DNA from: Sphagnum compactum
Lineage: Eukaryota
Direction of reading: 5' to 3'
NCBI GenBank assembly: GCA_965153455.1
Contig: OZ234493.1
Coordinates: 15,676,213 to 15,740,212, forward strand
DNA length: 64,000 nt
In this document: piece by piece, positions 1 through 64,000 of the stretch
How positions within the stretch are numbered: position 1 is the stretch's first letter
Layout: each line of letters opens with the position of its first letter
Translations under genes and position numbers: made by a program
The notes under the pieces: generated by a model
The model's database searches: none
What the model saw: only the letters and a program-made list of their open reading frames with translations
What the model was told of the DNA's origin: nothing

Positions 1-350
1 CTTGAAACCAAGCACCACAATTCCGATGGTTGCACGATGGTTGGATTAGGAAACCGGGAAGCAGATCCGAGGGGAAAACAATTCTCTGCTCCAGCAAGCA
101 ATAAGCAAGAAATTGTCCGACAAGAATGAGCTGCACAACCCAACACTACCAGTACTGGTATCCGCGAAGCCCCTGGGAAATTTGCTGCGATGTGTATTTC
201 GCTGTCTCCCCCCGACAGAAGAAAATGACCCAACAACTCTTTGACCTTCGCGAAGGCTCCGGACCCTTCTTCCCGAAGGATTAGGGTTAGGGTTAGGGTT
301 TGAAACAAGAGCAGACAACTACAGGAGAGCTTCTTCCTTCGGTTCTTCAT
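1..350 (-). other. Probable 5' end (UTR or first coding exon) of a divergently transcribed gene running off the left edge
   Basis: ATG at 350 opens a stop-free frame (MKNRRKKLSCSCLLLFQTLTLTLILREEG...) to the window edge. The context is GC-rich and promoter-like with telo-box repeats. No recognisable domain, so it may be UTR. Confidence 0.3.
281..301. promoter_or_regulatory. Telo-box-like (TTAGGG)x3 tract
   Basis: ttagggttagggttagggttt lies in the region between two divergent 5' ends. Telo-boxes (AAACCCTA) are established plant promoter/5'UTR elements. Confidence 0.5.
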
Positions 351-639
351 CTACCCATGCAAAGCAGTACGCAGTATGCATTTCAGAACTGTAGAGCAGC
401 TATCTCTCTATAATTGTACATCTTTTCGGATTTCCCCCTCTTCGTACTTCGATGTTTGTCGTCGAAACTCGGAAGCTTTCTTTGCGATTCGATGTTTTGT
501 GGAGAGTGGAAACCCGGAAGTCTTATGCGATTTAGAGGGATGATCGAAGTGGTTTCGGGGTGGTTGGAAAACTGCGAATAGCTACGAAGTCCGCGAGTAG
601 GAGAGATTTGCAGCAAAAATCTACTGCAGTGATGCGAAC

Positions 640-3600
640 ATGGCCGGCTTGTCTTTATGCATCTGCCCTAGCTCAGTATTCTTGAGCTTCTGCAAGCGTA
701 CCTCTGAGTAAGAACCCCCCCCTCTCTCTGTCTCTCTTTCGCTCGCTCTCGCTTTGTAACTCTTTGCAACAAGACCCCTCTCTTTCTTTTTTGCTTTGTG
801 ATTCTTTGCAAGGAGAACCCTCTCTCTCTTTTGCTTTGTAACACTTTGCACATTGTGACACAATGCACATATGTCAGGCATTGTATTCTGATGAGAGTTT
901 TTTTTCCCCTCCATTTTGTGTTCAGGCCACTTGATCAAGCTGCTTCTCGTATCTGTGCCTTTAGAAGATTGTTTCATGGATTTGGGAAGTTGGTGCTGGT
1001 GTCACCGTTGCAAACAATCAAAAGAGAGCCTTGGAGCTTTGTGTCTACTGCTGGACACACATCACGAGATGGATTGTCAGGTATGTCCTTGCAACACATT
1101 TTGCAGCCCTCAACCTCTTATCTCTGATGAACAGTGGGAGATTCTCAATTGTGCTGAAAGCCCTGAATTCCTGCCATGACTTCTTGTATGTTTCTGATAG
1201 GTGTTTGCATCTCAGTTGTGAAATTCTCGGTCTCATTGCAGTGTAGAGAGAAATGTTAAGCTGCATGGCCAGAAGAAAGCTGCAGATTGAGGTTTTTGCG
1301 TGCTTGCACTCAGTCAATTTTGCACTCAAGAGTTTGGGTTTCTGTTGCAACAGGAGATGAGACCAGCAGGTGCCAAGAGCAGGTGCTGGGTGGTGCGATG
1401 TCTGAAATGGAGATGGATCTTTGGTCCAGACCTCCCACTGAGGCAGAGTTTGAATCTGGATATGTGAGTGACAGTGATGAGGTATAAACCTGCTCCCAGA
1501 TTGTCTACCTCTCCAATTCATCTTTTTCAGTGTTTTAGGGTTGCAGGAATTGAGTTTACTTTTAACTGAGAGGGGGTTTCTAGACAGGGTCTTCCTCAGT
1601 CACAGACCAGGATGATTGTGATGGTGACAAGACTCAACATGATCAAGAATGGAACAATATGCTTGAAGGTGGGTGTAATATAAACTTAACAAATAGCTGA
1701 TTTCACATCGAGTTTCACAATGCTTGATCAAGCTTTTTTCTTCATTGTATATGATTATACAGTGGCTGATGTAGCAGGGTTAGCGTGGGACCCGTACTTA
1801 GGAGATGTGAAAAGCAGTGAAAAAGATGAGGACCCTCCTCTTTATGTTCCACCCCCACCCATCCCACTGGAAGGTGTTTGTCCTCAAGTAAAGCTTTTTC
1901 CTCAATGTCTGCATAACATATTGTGCTAATTTCAGAATGATCTATGTGAATGAAGAACAATGTGAATTTTATGTTTTCACATACCATACAAGTCCAATGT
2001 TCCATCCCAACCGCACAGATATGGATATGCAATCTAAAGTGGAGATGCTACTTTACACGATGAAAGACCTTCTGCCAGGCCTCTTGGACAGTACCAAAGT
2101 AGAGGCTGCAAGATCACTTTTGAGTTCTTCTGTGGAGATCCAGAATCCTCTTGTATGCTATCAGGGAATTGATCGGTCTTTCTCTTCCCTCCCTCTCTCC
2201 TTTGTGTTATATTGGTTACCTCATAGGCCATCCTTGCAAATTTCCTTTTTGAAGTGTCTTTCTGTCTTGATGATAGCAAAGCGTTGTTAAATGATTGTGT
2301 CAGATACATCTTTTCTTCTTTAGTTGATTGAGCTTCCTGGATGGATAGGAAGCTTCTAGAAAATGCTGAAAAACCTAGAACCAGGTAATATTGTGTGCCA
2401 GGGAAGCCCTTTGTTGTGAGTAAGTATTCTGTGCCTGGGCCTATGTTATGGACATCGGCAACCAACTTGTTTGAGAGTTGAGTAGATATTGTGCTGTAGT
2501 GTTTTACCTTCCAAAGCTTAGTGGTGGCCAACCATGATGGATAGTAAAGTGATCGTGAAGATGGCTGTTTTGAATGTCTTCTGATGCGAATCTGTGCAGC
2601 ACTCTAGAAGGCCATCATGTACCACAGACAGCTGGAATGCAGTGTACTAATGGCTTCAGAAGTACTTCTGGTTGTGTGTTATGACAGATTGGATGCGCTG
2701 CTCAGAGTTCTATGTGAAGCCCAAATTTCTATAGATCTGCATGATATCTATTATGAGAATCTGATGATGCATCCAAGTGAGTTCATTTTCCCCTGTGCAC
2801 TCACATAGGGCACCGTAGGCTAAACAGTTATCTTCAATTTTGTGGCCACCAACTCAGGGTAGGGATAAAGCTCGGAAGGAACCATGGTACTAAGTACCTT
2901 TTCAATCAAGGTTGCATATGTAGACTGTAGTGGATGCTACACAGTTGTTTGATTCACTTCAGTTACTGGATCTGGTTGTTTCTGGAAGGCAAGCGCTGGC
3001 TCTATGTAGTTTGGACAATGAATATTTCAGAAGGTTCACAACAGTCTACAAAGAAGTTTGGGTTCCATGAATCCATATCACAGCAGCTCAATTTGGAGGA
3101 TGCTGAAACGAGCACTACTCAGTCACCTACAGACAGTGAGGGAGCTGAGTCCCGATTGCATGCTTTGGAAGGGTCTTCACTGAAGCTCTCTGGGGAAAGT
3201 GTACTTGAAATGGACAAATCTGGCCTGGTATGCTTGTTTCGACCTCAGAATGTTATTAGTTGTGCAATAGATTTCTTGTTGTTACTACATACTATGCTCA
3301 AGTGGAGATGGAAGAAGCTTCAGGTCCTTGCCTTGTCATCTGGAAGAGCATCAGCTCAACTACTTTGGATAGTCCCTGGGCTCTTTAGGCAGTTCTCTGC
3401 AAGATAGCTGTGGAGACAACAGTGCTTCAACCTTATATGGATGTGAAGGTGTTGACCTTGGTAACAAACTTTTTTTGTTTGGTGCAGGTGACAAGGATTA
3501 GCTCAACTTGGTATGTCATGCAAAAAGAGGGTGAGGCTTCATTTGCAGCTGCCAAGCATTGGCTCTCAAGCTGCATTCAAAGGTCATTCTGATGAATGGG

Positions 3601-3716
3601 TCTTACCTTACTTCTAGCTTCAGCTTGTAAATGGATCATTGGTTGCTCTGCCCAGGCTTTGCACCTGCTGTCTTCATAGCTTCTTCAGGTTGGCAGCCTC
3701 ATTCAAACAGCATTGA
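640..3716 (+). CDS. Uncharacterised multi-exon protein with acidic/Ser-rich middle; possible organelle transit peptide
   Basis: Phase-consistent GT-AG exons 640-707, 926-1080, 1354-1481, 1584-1668, 1763-1873 and 2019-2152 read MAGLSLCICPSSVFLSFCKRTSEPLDQAASR...EFESGYVSDSDE...LAWDPYLGD...KVEMLLYTMKDLLPGLL. Further exon-like blocks at ~3031-3227, ~3303-3390, 3488-3582 and 3656-3716. Exons between 2152 and 3031 are not resolved. Confidence 0.55.
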
Positions 3717-4111
3717 GATAAGAGGAACGCTTTCTCTCTCAACTATCCTTCTCTTCGAAAACTGATGAACTGCCATCTGCTTGATTGAGCACAAATGAAA
3801 CTAGATGTGTTTCATGAGGACTGTGTCCTATGAGACTCCATGGTTGCATATTGTCAATTAGGTGCTCTATGGGTTCATACCAAAATGCAGTATGTTTTGA
3901 TTACACGATCTGGCAGTTACAGTGCAGATGTCATGCTATCCACCAGCATCCTGATGTTGAACTCACAGTTAATAATCACACCTGGAAAACATTCCTTAAA
4001 ATGTGGGACCTAATGAAGATCCTAAAAGCCTTTGATGAGGTTGTGGTGCCCACACCATGCTACTTGTGCTCATGACAAACAAAACATACAATGATGTCAC
4101 GGACCAACAAC

Positions 4112-4287
4112 TAGTGACTGCATTATGAGGTAGGCTTGGTGCCTTTGGTGGGCTGGGATGATGGCCTTTGGTTTTGTATTGTACTTTGCTGATGTCATGA
4201 ACTACCAAGTAGTGGCTGCATTATGTGGTAGGCTTGGTGCCTTTGGCGTGCTGGGATGATGGCCTTCGGTTTCGTGTTGTACTTTGT
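4112..4287. repeat. Local tandem duplication, ~99-bp period, 2 diverged copies
   Basis: tagtgactgcattatgaggtaggcttggtgcctttgg...gatggcctttggttttgtattgtactttg is repeated as tagtggctgcattatgtggtaggcttggtgcctttgg...gatggccttcggtttcgtgttgtactttg. Confidence 0.85.
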
Positions 4288-4541
4288 CCTTTTCGCGATG
4301 AATGCTTTTCATTTGTTTGAAGAAAGAAAACAATTCAACACAACAAATTTGCTTATGAAAGTGGTCCATAATCCTCTCTCAGAATTGCTCTGGAACTGGA
4401 AAACCGAAGAGTGCATTGCTAGACCCACACTAACAAGAGAACGAAGGCTATATAGTTTCCAGTTACTTCATCTTTTCTGGAGATGTCCTGTTGTTGACTC
4501 ATTTTTCTCCAAATCTGAATTCCATGCCTAAACAAGGGATT

Positions 4542-4985
4542 TGTCACACCGTGGCCTTGCTATTCACATTGAAAATTATCTTAAGGCAAAAGAAGAATTA
4601 TGGAAACTCAAATATTACATGATGCAAAAAGATAATCTTCCAAAAATCCTCTAAAAGAAACCAAAATCCTTCAAGATATTAGAACTCTATAACTAATCTC
4701 ATGTCTCAACACAAGCCAAAATATCATCTTGAGAAAATCCTCATATAAGAATAGACCTATTATTTATTACCTAGGGGCCAAAATCCCTGAAGCTACTATA
4801 CTCTATAATGAATCTAAACACAATGTCCTTGCCTTGATAGGCAAAGCCAACAAAATTGAAGCATAGTTTTTTAAGAGGACTTACATGCACTAATTAGCTG
4901 AGGAAAGCTTAAAGTCTAATAGAATAGGAAACATGACCCTTGCCAAAATGTAAGACTGCTATATGTTGGAACTTGGGGTGTAAGT
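4542..4985. mobile_element. Possible old solo LTR
   Basis: Starts TGTCACACC and ends GGGGTGTAAGT (degenerate GGTGTGACA). Flanks ggatt/gggtt resemble a 5-bp TSD with 1 mismatch. Confidence 0.25.
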
Positions 4986-7900
4986 GGGTTTTTATAAATT
5001 TTTAATTTTATATATTTTTTTCGTTGTGTAGCTGAAGTGACAATCATCCATAAAAATGATTTATACAAAATGAGAGTATTAAGTGGCTATTGCAAATGAA
5101 TTATTTTTTCACAAGGCATCATTTGATATGGTTAGCTACCTATTTGAACATAATATATAGTTTGGTGATGCAATTTTGATTTTTGTTGAAATTTGGCGAT
5201 TAGTAAAATCAACAAACACTTTTTTTTTTATCCATTTTCCCAAAAGTTGCCAAAAAAACATTGGTTGAGACTATCAAATGAAGCAAAACAAATTGAAGTT
5301 GATTGACAAAATGAAACTCAATTTGTGAAAAATGCTTGATGATTATCCATATATTTGCAATTTTTAAAAACATAGTATTCTAAAAGAACAAGAAATAAGA
5401 ATATAAATGAATGTTGGGCAATCAAAAAAAGGAAAATTGATTGAATTAAAAACAAATTATTATTAAATATGTTGATATTTAACCCAATGTATCACACATT
5501 CTGTGTTACTATTTTTTGAGTAAATATTAAATTCTAAAAATTCAAAATTTTTGTTCAATTTTGAATTTCATCTTGATAAATTAGATAATAATTTCAATCA
5601 TTTCAAAATATGTTCAATACTTGACGGATCACTTTTTTCTATTATAAACTACAAATTATATATATAATCATGTGCACATATTTCATTTACATGTGATAAA
5701 GGATTCTCAAAGGATTGTTGAGACTTTAAGATTTTGAGACTTTTTTTGAACTTAATTTTTTTCAAAATTCCACACTCTTAAGATTATGAGTGTTTTTGGA
5801 GTGTAGCTAACAAGTTCTTATCATCGAAATTTTTTAAATCATAATTTTTTGTGTGATATTATATATAAAATAATCTTTTACAAATTTGTCATTATTTTGA
5901 TGCATCTATTGTCCATTTTCAAAAGTCTTTAACTAGAATCAAAACCTCAAGTTGAATTAAATGAATTTTTAATTTGCATACCTTAACATTGAATTGAGTC
6001 ATTTAACACGACTTGCTATGGTTACCATGATTTTCAATGATAAAAATTAAATCTTTGATAGTTTGCAAACTTTGCCCCCCTTATTGTCATTAAATTAGGT
6101 TGTGCCCCAACATAAAGCACTCAAAGAAAATTTGTAATCTATGTGGAGAACACCTTATATGCATGAATTTCCATCTAAAACAGAAATTGGGAAGGATATT
6201 ATGTTTACTCCTTAGGTATGGGAGAAAAATATGTCTATTTATAGGTGTAAGAACCCTCCCATTATTGAAGAGTAGGCATAAGAACCCTCCCATTCATATG
6301 CTTCGTGATCTATATAGGTTGGGTTCATGATGTAATTTACCTTGTGATTCATGATAGGTAAAGCCCATGGGTGGGGGACATTCTCAAAATTTGGGGTCAA
6401 ACTTAATTCACAACAACATATCTTGGTTTTACAATCAATTAATAAAACAATTATTGTCTTTTTTTATTACAATTGTAATTACAAATTCATGTTAATGATT
6501 GCATTAGTTGTACATGACATTGTAGTGCCACATGGCATTATGGTTTTGCGATTGTATCGATATCACGACTTGATGGTTTTTACACAAATATCAAAATTTC
6601 AAAAAAATATTTTTAATCATTCAAAATTAGGTAATAACAAAATTCCATTGATTCTTGCAACTTTTGATGAATAATAACAATTTATGGTCATGTGATGTTG
6701 ACGTGGCATGCCACATGGCAACGAGGTTGACTAATAGTTGCAACACCTCATGATTTGTAACATTAACTTCACCATGATTTATGTCATTGATTTGATGAAT
6801 TAATCTCATTTATTAACTAGTTGAAAATATTGTTGTCCTTTGCGATTAATACAATTTGGTAATTTATGTGATGATAACATGGCATGTTGTTTAGCAACAA
6901 GGTGTCACAAATTTTCATTGCAATCCATGATTTTTTTGTGACACCATAAGTTTTTGCGTGTCTTGAATTTATGGCACAAATATTTGTCATGACATGCCAT
7001 AATTTTTTGTTTGCCATGAGGTTTTTGAAGTTATGATTTCACATTTCTAATTGTGAATAATCTATTGTTAACTTGTAATTATAATTACAATAGTAAAAAT
7101 CATTTAAAAAAAGGTGACACATAACTCCTTCACTTTTAAACTACTTAATAGATTAGTTTAAGTTAATATACCTATTAAATTAACGTATGTATGAAGGTTA
7201 TTTAGTAAAAACCTACTTTGTAATATATGATATCTTGTAAAGTTACTTAACTAGACATAAGAAATTTATTATTTTTAATATGTTTAAGTATACCTATAAT
7301 ATGTTACCCTACTAATAGGTTAACTCAGATAACTTGCCTAGGTTTCTAGTGTTAGATTTTTTGTCAAGTTAAGTTAATTAACCTCATTGCAAAAAAATTT
7401 ATTAAGTTTGTAACCATTTCAAATTTGTGCAACTAGATGTTATTAGATGCAACTAGATGCAACATAATTATCTAAGATTTTTTTTTTAGCCTAAGAATGT
7501 TTAAGTTAACTTAGGTTAGGTTAGTAAGTAATATAAATTGACAAACTAATTCATCTTAAGTCAACCTAGGGACAGACTTAGCCTAGGACTTATGTCCAAA
7601 CAAGCTGACATGAATATATGGTTGATCAATTCTTTCAATGGCTTCATCAATGTTTTTTTTGCTTATTCCCATACAACTCCCATTCATTTTTCAAACATAA
7701 TGTTGTGCTTGTAATGTATTTGGAAAATTCAATTATGCAAATAGTTAATAAATTGATTATGTAAACCTTGATCAAGATATTCTCCAAGTTTATTTAGGTC
7801 GTAAGAGGTTTTTAGCTTGTCAAAGTATTAATCCTTAGGATTCAGTAAAGGTGATATTATGTAAATAGGTTTTTCAAAGACAAATAGAAAAGGTTCAAGA

Positions 7901-8861
7901 ACCCTACCCTTATCCTTTGCAAAAAAAATTCATAAAACTTGATTTTGATTGGGTGGTTACTAACAAACCAAAATAAAATAAATTGCCCTAAAGTTTCATT
8001 TATAGATCATAGAGACATTATATAACTTAAATAAGTGATATAGATTTTTTAAAATTATAAATTTCCTACTTTTGTTTTTTTGCAAGTTCAACAACATTGT
8101 TTATTAAAAAATGAATAAACATGTTAATAGTCATTGTGTCTGTCAAATGCATACACATTATCAAACATGAATAAAAAATGTGTAACCATTGTGCACTCCA
8201 CATGTTTTAAAATTATAAACTAAGGTCATGTTGAAAATGTGTGAATCATAATACAATGTACTTCAATGAGTGATCATAGGTATCTATGTCTACAATTTTC
8301 TCACCCATAACAATTATCTAATCAAATCAATATAGTGATTAGAAAGCTATAGTTTCCCACTCACAAGGATGTGCTTATGAATTATTTATTTGGGATCAAT
8401 GCATCTCTGATGGATTAGTTCTCAAGGGGGTTCAACAAGTCAATCAAATATTGTCATTCATGTGCAATATAAAAATTTGGTGAATATACATAGAAAATAA
8501 TGATTTGTATTTATTAAGTGGTCCAAATGGCATCCTAGCAATCTTTATTAATTAGTTTGGGAAACAACCACCAATTATGATGAACTTGGCTTGGAGTAAG
8601 ACAATGGGCATAATAAAAACTAATCCATTAGCTAAACAAGATTTTCTTCTAACCTTCAATGAGTCATGGGGATGATAATTAGACAATTTTTATTTTGAGA
8701 AACAATCTCCACATCAATTGGTCACACAAACAAGAGACTCAAGACATGTACATTTTAAAATGCAGCCCTCAAGAAGGGCTTTCGGTATTAGAGTAGGTAT
8801 TGGATATGTTTACTAAGAGGTTTCTTCATGATTGAAGAATGGGAAGATACTATTGATCGGG

Positions 8862-10497
8862 CTAAGTAGTAAATCCCTTGCGCTTGAGGACCACAATTAG
8901 GAAAGTCGTCCTGCAAATCTTGTATTCTTGTTGGGCTTTAGGGTCAGAAAGGAGGGAGGTGGCACGAGCTGTTATGCGTCGATGGTAGCGAATGAAGAAC
9001 TCGTCGGTGTTGTGTCGGCCCAGGTGTGCCTCTATGCTCGGGCCAGTTATTGCCCTCACCCATGCGGACACAAACGTAGCAAAGGATTTGGGGAATTGTA
9101 GCATGTGCATCAACTCGTCATCAGGGCACAGGTTGTCGTCAACCGGCGATTGCAAATATTGGATGTCAAAGGCACCACACTTGATGATTGATGCCTCCAC
9201 CTCCTCCTTTGAGCGGGCATAGGTCGGGAGGTTAAATGTGTCTCTTGTCTCCGTAGTTATCACTCCCTGTGCTTGCAAACAATGGGGATCCCAAAATTAT
9301 GCAAAAGAATTAAAAGTGTCAATCTATTGACAACTTGAACAACACCATGAAATTTTAGTCTACAACTTTTAGAAGGATTGCACCTAGTCTTCCAGACCAA
9401 AGACAATGGCTTTCTAGTTTTGTTTCATCAAAAAAATTGGTTCACCGAGAGGATAGAGTATCGTGTTCTTTACATACATCGTCAATGAGGTCGTTCCAAG
9501 CGTTTTCGAAGTCAGTACCAAATACACAACGATGGTACCATTCAGGGTTGACTTGGTTTTCAGGGTTGGCTGCGTCATGGCGGCCAACGAAAGACGCGAA
9601 CAAAATACCACCAGGCACCATTTCGGCAGCACGACTGTCGAGAAAGTTGTCCAAGTCGAGCATGCTTTGTTGAGCAAACTCTCGTGCAATAGTAGGGTTG
9701 CCGCCAAGAATCCAAGGGCGGCCTTTGTTGTAAAGAGGAGAACTCTTATCTGTCACTGTTGCTGGTATCTACATGCACAACCAGCAATAGTAGTCCTGTG
9801 AATGACTAATTAATCAACACGATAAATGCGAAATTCATTAGTATTCAATTGGTGTAGATGTGCATGGTGATTTGATCTGAAAATGCATACTTAATGTAGT
9901 CATGTGTACATGAGCTAGCAATCTTCAAGAAGAAAAACATTAGATCAGACTAGTGGAGTAATTGAACACCAATCAATTTACCTGAGACATCCAGTGCAAG
10001 CAGAAGATCGATATTGCGAAATGGATGCTCTCCGTGGGCAACAAACGATTGTAGAATGATCCTCCCACCATTGCTGAGAAGTAACTGCTAGCTCTTCCAA
10101 CATCGGCGCCATTGATTGGTCTAGCTATATCCTTGGCGTTTTGGGCCTCTGATGCCAATAGTTGAATAAGGGTATTGAAATCATTCCCGGGCAAGTCGAT
10201 GAAGGAAACAAGCATCTCTGGCATGCAAGTGACATGACCATTATTTTCGCTAGTTTCGACGTACCTGTCAGTGATACACTTCACAATGAAGTTCATGTAA
10301 CTTATGGAGTTTCTCCCAGTGGAGCAACCGAAATCAGCAATATGCAAAGGACCTTGTTCCGGCAGACTCAGGTGCTTAACAGCTTCGGCCATGAAGGGCT
10401 CCAACCTCCTGCTTGCGTGTGCTTGTAGCACCCCATTCCGCTGGTAACTGAATTCCCCATCACCACCCACCGTAGAAATAAATTTCGCCTGCTCCAT
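8862..10497 (-). CDS. SABATH family SAM-dependent carboxyl methyltransferase, copy 1 (403 aa)
   Basis: Exons 10497-9982, 9768-9478 and 9266-8862 with GT-AG introns in phase. Motifs GGDGEFSY, IADFGCSTGRNS, DLPGNDFN, GSFYNRLLP, LHWMSQ/IP, FLDSRAAEMVPGG and DTFNLPTY. Confidence 0.93.
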
Positions 10498-11319
10498 GTC
10501 CTGCAAGATACTTTTCAATCACGAAACCCAAAGTTATGAATTAGACACACTTCCTCTGAGATACAGCACTGTAAACTAAGAGAGTCTTTCCTTAAATCTG
10601 CGGTCATGGTTTGCATCTTTCCTTAAAGATGCAATTATTTTGGTCATTAATGAAAGTAAATGATGTGATGTCATGTGTTTTAATATTTAATTACTTAAAA
10701 TATAGATATTGTTATTATTTTTGAAATAATTTGGGACATTCAATTCAAATGTTTAAATGATCTTATATTATGACACATGGCCCAATGTAAATAAATCATT
10801 TGGCACTTTAAAATGAATTTAATACAACATATTATATTTCGTTGGTAGGTACATGAGTAGATAGATGCCCACAAACTTAGGCTACATACCAACATACCTA
10901 TTTAGGTGAAAAGGTAATTAGGTAGGTTTTACTTTCTTAGACTAAATACCTATATATGTGTAGGTATTAAGTAGGTAGGTACATAAATAAACCTAGGTGG
11001 GTAGGTCAAACTACGTACATACTTAATTTAATAGGTAAATAAGTAGTTTGGGGACGTAGGTAGTTTATAACTGTGCATAATTTTTCTTTTCGTTTTGGGT
11101 TAAGGCTTTTGATTGGTTCATCCCATCTGCATAAACTTTTTAATGTGAAATTGGATGACCCCATCCCCTGTTTATATAATGTTCAAAATAGGAATGAACG
11201 ACAAACAATGTGGGATCAATAAATTTTGAAATTGCAATTTCCTCACAAACTAAGTTCTAATTCCAAAACTTTCCCCATGACTTTTGTTTTTAGTTTCTAG
11301 ATTTCTAAGCATTTCAAGT

Positions 11320-12950
11320 ACATGCCTAATTATAACAATTGCTATTATAAATAAATCCTTATAAAAATCATTTATTTCAAAATTAATATCAAATTAATTA
11401 TAGTAATTAATATAAAATTACATTTAATATTGTAAAAATTGATATCAGTCAAATTGATTGTTTTTTTCTATTGGTAATTATTAATTATAAATAAAATAAT
11501 CTATTGAACATACATTAATTTTTCTAATTAACATAAAAATATTCTAAAAATATTTATCATAGATAAGTAATTATAGAATTCAAAAAATGAAAAATAAAAA
11601 TAATTTATAATAATTCCTTCAATTAAAATCATTATAATACTTATTTTAACTATATTATAAATTTTCCAAAATTTTAATTCAGATTTAAACTTATAAATTA
11701 TGAATTGTGAATAATTATGACTATTATAGTAAATAAGAACTAAAGGGATAAATTTTATATTATAAATCATGAATAATTAAATCTCAATTGTAAATGAATT
11801 TTGCAAGTATTGTAATTCTGATTTACAAAATAAACTAAGTAGTTACATTGATTTTAAAATGATTTTATGTTACTATAGAAGAATAATTATTAATATAAAA
11901 TTTTATCTTTTTATATTAACCATTTATCACAAATAATTCAATAATGAGTAATTCATACAATAATTTAGTGTATCCTATTTTTTTAATATACTAAATATAA
12001 GATTTTGGCTCATGATTTTAAGATTATTATAATATTTTCAATAAAATCTTAAGTATAAGGCATAATTTTTCAACTATGGAAATAACTAACTAATCAGTGA
12101 TAACTAATTAATTAATGTTTCATAACCAAATTAATTGAATAAATGAAATATTTAATAAATAATAATTATTAAACATAAATTATAAATATAAAGTATTAAT
12201 CCCTTAGAATTTAATAATATAATTAAAAATTATCTTGAGCTATCTATTTCATTTTAATATTCCCTGTATTTTTTCATTTTTATAGTTAAGAATAAATGTA
12301 AAGTATAAATATTTAGCAATAAAATGAAAATAATTGAATTATTATTTTAGTTAGTTGGTACCCAAGGCTAGCTATTTTATTTTTATTTTTCATATGACTA
12401 CTGCATTCATTATACCTATTTATGAACTATTTAAAATTATTATTATCTATTTGAAGTAAATATGTTATTCCTTTGAAAAGTTATATTTATTTATTTATTT
12501 ATAATTTATTTAATACAATAAGTTTTATTAGATATATTTATTAGTTATCTCAATATTTTAAAATAATAAATGCGTATATGAAAATGTAATAAAATAATAT
12601 TATTTTAAAATTGTAATAAAAGATAATATTGAAATTTATTTTTAGTATATGTAATTAATAAATATATGTAATATAATATAATACAAATAATTATAAATGT
12701 CTTTTGTAATAATTTTAAGAAGTATAATATAATAGCTTGGATGAACTTGTAAAATGGGCACAATATATGTAGCAAATATGTTATGGAGAAGTTTAATGTA
12801 CTCAAAATATACATTTAGTGTAAATATAATATCAAACCCATTTATGTTAATAATAAAACTTGAATACACATGTAATATGAATCGTAATATTTGTAAATCG
12901 TAATATACCCAACTATATTCCTTAAAATACACAAAATACACCTTTGTATA
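11320..12950. repeat. Extremely AT-rich low-complexity block (probably decayed TE interior)
   Basis: Almost entirely A/T runs. The short ORFs in the track here are composition artefacts (I/Y/F/N/K-rich). Confidence 0.6.
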
Positions 12951-13253
12951 CCTATAGGGCTTTAATTGAATTGGTCACATCTGCAACTAGTGAGACATAA
13001 ATTGTTCTTCTTAAATGAGAAGCAAATTAAACATTGTTCACACGGAAGGATGAAAACCAAAATAATCACAAATTAGTTTTGAACAACAAATTTCATACAT
13101 CATTATACATTTCTTCATGTTTCATTTTAGGCAATGAGGTGATGAAGTCATGTTGTAAAAATTAAATTTGTTTAGTCATTAAATGGTTGACTCTAGGAAA
13201 TTTTATTAGGTATTTAAACATATTCTCTTATCTAAATATAATTTGTATCGTAG

Positions 13254-13913
13254 GGAGAGTGGGTTCTAGTGGTTATGGATGATTGGAGTCCTTGTGAAGG
13301 CTAGGGTAAGCCGGCTTTTACAACAAGTCATAATGGGAATGACTATGGGGTTTTTTTCTTTCAATCTTGGAGAAAGCTCATGCAAAATTGCATGGTTCCT
13401 ACGAGGCTTTGGAAGGGGGTGTAGTACATGATGCACTTGTTGACTTGACTGGAGGTGTGGGAAAATAAATTGACATGTTTCATGAATCTTTAAAGTTGGA
13501 TTTCGTGAGTGGGCATCTTTGGTTCCAGTTGTAGAAATTCAAACAAGAAGGGTTTTTGCTTGGGGCTGACAATGTTTCAGAATCTGATGTGCATGTTTCA
13601 TCAAGTGGAATCATGCAAGGCCATGGATACTCCTTGTTGTAGGTTAGAACGGTTTGTATGTACCTATTTCTGCCATTGTAGACCTTGTGGTGTTCCATAA
13701 GACTTGTGTTTCTCTTCATTATGTTTATGCTACCACTGAATTATATTTTTTATAGCTGTGTATGTGGTCTATCTATGAGGTGTGTACTAAGTTTCATTCC
13801 TTTTATTCCAAGTCCAGGAGGTAGATGGACACAAACTTGTTTAAATTTGCAATCCATGGGTCAATGAAGTTGAATGGAATGGCCCTTGGTTAGATTTGTC
13901 TCTAGAATGGATT
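13254..13913 (+). pseudogene. DEK1: Dead fragment of DEK1 phytocalpain (CysPc catalytic domain): two exons and one intron
   Basis: Translates as GEWVLVVMDDWSPCEG*GKPAFTTS...[37 protein letters not shown]...LWFQL*KFKQEGFLLGA...SSSGIMQGHGYSLL*VRT, then a GT..AG intron at 13652-13820, then VDGHKLV*ICNPWVNEVEWNGPWLDLSLEW. This matches DEK1 CysPc around the catalytic His and Asn. It has multiple stops and a frameshift. Confidence 0.9.
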
Positions 13914-15162
13914 CGATATAGACTTCAAGTACTATTGGTACAAGCACATTTGGCATGTTACTTGATGTGGATGTCATTTGAACAATAGTAAACATGTGGA
14001 CATTACTAAGGTTTTATTTAGTGAAATAATTGTTGAAGGCATCATTTCTTATAAAGGCATTATTTAAAGGTGGTTCCATTTGTGATTTTCCACACTGAAG
14101 TGCAAATCTTGCAAATGGGTTGACCACCACATTTTTGCATATTATTTCATGTTGGTGTTCAACCAAATTTGCAACCACATCTCAATTGGCCCTACTGAGA
14201 TGTCTCCTAACTAATTCCTATGATTACACCATGTTGTAGATGGTGTATTCTAGATGTCATGGCAAGACTTTCAACTTCATTTTCAATCCCTTTACATTTG
14301 CCAAATTTATTCATAAGAGATGTGTTCTTCTATACATGGTCAATGGCAAGGTCCAATTGATAGTGGGTGCCAAAACTTTGACACCTAGCACTTCAACCCA
14401 CAATTCCATCTCAAGGCTGTTGGTCCACATGCCCATGCTCTTATTCATGTGTTTGTCACCCTTATTCAGGTATTTGTTTTCTCCTTTCTCATGTCATCAA
14501 TTTTGTAGGGCTTATGGATAGTGCTTTCCATGACATTATTTCTTTAGAACTATATTCAATCATATTGAATGTTATTAAAAAGTGTGGGGTACATTGGTAC
14601 AAGGTGTGCATGTCTCTTTCATGGTGTAGGGCCACCTTTGGCAATTATCAATTTGTTGGGGAAACTTCACTATTTTTTATTGGCATGCACATTATTAAAA
14701 CCAAGGGTAAAAGATTAGCTCGAAATATTTATGCATGAAGCAGTATCAAAGATAGACTACATTAATTCAAGGGTAATGTTTGTAAAATGATGCTTGAGGT
14801 TGATCCAAAGGGGTACACAACTTTCCAACTACATGGGGTGCAAATCAAGAAGCCCAATTTTTGCTCAATGTTCACAAAAACTTCGATCACTTTGAAACCC
14901 TTTTAGCGTAGATGCTACTATGTGAACACCTTGGTATTTTGTTGAATGTCATTGTTGATTGGTGTAAAGCTTGTGTAGTGGTAGCATTATTGGGGTTTTA
15001 TCACCGCCATTTTTTTTCGCAACAATAAAGTTGTTAACAAAGAAGTACGGTCAATCACAGTGCTATAGCCTTTGGTTTTAAAATTTTAATTTTACAAAAT
15101 TCAATAGCTAGGGGTTTTTGTTCTTTCATGTAGAAGTTCAAAATAGAAGTTTTATTTCCATC

Positions 15163-17590
15163 CACTATAAGAAAATGTGGGTTTTTAGAAAGCCAACTTG
15201 ATTGAAGTGTCCACATTGACCCACAGGTATGTCCATTTTGACTAAAGGTTTGGGGCATGAAAAACATATGTTACATTTGACTAAAGTGACCTTTTTGACC
15301 AAGTGTCAAGTCGAAAATCTAATCAAAATGGACAAATGTCCATCAAATTGGCCATATTGAATCGATAGGGTTTAGTCAAATTGACTATCTTGATTTAACC
15401 CTTAATCAAATTAATCATTATGATTTGACGCTTAGTTAAATGAACCATCTCATTTGATGACTTAACCTATTTGTTAAAACTAAGCTACCTACCTAATTTA
15501 ACATAACTAGTAGGTTAAGTTAGGCTTAGCTACCTTTCTAGACTAGCATAATTAATAGGCTAATAGGCTATTTGTTAAATAATAACCAAGCTAGTAGCCT
15601 AGCTAGATAGCCTAACATGAACCTATTTAGTAGGTTACCTAGGATGTAGCCTAGGATAAATTAAGTAGCCTATAACTAGTTAGTGTAACTTTTAAGTAGG
15701 TATTCTAGGTGACTTAGGCTTACTAGGTAGACTTATTAACCATGTAGGTAGCCTACTAGCCTAGGCCTATTATAGGTATGTAGCCTAGGTCTACTAGGTA
15801 AATAACATAGGCCACCTAGACTTAGTAAGTAGGTAGCCGATCCTACTAATTAGGTAAGTAGTTTAGGCCACCTAAGCTTACTAAATATAAGGTAGTTTAA
15901 CCTATGCTATGGAAGTCTACTTGGTAGCAACGTACATAACATAAGCCACTTAGGCCTATAAGGTAAGTAATTTAACCTAGGCCACTTAAGCCTATTAGGT
16001 ACGTATGTAGCTTAATTTAGGCCACCTAGGCCTACATGGTAGGTAGCTTAAATTAGGCCTATTAAGTAGGTACAAAGCCTACTAGGTTATTTAAGCCTAT
16101 TAAGTAGGTATGTTGCTTAACTTAGGTAGCCTAAATTAGTTTAAGCTAGGCCTACTAATTAGGTATGTAGGTTAACTTAGGCTATCTAGGTAGGTACATA
16201 GCTTAGGTAGCCTAGATTTAACCTAGGCCACTAGGTAGGTACATAGCCTAATTTAGGCTACCTAGGTAAATACATAACTTAAGTAGCCTAGGTTAGTGTA
16301 ACCTAAGCCTACTAGGTAAGTATGTAGCTTAATTTAAGCTACCTAGGTAGGTACATAATTAAGGTAGCCTAGGTACATAGCTTAACCTAAGCCTACTAAG
16401 TAGGTACATAGCTTAACCTAGGTTACTTAGGTAGGTACATAAGTTAGGTAGTTTAGGTTAACTTAACCTAAGCTTATTATGTAAATATGTAACATAACTT
16501 AGGCTACCTAGGTCATTTAGGCCTACTAGGTACGTATGTCACTAACCTAGGCTAATCCACTTAGGTTACTAGGTAGGTAGTTTAGCTTAATATTAGGTAG
16601 GTTACTTAACCCTAAACTTACTTAATAGGCTAGGCTATTTACTTAATATGTGTAAGTTACATTTATTAACTATAGGCTAGTAGGTACCTACATAGCCTAT
16701 TAAATAACATAGGCATAGGTAGGTATAAGCAAAGACTTAGTAGGTACTTATAAGGTTTAATAGATTATAACCTACATGTTACCTAAGTACATGCATTTAT
16801 TAATAGGTACCTCCTACCTACCCAGGTAACCCTACTTATAACCTAGCTATTTATGTAAGTAGTGTAAAAAGTTGAAGTTCATTTAATGTAATATGTTGAA
16901 AAAATTCATGGAAGTTGATTACAATATGTTAATCCAAAATCATGTTTATTACAATATGTTGTTAAAAAGAAATCACCTGATGGGTTGGTAGTGCAATGGT
17001 TAAGGACTTGATCCTCCAATGTGAAGGTGAGGAGTTAAAGTCCCCACACTTGCAACCTAGGCTACCTTGGCTACTTAGATGGCCTAATTCGGTAGCTTAA
17101 GTTGCAAAGTCTATTTAACCACCTAGCCTAGGCTACTTGGTTTAGCCTAGGGACTTGGCTTAACCTTAGTGGTTTGGTTTAGCCTAGGTGGTTAAATTAG
17201 GTGGCCTAGCCTAGGCCTAGGACATAAGGTTGGTAAGTAAATAAATAAGTTATTTTTGAAATTAATCATTAGGTTTATTAATTAGGTAGGTAGGGTAGAA
17301 TAGGGTAGGCAGGGTAATTAATTAATTAATATTTTCATATTAATTTTAAGTAAAATAATTTAAATAATATATATTTTTGGTTGTTGCCCAAATTATATTA
17401 TTGTCATGGTGGTTTAATAAAAAAATCCAATAAAAAAGACCAACCAAAAAGATCTAGCCAAAACGATTAGGTCTAAATCAACTTGTCCAAAATGACATTT
17501 TGGTCAAGTTGAACATGGAGGCAAAAAAACCACATGGGGGGTTTTTTTAACCAAAATTCTAGGTAAAAAAAATTGAGATTTGTTGTAGTG
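15163..17590. mobile_element. Non-autonomous CACTA (En/Spm) DNA transposon filled with TAGG/CCTA-rich low-complexity repeats
   Basis: Termini CACTATAAGAAAA...ATTTGTTGTAGTG with 3-bp flanks atc/att. Subterminal ttgac/gtcaa repeats. Interior 15480-17320 is taggcctaggtagc-type simple sequence with no ORF. Confidence 0.75.
16982..17056 (+). other. tRNA-like / SINE-head-like cassette (degenerate) inside the CACTA element
   Basis: A-box-like TAGTGCAATGG, degenerate B-box AGTTAAAGTCC, ggttg/caacc terminal pairing and a gtgagg/ccccac T-stem. Not a canonical cloverleaf. Confidence 0.45.
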
Positions 17591-18555
17591 ATTTAATAAC
17601 CATGTGGTTTCCATTGACATTGAAATGTCCAAAAATAGGTTAACAATGTAACATGGGTTTACATGTACGCACTGGTAAATAATACATTTCATTTAGGATT
17701 TTGTTTGGGCATCTTTGACAAAATGCTTATTGTTGGAAAAATAGAGCAAGCCTCTCTTAGTTTTGTTTCCTTTCTTTTAGTGGGAAGTGAAATTTGTGTT
17801 TGTATTAGTTGTTTAACACATTGTATGGTTACAAAGGCCATTAGCAGACATTTTAGAAGCTCATATAGAGAATATGCTTTCACACAAGAAAAAACAAAAT
17901 AAGAACAAGATTAAAATTGCCTAGAGGTTGGAGATAATATTTTTGCTATAGTGTTCGACCTATGCCTTTACATTTTGTTTTCTTTCTCCCCATGTTCGAA
18001 TATATAATTTTTTTTGCAAAATGGGACAATGATCTAGTCCTGAGTCTATTTTGAATGGTAATAATTAATATTTATTCTAATGTTCTTTAGGTTCATGGTG
18101 AATATTTTGTTTGTTGTGGTGTGTTAAAAGTAATAGGAGTTACCACCCCCATTCATGAAAATCCATTTTTTGCCTCTTACCTCCTTTTTGTGTAGGGTTG
18201 AACATGAAGACCACTCAATGTTCAATTTGCTTCTCATTTGAAACTTAGTGGGTGCATTTGGATCCACACTCCATGCATATCCCAGTCCTTTCTATGACTT
18301 GTGGCAAGAATGGTAAATACTTGGTAATGGTTCAAACTTACATCTAACATTATACATAATGTATGTTATTATCCTAGATCTTGGTGCCTAAATTTATATA
18401 CATTCTCTCTTGTACAAAACACCCTAGTTTATCAACACGAGGATTTTGGAGCACTAGAGTTTGGTTTTTGACCATCTATACACTTGTTGTACAAGATGTT
18501 GTACATCTTGTGCAATGAAAAGTAAGATATTTTCTTTTTGCAGTTGAAAAGTAAG

Positions 18556-18941
18556 TGTTATGGACCGAATTAGCGTGAAGCAAGGCAAGGAAACATGGCT
18601 ACAACCAAATGGAGAATTACAAGACAAGACAAGACAAGATATGGCAATACTGGAGAATTGAGAGCTTTATTGATCCATCAACTGGTGTTGGTCTGCTGGA
18701 GGGCTGTCCCCCAGACCATCTCCTTTTATAACCCTGAACCATCCTATCTTGAGATGCCGAGTCTGCACTGCTGCATGCTGCAACGCTGCCAGGTCTGCAC
18801 TGTTGCATGCTGCAACACTGCCAGGTCTGCACTGCTGCATGCTGCAATGCTGCCAGGTCTACACTGCTGCACTGCTGCAACGCTGAGACATGGCAGCACT
18901 ACTGGTCCCTGCTTTTGTGTTGTCGAATCCAGGCCATGACA
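18556..18941 (-). repeat. 3' LTR (386 bp) with TATA box, AATAAA and internal 32-bp tandem repeats
   Basis: TGTTATGG...CCATGACA on +. Unit ctgcactgctgcatgctgcaacgctgccaggt x~3.5. On the - strand TATAAAAG is followed by AATAAA. Confidence 0.92.
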
Positions 18942-21900
18942 TTATCCCCTCCTCAAGCGACATATTCCAGATGGAGCCGGTTTGTTAGGATACTGTTGGT
19001 GGAACTGATTAACTAAGTCTTGGGCATGAACTAGGTTTTCAGCAGGCTCCCAAGTAGCTTCAGAAGGAGGATAGCCTCGCCAAAAGACGAGGTACAGGAG
19101 CTTTCCACGAATCTTTTTGGAGTCCAGGACCTCCTGAACTTCAAACTCTTCTTGGCCTTCAATTTCGACTGGAGCTTGGGGTTCTCGATGACGTTCTGGG
19201 ATCTGGTTTTCATGATAGGGCTCAAGCAAGGAAACATGGAAAACATTGTGGATTTTGAACTGGGGTGGAAGCTCCAACTGGCAAACCACTAGACCAACAA
19301 GTTTGGCGATTTTGAAAGGTCCAAGGCGCTTGTAATCCAACTTGGCACATGGGCGAGTGGTAGCAATGTTCTTTCTGAGAAGCCAGACCTTGTCTCCAAC
19401 CTTGAAGTTTGGATGGTCCTTGCGTCGGCGGTCTGCTTGCTTCTTTTGCCACTCCTGTGTCAGCTTGAATTCTGCCATAAGGTTCTGTTGAACTTGTCCA
19501 AGCCTCGTGGCCCTTTCTTCAGCCGAGGGGTTTACCGAGTCCCCAGGAATTTCAAGGCTGAACTTGGGATGAAAGCCGTAATTGGCAAAGAACGGACTGA
19601 TACTGGTCGATGCATGGGTTGTGTTGTTATAAGCAAATTCTGCTTGAGATAGTAGGGCCAGCCAGTCGTCTTGTTGGTAGCTCACAATGCAGCAAAGGTA
19701 TTGCTCGAGTGTCTGGTTTGTCCGTTCGATTTGTCCATCTGTCTCGGGGTGAAAAGCTGAGGATAGCCGAATGTCAACTCCAAGGAGGTTGAATAGGCGC
19801 CGCCAGAACTTGGATGCAAATTGAAGACCTCTGTCGGACACAATTTCCTCGGGGAGTCCATGCAGTCGGACGATCCCGTCCAGAATTAATCGAATTGTCT
19901 CTTCTGCCGTGATTGACTTGGAACAAGGGGTGAAATGCGCCATTTTGGTGAGACGATCGACCACAACGAGTATTGAATTCTTGGCTTTGACAGTAGGGAG
20001 GTCCATGATGAAGTCCATTGCAATAGATCCCCAAGGTCGGCTAGGATTCGGCAGGGGCCGTAGGAGTCCAAACGGGCGATGCCTGGGAGCCTTGGATCGA
20101 GCACATGTATCACAAGTCTTGACATACTCTCGTAGCAGCCTGTTCATCTTGGGCCACCAATAATTCCTTGACACTAGTTCGTGAGTCCGTGCCATTCCGA
20201 AGTGACCGGCCAGGGTGTTATCGTGGCATTCTCTCAGGATCTTTAGGCGTATAGGTCCTTCGGGTACATAAATCAGGTTGTTTCGAAGGAGAAGTCCGTC
20301 TTGCTGCTCAAACTGATCCAGATCATCACGATTTTGGTTCCTTGGTCGTTCTTGGAGTTCCTTTTTGATGTTGGTAGCCCAAGTGTCTTCCTCAGTTGCC
20401 ATATTGATGTCCCTGACAAGGTATGAATCTGGGAGGGTGCTGATTGTTGCTGCAACTCGAAATTGCTCGGGCTTGAGTAAGGTCTGGGTCTGCTGGCCGT
20501 AGGCTTCATCCCCTGCTTGAAGTTCATATTCTGAGCGCCGAGATAGCGCGTCAGCTTTCCCTTGCTGGGTGCTGGGCTGATACTGAATCTCAAAGTCGAA
20601 ATCAGCTAGGAAGATAGACCAGCGTGCCTGGCGACGATTCAAGGTCCGAGTAGTTGTAAAATAGAGGAGATTCTTGTGATCTGTCAGAACTTGGACTCAA
20701 TGTTGAGCTCCGGCAAGATACGGTCTCCACTGCTCGAATGCCGTGATGATTGCCAGGAGTTCCTTATCGTAGACCTGGTAGTTGATTTCGGCACTGGTTA
20801 GCTTCCGTGAATAGAAAACAACTGGATGCAGCAACCCATCTATTCCAAATTGAGATAGGATAGCTCCCAAGGCAAAATCCGAAGCGTCCGTTTCCACAAT
20901 GAATGGCTTGGCAGGGTCGGGATGTATCAGGACTGGTGCAGAGGTGAATGCCATCTTGAGAGTATCAAAAGCAGCCTGGGCTGTTGGATTCCATGAGAAG
21001 GGCTTGTCTTTGCAAGTCAGGGCTGTTAACGGTGTTGTGATCTTGGAGTAGCCTTTGATAAACCGACAATAGAAGTTGGCAAACCCCAAGAAGCGTTGAA
21101 CGTCCTTGACCGAGGATGGAGTAGCCCAATACTAGATGGTCTCGACCTTTGACTTGTCCATGAAAATGCCATCTGGGGAGATCACGTAGCCTAGGAACGC
21201 CACTGAAAATTTGTCGAATTCACATTTTCTCAGCTTGGCGTATAAGCCATGCTCTCGGAGCGTCGCAAGCACCAATCGTACGTGTTTGTCGTGGTTTTCC
21301 TGGTTTTTGGAAAAGATTAAAATGTCATCCAAATAGACCACGACAAATTCGTCCATGTATTCCCGAAAGATATCATTCATCAGATGCTGAAAGACTGCAG
21401 GTGCATTGGTGAGGCCGAAGGGCATGACCGTGTATTCGAAGTGGCCGTAGCGTGTGCGGAAGGCTGTCTTCCACTCATCACCGGGGCGAATCCTGAGCAA
21501 GTTGTAGGCTCCACGGAGGTCAAGCTTGGTGAAGATCTTCTCGGTACGTAGCCGATCCAGGAGGCCTGAAATCAAGGGCAAGGGTTATCGATTCTTTTTG
21601 GTTATCTTGTTGAGTCCACGATAATCCACACAGAGTCGAAGAGAGCCATCCTTCTTCTTGACAAACAGAATTGGGGCGCCGGCTGGAGACTTGGAATGCT
21701 GGACGAACCCCTTGGCAAGGTTTTCAGTAAGATAATCAAGCAGGGCTTGGAGTTCCAGTTCCGATAGGCCATAGATAGGACCAAAGGGTGGTGAGTGTCC
21801 TTCCTCTAGATCAATCGGGCAGTCATATGGATGATGTTCAGGGAGCTGATCAGCCTTATTCTTTTCAAAAGCATCAACAAAGTCCTTGTACTTCTCGGGA

Positions 21901-22700
21901 AGTTTGACAAGTTTTGGTTCTGATTGGGGGTTTTGGTTGTTGGCTGGGTTGACATGGATGGCGAAGACTTGAAGATTCTTAACAGTTCGATAGAAAGGTA
22001 CAGCTCCATCAACGAATATCCGGACAGGGTTGGTTTTCTGGGCAGGATTCTCGACAAGATTTTTGACAGGACAAGGTTTAGTTCTGGCCACCGGGGGGTT
22101 CTTAACTGCAGGATTTGACAGAACAGACTTGACAAGACTGGAATTGGTTCCGACCCTCTTTGGGTTCTTGACCACAGGGTTCTTGGCAAGACTTGACAAA
22201 GTGTTTGTCTGAGCTTGGGGTGCTTGAGAGGTGCACCGTTGTGTGCTGAAGGTGAGGGTTCTAGATCGCCAATCGATGATAGGGTTGTGTGTTTCTAGCC
22301 AAGGCAGACCAAGGATGACGGGATGGTGAGGGGTGGAGATGATGTTGAGAACAATCTTTTCCGCGTGCTTGCCGATACAGAGTTTTAGAGGGGTTGTCTC
22401 GTGTGTGATTGCACCAGAAGCAATGGTTCTCCCATCAATAACCTCTACCGGAACAGGGGTTGACTTCTTGACTACAGGGATGTTGTGTTGGGCGACAAAT
22501 GTTTGGTCGATGAAAGAAGAGGTGGCGCCGGAGTCCACCAATGTTGATACTTGTGGTATTTCTTCTGGAATACGAATGATGTCCACATGCTGAGTGAAGT
22601 TGGGACTGGGACCAACGGCTGAACATGAGCCTTTGCAAAGGTGGTGCTAGGTGAGATCCAGTTGCACGGCTCCTACTGTGACTGGATGTTTTTGTTTTCC
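18942..22700 (-). pseudogene. pol: Retrotransposon pol (PR, RT, RNase H, integrase, chromodomain); several in-frame stops, no frameshifts
   Basis: LVDSGA protease, YLDD RT, ETDASD RNase H, HHCC + IVSDRG integrase, GPF motif, and EEFEVQEVLD...YLVFWRGY...TWEP chromodomain. ORFs 21585, 21132, 20697 and 18942 are all in one frame, separated by single stops. Confidence 0.93.
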
Positions 22701-23647
22701 AATTCTTGGGGAGTTTCCACAGCTTGCACTTGAAGTTTGACAAGCTTTTGGGGGCACTGGCGAGCTATGTGCCCTGGGTTGCCACAGTAGAGGCACAGGT
22801 TGTTTGTCCTTCGACGAAGTTTCTCGGCCTCTGTCAAAGGTTTGAACTTAGCTGCGTCGATCTGCATCGGGGCAGGTCCAAAAGAGGCAGGTCGGGCAAC
22901 TGGTGTTGTTTGGGGAACTAAGGGAAACGTAGTAAGGCGACTGTTCCAAAGCTGGGCGTTGGAGGTGACTTTCTTTTCCTGGCGACGTTCGAACAAACGA
23001 TTATCGCACCGAATTGCCTGGGTGATGGCTTCACTGAAGGAAGAAGGGTCTGCGAGTGTCAGTAAAAGATCTTGAACATCATCACGAAGCCCACAGCGAA
23101 ACTGATCAATCAAGGCAGCTTCTCCCTAGTTGACGTCGCAGGCAAGTTGCCTGAATTCTGAGGCGTAGACGATGGTCGAACGTGTCCTTTGCTGGAGGCG
23201 ACACAGCTTGTTGGCTGAAGTCCTGGCCTTGTCACTGTCCCCAAACACTGCTTCAAATTCCGCCATAAAGGCATTGAAATCTTGTAGGAGAGGGGATGAT
23301 GTTTCCAGGATGGGAGCAAACCATGCTGCAGCTGTCCCAGTGAGTAGGGTTCCAACGAATCCTACACGAGTGGTGTCATCCAAATAACGACGGGGGTGTA
23401 GTTGCATGATCAGGCGTACCTGGCTGACAAAGCCTTGAAATTTGGGGCGCGTTCCATCAAACTTTTTTGGCAGGCTGATCTTGGGCTCTGGGGTGACCAT
23501 TGCAAGGGCAGCGGGTACTGGGGCAGGAGGTTGTGGCTGATCCTGCATGCGGGTCACTGAGTCTCTAAGCGTGACATTTTCTTGTTGAAGGTGCTGAAGG
23601 GTGGCGAGGATTTGATTGAGGTCGATGTTTGATTCCGAGTTGTCCAT
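22673..23647 (-). pseudogene. gag: Retrotransposon gag with CCHC zinc knuckle; one in-frame stop
   Basis: MDNSESNIDL...PEPKISLPKKFDGTR...LLTGTAAAWF...CLYCGNPGHIARQC. TAG at 23126-23128 where Trp is expected. Confidence 0.9.
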
Positions 23648-24136
23648 GGTGGTAGTTATCAATGATAACGATGAAGTTGAAGGTTGCAGGAAAAATCGAT
23701 GGAGGAGTAGTGAGCAAGTCTAATCTTCCCGTAATCTCTCTCAACTCCTCACACAGTAGCTACAGCAGCTCCAATGGACCAAACCCATGTCTGTTTTCCG
23801 CCGACCCAGCTCCTATTTCCCCCTTCAGCTTGATGTTTGCTCAGAAAATGCTGAAAGAACCTCTCTGTCCTGGTCTTGGTCTGTGTCTGGACTTCTAGGT
23901 CCTCCCCCTGCTCCCAAAAAGGTTGGCTCTTCAAAGACAAGTCTGCTGATGAGTTGCAAACACACACTTTCTCGAATTTTATTTTATTTTATTTTTTTGG
24001 TTTTGGGAAACTTGTGTTGGAAACTGAAACAAGTTTTTTCCACCTATCTTTTCAAAGAAGTTAAGTTTTTGCTGTTGTTGTCGCTGCTGCTAATGTTGTT
24101 TAGTCTCGCATGTAACAAGATCTGCAAAAAAACAGT

Positions 24137-24390
24137 TTGGTCTGCTGGAGGGCTGTCCCCCAGACCATCTCCTTTTATAACCCTGAACCATCCTATCTTG
24201 AGATGCCGAGTCTGCATTGCTGCATGCTGCAAGGCTGCCAGGTCTGCACTGCTGCATGCTGCAACACTGCCAGGTCTACACTGCTGCATGCTGCAATGCT
24301 GCCAGGTCTGCACTGCTGCACTGCTGCAACGCTGAGACATGGCAGCACTACTGGTCCTTGCTTTTGTGTTGTCGAATCCAGGCCATGACA
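24137..24390 (-). repeat. 5' LTR, truncated to 254 bp
   Basis: Matches 18688-18941 with 6 substitutions by manual count. The remaining 132 bp of the 3' LTR (18556-18687) has no counterpart. Confidence 0.9.
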
Positions 24391-25544
24391 GTAAGAGGTG
24401 CATGTCTTTTCCAGTCCATGTCAAATCATTAAGGGTGTCTCTTTTACAATTTCATGTTATACCCTTGGTGCTAATTGACTGCTAGTATTGGGTGTCTATC
24501 AAGTATTCAATGCTCGTCATTTTCTTTAAAAATGTTTAGGGTCTTTAGAATAGGTCTCATGTAGAGGATTATTTCCCAATTCAAATTCCACCTTGATTTC
24601 ATTTTCAAGACCCAAATTTTTTTCATTAAGAAGATGAAATGCACTATGCTTCCAAGGTTGCTTCTCAAGGGCGTTGTTGTGAATTGGTTGGTTGTGATAC
24701 CTTGGCTTCTTATAGGCTTGAGAGGTCTAGGTTTCTTGCTGACTGACATTGTTGTTTTTTCTTGACCATACACATGGTGTTGGTTATCAGTAACTAGGAA
24801 TGTGAGAAAATGTTACAGAAGAAACCGAAAGAGTTAATTTCAAATTTAGAGGACTAGTAAACAAAAATAAACACACTAATGAAAACTAGTGCAGTCATGT
24901 CATTATGGCCACCATCATGAATGGTAATGATAATCTACCATTATTTCCCACTAACTAGTCATCTCTGAAATTATGGATCAATCTTTCAATGATCCATTTC
25001 CTATGTTCCATATAAAAATGTCCATGATGGGTGAAGTGAAGATGGATTTACAAGGTGATGGGTTGCTATTGGGAAAAAACTTCCCTTTCTGAATAACATG
25101 AAAAAGGCACCCACAGCTAGATCCATATTTATACCCATTGAGTTTTATTTCTATTATCATGGTTTTCATAATCAATTTAAATTGAACATTGGAATATAAT
25201 TGATAGGAAGGGGTTTGCCAAAACTAGCATGCTTCCATACAACATGCAAAACAAGCTGGCTTTTTATCCCTCTTTCCTTTTCTCTCTGTAGCCTCCCTCT
25301 TTATTCATCCCCCTACTCAAATTTGCAAGAAAAATCACAATAGGAGTATCTAAATCCACAAAAGTTTAAATCCTTGTCTCTTCCTCCTCCTCACCAATGT
25401 AGGGAAGATGAATGCACAAAAACTAAAAACATTTTGGAAAGAAAAAAATCAACAATGTGTCTTTTCATATGCAATTCAATCAAAGGTGTATTTTCCTATC
25501 TAAAAAAATTAAGGGGCACAAATATACATGGTTTGAAGCCGTAG

Positions 25545-27140
25545 ACTTTGGATAAATCTACAAAACATAACAAATTTATGGGTGGTCTTGATGTTATAAT
25601 GACAAGTGATTTTTACTAAATTCCACCAATTCGAGATTCAAAGATTTTCAATCAAGAACTGATGGATTCAATATCTTTGGGATGCATCTTTGGCAAAAAA
25701 ACATAAAATGTTATGAATTAAAACAAGACATGTGCCAAAATGATCTTCAATTGATTACTATTTAAAATAGGTTTCGAATAACATCACATACTTTCGAAAA
25801 TATTAGTTTTATTAATCAAATTTGTTTAAAAACATAGCCAATAGATCATACTTTGCCACATTTGTTTTACACAAATGCCAAAATAATTGAACATAACAAA
25901 ATCATGGTGCAAAACACACTAGGTCAAACATTCAGATTTCATGCAAAAGACATTCATTCTGAAACATGTCTTCTACATTTCAAATTACAAATAGTACCAA
26001 GCCAAACAATTAGCTTCGATCATGAATTATCAATTTAAAAAGATATGTTAATTGAATTATGTGCAAAAAATTACATAACATCAAATGGCTTTGTAAATGG
26101 TGTAGATGAAAATTTTAAAGATCATACAGAAACCTTTTCGAAATCATTAATATGAATACATTTTCGAAACCTTCAAATTGGAGTCAACACAAGATTTGAA
26201 AATTCACAAATGTACAAAGAATATTCAATTGGTTGTTGGGTGCATTATATATCACGCACAAAGGTTGACTCTTGATCGCTTAACATTTGATCCATTAGGT
26301 TTAACCCTAAACCCATACACAATGTTATTTTGTATTCATTGAAAAGAAGATTGATATATTTACACCAGTATCGAACAAAAATTTCCATGTATACTCCATT
26401 GTTGATCAAGAAATGTTACATTTAAAAACAACAACACAATATAATCTAACAATTCCTAGCTTGAAATCTTATTGAAAATAGTTTATTATCATACAATCCT
26501 TTAACACTCGTTCATTAAATCTACATTTCCAAGACATCCTTGTGGACCAAAACTTGCTTGCATCACATATTTTTTTGTTTAAATGAAACAAAAAAAAAAA
26601 CATTTATACATACCAAAAAATGTACCATGCCATATTAAATAACAAGTCAAACATCTTATCTTGTTATAATCAACATAAAACAATTCAATACTTTGTGATG
26701 AAATGGTTTCTTTGTCAAACACAACTTTAATAAAAAATTCAAATGTAAAATTCATTATCACAACCTTCAATGAAAATACACGAGATGCTATACATGTAAT
26801 TGTAATTTATAAACCACCAAAAATATAGGTATATTCTTTCATCTCTATTTTAAAACTTATTCTTGAGAAAAGACCTACAAATTGTTAGACTACAATAATT
26901 GGGGATTTTAATATTGACATGTTAAGAAACACATTACAATCAATGGAACTACAAAAATTAATGAACAAATATGGTCTACAAATTGGATCTTTTGAAATAA
27001 CCACTATTTATAACATTCAAATTGATCACATATGGACCAATGTGCTATCACAACATTGCATTTTTATCAACTGAAGCTTATTGAACAAATCATAAACCCA
27101 TACACATTGCATTCAAATTACCGGACCATGTCCCAAAATT
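25545..27140 (+). mobile_element. Degenerate Helitron/Helentron remnant: PIF1-like SF1 helicase followed by APE-type endonuclease
   Basis: Helicase motifs FMGGLDVIMTSDFY*IPP, YELKQDMCQND, LFYTN, NYITSNGFVNGVD and IQL...IYHAQRLTLD. Then EEP/APE motifs SFNTRSL, CLNET, VIYKPP, IIGDFNIDM, IDHIWTN and Y*TNHKPI. Many stops and frameshifts. Confidence 0.82.
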
Positions 27141-27487
27141 TTACCCTACAAAATGAGATTCATCACATTCAGGATTATTCAAACATATATTATCAAGTTC
27201 TTAATTCGGCAAGGCTTACATGTCGTGACACTCTTGTTTTTAACACCCCTCAAACAAAGGAGGACAAAATGATGCTAGGTAATGTAATTCCCATCATCAA
27301 TCAATTAGAGACAAAAAAACATAAAAAATCAAAGCAGGTCTATATGATTTGCAAATTTAATATTTCTAGGGTTGAATATGCCCACTAAAATGTAGCACTC
27401 AAGAGGGGGAAAGGTATTAGATTAGGTACTAGATCTGTTTACCAAGAGGCTTCATGATTAAAAAATGGGAAGATACTATTGATTGGA

Positions 27488-29152
27488 TTAGGTACTAAGT
27501 ACTTTGCGCTTGAGGACCACAAGGAGGAGACTCGTACTGAAAATCTTGTATTCTTGTTGGGCTTTAGGGTCGGAAAGGAGGGAGGTGACACGAGCTGTTA
27601 TGCATCGCTGGTAGCGAACGTAGAATTCGTCGGTGTTGTGTCGGCCCATGTGTGCCTCCATGATGGGGCCAAGCATCGCCCTCACCCATGCAGACAAAAA
27701 TGTAGCGAAGGATTTGGGGAATTGTAGCATGTGCATTAGTTCGTCCTGAGGGCAGATGCTGTAGTCATCCCACAATTGCAAATATTGGATGTCAAAGGCA
27801 CCACACTTGATGATTGATGCCTCCACCTCCTCCTTTGAACGGCGATACATGGGGACGTTAAATGTGTCTCTTGTTTCAACAGTTATCACTCCCTGTGCGT
27901 GCAAACAACCATGATCCAGAAAGATGTAAAAGATTTGAATTGTCAATCTATTGAGAACTTGAACAACACGATGGATTTTTAGTCTGCAACTTTTTTGAAA
28001 GATTGCACCTTGTCTTGCAAGGCAGAGACAATGACTTTCTACTTGTGTTTCATCAAAAAATTGGTTCACCAAGAGCATAGAGTATTGTGTTCTTTACATA
28101 CGTCGTCAATGAGGTTGTTCCAAGCATTTTCGAAGTCAGAACCAACAAAACAGCAATGGTGACATTCGGGGTTGGTTTGGTTTTCAGGGTTGGCTGGGTC
28201 CTGACGGCTAGTGAAGTACGCGAACACGATACCACCAGGTGCCATTTCAACAGCACGACTACTGAGAAAGTTGTCCAAGTCAAGCATGCTTTGTTGAGCA
28301 AACTCTCGTGCAATAGTAGGGTTGCTACCAAGAATCCAAGAGCGGCCTTTGTTGTAAAGTGGAGAATTCGGATCTGTCAGTGCTGCTGGTATCTGCGTGC
28401 ACAACCAACAAGAGTAGTCTCGTCAATGATTTATTAATCACCATGACGATTGTGAAATTTGTTAATATTCAATTGGTGTAGATGTGCATGGTGAATTGAT
28501 CTAAAAATTCATATTTCTAAATAGTCCTATGTACATGAGTTAACAATCTTCAAGACGCAAAACATTGGATCAGAATGGTGGAGTAATTGAACATCAATCA
28601 ATCTACCTGAGACATCCAGTGCAAGGAAAACGTGGATATTACGAAATGCATGCTCTCCTTGGGCAACAAACGGTTGTAGAATGATCCTCCCATCATTGCT
28701 GAGAAGTAGTTGCGAGCTCTTCCAACATTGGCGCCATTGACCGATCCAGCTAAATCCTTGGCATTTTTGGCCTCTGACGCCAATAGCTGAACAAGGTTAT
28801 TGAAATCATTCCCAGGCAAGTCCATGAAGGAAACAAGCATCTCCGGCATGCAAGTGACATGACCATTATTTTCGCTAGCGTCGAGGTACTTATCAATGAT
28901 GCACTTCACAATGAAGTTCACGTAACTTATGGAGTTTCTCCCAGTGGAGCAACCGAAATCAGCAATATGCAAAGGACCTTGTTTCGGCAGACTCATCTGC
29001 TTAACAGCTTCGGCCATTAACGGCTCCAACGTCTTGATTGAAGATGCTTGTAGCACCCCCATCCGCTGGTAACTGAATTCTCCATCACCACCCACCATGG
29101 AAATAATTTTCCCCAGCTTCACGTCGGTCACCTGCATTCCCGATTCCACCAT
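27488..29152 (-). CDS. SABATH family SAM-dependent carboxyl methyltransferase, copy 2 (413 aa)
   Basis: Exons 29152-28607, 28392-28102 and 27892-27488. Same motifs and intron positions as copy 1; frame intact. Confidence 0.93.
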
Positions 29153-30524
29153 TGCTGTAAATCCAAGATACGTTTCAATCACGAAAACAAAATAAAATAA
29201 GAATTATACACACTTCCTTTAAGATACACCACTTGTAAACTAAGAGAGTCTTTCCCTAAATCTTCACGGTCATGTAGTACTACTCTGCTTCAGGACTCGT
29301 GTTTTTCCTGTTACAAAACACAAAAGACTGCTGTACAAATACAAGAACGGCCCCTTTCTCTCTCTCTTTCTTTCTTTCACTTCCTCAACTCGGCTGCTGT
29401 GGGCACTGGGTACTGCTTATATCTTTCGTAAACTCAAGGAATTTTTTATACTACATTGGTGGTGTGAATGGGTGCACATTTGTTGGGGGCAGGGGAGGCG
29501 CCATAATACATCACTAGTAATTACTCCATCTTCTTTAAGAGAAAGATGGATGGGGCCAAGAGTAGATAATCAAAAGCAATTATACAATTCAAATACACCC
29601 ATGTGCACATGTAAGATTGGCCACTAAACACGATGATGATGATACTAAAATTATCTGTAAAGTCATGCCCTGTCGGGCCTGAGTTGCACCCCCCATTTTA
29701 ATGCTTGATCCCCCATTTCCTGGTTGTTATCCACAAATCCATCAAATTTTATTGGCTTTACCTACCAAGGCGAGGATATTGTGTCGCGATTCATTATAGA
29801 GTATAGTAGCTTAAGGGATGTTGGCCCATACTAGGTAACAGGTCTATTTTTATATGAGAATTATTCAAAGATTATATGTTGGCTTGTATTGAAAGTTAAG
29901 ATTAATTGCACAGTTATAATGTCATGAATGATTTTGGTTTCTTTTAGAGGATTTTTTGAAGATTATATTTTTGCATGGTGAAATATTTGAGTTTTCATCA
30001 TTCTACTGTTGCCTTAAGATACCTTTTAATGTAAATGGCAAGGCCACAGTGTGACTGATCCCTTGTTTAAATAAAGGTATGAAATACTGAGACTCAGCAT
30101 TAAATGCACCAGGCTCCAGAACATTTATAGTTACAGTACACATAGCAGCAGCAGTGATTGCTTGAAGGCGTTCAGGAAAAGAAAGGACAGTGCAAACTCA
30201 GTTGAGCACCAAATTTGCTCCTAAACTGAGTTTCATGCCCGGTTAAAGCCCAGTGTAGTTTTTTTCCCCTTGTTTTTTGAAATCTATCCCCTATGTGACT
30301 AAACAGGGGGTTCCGGTGCCGTCTTTTCCTTACTTTACGATTAACTTTACTATGACCCCAAATTTCTGCCCTTGCCATTAGCCCAGGCCAAAAATTGGTG
30401 ACCAACAGTTTTGGAAAGAGAAATTTCATGCAGCTAATGGGAAGGCTCAGCATGCACTCACAACCGGGCCTATTTTTTCCTTCTGGGGGTGGGTTTGGGT
30501 GGCGGAAGTTATTGTTTTGTTTTT

Positions 30525-30650
30525 CCCCTTGTTCTCAATATGTTCCCACCATTTTCTCATCAAGTTCCCAAAGGATTCCCAAGTTCCTAAGGTGTTCCCA
30601 AATGCATTTCCCAAGATGTTCCCAATAACACCTAGGTTTTATCCTATATG
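30525..30650. repeat. Dispersed gttccca-rich repeat (MITE-like family); related copy at ~63795-63925
   Basis: Both loci have arrays of (t)gttccca/gttctca units ending in tgttcccaata.c.c..tt.t..cat.t..tttgc. Confidence 0.55.
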
Positions 30651-33526
30651 GTTTGCTCAAAGTTGAGCTCCTCTGTATAGAAATTAAGAAGGTGAAATCA
30701 AGGGGTGCACATTTTAAATTTTTAAATTTTTTGTTGTCTAAATTATTTGGATGAGTGTTTACTGAAGTGTTCCTGATGTGTATGCATACTTCCATAGTTT
30801 AATTAATGCACCATGAAAAATTTGATAAAAAAACGTAGAAAAAAGTCCTTGCACAATTGACACAAATTCCCCTTTCTTTGGTGAGGATTTTAGTCATTGA
30901 AGGAGTGTGGGTTGCATCACTGAAAATCGCTGCATTTTTTCATCGTCAAATTTTGATAATCAATAGATCTTGAAAACCAAGCAGCTTAAGAAACAAACTT
31001 AGTTTATTGATCGCATTAAGATTTATATTCCATAGTTTTAAAGTGAGTCTCATCAATGATGAAACCCTATCCATATGTGTAAAGCCCGAGGCTTGTTTAC
31101 GAAAAAACTATTCTCGTGGTATCCCTATCACTAGTTTCTTTATTCCAAGTAATACTAATCAATAGAAATTTGTCAAAAAAATTTGTTTCTATTTTGTGGT
31201 TGGGGTCCAAAGAAATGCTTCTATTGGGGGCATGCCCAGTGGTCCAAATTTTTTGCTGATGGGCCAATCAGTATGGCTCCATTTAAAAAAAAGAGAAAGT
31301 TGTGAGTGCACCCATGATCTAATTAATATGAATCACACTATGTCCCCAAATTACATATTGTTGTAATGATAAATGTATTGTGTAGCAGAATGACTTAGAA
31401 AATTATTTTTCTTGTGATCCCCCTCCTACCACCAAAGCATTTGACAAGTGTTTTTTTTAGCCTCCGACTTCTAGTTTCAGTTTTGTTTGTTATGTAATAC
31501 AAAAACCGATCATGCACAATCAAAGAACAAAAAAATCTCAAAGGGAAAGAAAATCATGTTCATACATAGTAAATAGTACAATGGTTCCAAACTAAACCAA
31601 ACCAGCATCTACACTACACTGGTACCTTCACCTTCTTGAGTAAGGCCGATGAGAGCTAATAAGCAACAAAGGAAATGTTAAAATAAAATAAAATAAAAGC
31701 ATAATTTTGACAATAGGCTAATAGAAATGAAAGCAATGAACATTTTTACATTATAACTTCATCAAATATAGGATAAACTTTCTCGGTGTATCAAAATACA
31801 CTTCTCATTAAGTTTGATTGGGGGCATGGTCTATTTCATTTAGTTTCTATAATCATACAAAAATATTACCAGCATACCTTACAGCTTTCTAGCTTTTTAC
31901 CTTACATTTTAAGGTTTGCAAACCCAATTGTAACTCCCTATTCATAAGCACAACCAAAACTTTTTAATTTCTTGTGAGATTGTTTTTCGCACATATTTAG
32001 TGTCAAACCAACCATTGATTTGCAATAGACCAATTGGTATCATATTCATATTTCATACTCAAGTTGAGACAACATTGGCCTTGTACACAAATAAAAAGCT
32101 ACATAGTTTGTGGGCCACAACATTGAACCAAACCGTCTCACAACATTTTATTTTATTATTATCATTTTTTAACAAAATTAGGTTGTTGAAATTTAATGAA
32201 TCAAGGCCAAAAGTACAAAGCCACACACATGCATGTAGACACACAAAGTTATATTACAATTCCTCTCGTATAATACATGTTCCTGTTTCAAGCATTCAAG
32301 TCAAGATTGGACAAAGAACCCGAATGAATGTCGTGATAAATAATATATCAATTTGTTTGCAAAGAGAAACTCTCCATGAAACCTACCTAGAGGTACACTG
32401 CTTTTTAATTATCATATCTCAAGTGATGAAATTCTAATTCTTTTCTATGATCTATATATTAATTTAATACCTTTTTTATTACCTAATTTTCTAATGAACA
32501 TCTATTTGAAAACTATGTAATAAAGATATTCGTAAAGTGATGTTGAGTTTCGCCCGGTGTCTCATGCCCTATTTCATGTTATTAGCCCTAGTACCTTGCT
32601 CAAGTTACCCTAAAGTTACCCAAACAAGAAGCCACAATGGAAAACACATGGTGATATAAAAAGTTGACTGAATTTGGGGGCATTATTCATGTTGCTGGAA
32701 TGCTCTCCGTGAGTCAGATTCCTTTCATAGAATTTATTTCACAATTTCCAGAGCTAAGGTGTGGAAAATATTAGTTTTTGAGTGCATTTTGTTGCTGGAA
32801 ATTCAAACAGATTGCAAAAAATGTGTTTGGAAGAAAAAATCAGTTGAGCCCTCAATGTGTCCACACTTGGGCCAATGGCACATGCTATACACGAGTGTAC
32901 AGAAAAAGGCACATGTTAATATGTCTGTACATGTCCATTAATGTTGCTTGTGCCATTGGCCCAAGTGTGAACTGGACTCTGTGATTGATCCAAGTGTGAA
33001 TAGCATATTGACAATAGAGCCCTAGTGTAAAAATATCATTTTAGATTTTACGTTAATTTTCAACAATGAAAATAACTCAAAATTCAATATCATTTGCACC
33101 TTATGTTAAAAAATTTCCAAATCACCTTCATTAAATCCTACTCATGGAAGGTTTTCCAACAATACTGAGAGTGCACGCAAATACCCTTATAAATTTTAGT
33201 TTTGATTTAAATGAATTTTTTGGTGAAGATTTGAATATTCAATAACTTTTTTCATCATAGGTCAAAACATTATGAAACCAACTCAATGGACCTCTACTCA
33301 TCAAGGGCTTTCCAATGGTATCAAGAGTGTGACATTGTCACACCATGGTTTGAAAGATCTCAATGTGACAAACAAAACAAACAAACAACCTTCTTTCATA
33401 GTACATAGATGTAGGTGAATATGGGAAATAAGTGAGGTCATTTAGACTGGGAAGAGGTAGGTTTGGATGGCGCACAGTTAGACAGTACTTTCTTATTATG
33501 TAAAATTAAAAATTTTGTTTGTTTTA

Positions 33527-33749
33527 GGAAAATTTGAAATTCACACCTTTTTTGGTTAAATTCACACCCTTTCTTCGCGCGTTGAAGAGTGTCGACACGT
33601 GAAGAGTGCCGACACGGAGATACGACTTGATAACGTGCTGGTGTCCTTCCACCCTTGTGGTACTGGCGCTGCCAAATTGGGGAAACTCGATAAACAATCA
33701 AAGAAAGGGTGTGAATTTAACCAAAAAAGGTGTGAATTTAAAATTTTTC
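33527..33749. mobile_element. MITE with ~49-bp TIRs (Mutator-like) upstream of RPS24
   Basis: Left arm ggaaaatttgaaattcacaccttttttggttaaattcacaccctttctt has a near-perfect reverse complement at 33701-33749. Direct flanks ttgtttta/ttgtttta (8 bp). Confidence 0.85.
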
Positions 33750-34144
33750 TTGTTTTAAATTACAATTTGTTTTTTGAGTAATGTGCCACTTTTGTGGTTA
33801 TTTAACCTGCAGGCAGTTGTGACTTTTGAACTCCTCAATAACTTGCCACTTTGGTTGTCTTCACTTCTTTGAATTACACAAGCCATTTTACAGTAACATG
33901 TCACGTGTTGTGGCTTTTTACGTGCGTTAGACTGCTTTGGTGAGAAAACTCGGATTTGAAGTTATAATACGCCACTTTTGGCTCTCTCCACTGGTTTCGT
34001 TTTCAGTTTTATAAACCCTTTCCAATAAAATGATACATTTATGGCTTTTTACCTGGACGCGGCGTTTTGTGTGACAGGAGTTTCTAAGGACCGGAAAATG
34101 TTTTGTAAACTTGCGGTTCAGATCTTCCACATGTGGCAATGGAC

Positions 34145-34200
34145 GGCCCATATTCTTCGTTCCTGAGTTTCTAGGGCTCGGAGAGTTAGGGTTAGGGTTT
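34145..34200 (+). promoter_or_regulatory. Site II (GGCCCA) plus telo-box module of a ribosomal-protein promoter/5'UTR
   Basis: ggccca at 34145-34150 and ttagggttagggttt at 34186-34200. This pairing is established for plant ribosomal-protein genes. Confidence 0.6.
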
Positions 34201-34327
34201 GGGGATGAGGGTTCTTTGAGGGGCTGTGGAGTTCAAGGTTTCTCTTTTTCGCTGCGCGCTTCGCTGGTCGTCGAGTCTTGGAAGGAGCAGCAGTAGCGGC
34301 TGCGGCGGTGGCAGTAGCGTCGTAACC

Positions 34328-36465
34328 ATGGCCGAGAGGGCGTGCACCGTGCGAACACGCAAGTTCATGACCAACCGGCTGCTAGCCCGCAAGCAGTTTG
34401 TAAGTGACTCCTTGTAGCCCTTTCCGTTTTGTGTTGTTTTCTTCCTCCATAGAGAACAATGGTGATGGCCGTTACTCGCAAGTTTGTGGCGGGCGATGTT
34501 ATGGAAGTATGGGTACTCTTCAAAGTTTGTGACGGGCGATGTGATGGAAAGATGGCTAGTCTTCGAGTTTGTGGCGGGCGATGCGATGGAAGTATGGCTA
34601 CTTTGGGAGCTTTCGGAATAAAAGGAAATGGGGGAGAAGCCACCTGCTAGGTCCTTTGATCTTCGGGGTCGACCTTAGTGGCTGGTTTTGCTACAAGCTC
34701 GTGCACGTAGGCGGATGACTCTGACTGAGAGGAGAGCTATACTGTTGGTGATTCTTTGGGGAAAAAAAGTGTTTTCTTTTAATTGTGTGAGTTTCTCAGC
34801 GTAGAAACACTTATTAGTTTCAACTTGTAGAATACGACATTCATGAATTACAATTGGGAATGAAAATAGAGCGTTAAGAGAACATCGTGCCACTCCTTTT
34901 GTCCTTGAGGACCATCTTACAAATTTATTGTTTTGGCTGTGTTATTGTGAGGATGGATATATTGGGATTATGTACTGGAAAGTGCCTCATTTCTGGTTGG
35001 GGGAAGTTTTGAAGATGGTGTCTTGGCTCTGCAGGTCATTGATGTTCTTCATCCTGGCCGAGCCAATGTCTCAAAGGTGCGAATGTTTCAGCTGAAAATG
35101 AAATGTATTTTTCATCTAGAATTATTGTGTCTCCAGCTGAGCTTGACGAGCCTGGTGTGTTCTAGTTCTATTGGACATCCAGTCAACTAGAAGACTGGAG
35201 CAGGCTTTTGCTGGGATTAGGGCTGTCGAAGACTTCTCACCTTTGCCACCAGTCACTTCGAGATTGAGCCAAACTGAGTGGAAGTCCCTTGCCATTGCAT
35301 GTGATTAGAATTGTGGTCACTTGTCAATTTACTCTTCTGTAGCACACAACTTCCAAGGTTCAAATTATGCAAAAGCAGTGAACTCCAGGGTTTTTAGTTT
35401 CTTTTGCAGATGAATATATTGGTGTGCTTCTGTGTTCTTTTGGAGTGGCTTTGTTGTTGATAAAGTGGAAAAAAATACTCAACTTAATGTACAGGCAGAG
35501 CTGAAGGAGAAGCTTTCGAAGGTTTATGATGTGCGGGATCCTCAATCCATTTTTGTCTTCGGCTTCCGGACTCAGTTTGGAGGTGGCAAGTCAACTGGAT
35601 TCGGCCTAATCTATGACAGTGTTGATGCTGCGAAGAAATTTGAGCCCAAATATCGACTCATCCGAGTATGTTTGTTTCTGCCTCTTGCTTCTTCTAGACT
35701 ATTGCTGCAGACTAGTTGAGGGGAGCTTACATGGATTCACAAGGTACATGAGCTGAAGATGTGTAATTCTCAGTGGACACTGTACTACTTCTCATGTCCT
35801 GCCACAGTGATCGTTCGCTACTCCTGTAACTACACCATTGTCTGGTGACAGTGTGCCCCGGCTTATCTGATTCCTTGGTTTCTTCTGTGTTAATGAAGTT
35901 TGCCTGGGTCATGTGCAGAATGGTTTGGCAACAAAGGTGGAGAAATCAAGGAAGCAAATGAAGGAACGGAAAAACAGGGCCAAGAAGATCAGAGGTGTCA
36001 AGAAGGTAATGGTTCTCTCCCTCCCCCTACCCGCCCATTTTATGTATTGTGTTTACCCTCTAATTCCTAGTGTCATTGAGGTTTGAGAACAGAGTATTTT
36101 CCTATAGACAGTTTCTATAAGTACATGAATGATTAATATGAGTGGTTCCACTTAGCCCTGATATTATGCATCATTTGATTTGAGCTTTGAGTTTTGAGGC
36201 AGTTATTCAAGGAGACTATCCTCATTCCAGATATTAAGATATTTGCATTGATGATTGTTGCTCTCGACACATTAGAGAATCCTTTCAGTTTGATTGAATG
36301 TTGACTACTTCTCGACCTCATGGTCTTTTCATATTGATCCTCTACTTTGAAGGTTGCTTAGGTATAAACTTTGCAAGTGTTGTTCAATCTGGAAATTTCA
36401 TATTTTTTGTCTTCTTTCTTTTTGTGCAGACAAAGGCTTCAGATGCAGCAAAGAAGAAGAAGTAA
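34328..36465 (+). CDS. RPS24: 40S ribosomal protein S24 (eS24), 135 aa
   Basis: Exons 34328-34399, 35035-35076, 35495-35665, 35919-36005 and 36430-36465 read [45 protein letters not shown]...[14 protein letters not shown]...[40 protein letters not shown]. Confidence 0.97.
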
Positions 36466-37399
36466 AAAATCAATCTGCGGTATTATTACCTTTTTTGGTA
36501 TCTTGATGTTTGTTGCCCAAAATGAGTAAGGCTTTTCTGTGGGGGGGTTTTATCCTGTCAATCAAGGCACGCCAGTCCCACTTTAGTTTGTTTGTGCACC
36601 AGGCAGGATTTTATAGTCAAGCAAGTGTTTGTTAGCATCGTTTACTTGGTAGCTTTTTACCATTAAAAGGCTGTTTTGTTCTGGATCTTCAAGCCAATTG
36701 ATGGAACAATTCTTCCAAATTTGTGTGTGAGAATCAATTAGAATGGTGCTAATTTAGAATGCATGTGACACAACTTACAAAGATCTCACAACGTTATGAC
36801 TGTGCAGTCACTCATTCTTGTTGAGTCATACATTGTTTCCTTGATCATACAATGTTGTGGTTGCTGATCCTTTGTCCCATTTTCTGCCTGGATCTATAGC
36901 TCACCTGTGAATGAGATGCAGCAAATAAACCTGAGCCGACCTACATACACAGCCTCAATTCTTGTACAGGACACAGTGGAACATAATCTTATTCAACATG
37001 CCAAGTACTTCGGAGGTGACCCTTGGCCTAGTGCACAATATTTCTCAGGGAACCCACCATCTATGCTTTCACCATGGCTTGATTCTAGGCAGCAATGTCT
37101 TAGCCTTGTCACACAAGTGAGCCACAAAGCACACTTTATAGTAAGTAGAGCAACAGTATGCACACAAAGAGAGAGGAAAGTGGTGATGACAAAGCTCAAA
37201 GAGGAGGCAGTAAGTATTAATGTTCTTGGTACATCAGAAAGAGTCAAGACAATATGACCCTGTGTTTATATTGATCACATAATTTGCAAGAGGATGCAAT
37301 ATGCAAATTTGTATTAAGTATAAGAGTGATCCCTGGTGCTACAAACTGACATTTCAGTCACAGGTGGTCGTGACAAGAAGATAACTCACCCTTTGACAG

Positions 37400-40300
37400 C
37401 ACCTTGTTTTGCTTCTTCGCTTCAATCATGTTAACACAGTCATGACCTCACCCTTTGAAATAGCTGTTTTCACATCATTGTGCACCAGTTGCCAGGTTGC
37501 AAGCACCTTCCAGCATGCAACTATGCCATGGTCACTATCACAATCAGACAGCAGAAAACCCATAATCCAGCAATGAACCTGTGTGTCACCTTGTCAGCCG
37601 ATTTCCGAGGATACCAGCAAATGCAAACTAAAAGTTTTCTGTTCAGCTTAGTTACAGTCTCTGGGTTCTGTTTCTGTACACAACCAGTAACTAAAGGCAT
37701 GAATGCTGAACCGGTTTTGGAACAGGAAAAAATCATTACACGAGTTCCAGCTGATTGGGTGCTGAGGTCTGAACAACTCACTGAGTTTCAGGATACACTT
37801 AGCTTGCTAAGTGGTAACATTACTCACCTTAGTGGCAACAATTGCCAATGGTTCATCATAGCATCCAGAGTTGATCTTCCTGATTTCAAATGTTGGGTGC
37901 ACTAAATTCCACACACTGATCAACACACTTTGTTGGCACAAGTGGGCAACTGTCATTTGGAAAAGCCTCAAGTGTCAAGAGAAGCTTGAGAATGTGTTAA
38001 TGACTTGCTGAATAGCTGCTTAACATCAGCAGAAGTCCACGCTCCAACATGACAGCCATGGAGGATCATGGACTCACAATCATTGAATCCTTTGTCGAAA
38101 ACTGGTGATGTGGCTCTTTTCATTGCTAAAATCTCTACACGCTTCAGGGACCTTTCTGACATCACTTGGGCCAAATCATTGCTCAGAGAAGATGTCCTCA
38201 GATATGGTGATCTTTTGAACTGGCCCAAATAGTTGGAAACAATCTTCTTCCTCCTCTGCAGTGTCTCCTGTGCATACTTGGTTGTCAACTTCTCAACATT
38301 GCCCTCCTTTGACCTCCTTCACACACAGATTGTTAATATGACCGATGTTCAGCTTTTCCTCTAAGAGTCCGACATATTTTAAGACAAACAAGAACTTTAG
38401 CACCCTCACAATCACATATCCCTGTGAATTTGATAACAGGAAATGTGTGGACAGAGATATAGAACTGTACACTCCTTTTAAGCCAGTAGCTTACTATAGA
38501 GCTCTAGGTTCCATGGCATACTGTTGGAACAGAAAATGCACTTTCACAAGAATTGTTCAATGCTTGACCCTTGGTTGGACAACCACATAGTCTTGAGTAT
38601 TCATCATATTCTGTCATGGAATCACACATCTGCAAAAGCTCATACTCCTGGAAAGAGCCTAGTTCTCACCTGATTTGTTCTTCTTGGCCACCAGTGCAAG
38701 GATTCTGCAAACACTGAATCAACATGCTCTTGTTCAGCTTCATCTTATGTGACTCTCTTACAACTCAATGCTTAACTTGTGACATTGGCGTGCCAAAAAT
38801 TGGAAACCAAGGCATGAGTGATGAAGTAGTTAAAAGGAAATGTGCTTAGAATATGAGGTCCTGCTTGCATGCTGACATCTGAATACCATCAGATTTTATG
38901 AGATGCACTTAGAGCCTGCTTTCTCTGGTATTCCTCACCTTACCGGCAAGAGGCATAATTGGTTGAACTTTGTTGTCACATCCTTGGTAGTTGGTCTTGC
39001 TGGTTGGGAACTTGGAACCAGTTTCTCTTTCAAGGTTCACATTCCCATCAATGAAATCAACTGCTGGGTGCAAACAGGCAGGAGCAGGCTCAAGGCATGG
39101 TTGCCAGGGTGTTAATAATTCCAGGCTCTTAACATCAGAAGCAGTCCATGCTCCAGCATGATAACCATGGAGTATCATGGACCCAAAATTGTGGAATGGT
39201 TTGTCTAAAACCAAGGCATCCTTTGCTGTAAAACTTGTCTCTGCTGAAATCTCTCCACACTGTTTGGACCCTGCTGGCACCACCTTAGCCAAATCCTTGC
39301 TGATCAGGTGAGAACCTATCTCTTGTTCATACTCTGCTGTCAGCTTCTCGATCAGGTCTCCAGTTTCACATCTTCACAAACAATTAAATTCCATGCAACT
39401 GATGTTCAGCTCTTCATCTGGACAACCCTCTGTTCCAGAAGGGCCCAAGCATCCTAGAATGGAGACTTTACAACCCCAGATTTGTTGTTATAAATAGGAA
39501 CAAAATTGAAATCAGCATATTATCCTACATTACTGAAGCTTCTTGCAGAGCACTTAGATCCTGGTTGGTGTCATAAGGGGACAAATGCACTATTGGATAA
39601 TATTTTATGCACCTGATTTCAAATTGATCCTAGAACCAGGATTCATCAAGTTTACTCTGTAATGCTCATGTTCAGACATCCCAAGACCTAAAACCCAAGC
39701 GAACTCAGATCTCACCTTTCTGGCTCTTTGTCTTGTCCACCACTGCCTGGATCCTGTAAAAAATTCTGTGAACACCCCGTTCTCAAATTTTCAGCTAAAT
39801 TTTGTTTGAGCTCAATTCTTTGGTCATGTTTGGCATGCTTAAGCTGCGTTCTGCTCGCATCCCCAAATGTGTAATATGATGAAAAATCGATTGAAACAGG
39901 CATTTGCGTCTAAGTGCATGAGATCTCATTTGCATACTGTGGCTAGAATCCCATCATACTCTACACCTGAGCTTCCAGCCTACTATGATTACTCACCCCA
40001 CTGGCAACAGCAGTCACTGGTTCATCTTCATCACTACATCCTTCGTAGACGATCTTCCTAATGGGCAACTTGGAACCAATTTCTTGGAAAGATTCTCCCA
40101 TGTCTTGCTTTCTTGAAGCTTTCCGACAATCCAGTAAGGACTCCCCTTGAACTTGCAGACTTTTTGATCCCTCAGCAGCAGCAGCGATGATCCCTGCAGC
40201 TCCATCACTTTCCCCTAACTCATTGATGTGCGCCGCACGAGATTTCAGATTTCGACGACAACTCGATGCATCTGAATCGCATAAAACAACCGTCCTGAGT

Positions 40301-41180
40301 AAATTTCCGCTGACACCAGGATCGACCTCCACTGTACACTGACTTGGCATCGTCACCGTCGGTGACCGCATGGAACAGTCCATAGAGATTGACGACAGCG
40401 TGGAAGACTGCAATAACACATTCATGGAAGCTCAACTTCAGTTACATTCAAGGTTCACCGCTCGCTACATTTCACAGTTCTGATGTTCAAGATGTTTTGA
40501 AATTTCTGATATGCATGCGCGCGCACTGCGACTTTCATATGGAATCTGGATCAACGATGCAAGGACCTCCAAGTGCGAATTTCCGTATCTTCCATTTAGA
40601 AACACGACAAAAAATGCTGCTATTGTTCAAAGGCCGCAAGTCTATGACATAATAGACTTGTGGCTTTCGTTATTATGCTTCTTAGATATAGTCATGCGAC
40701 TGTTCGCTGTTCCGATCTAGCATTCCGGAAACGAAGACTCTGGTAATAGGCGTCTTCGAGCTCAGCGTCGATATAAGGAAGCTCAAACTGTTCCGATCTA
40801 CCATTCCGGAAACGAAAACTCTGGTAATAAGCCAGCTTCGAGCTTGTTGTCGATCCATATCAATCAAGGAAGCTCCGAACCAGACCTCGTAGGCAATAAT
40901 ATAACGTCCAAGAAGCAAATCGGAAGCCGTAAATTGCTCTATTGTGGAAGTCTCCTGCCCATATTTGTGGACTGCTCTATTATTATTGTAGAAGCCAAAT
41001 TATTGATCTGCGTTCTTCTTGAAAATGCAAAGCAAGGTTCAGGATAGGTACGTTCAGGAGGACAGAAAGAGCCTCCGCCATGAACTCGTTGGTCTTGTTG
41101 GCTGGAATGCCATGTTTTTTGCACAAATGCTGCAGTTGTCGTCGAGGAAGCGCTCTGTAAATATCTACTTGATTCCTCAT
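37400..41180 (-). pseudogene. Probably decayed gene with SAP/HeH-like N-terminal motif and internally duplicated modules
   Basis: Exon 41180-41052 reads MRNQVDIYRALPRRQLQHLCKKHGIPANKTNEFMAEALSVLLN (plant RRxLQxLCKKxxIPANxTN..MAxAL motif). Downstream coding-like blocks (39961-40425, 38909-39292, 37968-38288) are interrupted by stops. The 3' limit is approximate. Confidence 0.45.
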
Positions 41181-42211
41181 GGCGGCTATACGCTGTGGGG
41201 TAAAACTCCGGACACTCCGGATTCTTGGACACTAAAATCAAAGCCGCTTGGATCGCTTCGTCGATTTTCTTGCCGCGAGAAAACCGTCCGAACACATGGA
41301 AACCAAAATGAGCAAAACAGTTGCAAATTATTACAATGAAAAAATTGTCCTATGCCAACTACTTACGTGCTTAATGAAATCTTCCGTGGATCCGGCCCTG
41401 AGATTGTGCGATGCAGATCACCGCAGGGCTACTTACCTTACAAGTGCAGGCCGCGCGTAGTGCATGATGATATCGACGATAACATGGCGATCATGGCTCG
41501 GATCACCAGAACTTTGTTCACAAGACGAATTTTCAAGTTGCAACGCCGATTTCTTTTCTTCTGTGCAGCAGCAGAGAATAAAAAATAGAACTCAAATTGA
41601 TCATAGGATCGATACAACTTGAAGCTTCAGTGATCTTCAGACTGGAAGGCTTGGGATTGCACCATCGCTGTGACCTTGAGAGAGTGGAAAGGGGCATCAC
41701 GTCCGCACAGGGAGCGTCGACAGCGGAGGATATACACTGCAATGGTACATGCTTGAAATCTACCCGTATCGTAGATATGGCCTTGTATACTGATAAGGAC
41801 ATTACAAAGACGGCCATGACATTACATGAAATAGAATTTGCATGTTTTTTTTTTTTTCCTACAAAATTTATGGAAATTTTATTGAAAGAAGCCAGGGTCA
41901 CTTTCAATATGGAATTGGCCTGGCAGAGCCTGTTCCACCCAGCGAGCCATCATTCCAGTAGGTGATAGTGAATTCTTTTGAGACCTATTCCAAAGAATAA
42001 CCAATTTTTTTATAAATCATTAATTCACATTTCAAGTGCCTTTATCCATCATTAAAACTGGCAATGACAACACCAAAAATAAAGCTAATAAATAGTTGCT
42101 TATCTTGTCTAGGAAATGTGTATAATAAAAGTGCTTGAATAGGACAGAGAAATTGGTTTACAATCAATAAACATGTATAAATTGTTTAATATTGAAATTG
42201 GACTTTGAGTA

Positions 42212-42558
42212 TCTACTATATTAATTTAGTAAGTTTGTCTATGCGTCTGTCTGACACGACAATTTTGCTGCAATTCTATGGTAGAATCGGTCTCTGCATT
42301 TTTTATGGCAGAACCGGACAATGCATTTTCTATGACAAGGCTTGGTAACGGGGCGGGAGGGGGGCCAGCACGGGGCAAGAAGTTAATTATATATAACAGG
42401 AGAACGGGGGGGGGGGGGGATCAACGAGTTAAAGAATCGAAGTGGAAAATGCGAAGGACGAGGGGGGGGGTCGACGAGGTAAAAAACCGGAGTGGATAAT
42501 GGGAAGGATCGGGCGGGGGGGAGCTCGACGGGTGCATTATGCACCGGGTTCACACTAG
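42212..42558 (+). mobile_element. Non-autonomous Helitron A (347 bp)
   Basis: A|TCTACTATATTAA 5' end. 3' hairpin GGTGCA-tta-TGCACC followed by CACACTAG|T. Inserted between A and T with no TSD. Confidence 0.88.
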
Positions 42559-42989
42559 TGGTAAATAATTTATCTCAAATAAAAGAGCTTGAAATGCCGT
42601 TCATCCTTCATTTACTTCACATTGGAGCATTGATTGTCTTTTTTTTTGAATTTTTTTGGAAATATTTTTAAACTCTTGATTGAGAGCTAATCGAGAGCTT
42701 TTCCCTCCTTATAAGATAAGATTTGACTCTTTCATGGGAGATTTCAATGAGTTTTTGTGCTAGCATTATGTTGGAAGGTCACCCATTTCAATTTTTTACA
42801 AACTTAAAATGTTTAATTTCGAAGTTCATAGCAAAGTGTAGTGTGCGGATTCTACCTAGGTCACACCTTCCTTTTCGGTGGTTGTGGGCTTAATTGACAA
42901 TGAAGCTAAACTTGAGAGTACCTACAATGAACACCAATTTAAAAGTAGGGGCCATTATAGTGAGTTATTTTATAGATATTCAATATGCA

Positions 42990-43814
42990 TCTTATATATA
43001 AAAGCAAACGTGGTGTGTGTGTGTGTGTGTGTGTGTCTGTCTTAAACCCCTAAACCACATCCCCAAGAAGAAGAAGAAAAACAAGACGAGATCTTGAAAC
43101 GAGCGAGGTCCTCAAAACCTTCGAGGACCTGAACCGAGGTGGCCAGAATCCTCGGTAAAAGATCTGAATCGAGATTCTAAGTACCCGGTCCAAACCTCGA
43201 GACGGACCTGAAACGAGATTCCCAAAAAGAAAACCCGTCGTTGGGGACCTGAAACGAGGTCCTCAGAGAGAAAACCCGTCGTTAGGGTCCTAAAACGAGG
43301 TCCTCAGAGAGGCAAAAAAAAATAGCGGCCAGGGCAGCTGCTGCGGGGGGCCGGGCGAGGTGCCACGGGTGGCTGGAGTGGTCAAACAGGGCAGGGCAGG
43401 GGCAGGGCAGGGCAGGGCGGCCAGGGCAGACACCCGCCCACTGGACCTGCTGGCGGCCCGCAGCAATAGCCCGTTGATTTGTGGCCCCATTTGGACCAAT
43501 CAGATGGTTGTGTGAGAGGCGAATCCGCGCAGTCCGTCTGTCTGTGACGGGGGTTTTGGGGGGTGGGGGAGGGAGAGGCCGGTGAAACAGCGGGTGACAG
43601 GGCTTGGTAACAGGGCGGGGGGGGCCAGCACGGGGCGGGGAGTTAATATTATATAACAGGGGAAAGGGGGGGGGATCAACGAGTTAAAGAATCGGAGTGG
43701 AAAATGCGAAGGACGGGGGGGGGGGGTCGACGGGATAAAGAACCGGAGTGGGCAATGGGAAGGACCGGGCGGGGGGGAGCTCGACGGGTGCATTATGCAC
43801 CGGGTTCACACTAG
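42990..43814 (+). mobile_element. Non-autonomous Helitron B (825 bp)
   Basis: A|TCTTATATATAAAAG 5' end, (GT)n microsatellite, ~42-bp tandem repeats (gacctgaaacgaggtcctc...) and a GC-rich core. Same 3' hairpin and CTAG|T as Helitron A. Confidence 0.88.
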
Positions 43815-44935
43815 TCATAAAGAAATGAATGAGTCGCATCTAACTATTGAATGACATACAACCCAGTTACATCCATGGATGAATTTCTTGTCACCATCTA
43901 ACGATATATGTCTATGGATCACATTTCATCCACCTTGCACTGTCAAGGTGCGTCTCCTCCAAATTTCTTGTTACAAGTTGCCATTGGAATTATTTTGAAA
44001 TGGGAGGATTTGGAGAAACAATCTAACACGTGTTTATATATTTAATAATTCCTAGCAGTTCAAAAGTGTTAAATGAAACCCATATGATTCACAAGAATTT
44101 AATTTCTTTGGAGAATGCATGTCAAACTTCTTTTGCAATGTATTGAGTGTGTTCATTTGTATGGCCCTCTCACATGAAAAAATGAACCAACATTTCATTA
44201 TAAAACATAGTTGATATGTTTTTGAAGTGTATATTGGGGTTGCTCACTTGCTTCAAGATTGACTATGTAGAAGCTCTTCAAATAATTTTGACATGTGGAA
44301 GTTACCTTTGATTTGGTAGGAGTTAAAATGGCATCCAACCTATCCTTGTACTTAGAAGCTCCTTCTTGAACAAGTTATTTTTAAAAGTCTCTTCAAGATA
44401 AAAAAATAAATCTATTCAATCTTGGTACTTGTAGAATGGAACAACAATATCATCATTTTTATGAACATACTATTTAAGAGACAAACACCATCTTTAAGAA
44501 CATGCAAAGAATAATCACCATCATCGATTTTAAGGACATGAAAAAAAAACACCATCATCTTCATCCATTCTAATATTTGTACAATGATATTGTATCCATT
44601 TATAAAAACAACAACAACAATTTTGTTCATGGTCTTATGTCAATTTCTAGAAATAGAACCAATAGACACATTGTTAGGAAAAGGAACAATAGTAACTCTA
44701 AAATTTGAAATAGTAGAAGCATGAGCAAAATGAACACCAACTACAACACCAACATATTGATTTTGGCGGAGGTGCATAGTGTATTTTCAAGGTGCAATAC
44801 AAGGCACAATCCCCTTGCCAATTTGGAGCAAGAGGTTCTTAAAAAGAAAACAAGAAAGTTTTTAGTAAGCTAATTTAGGCCATTGTTATTGTGCAAGGAA
44901 AGTTTGTGTACGTGCATATGGACCTTTGCCCATAA

Positions 44936-45034
44936 TGCAAGGGAAAGCACTCTTGTTAATGCTTTTCACCTTGTACCTTGGGCTCTACCCTCGTTACAAG
45001 GTGAAAGACATTGACAACAATGCCTTCCCTTATA
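44936..45034. repeat. ~100-bp fold-back element (imperfect ~37-bp inverted repeat)
   Basis: aagggaaagcactcttgttaatgcttttcaccttgta ... tacaaggtgaaagacattgacaacaatgccttccctt. Confidence 0.75.
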
Positions 45035-46394
45035 CAAAAACAACAACAAATGTAACATCAATAGCTCCATCAACAATTACATGTTTTCCAGTATGAAGCA
45101 TAAGGTGTAAATCGTTGAAAACAAAAAATATTTTGTTCGACAAAAACAAAAGTCTAGATAAAAATGACCAAACAAATTTCAAATCTAAAATCCTAAAACA
45201 AAATATTATAAAATATGAACCTCACATGCTTGTTTAGGTCCTTTAACATTTCCTTGGAAAACATTGTTTTGGTCCTTCATTTTCTTCTCACACAAAAGCT
45301 GTTTCTTTTTTTCTTAAAAACAAAATGATAGCCCTTTAATATTCTATTAGATCTTTAAATTGGGCAAGGAACTCAAAAGATGTTTTAGGAATCTCAAGGC
45401 CACACTTGGTTCCCGCCTGACACCAAGCCCACAATCCTAGTATAACATTATTTGAAATCCTTACCCTACACATAATAAGCTTTCTCTTACTCCTAAATAA
45501 CACAAATAAGATTCCGCCTTTTTTTCTTTTATTGGAGGGATTTTACAAACATAAGGTGACTTCCAAATCCATTGGGATTTTTTTTTAAATGTTTTATGGA
45601 CACAAAAAGTGCCTTACATGCCTTACATTTCCCCAATGTAAATTATGAAATAACTATGAAAAATTGAAGTTATTACTTGGTATGTTGTGTTACAAATGTT
45701 GGTAGGTTTTCTAGAACAAGGAGGTCATTCCGCTACTTTTGCCTTAGGTTCTAAGGACTAGAGGTTCCCAATTTTGCCAAAATTGGAATGGAACCCAAAT
45801 TTTATTAGTGCCTTCTTATTGAAATTGGAATGGGCACCTAGATTGAATTGATGTCCAATTTTGAGAAGGTCCAAATTCTCTAGCTAGAAAAGTATAAGTT
45901 ATTTGAAAGAGCGAAATCTAAACCATGCATTTCAAGCAAAGTTGTCACTTTGAATTGGTTGGAAATAATGAAGAGTACACAATTGTTCATTTTGAGATTT
46001 GTGCATCTATTGGACAAGAGTAGTATTACACAATTGCTTTTGTTTTAGTCGCATGTGTGTAAGGTTATTGAAGTTGGACTTGATCTTAAACAAGACTGGT
46101 AGGCTCCAAATTTTGAGGGTAATCTCGAAAATCAAAAGCATATTGAAAATCAATTTCAGAATCGCTCTAAATGTTCTATCAAACAAAGGAAAAAAAGTTC
46201 CAAACTAGAACCAAAGGATGTCTCAAAAAATCAAGAATCAAACAAAATTGGTTTAGAGATAACATATTTGGTAGAAACGTATCCCTATATGAGCGGGTAT
46301 CAAATGGGTCTTTATGGGTTTCTACAAAGTTTAATACTAGGGAAGGTAGGGTATGTACTTTGTACCTGGTTCTCATTGGATGTGTCAATGAGGG

Positions 46395-47422
46395 CTGGGT
46401 CCTTACCTAACTCTTTGTCAGATGACTACTACTAAGTCATCCATTAAAGGATACTTGATCATCCACAAAGCGTATTAATCATCCATGAAAGCTACTTAAT
46501 CATCCATGAATGCAACACAACCCACCCATGAGTCCATTTGTGCAACCCGCATGGGAGAAGGGCAGGTTCATTGAGGGTTCCATTTTTCTCAGGCATGGGA
46601 ACAAGGATGGGAACAAGGATGGGATCCTTACCTAACACTTTATGAACTTTGTCACACAAAAATAAAAGACCTCCAACATCTTAATCATCCATAAAGTCTA
46701 ATTTAATCATCCATGAAGGCTCCTTGATCTTCCACATAGCCTTATTTAATCATCCATGAATGCTACTTAATCATCCGTGAGATCATTGATGCAACTGGGT
46801 GTGGAGAAGGGCGGGTCCATTGAAGCTTCCATTGTTCTCAGGCATGGGAACAAGGGCAGAATCCTTACCTAACACTTTATGGACTTTGTCACATCAAAGT
46901 TACAAAAAAAACCTCCAACTCCTAAAATCATCCATAAAGGCTACTTGATCATCCTCAAAGACTTATTAATCATCCATGAACATGACTTAAAGTCATCCAT
47001 AAGTCCAGCCATGCAACTGGCATTGGAGGAGGTTCAATGGGGCTTTCAATGGGCTAACTCCTCCAATGCCCAATAATAAATCATCTATAAGAGGCTAACT
47101 TAATAATCCACAAAGGCTAATTATTCATCTATGAAAGGCAACATAGTCATCCATGAATGCTACTTTATTCATCCATGAATGCTACTTAATCATCCATAAG
47201 TCCATTCATGCAATTGGCAGGTCCATTGAGTCTTCCAATGTTCTGGGGCATGGGATCCTTTACCCAACACTTTATGGACTTTGTCACACAAAAGTAAATA
47301 GGGGAAAAAAAAACCTCCAACTACTAAATCATCCATCTAAAGGCTAACTTGACCATCCACAATGCCTTATTAATCATCCATGAAAGCTACTTAGTCATCC
47401 ATAATTGCGACTTAATCATCCA
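46395..47422. repeat. Higher-order tandem repeat built on ttaatcatccatgaa-gctac monomers
   Basis: More than 15 aatcatcca(t/c) units. The larger unit tccttacctaacactttatg-actttgtcaca recurs at ~46400, 46625, 46862 and 47256. Confidence 0.85.
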
Positions 47423-48200
47423 CGGGCAGCGGTGACCGTGTCTTCTTCCCCCCTTTCCCCCTTGTCTGTCGCTGGCACGCGCTGCGAGCAGGTGTGCAGA
47501 AAAACAAAGGAAGAAGTGTTGCAGTGGCGCTTTGCTCCGACCTCCGACGTCCCTGTTTTCTGAGCTTTCGTCTCCGGAACATCGAAGGCTGCTGCTACCT
47601 TCGTGTGTCCAAGGTATTGTGCTCATCTTTCACAGGACTTTTTTTTTGTTTTTTGGTTTTTTGGTAAAGGTTTTTTTTTTTTTTTTTTTTTTGTTTGTGT
47701 TGTGCACGTCGGTTGGTTTCTAGTCGCTTTTGGTTCTAGTATATAAGTCCCTCTCTGGTAGAGCTTTGCAAAGGCTCCAAGAATAGGCGGAGTGAAGGGG
47801 ATGTTTTTCTGCTGTTGTAAGAAAACGGGTTTTGCTTCTGTTTCTCATTGAGCTCTGGTATTATATTGACCTCCTTGTTGGCGTTCATTGTTTTCGGCTG
47901 TGCAGCTAGAAGTTAGGGTTTGTAAAGCTGAGAACCCTGGGAGGGTTTTTTTTCCCTCTCCTTTTTCTATCTGTATTAGGAGATTGCGGGAAATTTTTGT
48001 TGCAAGTTTTTGAGCGTGTTTTTTTCTGTTTTTGGTTGATAATTGTCCAATTCAGGCCTGGTTGTTTGAAGTATGCAGCGTTTTTAGGGTTTGAAGGGGT
48101 CGATGCCACTTTCTTTCTTTGAAGAAGCTTCTGCACCGCTGAGTTTTCTTTGATGCTGGATTTACCTGGAAGTTGCTAGCATCCAGAAGCAGCAGACGCC

Positions 48201-51200
48201 ATGTCGGATTTGGATAGGCAGATAGAACAGCTGAAGCGCTGTGAGCCACTCAAAGAATCAGAAGTTAAAGCTCTATGCCTTAAGGCAATAGAGATTCTTG
48301 TGGAGGAGAGCAATGTGCAGAGAGTTGATGCACCAGTGACTGTAAGTTTTTTCTTTTTCCTTCCACTCCAGGTCCACCTCTTTCTCTCTGACAGAAGTGG
48401 ATAGCTCTAGATGTTCATTGCCAACAAATTTACCAGACAAGCTCAGACTCATGTTATCAGATACTGTAATGAAAGGATTTCACTTGATATGCACGGACAC
48501 TGGTTACACCTTGCCATGTTCACTGGTGGATATGGAGGTATCCTGTTGGAACCAAGAAAGGGGAATGTGCTTGTTATCTGTCTTATTCACTGTGATTGGG
48601 TAGAGTCTTGTTATCAATCCACTTCCATGCTAGGCAGCCTGCATACATGAATGTTAACAAGGGCTGACTGATTTTGAGAGAACATGTGTTGTATATAATA
48701 TTTCTTTTCCTTGTTTTTGGTTTCAATGGGCCTTCTTTCCAGTGCTTTGTTTAGAAAGAACATATGGAGAGTTGTGATCACTACTGATGGGCATAAAATT
48801 TTCTTGTAGAGTATGGAGAAATGTTTGTTTGATTGCAATCACTGGGGGGTCAATCCTGGAGCAATACAGGTTAGAGCTTATGTTTTGTCATGGTTTTCTG
48901 CAGTTATGTGGTGATATTCATGGGCAATTCTATGACCTAAAAGAGCTTTTCAGGGTGGGAGGAGATTGCCCTCAAACCAATTACTTGTTTCTAGGTGACT
49001 TTGTCGACAGAGGGTTTTATTCAGTGGAGACATTCTTGTTATTGCTTGCCCTCAAGGTACTGCTGTCCTATTTGTTTTTCAGTCTGCCTCACTATTGTCT
49101 TCTTATGCTCTCTTGATCAACGTTTCTGTCAAAGTTTCATTATGGAGTTTCCTCTGCAATCTCAGAGGTTTGTTACTTTTGATCATCTCACTGAACTACA
49201 TTACATTCGATGGTAGTGCAATAGTGTGACAGTACTTGGCAGGCAGTGTTACTCCACAATTATGTGACAATATGTTATTCCATGTCCTACTTGAAAGGTT
49301 TTCATTGTCATGTTGTGGGAGATTTGTGGATGAATCGCTGGATCTGAACACATAATGTCCTTGCAGTTTGTGCAAATATTTCTCAGTCTTGTTGACAATT
49401 GCTTGGGCCATTATTGGCTTCTGTGTTGTTGATGCAGGTGCGATATCCAGACCGAATAACACTTATTCGTGGCAATCATGAGAGTCGTCAAATTACTCAG
49501 GTATTTCACAATATTGGTTTATAGTGTTTAGCCATCTGGTGTCGTGGATGGTGTTTCAAGTGTGCTTCTGAAGTTTCAGTTCATGTAATGTATGAGGGAT
49601 TTTGTAATCCACAAAGAGTGCAGCAGAGGTTCAATCAGCAATGCTATTGGTAGATTATTTCAGATTACCAGTATCGGTAGCACTATTATTTTTTTCTGTA
49701 GCTTGTTTAATAGGGATTACTTGCATCAGTTGCTCATGAGAAAACACTCTGGCAGGTGTATGGTTTTTATGATGAGTGCCTACGGAAGTATGGTTCAGTT
49801 AATGTGTGGCGGTACTGTACTGACATCTTTGATTATTTAAGGTTTGCAAATTTCCTCTCACATTCTTCAGACTTGTGAATGGTGTTTTCAAGGACAGTCA
49901 CATTGCAGATACAACAAGAGAAGTTTTGTGCATTGGTTGTTGGCTGTTGTGAGGTTTTTTGGTAATTCATTAAGTTCATTGTAAGGTCAGAAGTTTCAAA
50001 CTAACCCAGTCTACTTGACTTGTGAGTCACATTAATGGGTTTTTTTGTTGCCTGTGTGGGCAGTCTTTCTGCACTGATCGACAACCGCATTTTTAGTGTT
50101 CATGGCGGTCTTTCTCCCTCCATAACAACCTTGGATCAGGTGTGATTGTTATTGAGGTTTGGGATGTTGGACACTGTTTCCTTTGCCGCTGCAATATTAT
50201 TATGTACACTCATAATTAGATTCTACAATACCTTTGCTTTCATGCTCTCAGCTTGGATTTCACTTCCACCTTTCTGCTCTCTGAAAGATGTGTTGCTGGC
50301 TCTTCATGACAGTTGTTACAAGAAACCACATTTGGTTTCTCAATCTCTTGAATCCTCTTTTCTGCAGATGTGTGGGTTGGGAGTTGTGTAGATGATGGTG
50401 TATGCAAGTGCCTAGTTTGATAATTGACCTGATAGGTTGATTCATGGCAATCTCCATCACTTTATAGCACTGTCTTACAATACATATATCGATAAATAGT
50501 TGAAAAAGAGGCTCCATGTTGGGATGGCAAAGGTTTTAACAGAGGTTTTATAGATGTGTGCACAGGCACAGTTAGATTAGAGCACCTTCACCTTGCACCT
50601 TCACATGGACTAACTGAAGGTTTTGGTGAAGCAGATCAGGACAATTGATCGAAAGCAAGAAGTGCCCCACGATGGGGCCATGTGTGACCTTTTGTGGTCA
50701 GATCCCGAAGAGATAGAGGGTTGGGGGGTGAGTCCACGAGGAGCAGGCTATTTATTTGGGGGCAATGTTGCAACTACATTCAACCACAAGAACAACATAG
50801 AAACAATCTGTCGTGCACATCAACTGGTAATGGAAGGTTATAAGTGGATGTTCAACAATCAAGTTGTTACTGTTTGGTCAGCTCCAAATTATTGCTACAG
50901 GTAATATTGCACAGACTCAGGACTCTCACTGAAGATCACATTTTCAGTTCTTTCACTTTCTCAGTCAGAGGTGATACTGGTTTTGCTTGTGACGTCAAGA
51001 TTATCACAAATGGAGTATGACATGCTTTCTGAGACCCCTGAAGTTGAGAGATCTGTCTGTACTCAAAAACATAAACATTTGATTCCACAATTGTATCATT
51101 TATGAATGTAGGTGGCACATGTCATCATTGATAGGTGATATGTGTCATATGTGTCATTTGTGAATGCTGTTCTTGAGAATGCTCTAAAGACACATTCTCA

Positions 51201-52365
51201 AGACCAACAAGAGTTATTTTAGCAACCTTGTGTTACATGGTTGTCAAAAATGTAAAAGCTTGTTGCAGCTTGAATGAGGATACAATTGACTTTGTAAATT
51301 TTGTCTGCCTCTTGATTGCTAGCCAACATCCTGACTGAGTCCTCCTGTCCCATTTGCTCCTCAGATTTTTGTTTTCTATTCTGTTTATTAGGGCTGGGTT
51401 TCCTCTTTCTCCTGTTGAAACCCAACCTTTTCCTCCTCAGGTGACTTTAAATATTAAGTATTTTGGAGTTCTCAGTACTTATGAAAGATATATTAAGTTA
51501 TCTATACCCACTGTCGGAAGCTGACAAAGTTAGCAGGCAGGAATGGCAGCTACTCACTGCCATTCATGATGCAGCTGATGTTCTAGTGCTTTGTGATGAC
51601 TTACGAGGTTATGACTGCACTCATTATCACCATCTTTGTTTTGGTTTGGTCAAAACTGACATACCCCAGTTACCCCAAAATGTTATCATGGAGTTTCCTC
51701 TCCAGTCTTGTAGATATGACATTATTTCTAAGTACACTGCATTGATGTTCTTTATTAATTGTTTCTGCAATCTCATATATGTTTGGCTGATTCTGACAAA
51801 TGTGGATCTGATTCCTTTGGTTTTCTCTTGTCTTGCCTTTCTAAAGTATGCATGACTGCCCCTTTATGCAGTGTGTTGACTGGATGGATCAATCAGTCTC
51901 CTTCCTGCTGAGATTGCATCTATATAAGCCATAAATGACTAATAACTATTGTTTTATTGAACAGGTGTGGCAATGTTGCAGCCATACTGGAACTAGATGA
52001 GAACCTCAATAAGAAGTTCACAGTCTTTGAAGCAGCCCCTCAGGTCAGTATAATGTGGCAATGCTGCAATTTTTGTCATATTTGTATGTGTTTTAGCTGA
52101 TGTTGGTGTATGATCTCTTTTCTTAGGATGTAATTTGATGTTGGTCCTCATTTGATTGATGATGGGTTCTTCTTGGATCAATTGGCTGCTATGTTAGCTG
52201 ACTGCAAAGCTTGGATTGGGCTGGCTTTGAAAGGAGGATAGTATTTGGGCAATCATGTAGTGTTAGTTTGGACCTGAAGGGGTAAATATCCTCTGGTTGT
52301 TGGTGATGGAACAGGAAGCGAGGGGGGTTCCATCAAAAAAGCCTGCACCTGACTATTTCTTATAA
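48201..52365 (+). CDS. PPX: Serine/threonine protein phosphatase PP4 (PP-X) catalytic subunit, 304 aa
   Basis: Exons 48201-48341, 48904-49056, 49438-49500, 49756-49841, 50064-50139, 50635-50900, 51965-52043 and 52315-52365. Motifs GDIHG, GDFVDRG, RGNHE, SAPNYC, N-terminal [11 protein letters not shown] and C-terminal PDYFL. A probable 5'UTR intron starts at ~47613. Confidence 0.96.
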
Positions 52366-53477
52366 CTGGTCAACACATGTAAGATGGCAGGTTCCTCATT
52401 TCATGAGGAACCCCACCTTTGTGGCAAGCAGGCTCAATCCTCTGAGCCGTCTTCATATGAAGATCGTTTGTGGAGGATAGTAACATGAAACAGTGAGACT
52501 CCTCATGAGACTTTAGTGTATGCTCACATGTACTACACATAGGGTTGACTACTCTGAGTGATGGGGTTCCATTCCACATCTTTTAAGTTGCAGTAGAGGG
52601 AAGAGAGGAGAGGTTAAAATCCAGAAGGTTACGTTACTGGACCTTCCAAATCAGGCTCTGTTATCTTGTACCATATTTTAACCAAGTGCTAACAGGTTTG
52701 CAGATGCTGGAGCAAATTGCTCATGTTCCTTCAATTTCTGCAGGAGAATTACTTGTCTGTGAGGTGTGGCCTGACCATTGAGTGATGTCTATAAGTAGGA
52801 CCAGTGAGGACTGGACTGGTGAGGATTTACACCCATTTTCCCTGCTTGCTGTTTGAGAATCTGCTGATGCTAGCAAGGCTGTTGTAGGAGGATTCATGAC
52901 TCACCTTTGCATGCAGTTCAGGGTTCAAAGCTTGCTGCTTCCTCTCCAGTAGGAAAGTTTCTCACCCTGGAGCAACGCAAAAAATAGCCTTGACACAGTT
53001 TTTCCAGAGACTTGGCAACGACACCTTGAAGACCTTTGAAATCCCTTAGCAGACCTCATACCGAATAGCATAGAACTTTGTGCGCAATTGTTAGTAGCCA
53101 ATTCACCAAAGGCGGAATGTACTCTTGCTGCCATGTCTGCGCCAGTGCTGGTTCTGCTTGTGCTACTTTTAATGCCAAGCAGCCGGTCCTCCAGAGTGGA
53201 TCCTGCCACATCTGTTTCCCAACTTGACAGTGTGACTCCAATGAGGACACACATGGCATTAAATTGCACTTATATGTTACTAAATTAATAAAATTGTAAA
53301 ATCATATTGACAGAATTAATGTCAATAGGATTGTCATTAGTAATCACATTAATGTATTATGGAGCTTGCTGGATACAAGCCATTGTGTTATGTGAGGTGG
53401 ATTATTGGGAAAAGAATGTGCCAAAGTTGGCAGATTTTGAGGATTCTTATTTTGTTTTGGGGTTTTGAAATCGCCAT

Positions 53478-53663
53478 ATTCAGACAATAGGTTCTAGCAT
53501 GTTGTGAACATATAGCAGGATTCTTACAATTTCTATTTTCTTCTCTGAACTATAGCCAAATTTGGCTAATTCAGACAATAGGTTCTAGCATGTTGTGAAC
53601 ATATAGCAGGATTCTTACAATTTTCTGTTTTCTTCTCTGAACTATAGCCAAATTTGGCTAATT
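53478..53663. repeat. Recent 91-bp tandem duplication within a cluster of agccaaatttggcta-type MITE-like repeats (~53420-54480)
   Basis: attcagacaataggttctagcatgttgtgaacatatagcaggattcttacaattt...ctatagccaaatttggctaatt occurs twice, nearly identical. Confidence 0.9.
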
Positions 53664-54011
53664 CCTCATGGGAATGATTGCTAGTGTGGTGACATCACAA
53701 AATTGGAAAAAAAAACCCCTCCTCCCTACCACAGTTTTTTTTTTTTTTCTATTTTCCCAAATTTGTGATGTTGCTCAAGTGGCGATTAGTCCATAAGTAT
53801 ATTTAGCCAAATTCGGCGATATACAAAATATGAAAGTATAAAATCTTAAGTACCCTTTCATATTGTGGTCAATTGGTGGAGAGTTTTGGCATATTTTTTG
53901 GTTTTTTTTTGGGGCAAATGTTTTTCAAAAAATGGTAATTTGTGACAGAATATTCTTCTTTGGAACTATTTTTCACAAAATGGCAAATATTCGCCAAAAA
54001 CAAAATCACTG

Positions 54012-54180
54012 CTCCCTACACCTTAGGTCTTCTGGTCACAAGTCACAACCATAGAACTCCTTGCCAATAGCTATGGGACTCCTATACCCATAGCTCCTAC
54101 ACCTACAGAGGGAGGTGTAGGGAGGTTGCAACCATTTAAGAGCCCTAAATGGGGAGCCTTCCAGGCTTACTCTACACTAG
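54012..54180 (+). mobile_element. Small structured element with subterminal inverted repeat and Helitron-like 3' end
   Basis: 12-bp IR ctccctacacct (54012-54023) / aggtgtagggag (54113-54124). Hairpin agctatggg..cccatagct. Terminal hairpin AGCCT-tcc-AGGCT followed by CTAG|T. Confidence 0.45.
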
Positions 54181-54693
54181 TGTTCTTTTTAGGAAATTTT
54201 TAATGTAGTCTAAGTGACCATCACCCATAGGAAGATGTTAAAAAAAATGACCATCATCCCTAGGGAGATTTAGCCAAATCTGGCTATAAACCAGATATGA
54301 AGTACAAATCTTTTAATCAACATTCTATGTCTATGGCTATGCATTGAGAACCAAACATAGAAATATGGCTATTTCTGCCTTTTTCCCCTCATTTCTGGCT
54401 ATTGAACCCTACAAGATCACTTCATTTTCGAATTTTTTCATTTTTCATTTCTCTTGTTGACGAAATTTCTCAAGTAAAAAAAAGGGTTGGCGTAAACCTA
54501 AAATTACCATACTGGCCAAACTCCGTTCACACGGGTGATCTGTGTGGCAAAAGGCCATTGCCGGTATGACCGCGTCCGGGTTCGTTCTTCTTCGCTGAGC
54601 TTTCGGAAGCTCGACGACGGAGGGAGGGTGTTGGTGAAATTTTGTTGCGAAATTTCTCTGTTTCGGTCCGATCGGGTTTTTCGTCTATTCACC

Positions 54694-56357
54694 ATGCAGC
54701 AGGTACTTCTCGTCTTCCCATTATTGTCTCCCAAATTTCCTTCTTTTTGTTGAACTAACCATGAGAGATATAGTAGAGTTGCTGCTGCTGGGAAAAAAAG
54801 GTTTAGGGTTTCGAATTTCGCATTTTGTGTGGAGAAGTTGTGAACGGTTTTGTTGTAGTCTAGTTTTTGCGATTGGAATGCATTTCTTTGTACTCTTTTT
54901 TCTTGGCTTCTTCTTCTTGTCTACAAAGACGACGACTGGGTCAACGATTGGCTCCATAATAAATGGAAGCAAGGTTTAGGGTTTGGTTTTTCTTAACGGG
55001 GACGGAGACTTGAATCGTGACACAGTAATCTTTCTTTTGATGTTGTTGATCCTGAAAAATTTCTCTTCTCCTTGATTGTAGATGTTCAAGAATCCTCAAA
55101 AATTCAGCAAAGCTTTCTCTTGTGAGTGTGGAGGGATTAGGGTTCTTAGGGTTTTTCTGATTGGGACATTAATCTGTTCCAAGTGTTCCTTGTTTTGAGA
55201 GTTGTGATTCACACAATGCTAGCTAGTGCCTTCCATTCCTTTACAATTTGTATAGCTCTGGGGATTTGTGATAATTGCTGTAACTCAGGGGAAAAGAGTG
55301 ATGTGTGGGGAGATATAACTGTGATCTTTTTCTAACACTTTTTTCTGAGTCAATTGACATTTTCTAATGTATACTTGGAACTATGCTTTTGGTGCCAGGG
55401 AGATGGAGTGGAGACAGAAGTGACATGGGAGGATCAACAAAACATTAACTTGTTTGGCCGTCTCAACAACAAGTTTCATGAACTTGAAGATGAGATCAAG
55501 GCAACAAAGGTACAGTTTTCTATGATTCCATACTGAGGTTGTGGGCATTGGACCAAAGGTGAGAACATGTTTTGCATGTATTAAGCCAGCACACAATGGA
55601 ATGAAGTTCTTAACCTAGCCTGAGCTGAATTATTGGAGAGATGTTTTATCAGCACTCTATGTACTTCTTCCTCAATGATATTCTTTTTAATACTCCCCAA
55701 TTGTTGGGAGTTTCTTCCTTCTTTGGGCATGGGTTGACCACTTGCTTGACACATCTAAAAAGTTACAGGAAGCTTGTGAAGATCTTCTGTTTCTTGGCTT
55801 TGAACCTGCTGATAATGACCTGCAACATATTGGAAAGGAGGAGAAAGGTTTTTTTTTCCATTTGTTTGCTTGCATGTGCAATGTGCAAATGAATGCTTAT
55901 GGTTGCTTGATATGACCAGGATATGGCAGAAAATCTTGAAGATGCAAGCAATGAGCTCATTCTGGCAGATGAGGAAGAAGTGAGGTATCAGGTTGGTGAG
56001 GTGTTCAGCCATATGCCCAAAGAGGAGGTGCGTTTGTTTTGCAAGCTGAAAAGATTTGAGCAGCTTGCCATGACTGTGGCTGATTTCAATAAACACATAT
56101 CTGTTCATAGACATGTGGAGTATCTATTAAAACTTTGCAATATTTTTGTGGTTGTAGATACGTATTCATTGATCTTTGTGCTCTTATGCATCTGGAATTG
56201 GCAGGTTGAGGAAAGACTAGAAACTTTGAAAGAAGAGAACACCCAAGAGCTTGAGAAACTGTGCAAGGAGAAGGACAGTGTGCTGGGCAAAATGGCAGAC
56301 CTTAAGAAAATTTTGTATGGCAAGTTCAATGATTCAATTAACCTTGAAGAGGCATAA
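54694..56357 (+). CDS. PFD4: Prefoldin subunit 4, 126 aa
   Basis: Exons 54694-54702 (MQQ), 55399-55509, 55920-56027 and 56205-56357 read [17 protein letters not shown]...[26 protein letters not shown]...[18 protein letters not shown]. Confidence 0.95.
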
Positions 56358-57609
56358 AGGGATATGGTGTGCAGCTATTGATTGACTCAGAAACCTGTCT
56401 TGCACTAGATCATCTCATAGATGGCCCTCAAGATTTGAGCTGAATTTTTGTCATGAAGAGATGAATTGTTGCTGATGGATGCCCTGGCACAAAAGAGTGT
56501 AAATAGTGTTGGGTATAAGCTCCTGCTGGTCAAACTGCAAGAAGCAAGAATGGTCATTTGGAGATCTCTTGCATTCAATTGAGTATAGGAAGTCTCTACA
56601 TGATGTTGGAAACTTCCTTCTGGTAGGAAGCTGTTCAATTGATTCTCTTCTTTCTTCTTTGTATTTATTAGCATGTAGTGCAGTCCCCTTTGATGTCTGT
56701 CCACCATGGAGAAGCCTCAGAGAGTGTTCAATAAGAGGTTCTGAGTGATGCTTGAAATTGTGAGGTTTTGTGTCACCAGAAATGCAGGTAAGGTAAGAAA
56801 GCTGCCTCGGAAATGTTTTTGACAAATGCAGCATTCACAGCTAGAGATACATTTGGAAACCTTAAACTAGAAAATTCAAACATACAAATTGCAGCTTGCT
56901 TATAAAAACTAATGAACATATGAAGCACACAAGTGATAGAAAGCATCTTTGTCCTTCAAGCCTTGATAGTTGCAAGCAACCCCACTAGTGAAAAATTCAC
57001 AAATTGCAAAAAGTGATTGAAAGTTTAAAGAACAAATTGAGACATCATGTTAAGAGTCCTGAGCTTGAGAAATGTTTTTGGAATGCCATGTTGATGATGA
57101 AGTTTTTGCAAACTTTTTTCAAAGAAAAAGAGTTCACCTGAAAATCAATAACCACATTTTATTTTGCTTCTTAAATCTTGGGGAACTATCTAGTTCTTGT
57201 GAGAAATCAATTGAAATTGGTGAAAATGTGTGAAGCTTAATTTACTTTAAGGTTTTATTGATCAGTTTGAACCAATATTGGGAGGATATAATTTTTTTTC
57301 AATATCCATCAATTTTGGTTATCTACCAATTTGTTATCCTTTGGTTCCCATTATTATTATTATTTTTTGAAATCACTTGTAATATCTTGTAAGGTGCCAG
57401 ATTTCAATATGATATTTTAACATTCCAGACAACAAAATCAAGATGAAAAGCAATAGCAAGCATGAAAAGGCAAACAACAGCAAGCACGAAGAATAGAACA
57501 GCAGCAAGTGTAACAAGGAGAAGCAACAAACACGAAGAGAAGAGATAGCAAGTGAGAAGAGGGAAAAAGCAGCAAGTACAATTGAGGACCGGGCTCAACT
57601 TGGTTCACA

Positions 57610-58222
57610 GATTCCTGAGTTTGAAGGTTGCATCAAGTTCATAAATGGGACCTTCATTGAGATCCGAAAGCTTTGGAACAATGAAGCATACAAAACTTGG
57701 TTCAGCAGACACAAGAATATGTATTGTATGAACAACATTATTTTCCTAGACCACCATAGTTTGTTCATTTATCTTGACACAAGGTACCTCAGGTCCTATA
57801 ATGTTGTGACCATTTTGCATCAATCAAATTTGTACAAAAATTGGCAGTAATTATTCATGCATAAGGATGATTATTTTGAATACCTATTGGGCGACCCAAA
57901 CTACATGGGTGAGGAGATATTTGTGATGCATCAACTTGGGAGGCAAGACCTTGCCCCAAGACATGATTTGGAGGCAGTGCATGCATATAACAAAATGCAT
58001 ATGAACTACAAAGTGCAAATAGAATGGGGCATTGGAGGTTTCAAATGCAAATGGAAAAAACTCATAAAAATATTGATTCCACCAACTAAAGTACAACCAT
58101 TTGTTTAAAGTTGCTATTATCTTCACTAATTTTCTACACAAGAGTCGTTTAGACTTCATAATCGAAGTCATGAGTAACCACATTGCCGATCCAACTCACT
58201 ATAACTAGGATGGAGATTATTA
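57610..58222 (+). pseudogene. PIF/Harbinger-type (HARBI1-like, DDE_Tnp_4) nuclease remnant
   Basis: IPEFEGCIKFINGTFIEIRK...YCMNNIIFLDH...YLLGDPNYMG...AYNKMHMNYKVQIEWGIGGFKCKWKKL is a degenerate IDGT / LLGDxGY / N..H...R..VE..IG.LK.RW pattern, with stops and a frameshift. Confidence 0.8.
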
Positions 58223-59238
58223 GTTATAGGTTTAATAACTCCCTAACTTGAACTTTAAATTTTATATCCGTCATTTTCTAATTCTTTAGTTGCTTTGAGG
58301 TTAGTTGTCACGAATGCCAATGCCATAAAGTTCATTCATTTAAATGTTTATCCATGACTTATAATGAACTTGTATCTAACTCTTAGTTTAGTTTCAATTC
58401 ATTTTTAATTAGCTTTTAGTTAAGTTTAAGTTCATTTCCGATTAACTCTTGGGTGAATGCAAGGTATGGTGGCTCATTTTTGGTGTCACAATGGTGTTTT
58501 TGTTGGATACCTTTGTTTAAAGGCATATGGTGAGTAATATATTTTTAAATCTATTAATTTGTAATTAAATGTAACTAAAAAAATTATTATGAAGATATTT
58601 GTGTAGTTTTTTATTAATAAAAAGTTCATATGCTAGTAGTAATGGACTTTTGAAATTAAAAATTATGGATTAGTCGGTTGACTAGAATGATAAAAAATTA
58701 AAAGGTTCATCTTAAACTTTATTCAAAATTATCTATAGTGACTTATCATATGAGTTAGAATGAATAATACACTTTTATGTGAAAAATTTAAGAATCATAA
58801 CCAAATTATACCTATGACTTTTGAATGCCCAAAATTAACTCGTATTTTTATAAGTCCATAGCATTGTTGTTTTTCATCCATTTTCAATTTTTCTTTCAAA
58901 AGGTGCATATATTTGTAGTCTCTACTTGGGTTCTTATCAATATGGACTTTATTGTTTTTTAATACATGGACTTTATTACCATTTAACCAATGGTAGCACA
59001 AAAAATTAGAAATTTAGCACTAGAACATGGACTTTTGTGGAATAAGATTATTTTTAAAAATGAACCACCATATTGTCTATTTACCTCTTAGTTCATTTTT
59101 AATTAAATCATAGTTCACTTTCAATTAAATACTAGTTCACTTGTTTTCGTGTTTGTGATAATTTGAACATACTCTCATCAAGCCTATTTTTGTTGTTTGT
59201 TCTTGTTATCTTTTTGTTTTGAGCTCATGTTTACATTC

Positions 59239-61608
59239 ATGGAAGAAATCCTTGTTATCCTAAACAATCTTGAATAGAAAAATCAGGTACTTTGTGAGTT
59301 TGTTGCTCATTTACAAACCAATGAAACTTCAACCTCTTTGGGATGTGTTTTTGCAACACAACCCCAACCAAAAAAGCCATGAATCAACCTACTTCACAAG
59401 TTTGATGGCACACATTCAAAATTTTGAAGTTTTATCAACCAAGTGCACTCGGTCATCCAACTTCATCCACATCAGTATCCAACTGGCCCAACCCAAGTTG
59501 GATTCATTAGCATTTTGTTGTCAAGCACGGCCCTCGCTTGGTTTGCTCCTTTGTTGGAGCATTAATCGCCCTTGTTCAATGACTTTGAAACGTTTTTTGA
59601 AAAGTTTAATGCCTCTTTTGGAAATTTGGACAAAGAACACACATCTAACATCAAGATACAATCTTTTTATCAAGGATCACGTTTAGCTATAATATATGCA
59701 TTAAAGTTTAGACAATTGGTTTGCAATATTTCATGGGGTGAAGCAACATTCATAAGTCATTTCCAATTTGGGTTATGAGGTGATGTGAGGACTTGCTACT
59801 CACCCTACCAGACCCTTCAACATTAAATCAAACCATTGTACAAGCTATTTGGTGTGACAATAGGTTTTTTAAACGTCGATAAGAGAAGCGTCATGAACCA
59901 ACATCAACAACACAATTTCTTTTGCACCATTAGCAACACAAAGAAGTTTTCCACCTACAATGCCAACCTAGCCTTGGCAACCTCACCAAAACACAACCCC
60001 ATGTAGGTTGGTAAGACAAGATTTAAGCCTTTCATGGAATAGGAAAAACGACATTGACATACGAACAATCTTTGTTTATATTTTGGAGAATTAGATCATG
60101 TTGTTCGCGAATGTCCAAAAAAATGTGGTCCACATGTAGCACATGCCATTTCTATTACTAATCCACAACTAAAGGAATCGAAAAATGAACATGTCAAGTT
60201 TCAGTAAAGACCACAAAGCTAGACTTTGATGCATCATGAATGAAAATGGGCCGAACCTATCTTTAGATCCAACACCATTTTTTTGGTACCAATCATTGTC
60301 AAATGTAGTAAGCTTATGTTAATGGAGGCCCAAACACTTCTTGATTTTGGCATATCAATATGTTTCATTGATAAAAAATTGATGTGACAATACAAGTTGG
60401 CTCTAATGAAAAAAAACACACCAATGTCGATTAAAGCCATTGATGGTTGGAGGTTTTCATCAAGACCAAACACACATGAAACCAAGGCATTAAATATTAC
60501 CATTGATTCTCACACCAATAAAGTGGTCTTTAATGTCATTTCATTTCCAACAAATCTCATCATCATTAGATTGTCTTGGTTTGTTTTACATAATCCACGA
60601 GTGCATCGGCATACGACGAGTCTTCACTTTGAAACACCACAGCATGAGGCCCTAGAATGTGAAACCCTTGTTAGAAGCATGTAAAATTTGAAGCAAAAAG
60701 AAGACCTCGGTGGTACAAAAAGGCCTAGGTTCCCCAAGCCTTTATTTGTTGGAACAAAAGCCTTCATGAATGCTGCCATGATAGAAGATGCATTTTTTAT
60801 TTACGTTCTTCCCTCACCAAATGTAAAACCACGTCCACATGAAATTCCTTCCCAATAGCAAGAATTCAAAAATGTGTTTGAGAAGAAAAATGCAAACTTC
60901 TTGTCCAAGCATTGACCATATAGTTGTACCATTGATCTTGAGGAAGGAGCACAACCTCCATCCGAACCCATCTACAATTTGTCACAAGATAAACTTGCAA
61001 CGCTTCATGAATACATTGACGAGAATTTCAAAAGGGGTTCATTCAACATTCCAAATCTCCAATCGGTGCCCCTATTTTTATTATCAAAAAGAAATATGAC
61101 TATTTACGAATGTGTGTTGATTATTGGATTGAATTGACCCACCACTAAGAATCGATACCCTTTGCCTTTGATATCAAAATTATTGGACCATCTAAGTCAT
61201 GCCAAGGTGTACACTAAGATTGATCTATGTGAAGCATACAACTTGGTGTGCATTTGAGAAAGCGATGAATGGAAAATGACATTTAGAATCCGTTACGACT
61301 ATTTTGAATATTTTGTGGTGCCATTTGGCCTTACCAACACGCTTGCTGTCTTTCAACATCTAATGAACGATATATTTCAGGAATACTTAGATAATTTCAT
61401 GGTCTAATACATCAATGGCATCCTCATTTTTTCAAAAAACATGAAAGATCACAAACGCCATGTACATTTGGTTTTGGAAAAGCTTCAAGAAGTTGGACTT
61501 TACGCCTATTTGGATAAATGTGAATTCCATTAATCTAAAATGGAAATCTTAGGTTACGTCATCTTTAGAGATGGCATTTGAATGGATCTTCATAAAGTTC
61601 AGACCATT
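59239..61608 (+). mobile_element. Heavily degenerate Tcn1-like gag-PR-RT fragment (no LTRs, RH or IN seen)
   Basis: KFDGTHSKF, LLSSTALAWFAP, decayed CLYFGELDHVVREC knuckle, LLDFG protease, [27 protein letters not shown] and PFGLTNT. Parallels the gag-pol of the 18.5-24.4 kb element. Confidence 0.85.
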
Positions 61609-64000
61609 CATAATAAGAAATCTCGCCTTATGAGTGAAAAACTAGACCAAAAACCAATCATTTTGACATTTGGTTAATTTACAAAATGAGAAACAACAAG
61701 CGCGAAAAAGGAAAAAATAACAAGTGCAAAAAGAAGAAACAACAAGCATGAAGAAATGAGCAAAAACAAGTGTGACAAAAAGAAATAATAAGCGCGAAGA
61801 AAAGAGCAATAATAGGAGCGAAGAAGGGCGCAAGTGCGAAAAAAAGAGTAGCAACAAGCGCAACAAAAAGAGTAGTAGGATGCATTACTAGATGAATAGT
61901 AGCAAGCACAAAAGGAGCAACAGGTAGTGTGAAAAGGAGCCAGTTTACAATGTAGGGCCCAAGCCAGAGCTCGGACTGTTTTTTATTCTGGTTTTAGGGT
62001 CTTTTTAGGTTTAGGGGCGGTGGCAACTTTTTTTTTCTGCTTCTAACAGCCTACAACCTACACCCTAAATGTAAACCCCATAATATCCATATCCAAGTAG
62101 GGATCTGATATCCTACCTGAATATCAAAATTTCAAAATTTTAAAATCATGTCTGAATATTAAATGACCAGATCTCAAGATTAAGAGATCCAAGGATAAGA
62201 ATATCATTTCGAATGTCATAATTTTTGGTTCTCAAAAGATTTTATAAGTGATATCCTAGGTGATATTTGATCGGGACATCCGAATTTTCAAGACATCCGC
62301 CCAACACTGGTTTAAACCACCTAAAAGTTCGAGAGAGAAAAAAGAAAAAGAAACAAGACTCATGCAAATGGGTCACATCGTTCATTAAAATTTTCACAAT
62401 GGAAAAGTTTTGTTGCTATTTAGTGACTTTTTTGACCTTCATTGTAATGTGAATCATTTAATGCCATTAGTAAAACAACCCTCCGCACTTTGCAGCTGGT
62501 ATAGTATTATGTGTAACTTTTAACTAAACAAGCTTATGAGAAAGCCTAGTAAAACTTGGAGATAGTAGCTAACTTGCATACCATGCAATTTGTTACATAT
62601 GAATGATGAAATATCCTATGAATCCATGAAGGTTGACAAAGTAATCAATAAATAAAACTTTCAAAAATGTGTTATTTTCTTCTAACTTGCTGTCAAAGAG
62701 TCCTCTTAGAGCATCCCCACCGGTGCTCAGTATGTGACCCTGCACATTAACATTGGACGAAAAAAACTCAAACATACGCTGGTTTGGTTCAGGAAACTAG
62801 TTTTTCTCCCGCATCTTTAGTCAGTTTGCTGCAGCTGGTAAAAAGCCCAGGAAAGCAAAGCTGTGCACCTGCTAGAGAAGAGTGTAATAAATATGATCTG
62901 ACTGCTCATTTCTGTTTTATAATTGGCCAATCATAATGATTGGTCCAGGTGGTTTGCTATTAGTAGTTCCCCACCTATTTGCAGTCCCGGTTTCAGTTTT
63001 ATGTGTGAGGTTGCAAAAAAGTACATAACTGATGAACTTGGATGCGAGAAATATTTGTGCAGGGTCACATACTGAGTGTGGTGGGGATGCTCTTATCTGT
63101 GTAAATCTAAGTGGACATAAAATGAAACCGTAGTACCTTGGTGGTTTTCCCACAAATTATGTGATTTTTTTAGAATTGTTAAAATTTTCAAAGAGAATCT
63201 TCAGAGATAATTTTGAAAAGAGAAACCAGGAATCTTTTATTTTTCAGAATGAAATCTTAAAAGTTAATTAACCGTTTGAGGCAGACGTGCGCCAAAGCCG
63301 ATCTCATTTCTGCTATGGTTGCCAAGTTTTGTTGGCGTGTTGTGTACAACTTCATTAAAAGGCACGGCTTTATCCTCATGGCTATTCCCACACACTTAAA
63401 AAATGGTGTGGTTTACTACCATAGTTCGAGGGTAGCTTCAACACATGTCTGCCAAACAATTAATTAATTTTGAAGATTCTCTTTTTGAAGATTACTCCAC
63501 ACTATGGAAAGCTTTTTAATTTCTCTAAGTAGAATAATTTCCCACTTGCAAAATCATTTGTACTGTGCATTGTTTTTGTTTCAATCTTTTGACCGAAAGT
63601 TTTGACATTTTCCTCACTAATCATGGATCGTGGATCATGGTACCATGATTCATCCAAAAAAAGTGTTGAAATTTTCACCCAGAAAAAAATTGTGAGGGAG
63701 AATAGAGAATCATTTGGAATAGTTAAGAATAATTTTTGTTTGTTTTTCAACACAGAATCTTGAGGTGTTAGGATGGAATTTTGTAATTCTTGTGTTCTCA
63801 CCATGTTCCCAATGATGTTCCCCAGGTTCTCAATGGGTTCCCCATGATGTTTCGCAAGTTCGCAATGTGTTCCTCGAGGGTGTTCCCAATAGTAGCTCAC
63901 ATTATCTCATATCCTTTGCCGAATGTTCACCCCCCCTTCTCACCATAATGATTGCTGAGCCAAAGGGGAGTCACTCTATCGTCACATAGAAAGTGCTATT

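Follow-up and report, generated by a model that had tools for sequence, protein, structure and literature searches.

An old chromovirus copy with a truncated 5' LTR, probably damaged by a one-off rearrangement after integration

The window analysed in this work, a stretch of DNA of 64 kb, harbors an LTR retrotransposon of 5,835 bp on its minus strand (18556-24390). The element is flanked by two genes for SABATH (PF03492) SAM-dependent carboxyl methyltransferases, tandem paralogues with three exon-like ORFs each (8865-10518 and 27491-29203, both on the minus strand) that lie about 18.7 kb apart. These genes are the chief indication that the host is a plant. Just upstream of the insertion site, an AT-rich degenerate tandem-repeat array (15808-17300) is made up of TAGGTAGCCTAGG-like units with periods of ~81 and 165 bp and contains many internal inverted repeats. 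Further exon-like ORFs on the plus strand encode ribosomal protein S24e (35414-35716), calcineurin-like phosphoesterase (48778-49113) and prefoldin (55911-56354) domains and look like ordinary host genes; a Pfam search of the GC-richer stretches at 34-44 kb gave no match. A second gypsy-like element of a different family, much more degraded, is present at ~59240-61590 on the plus strand, where an RT-like stretch (61032-61586) shares 68% DNA identity with 21157-21713 and a weak gag-like match is found near 59239-59340. Rfam families and tRNA-like sequences are absent from the entire window.

The minus-strand element is bounded by a perfect target-site duplication, GTAAG, which we read directly at 18551-18555 next to the 3' LTR and at 24391-24395 next to the 5' LTR, flush with both ends of the element as originally described. 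The 3' LTR (18556-18941) is complete with U3, R and U5, comprises 386 bp and has TG...CA termini that form terminal inverted repeats, starting with TGTCATGGCC and ending with GGTCCATAACA; antisense ORFs of six other LTR copies align over its full length. It is adjoined by a purine-rich polypurine tract (18945-18959; context CGCTTGAGGAGGGGATAA followed by TGTCATGG) which overlaps the last codons of pol, the pol stop codon at 18942-18944 being located between tract and LTR. According to Pfam, the pol frame (18942-22646) encodes protease, reverse transcriptase (RT), RNase H, integrase, an SH3_Tf2-1 domain and a chromodomain, while gag (22673-23647) provides a capsid and a CCHC knuckle. On the minus strand the domains follow each other in the order PF19259/PF03732, PF00098, PF08284, PF00078 (7.8e-32), PF17919 (2.2e-37), PF17921, PF00665, PF24626 and PF00385 (3.6e-16), that is gag-PR-RT-RNase H-IN with a C-terminal chromodomain, and the element is thus a chromovirus, as had been proposed. 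Its gag and pol lie in different reading frames, for which a programmed frameshift or an indel in this copy may be responsible; Tf1 itself has a single ORF.

This copy is old, dead and has been decaying for a long time. The gag frame is interrupted by a premature TAG (23126-23128), and pol carries in-frame TAA (21585-21587), TAG (21132-21134) and TGA (20697-20699) codons. An alternative genetic code is ruled out by the presence of all three stop codons. The LTRs have diverged by 2.4%. With four premature stops and no recognizable primer binding site (PBS) the copy cannot be a working template.

The LTRs of the element are asymmetric. Both blastn and a repeat finder agree that only 18688-18941 and 24137-24390 are shared, namely 254 of the 386 bp with 97.6% identity, six substitutions (five transitions and one transversion) and a K2P distance of 0.024. 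The initial annotation had this correct, together with the position of the break: within the LTR, the TATA box TATAAAAG begins at position 212 and the shared sequence stops at position 254, which is 35 nt past the box and 43 nt from its start, near the predicted transcription start site. The element possesses two TG...CA LTRs, a 5-bp target-site duplication and a polypurine tract, the 5' LTR consisting of the first 254 bp only, i.e. of U3 with the TATA box and ~11 nt past the predicted start (24137-24390). What the 5' LTR lacks is R after about nt 11 and U5. In the 3' LTR these correspond to the 132 bp at 18556-18687, which contain AATAAA and the U5 end, as the initial annotation had stated, and which do not occur a second time within the 64-kb window. 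The DNA that takes their place does not represent a diverged R/U5 either, since its similarity to the missing 132 bp does not exceed that of shuffled sequences (Smith-Waterman score 16 versus 16.7 +/- 2.5, with 202 of 300 shuffles reaching or exceeding the observed score). Within U3, a 32-bp tandem repeat is present in 3.9 copies with about 90% matches (18761-18885 in the 3' LTR and 24210-24334 in the 5' LTR). Two of the six LTR differences, at 18829 and 18861, are spaced by exactly one 32-bp unit, as if units had been exchanged.

Other copies of the family are known here from predicted ORFs in protein collections. As queries we used accidental ORFs that cross the junctions of interest, because gene callers are expected to predict the same ORFs in other copies. 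The copies used for comparison reside at other loci or in other genomes: the ORFs of the window are not among the collections, and the best integrase match is 92%. One such query, the plus-strand ORF 23760-24332 (191 aa), begins in the leader, crosses the insert and ends in U3; among 348 candidates it gave 14 matches. Six of them are antisense ORFs of other LTRs (P0127-P0131 and P0134) and eight are copies of the insert (P0121-P0126, P0132 and P0133). All six LTR-derived ORFs align across 18687/18688, i.e. across the normal junction of U3 with R/U5, P0131 being 95.7% identical over 18595-18870, and their match to the 5' LTR of our element begins exactly at 24137/24138. Conversely, none of the 14 matches spans the junction between U3 and the insert; alignments of P0127 and P0131 that reach 24075 do so via CTG-rich low-complexity sequence and were counted as compositional and not as homology. 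The structure at this site is therefore normal in every other LTR sampled. The family copies sampled have LTRs of the normal, symmetric type, as judged from their predicted ORFs, and the asymmetry is seen at this locus only. A build with asymmetric LTRs throughout the family, which the initial annotation had contemplated, is contradicted by this result.

The DNA inserted between U3 and gag had been described as host-like, resembling a 5'UTR or an intron. Our searches, two in number with one reading frame each, point to a dispersed repeat instead. The eight insert copies named above match the plus strand from ~23700-23734 to ~23990 with 72-89% amino acid identity in a non-coding frame, and a further search of 50%-identity representatives with the plus-strand ORF 23656-23895 yielded two matches, P0255 and P0256, both of which are copies of the same module. 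With at least ten related ORFs at other loci a single-copy host gene or transcript is not found as its source, and a Pfam domain or gene name is assigned to none of these ORFs. On the evidence of these translated matches, the insert is repeated sequence and not captured host gene DNA. Within the 64-kb window, k-mer and blastn comparisons found only low-complexity matches of the (AAAAT)n type and hence no local template for the insert, and an exact 27-mer from the module had no match in bacterial and archaeal genome contigs. The possibility of a nested element, for which own termini and a target-site duplication would be expected, was also pursued; neither terminal repeats nor a duplication were found around 23734-24136.

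The module, here termed Y, extends over roughly 400 bp (~23734-24134). Its inner part (23734-23970) recurs in all ten related ORFs of other loci, where its orientation with respect to the leader is the same (tblastn, 72-89% amino acid identity). The homology in these copies passes unbroken through 23774|23775, the position that had been taken for the inner edge of the insert, down to ~23734 and in P0255 even to 23671. This position is consequently not a junction, and the sequences ggtccat and tggagctgctg to which significance had been attached lie within the repeat. The outer part (23971-24136) consists of an A/T-rich linker (~23971-23993) and a segment X of ~140 bp (~23994-24134) with a T7 run and an A-rich run at its borders. 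Eight copies extend past 23990, seven from the search with the insert-U3 ORF plus P0256. Six of them (P0121, P0122, P0123, P0124, P0126 and P0132) match the minus strand, from ~24131 down to ~23963-23994, with scores of 57-183 as compared to 22-34 for the plus strand; the result for P0256 is marginal (minus 55 versus plus 43), and P0125 gives no clear strand. With six clear cases and one marginal case out of eight, X is, by these alignments, inverted in the window relative to most other copies.

Between Y and gag lies the gag-proximal leader (23648-23733). Its part from 23671 to 23733 is common to P0255 and not to copies of the type designated group 1. P0255 aligns continuously over 23671-23946 with 85% identity, and position 23671 is 24 nt away from the gag ATG; there is thus at least one further copy in which module Y adjoins the gag-proximal leader. 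P0255 represents one cluster only and may derive from the same locus of a related genome or from a duplicate of that locus. P0256 is of the group 1 type: its homology begins at 23734 and its gag-side flank is different. This flank is common to six Y copies (P0121-P0124, P0133 and P0256) and matches neither the gag of the window nor the leader of the sister subfamily introduced below. When the flank was back-translated and compared by log-odds scores with the sister leader, the gag and leader of the window, and R/U5, none of the scores exceeded those of shuffled sequences (positive control 247 versus 16.6). Past X, the same copies continue into sequence absent from the window. A purine-rich tail beyond X that resembles the polypurine tract and LTR start of this element was considered in other copies as well; the resemblance was weak, came from back-translation only and was dropped. 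The Y copy P0125 and the normal LTR P0129 are each listed with a longest contig of 13,382 bp, and from this equality of length the two may lie together on one contig.

With gag as the query, 317 relatives were retrieved at E <= 1e-5; for the 120 of them that were listed, identities are 73-91%. Of these 120, 70 have the gag methionine as their first residue, another 36 lack part of the N-terminus, and the remaining 14 reach further upstream. All but one of the extended ORFs (13 of 14) belong to a sister subfamily, which is characterized by an LQNQPP motif and accounts for 75 of the 120 relatives listed. The leader of this subfamily matches the window below ~23665-23675 and has no counterpart in the window above that position; the DNA differing from the leader of other family copies reaches ~23665-23735. 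The fourteenth extended ORF, P0148, stems from the subfamily of the copy studied here (MQDQPQ motif, 13 of the 120 listed) and extends by five residues, which match. The family comprises two or more gag subfamilies (MQDQPQPP and LQNQPPPP) whose sequences immediately upstream of gag are unrelated, which suggests a modular exchange of the 5' leader between subfamilies. In bacterial and archaeal genome contigs, a gag-alignment search gave 16 pattern matches, none of which was confirmed.

In this copy, the 5' LTR is not directly followed by a PBS: there is no U5 end, no tRNA-gene candidate in the window, and no complementarity between LTR and leader above chance. The PBS is hence missing from this copy but not necessarily from the family. 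Several short sequence echoes had been put forward, and all of them turned out to be at chance level. The GGTCCAT echo consists of seven nucleotides out of the final 11 nt of U5, and a 7-mer of this origin is present in the region in 148 of 2000 dinucleotide shuffles. The longest perfect complement between LTR and leader measures 8 nt, and at least 8 nt are reached in 113 of 300 shuffles. For the supposed complement of the transcript start, gapped alignment of TATA+20..+60 with the 5' region gives a best complementarity score of 18 as compared to 14.9 +/- 2.2, and 64 of 500 shuffles equal or exceed this value; the underlying imperfect self-priming match, TTGGAGCTGCTG versus the complement of CAGCAGACCAA, is located inside the repeated module. 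If transcription started at the C of CAGCAG (TATA+33), a start site that is predicted, the breakpoint would lie 11 nt into R. In Tf1, the self-primer has a length of 11 nt, and a self-priming element would cut its RNA primer at that point.

We consider it most probable, with a likelihood of roughly two in three, that the element is an old and dead member of a large chromovirus family, and that the 5' end of this copy was damaged by a one-off rearrangement at the DNA level after integration. The event would have eliminated the remainder of R, the entire U5, the PBS and probably some of the adjoining leader, and U3 plus ~11 nt would have been left joined to the roughly 400-bp module Y. In its course the outer 140 bp, X, would have been flipped, and the inversion of X between T7 and A-rich runs points to illegitimate recombination of the inversion-plus-deletion type. 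Small deletions by illegitimate recombination are described as a fate of plant LTR elements (PMC1940013). The timing after integration and the order of steps are what we infer from this arrangement. An intact 5' LTR-PBS-leader region of this subfamily was never seen, and the comparison rests on ORFs of other copies; the deletion is therefore deduced and not observed. The initial annotation had offered post-insertion repair with filler DNA as one of its options; a singular event after insertion indeed fits best, the filler from a host gene having to give way to deletion and inversion beside repeat or leader DNA. Some observations do not sit easily with our interpretation. The 13 clearly extended gag ORFs all belong to the sister subfamily, with a different leader to which nothing in the window corresponds. 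In addition, the breakpoint ~11 nt past the predicted start coincides with a would-be primer cut, a coincidence that our interpretation leaves to chance.

As to the origin of Y, we lean towards the 5' untranslated leader of the element's own subfamily and take a piece of some other repeat, inserted or copied in, to be the less likely source. The event remains one-off whether Y is own leader or foreign fragment. According to this less likely explanation, R-U5-PBS and the greater part of the leader, as far as ~23671, gave way to a fragment of another repeat or transposable element, or to filler from break repair; the weight given to it is a share of the interpretation preferred above, with which it overlaps, both invoking a one-off event after insertion. 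It would account for the gag-side flank that six Y copies share and that is unrelated to this gag, for the continuation of these copies past X into sequence absent from the window, and for the different leader of the sister-subfamily gag copies. The same flank counts against a derivation of Y from the element's own leader. On the other hand, Y is contiguous with this copy's gag-proximal leader (23671-23733) in P0255, the boundary of a foreign insert would need to coincide with the start of homology to the family leader, one contig of 13,382 bp probably bears both a Y copy and a normal LTR, and the fragment has neither termini nor a target-site duplication of its own.

It is improbable, in our view, that the element was already asymmetric when it was integrated. 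In this scenario an aberrant plus-strand transfer or template switch in a self-priming element of the Tf1/Tcn1 type would have joined U3 and ~11 nt of R to a site in the internal leader, possibly by a switch onto the co-packaged RNA of a related subfamily, and the intact outer ends would have permitted normal integration with a perfect duplication. Target-site duplication and both outer termini are in fact perfect, and identity ends 43 nt from the start of the TATA box, which equals 11 nt into R if transcription starts at CAGCAG; this start, however, is only predicted and was chosen to fit. Tcn1-clade plant chromoviruses are predicted to self-prime (PMC6317226), and the origin of complex plant elements has been proposed to involve template switches of the reverse transcriptase (PMC1950507). 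Nevertheless, the standard template for plus-strand strong-stop DNA has no discontinuity at nt 11/12 of R, so that a stop at this point has no specific reason. The inversion of X is left unexplained by a simple switch from one sense RNA to another, the complementarity between start region and 5' region does not rise above chance (64 of 500 shuffles), and the insertion of truncated copies is noted by Vitte et al. as not described before (PMC1940013). A more pointed version, to which we give still less credence, would see the copy as the fossil of a failed reverse transcription, the cDNA having lost R from nt 12 to its end, U5 and the PBS exactly at the self-primer cut and having integrated all the same. 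If so, the element would record a weak point of the self-priming mechanism, and one would expect further copies in the genome that break at LTR position 254 and continue into different internal sites.

An assembly artefact, by which reads of different family copies were mis-joined at 24137, is very unlikely. The large size of the family (317 gag relatives) and the repetitive nature of both U3 and Y would invite such chimeras, but the two LTR halves differ at six of 254 sites and carry the same 5-bp duplication at both ends, as expected for one insertion, and a mis-join would more likely have broken the pairing of LTRs and duplication. Least credible of all are a non-standard mode of replication common to the family and the capture of a host mRNA by transduction where transcription begins. 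All that speaks for them is that the breakpoint lies close to the predicted start site; against them, all six other LTRs have the normal junction and none of the 14 matches is chimeric, the insert is a multi-copy repeat with homology running through the supposed U5/PBS edge and contiguous with the element's own leader in P0255, the supposed U5/PBS echoes are at chance level, and a copy with four premature stops and without a recognizable PBS cannot serve as a template.

The biological weight of the one-off rearrangement favored here is small, as a decayed and rearranged copy between tandem SABATH genes is expected debris. Mechanistic interest would arise only if truncation at the presumed primer-cleavage site recurred. 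Pipelines for LTR-based dating and annotation would mis-handle a copy of this kind, in which 254 of 386 bases pair and the apparent leader and PBS are repeat DNA.

With respect to known systems, the family appears to be a large Tf1/Sushi-like chromovirus family of the Tcn1 type, residing in a plant-like genome, with leader modules that differ between subfamilies. It shares with the Tcn1 clade and the Tf1-Sushi chromoviruses (Ty3/gypsy, Metaviridae) the order gag (Ty3 capsid, CCHC), protease, RT, RNase H, integrase, SH3_Tf2-1 and chromodomain. The nearest named relatives of its integrase stem from fungi, an amoeba and vertebrates (43-49% identity), and together with the SH3_Tf2-1 domain they hint, indirectly, at a place in the Tcn1 clade. 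The self-priming PBS that defines this group is not demonstrable in the present copy because the normal U5-PBS region is missing here. In host-gene transduction by LTR retrotransposons, as exemplified by maize Bs1, non-element DNA is likewise found between the LTRs. The insert described here differs in that no host gene was found in it, in that its relatives are unannotated repeat ORFs and in that the module adjoins the same leader elsewhere. Some resemblance exists to the complex LTR elements attributed to template switching (Sabot and Schulman, 2007; PMC1950507), which, as portrayed there, also combine a single duplication with a structure that is abnormal for reverse transcription. Those elements are fusions of two parents that share an LTR and thus have three LTRs, whereas our element has two, one of them truncated, and no second internal domain. 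A further counterpart is provided by the plant LTR copies shaped by illegitimate recombination (Vitte et al., 2007; PMC1940013), which, to the extent that they are characterized in that account, are similarly old and point-mutated, have lost internal sequence while retaining outer ends and duplication, and belong to families with other members intact at the site; in the element studied here, the loss is combined with the inversion of a 140-bp segment.
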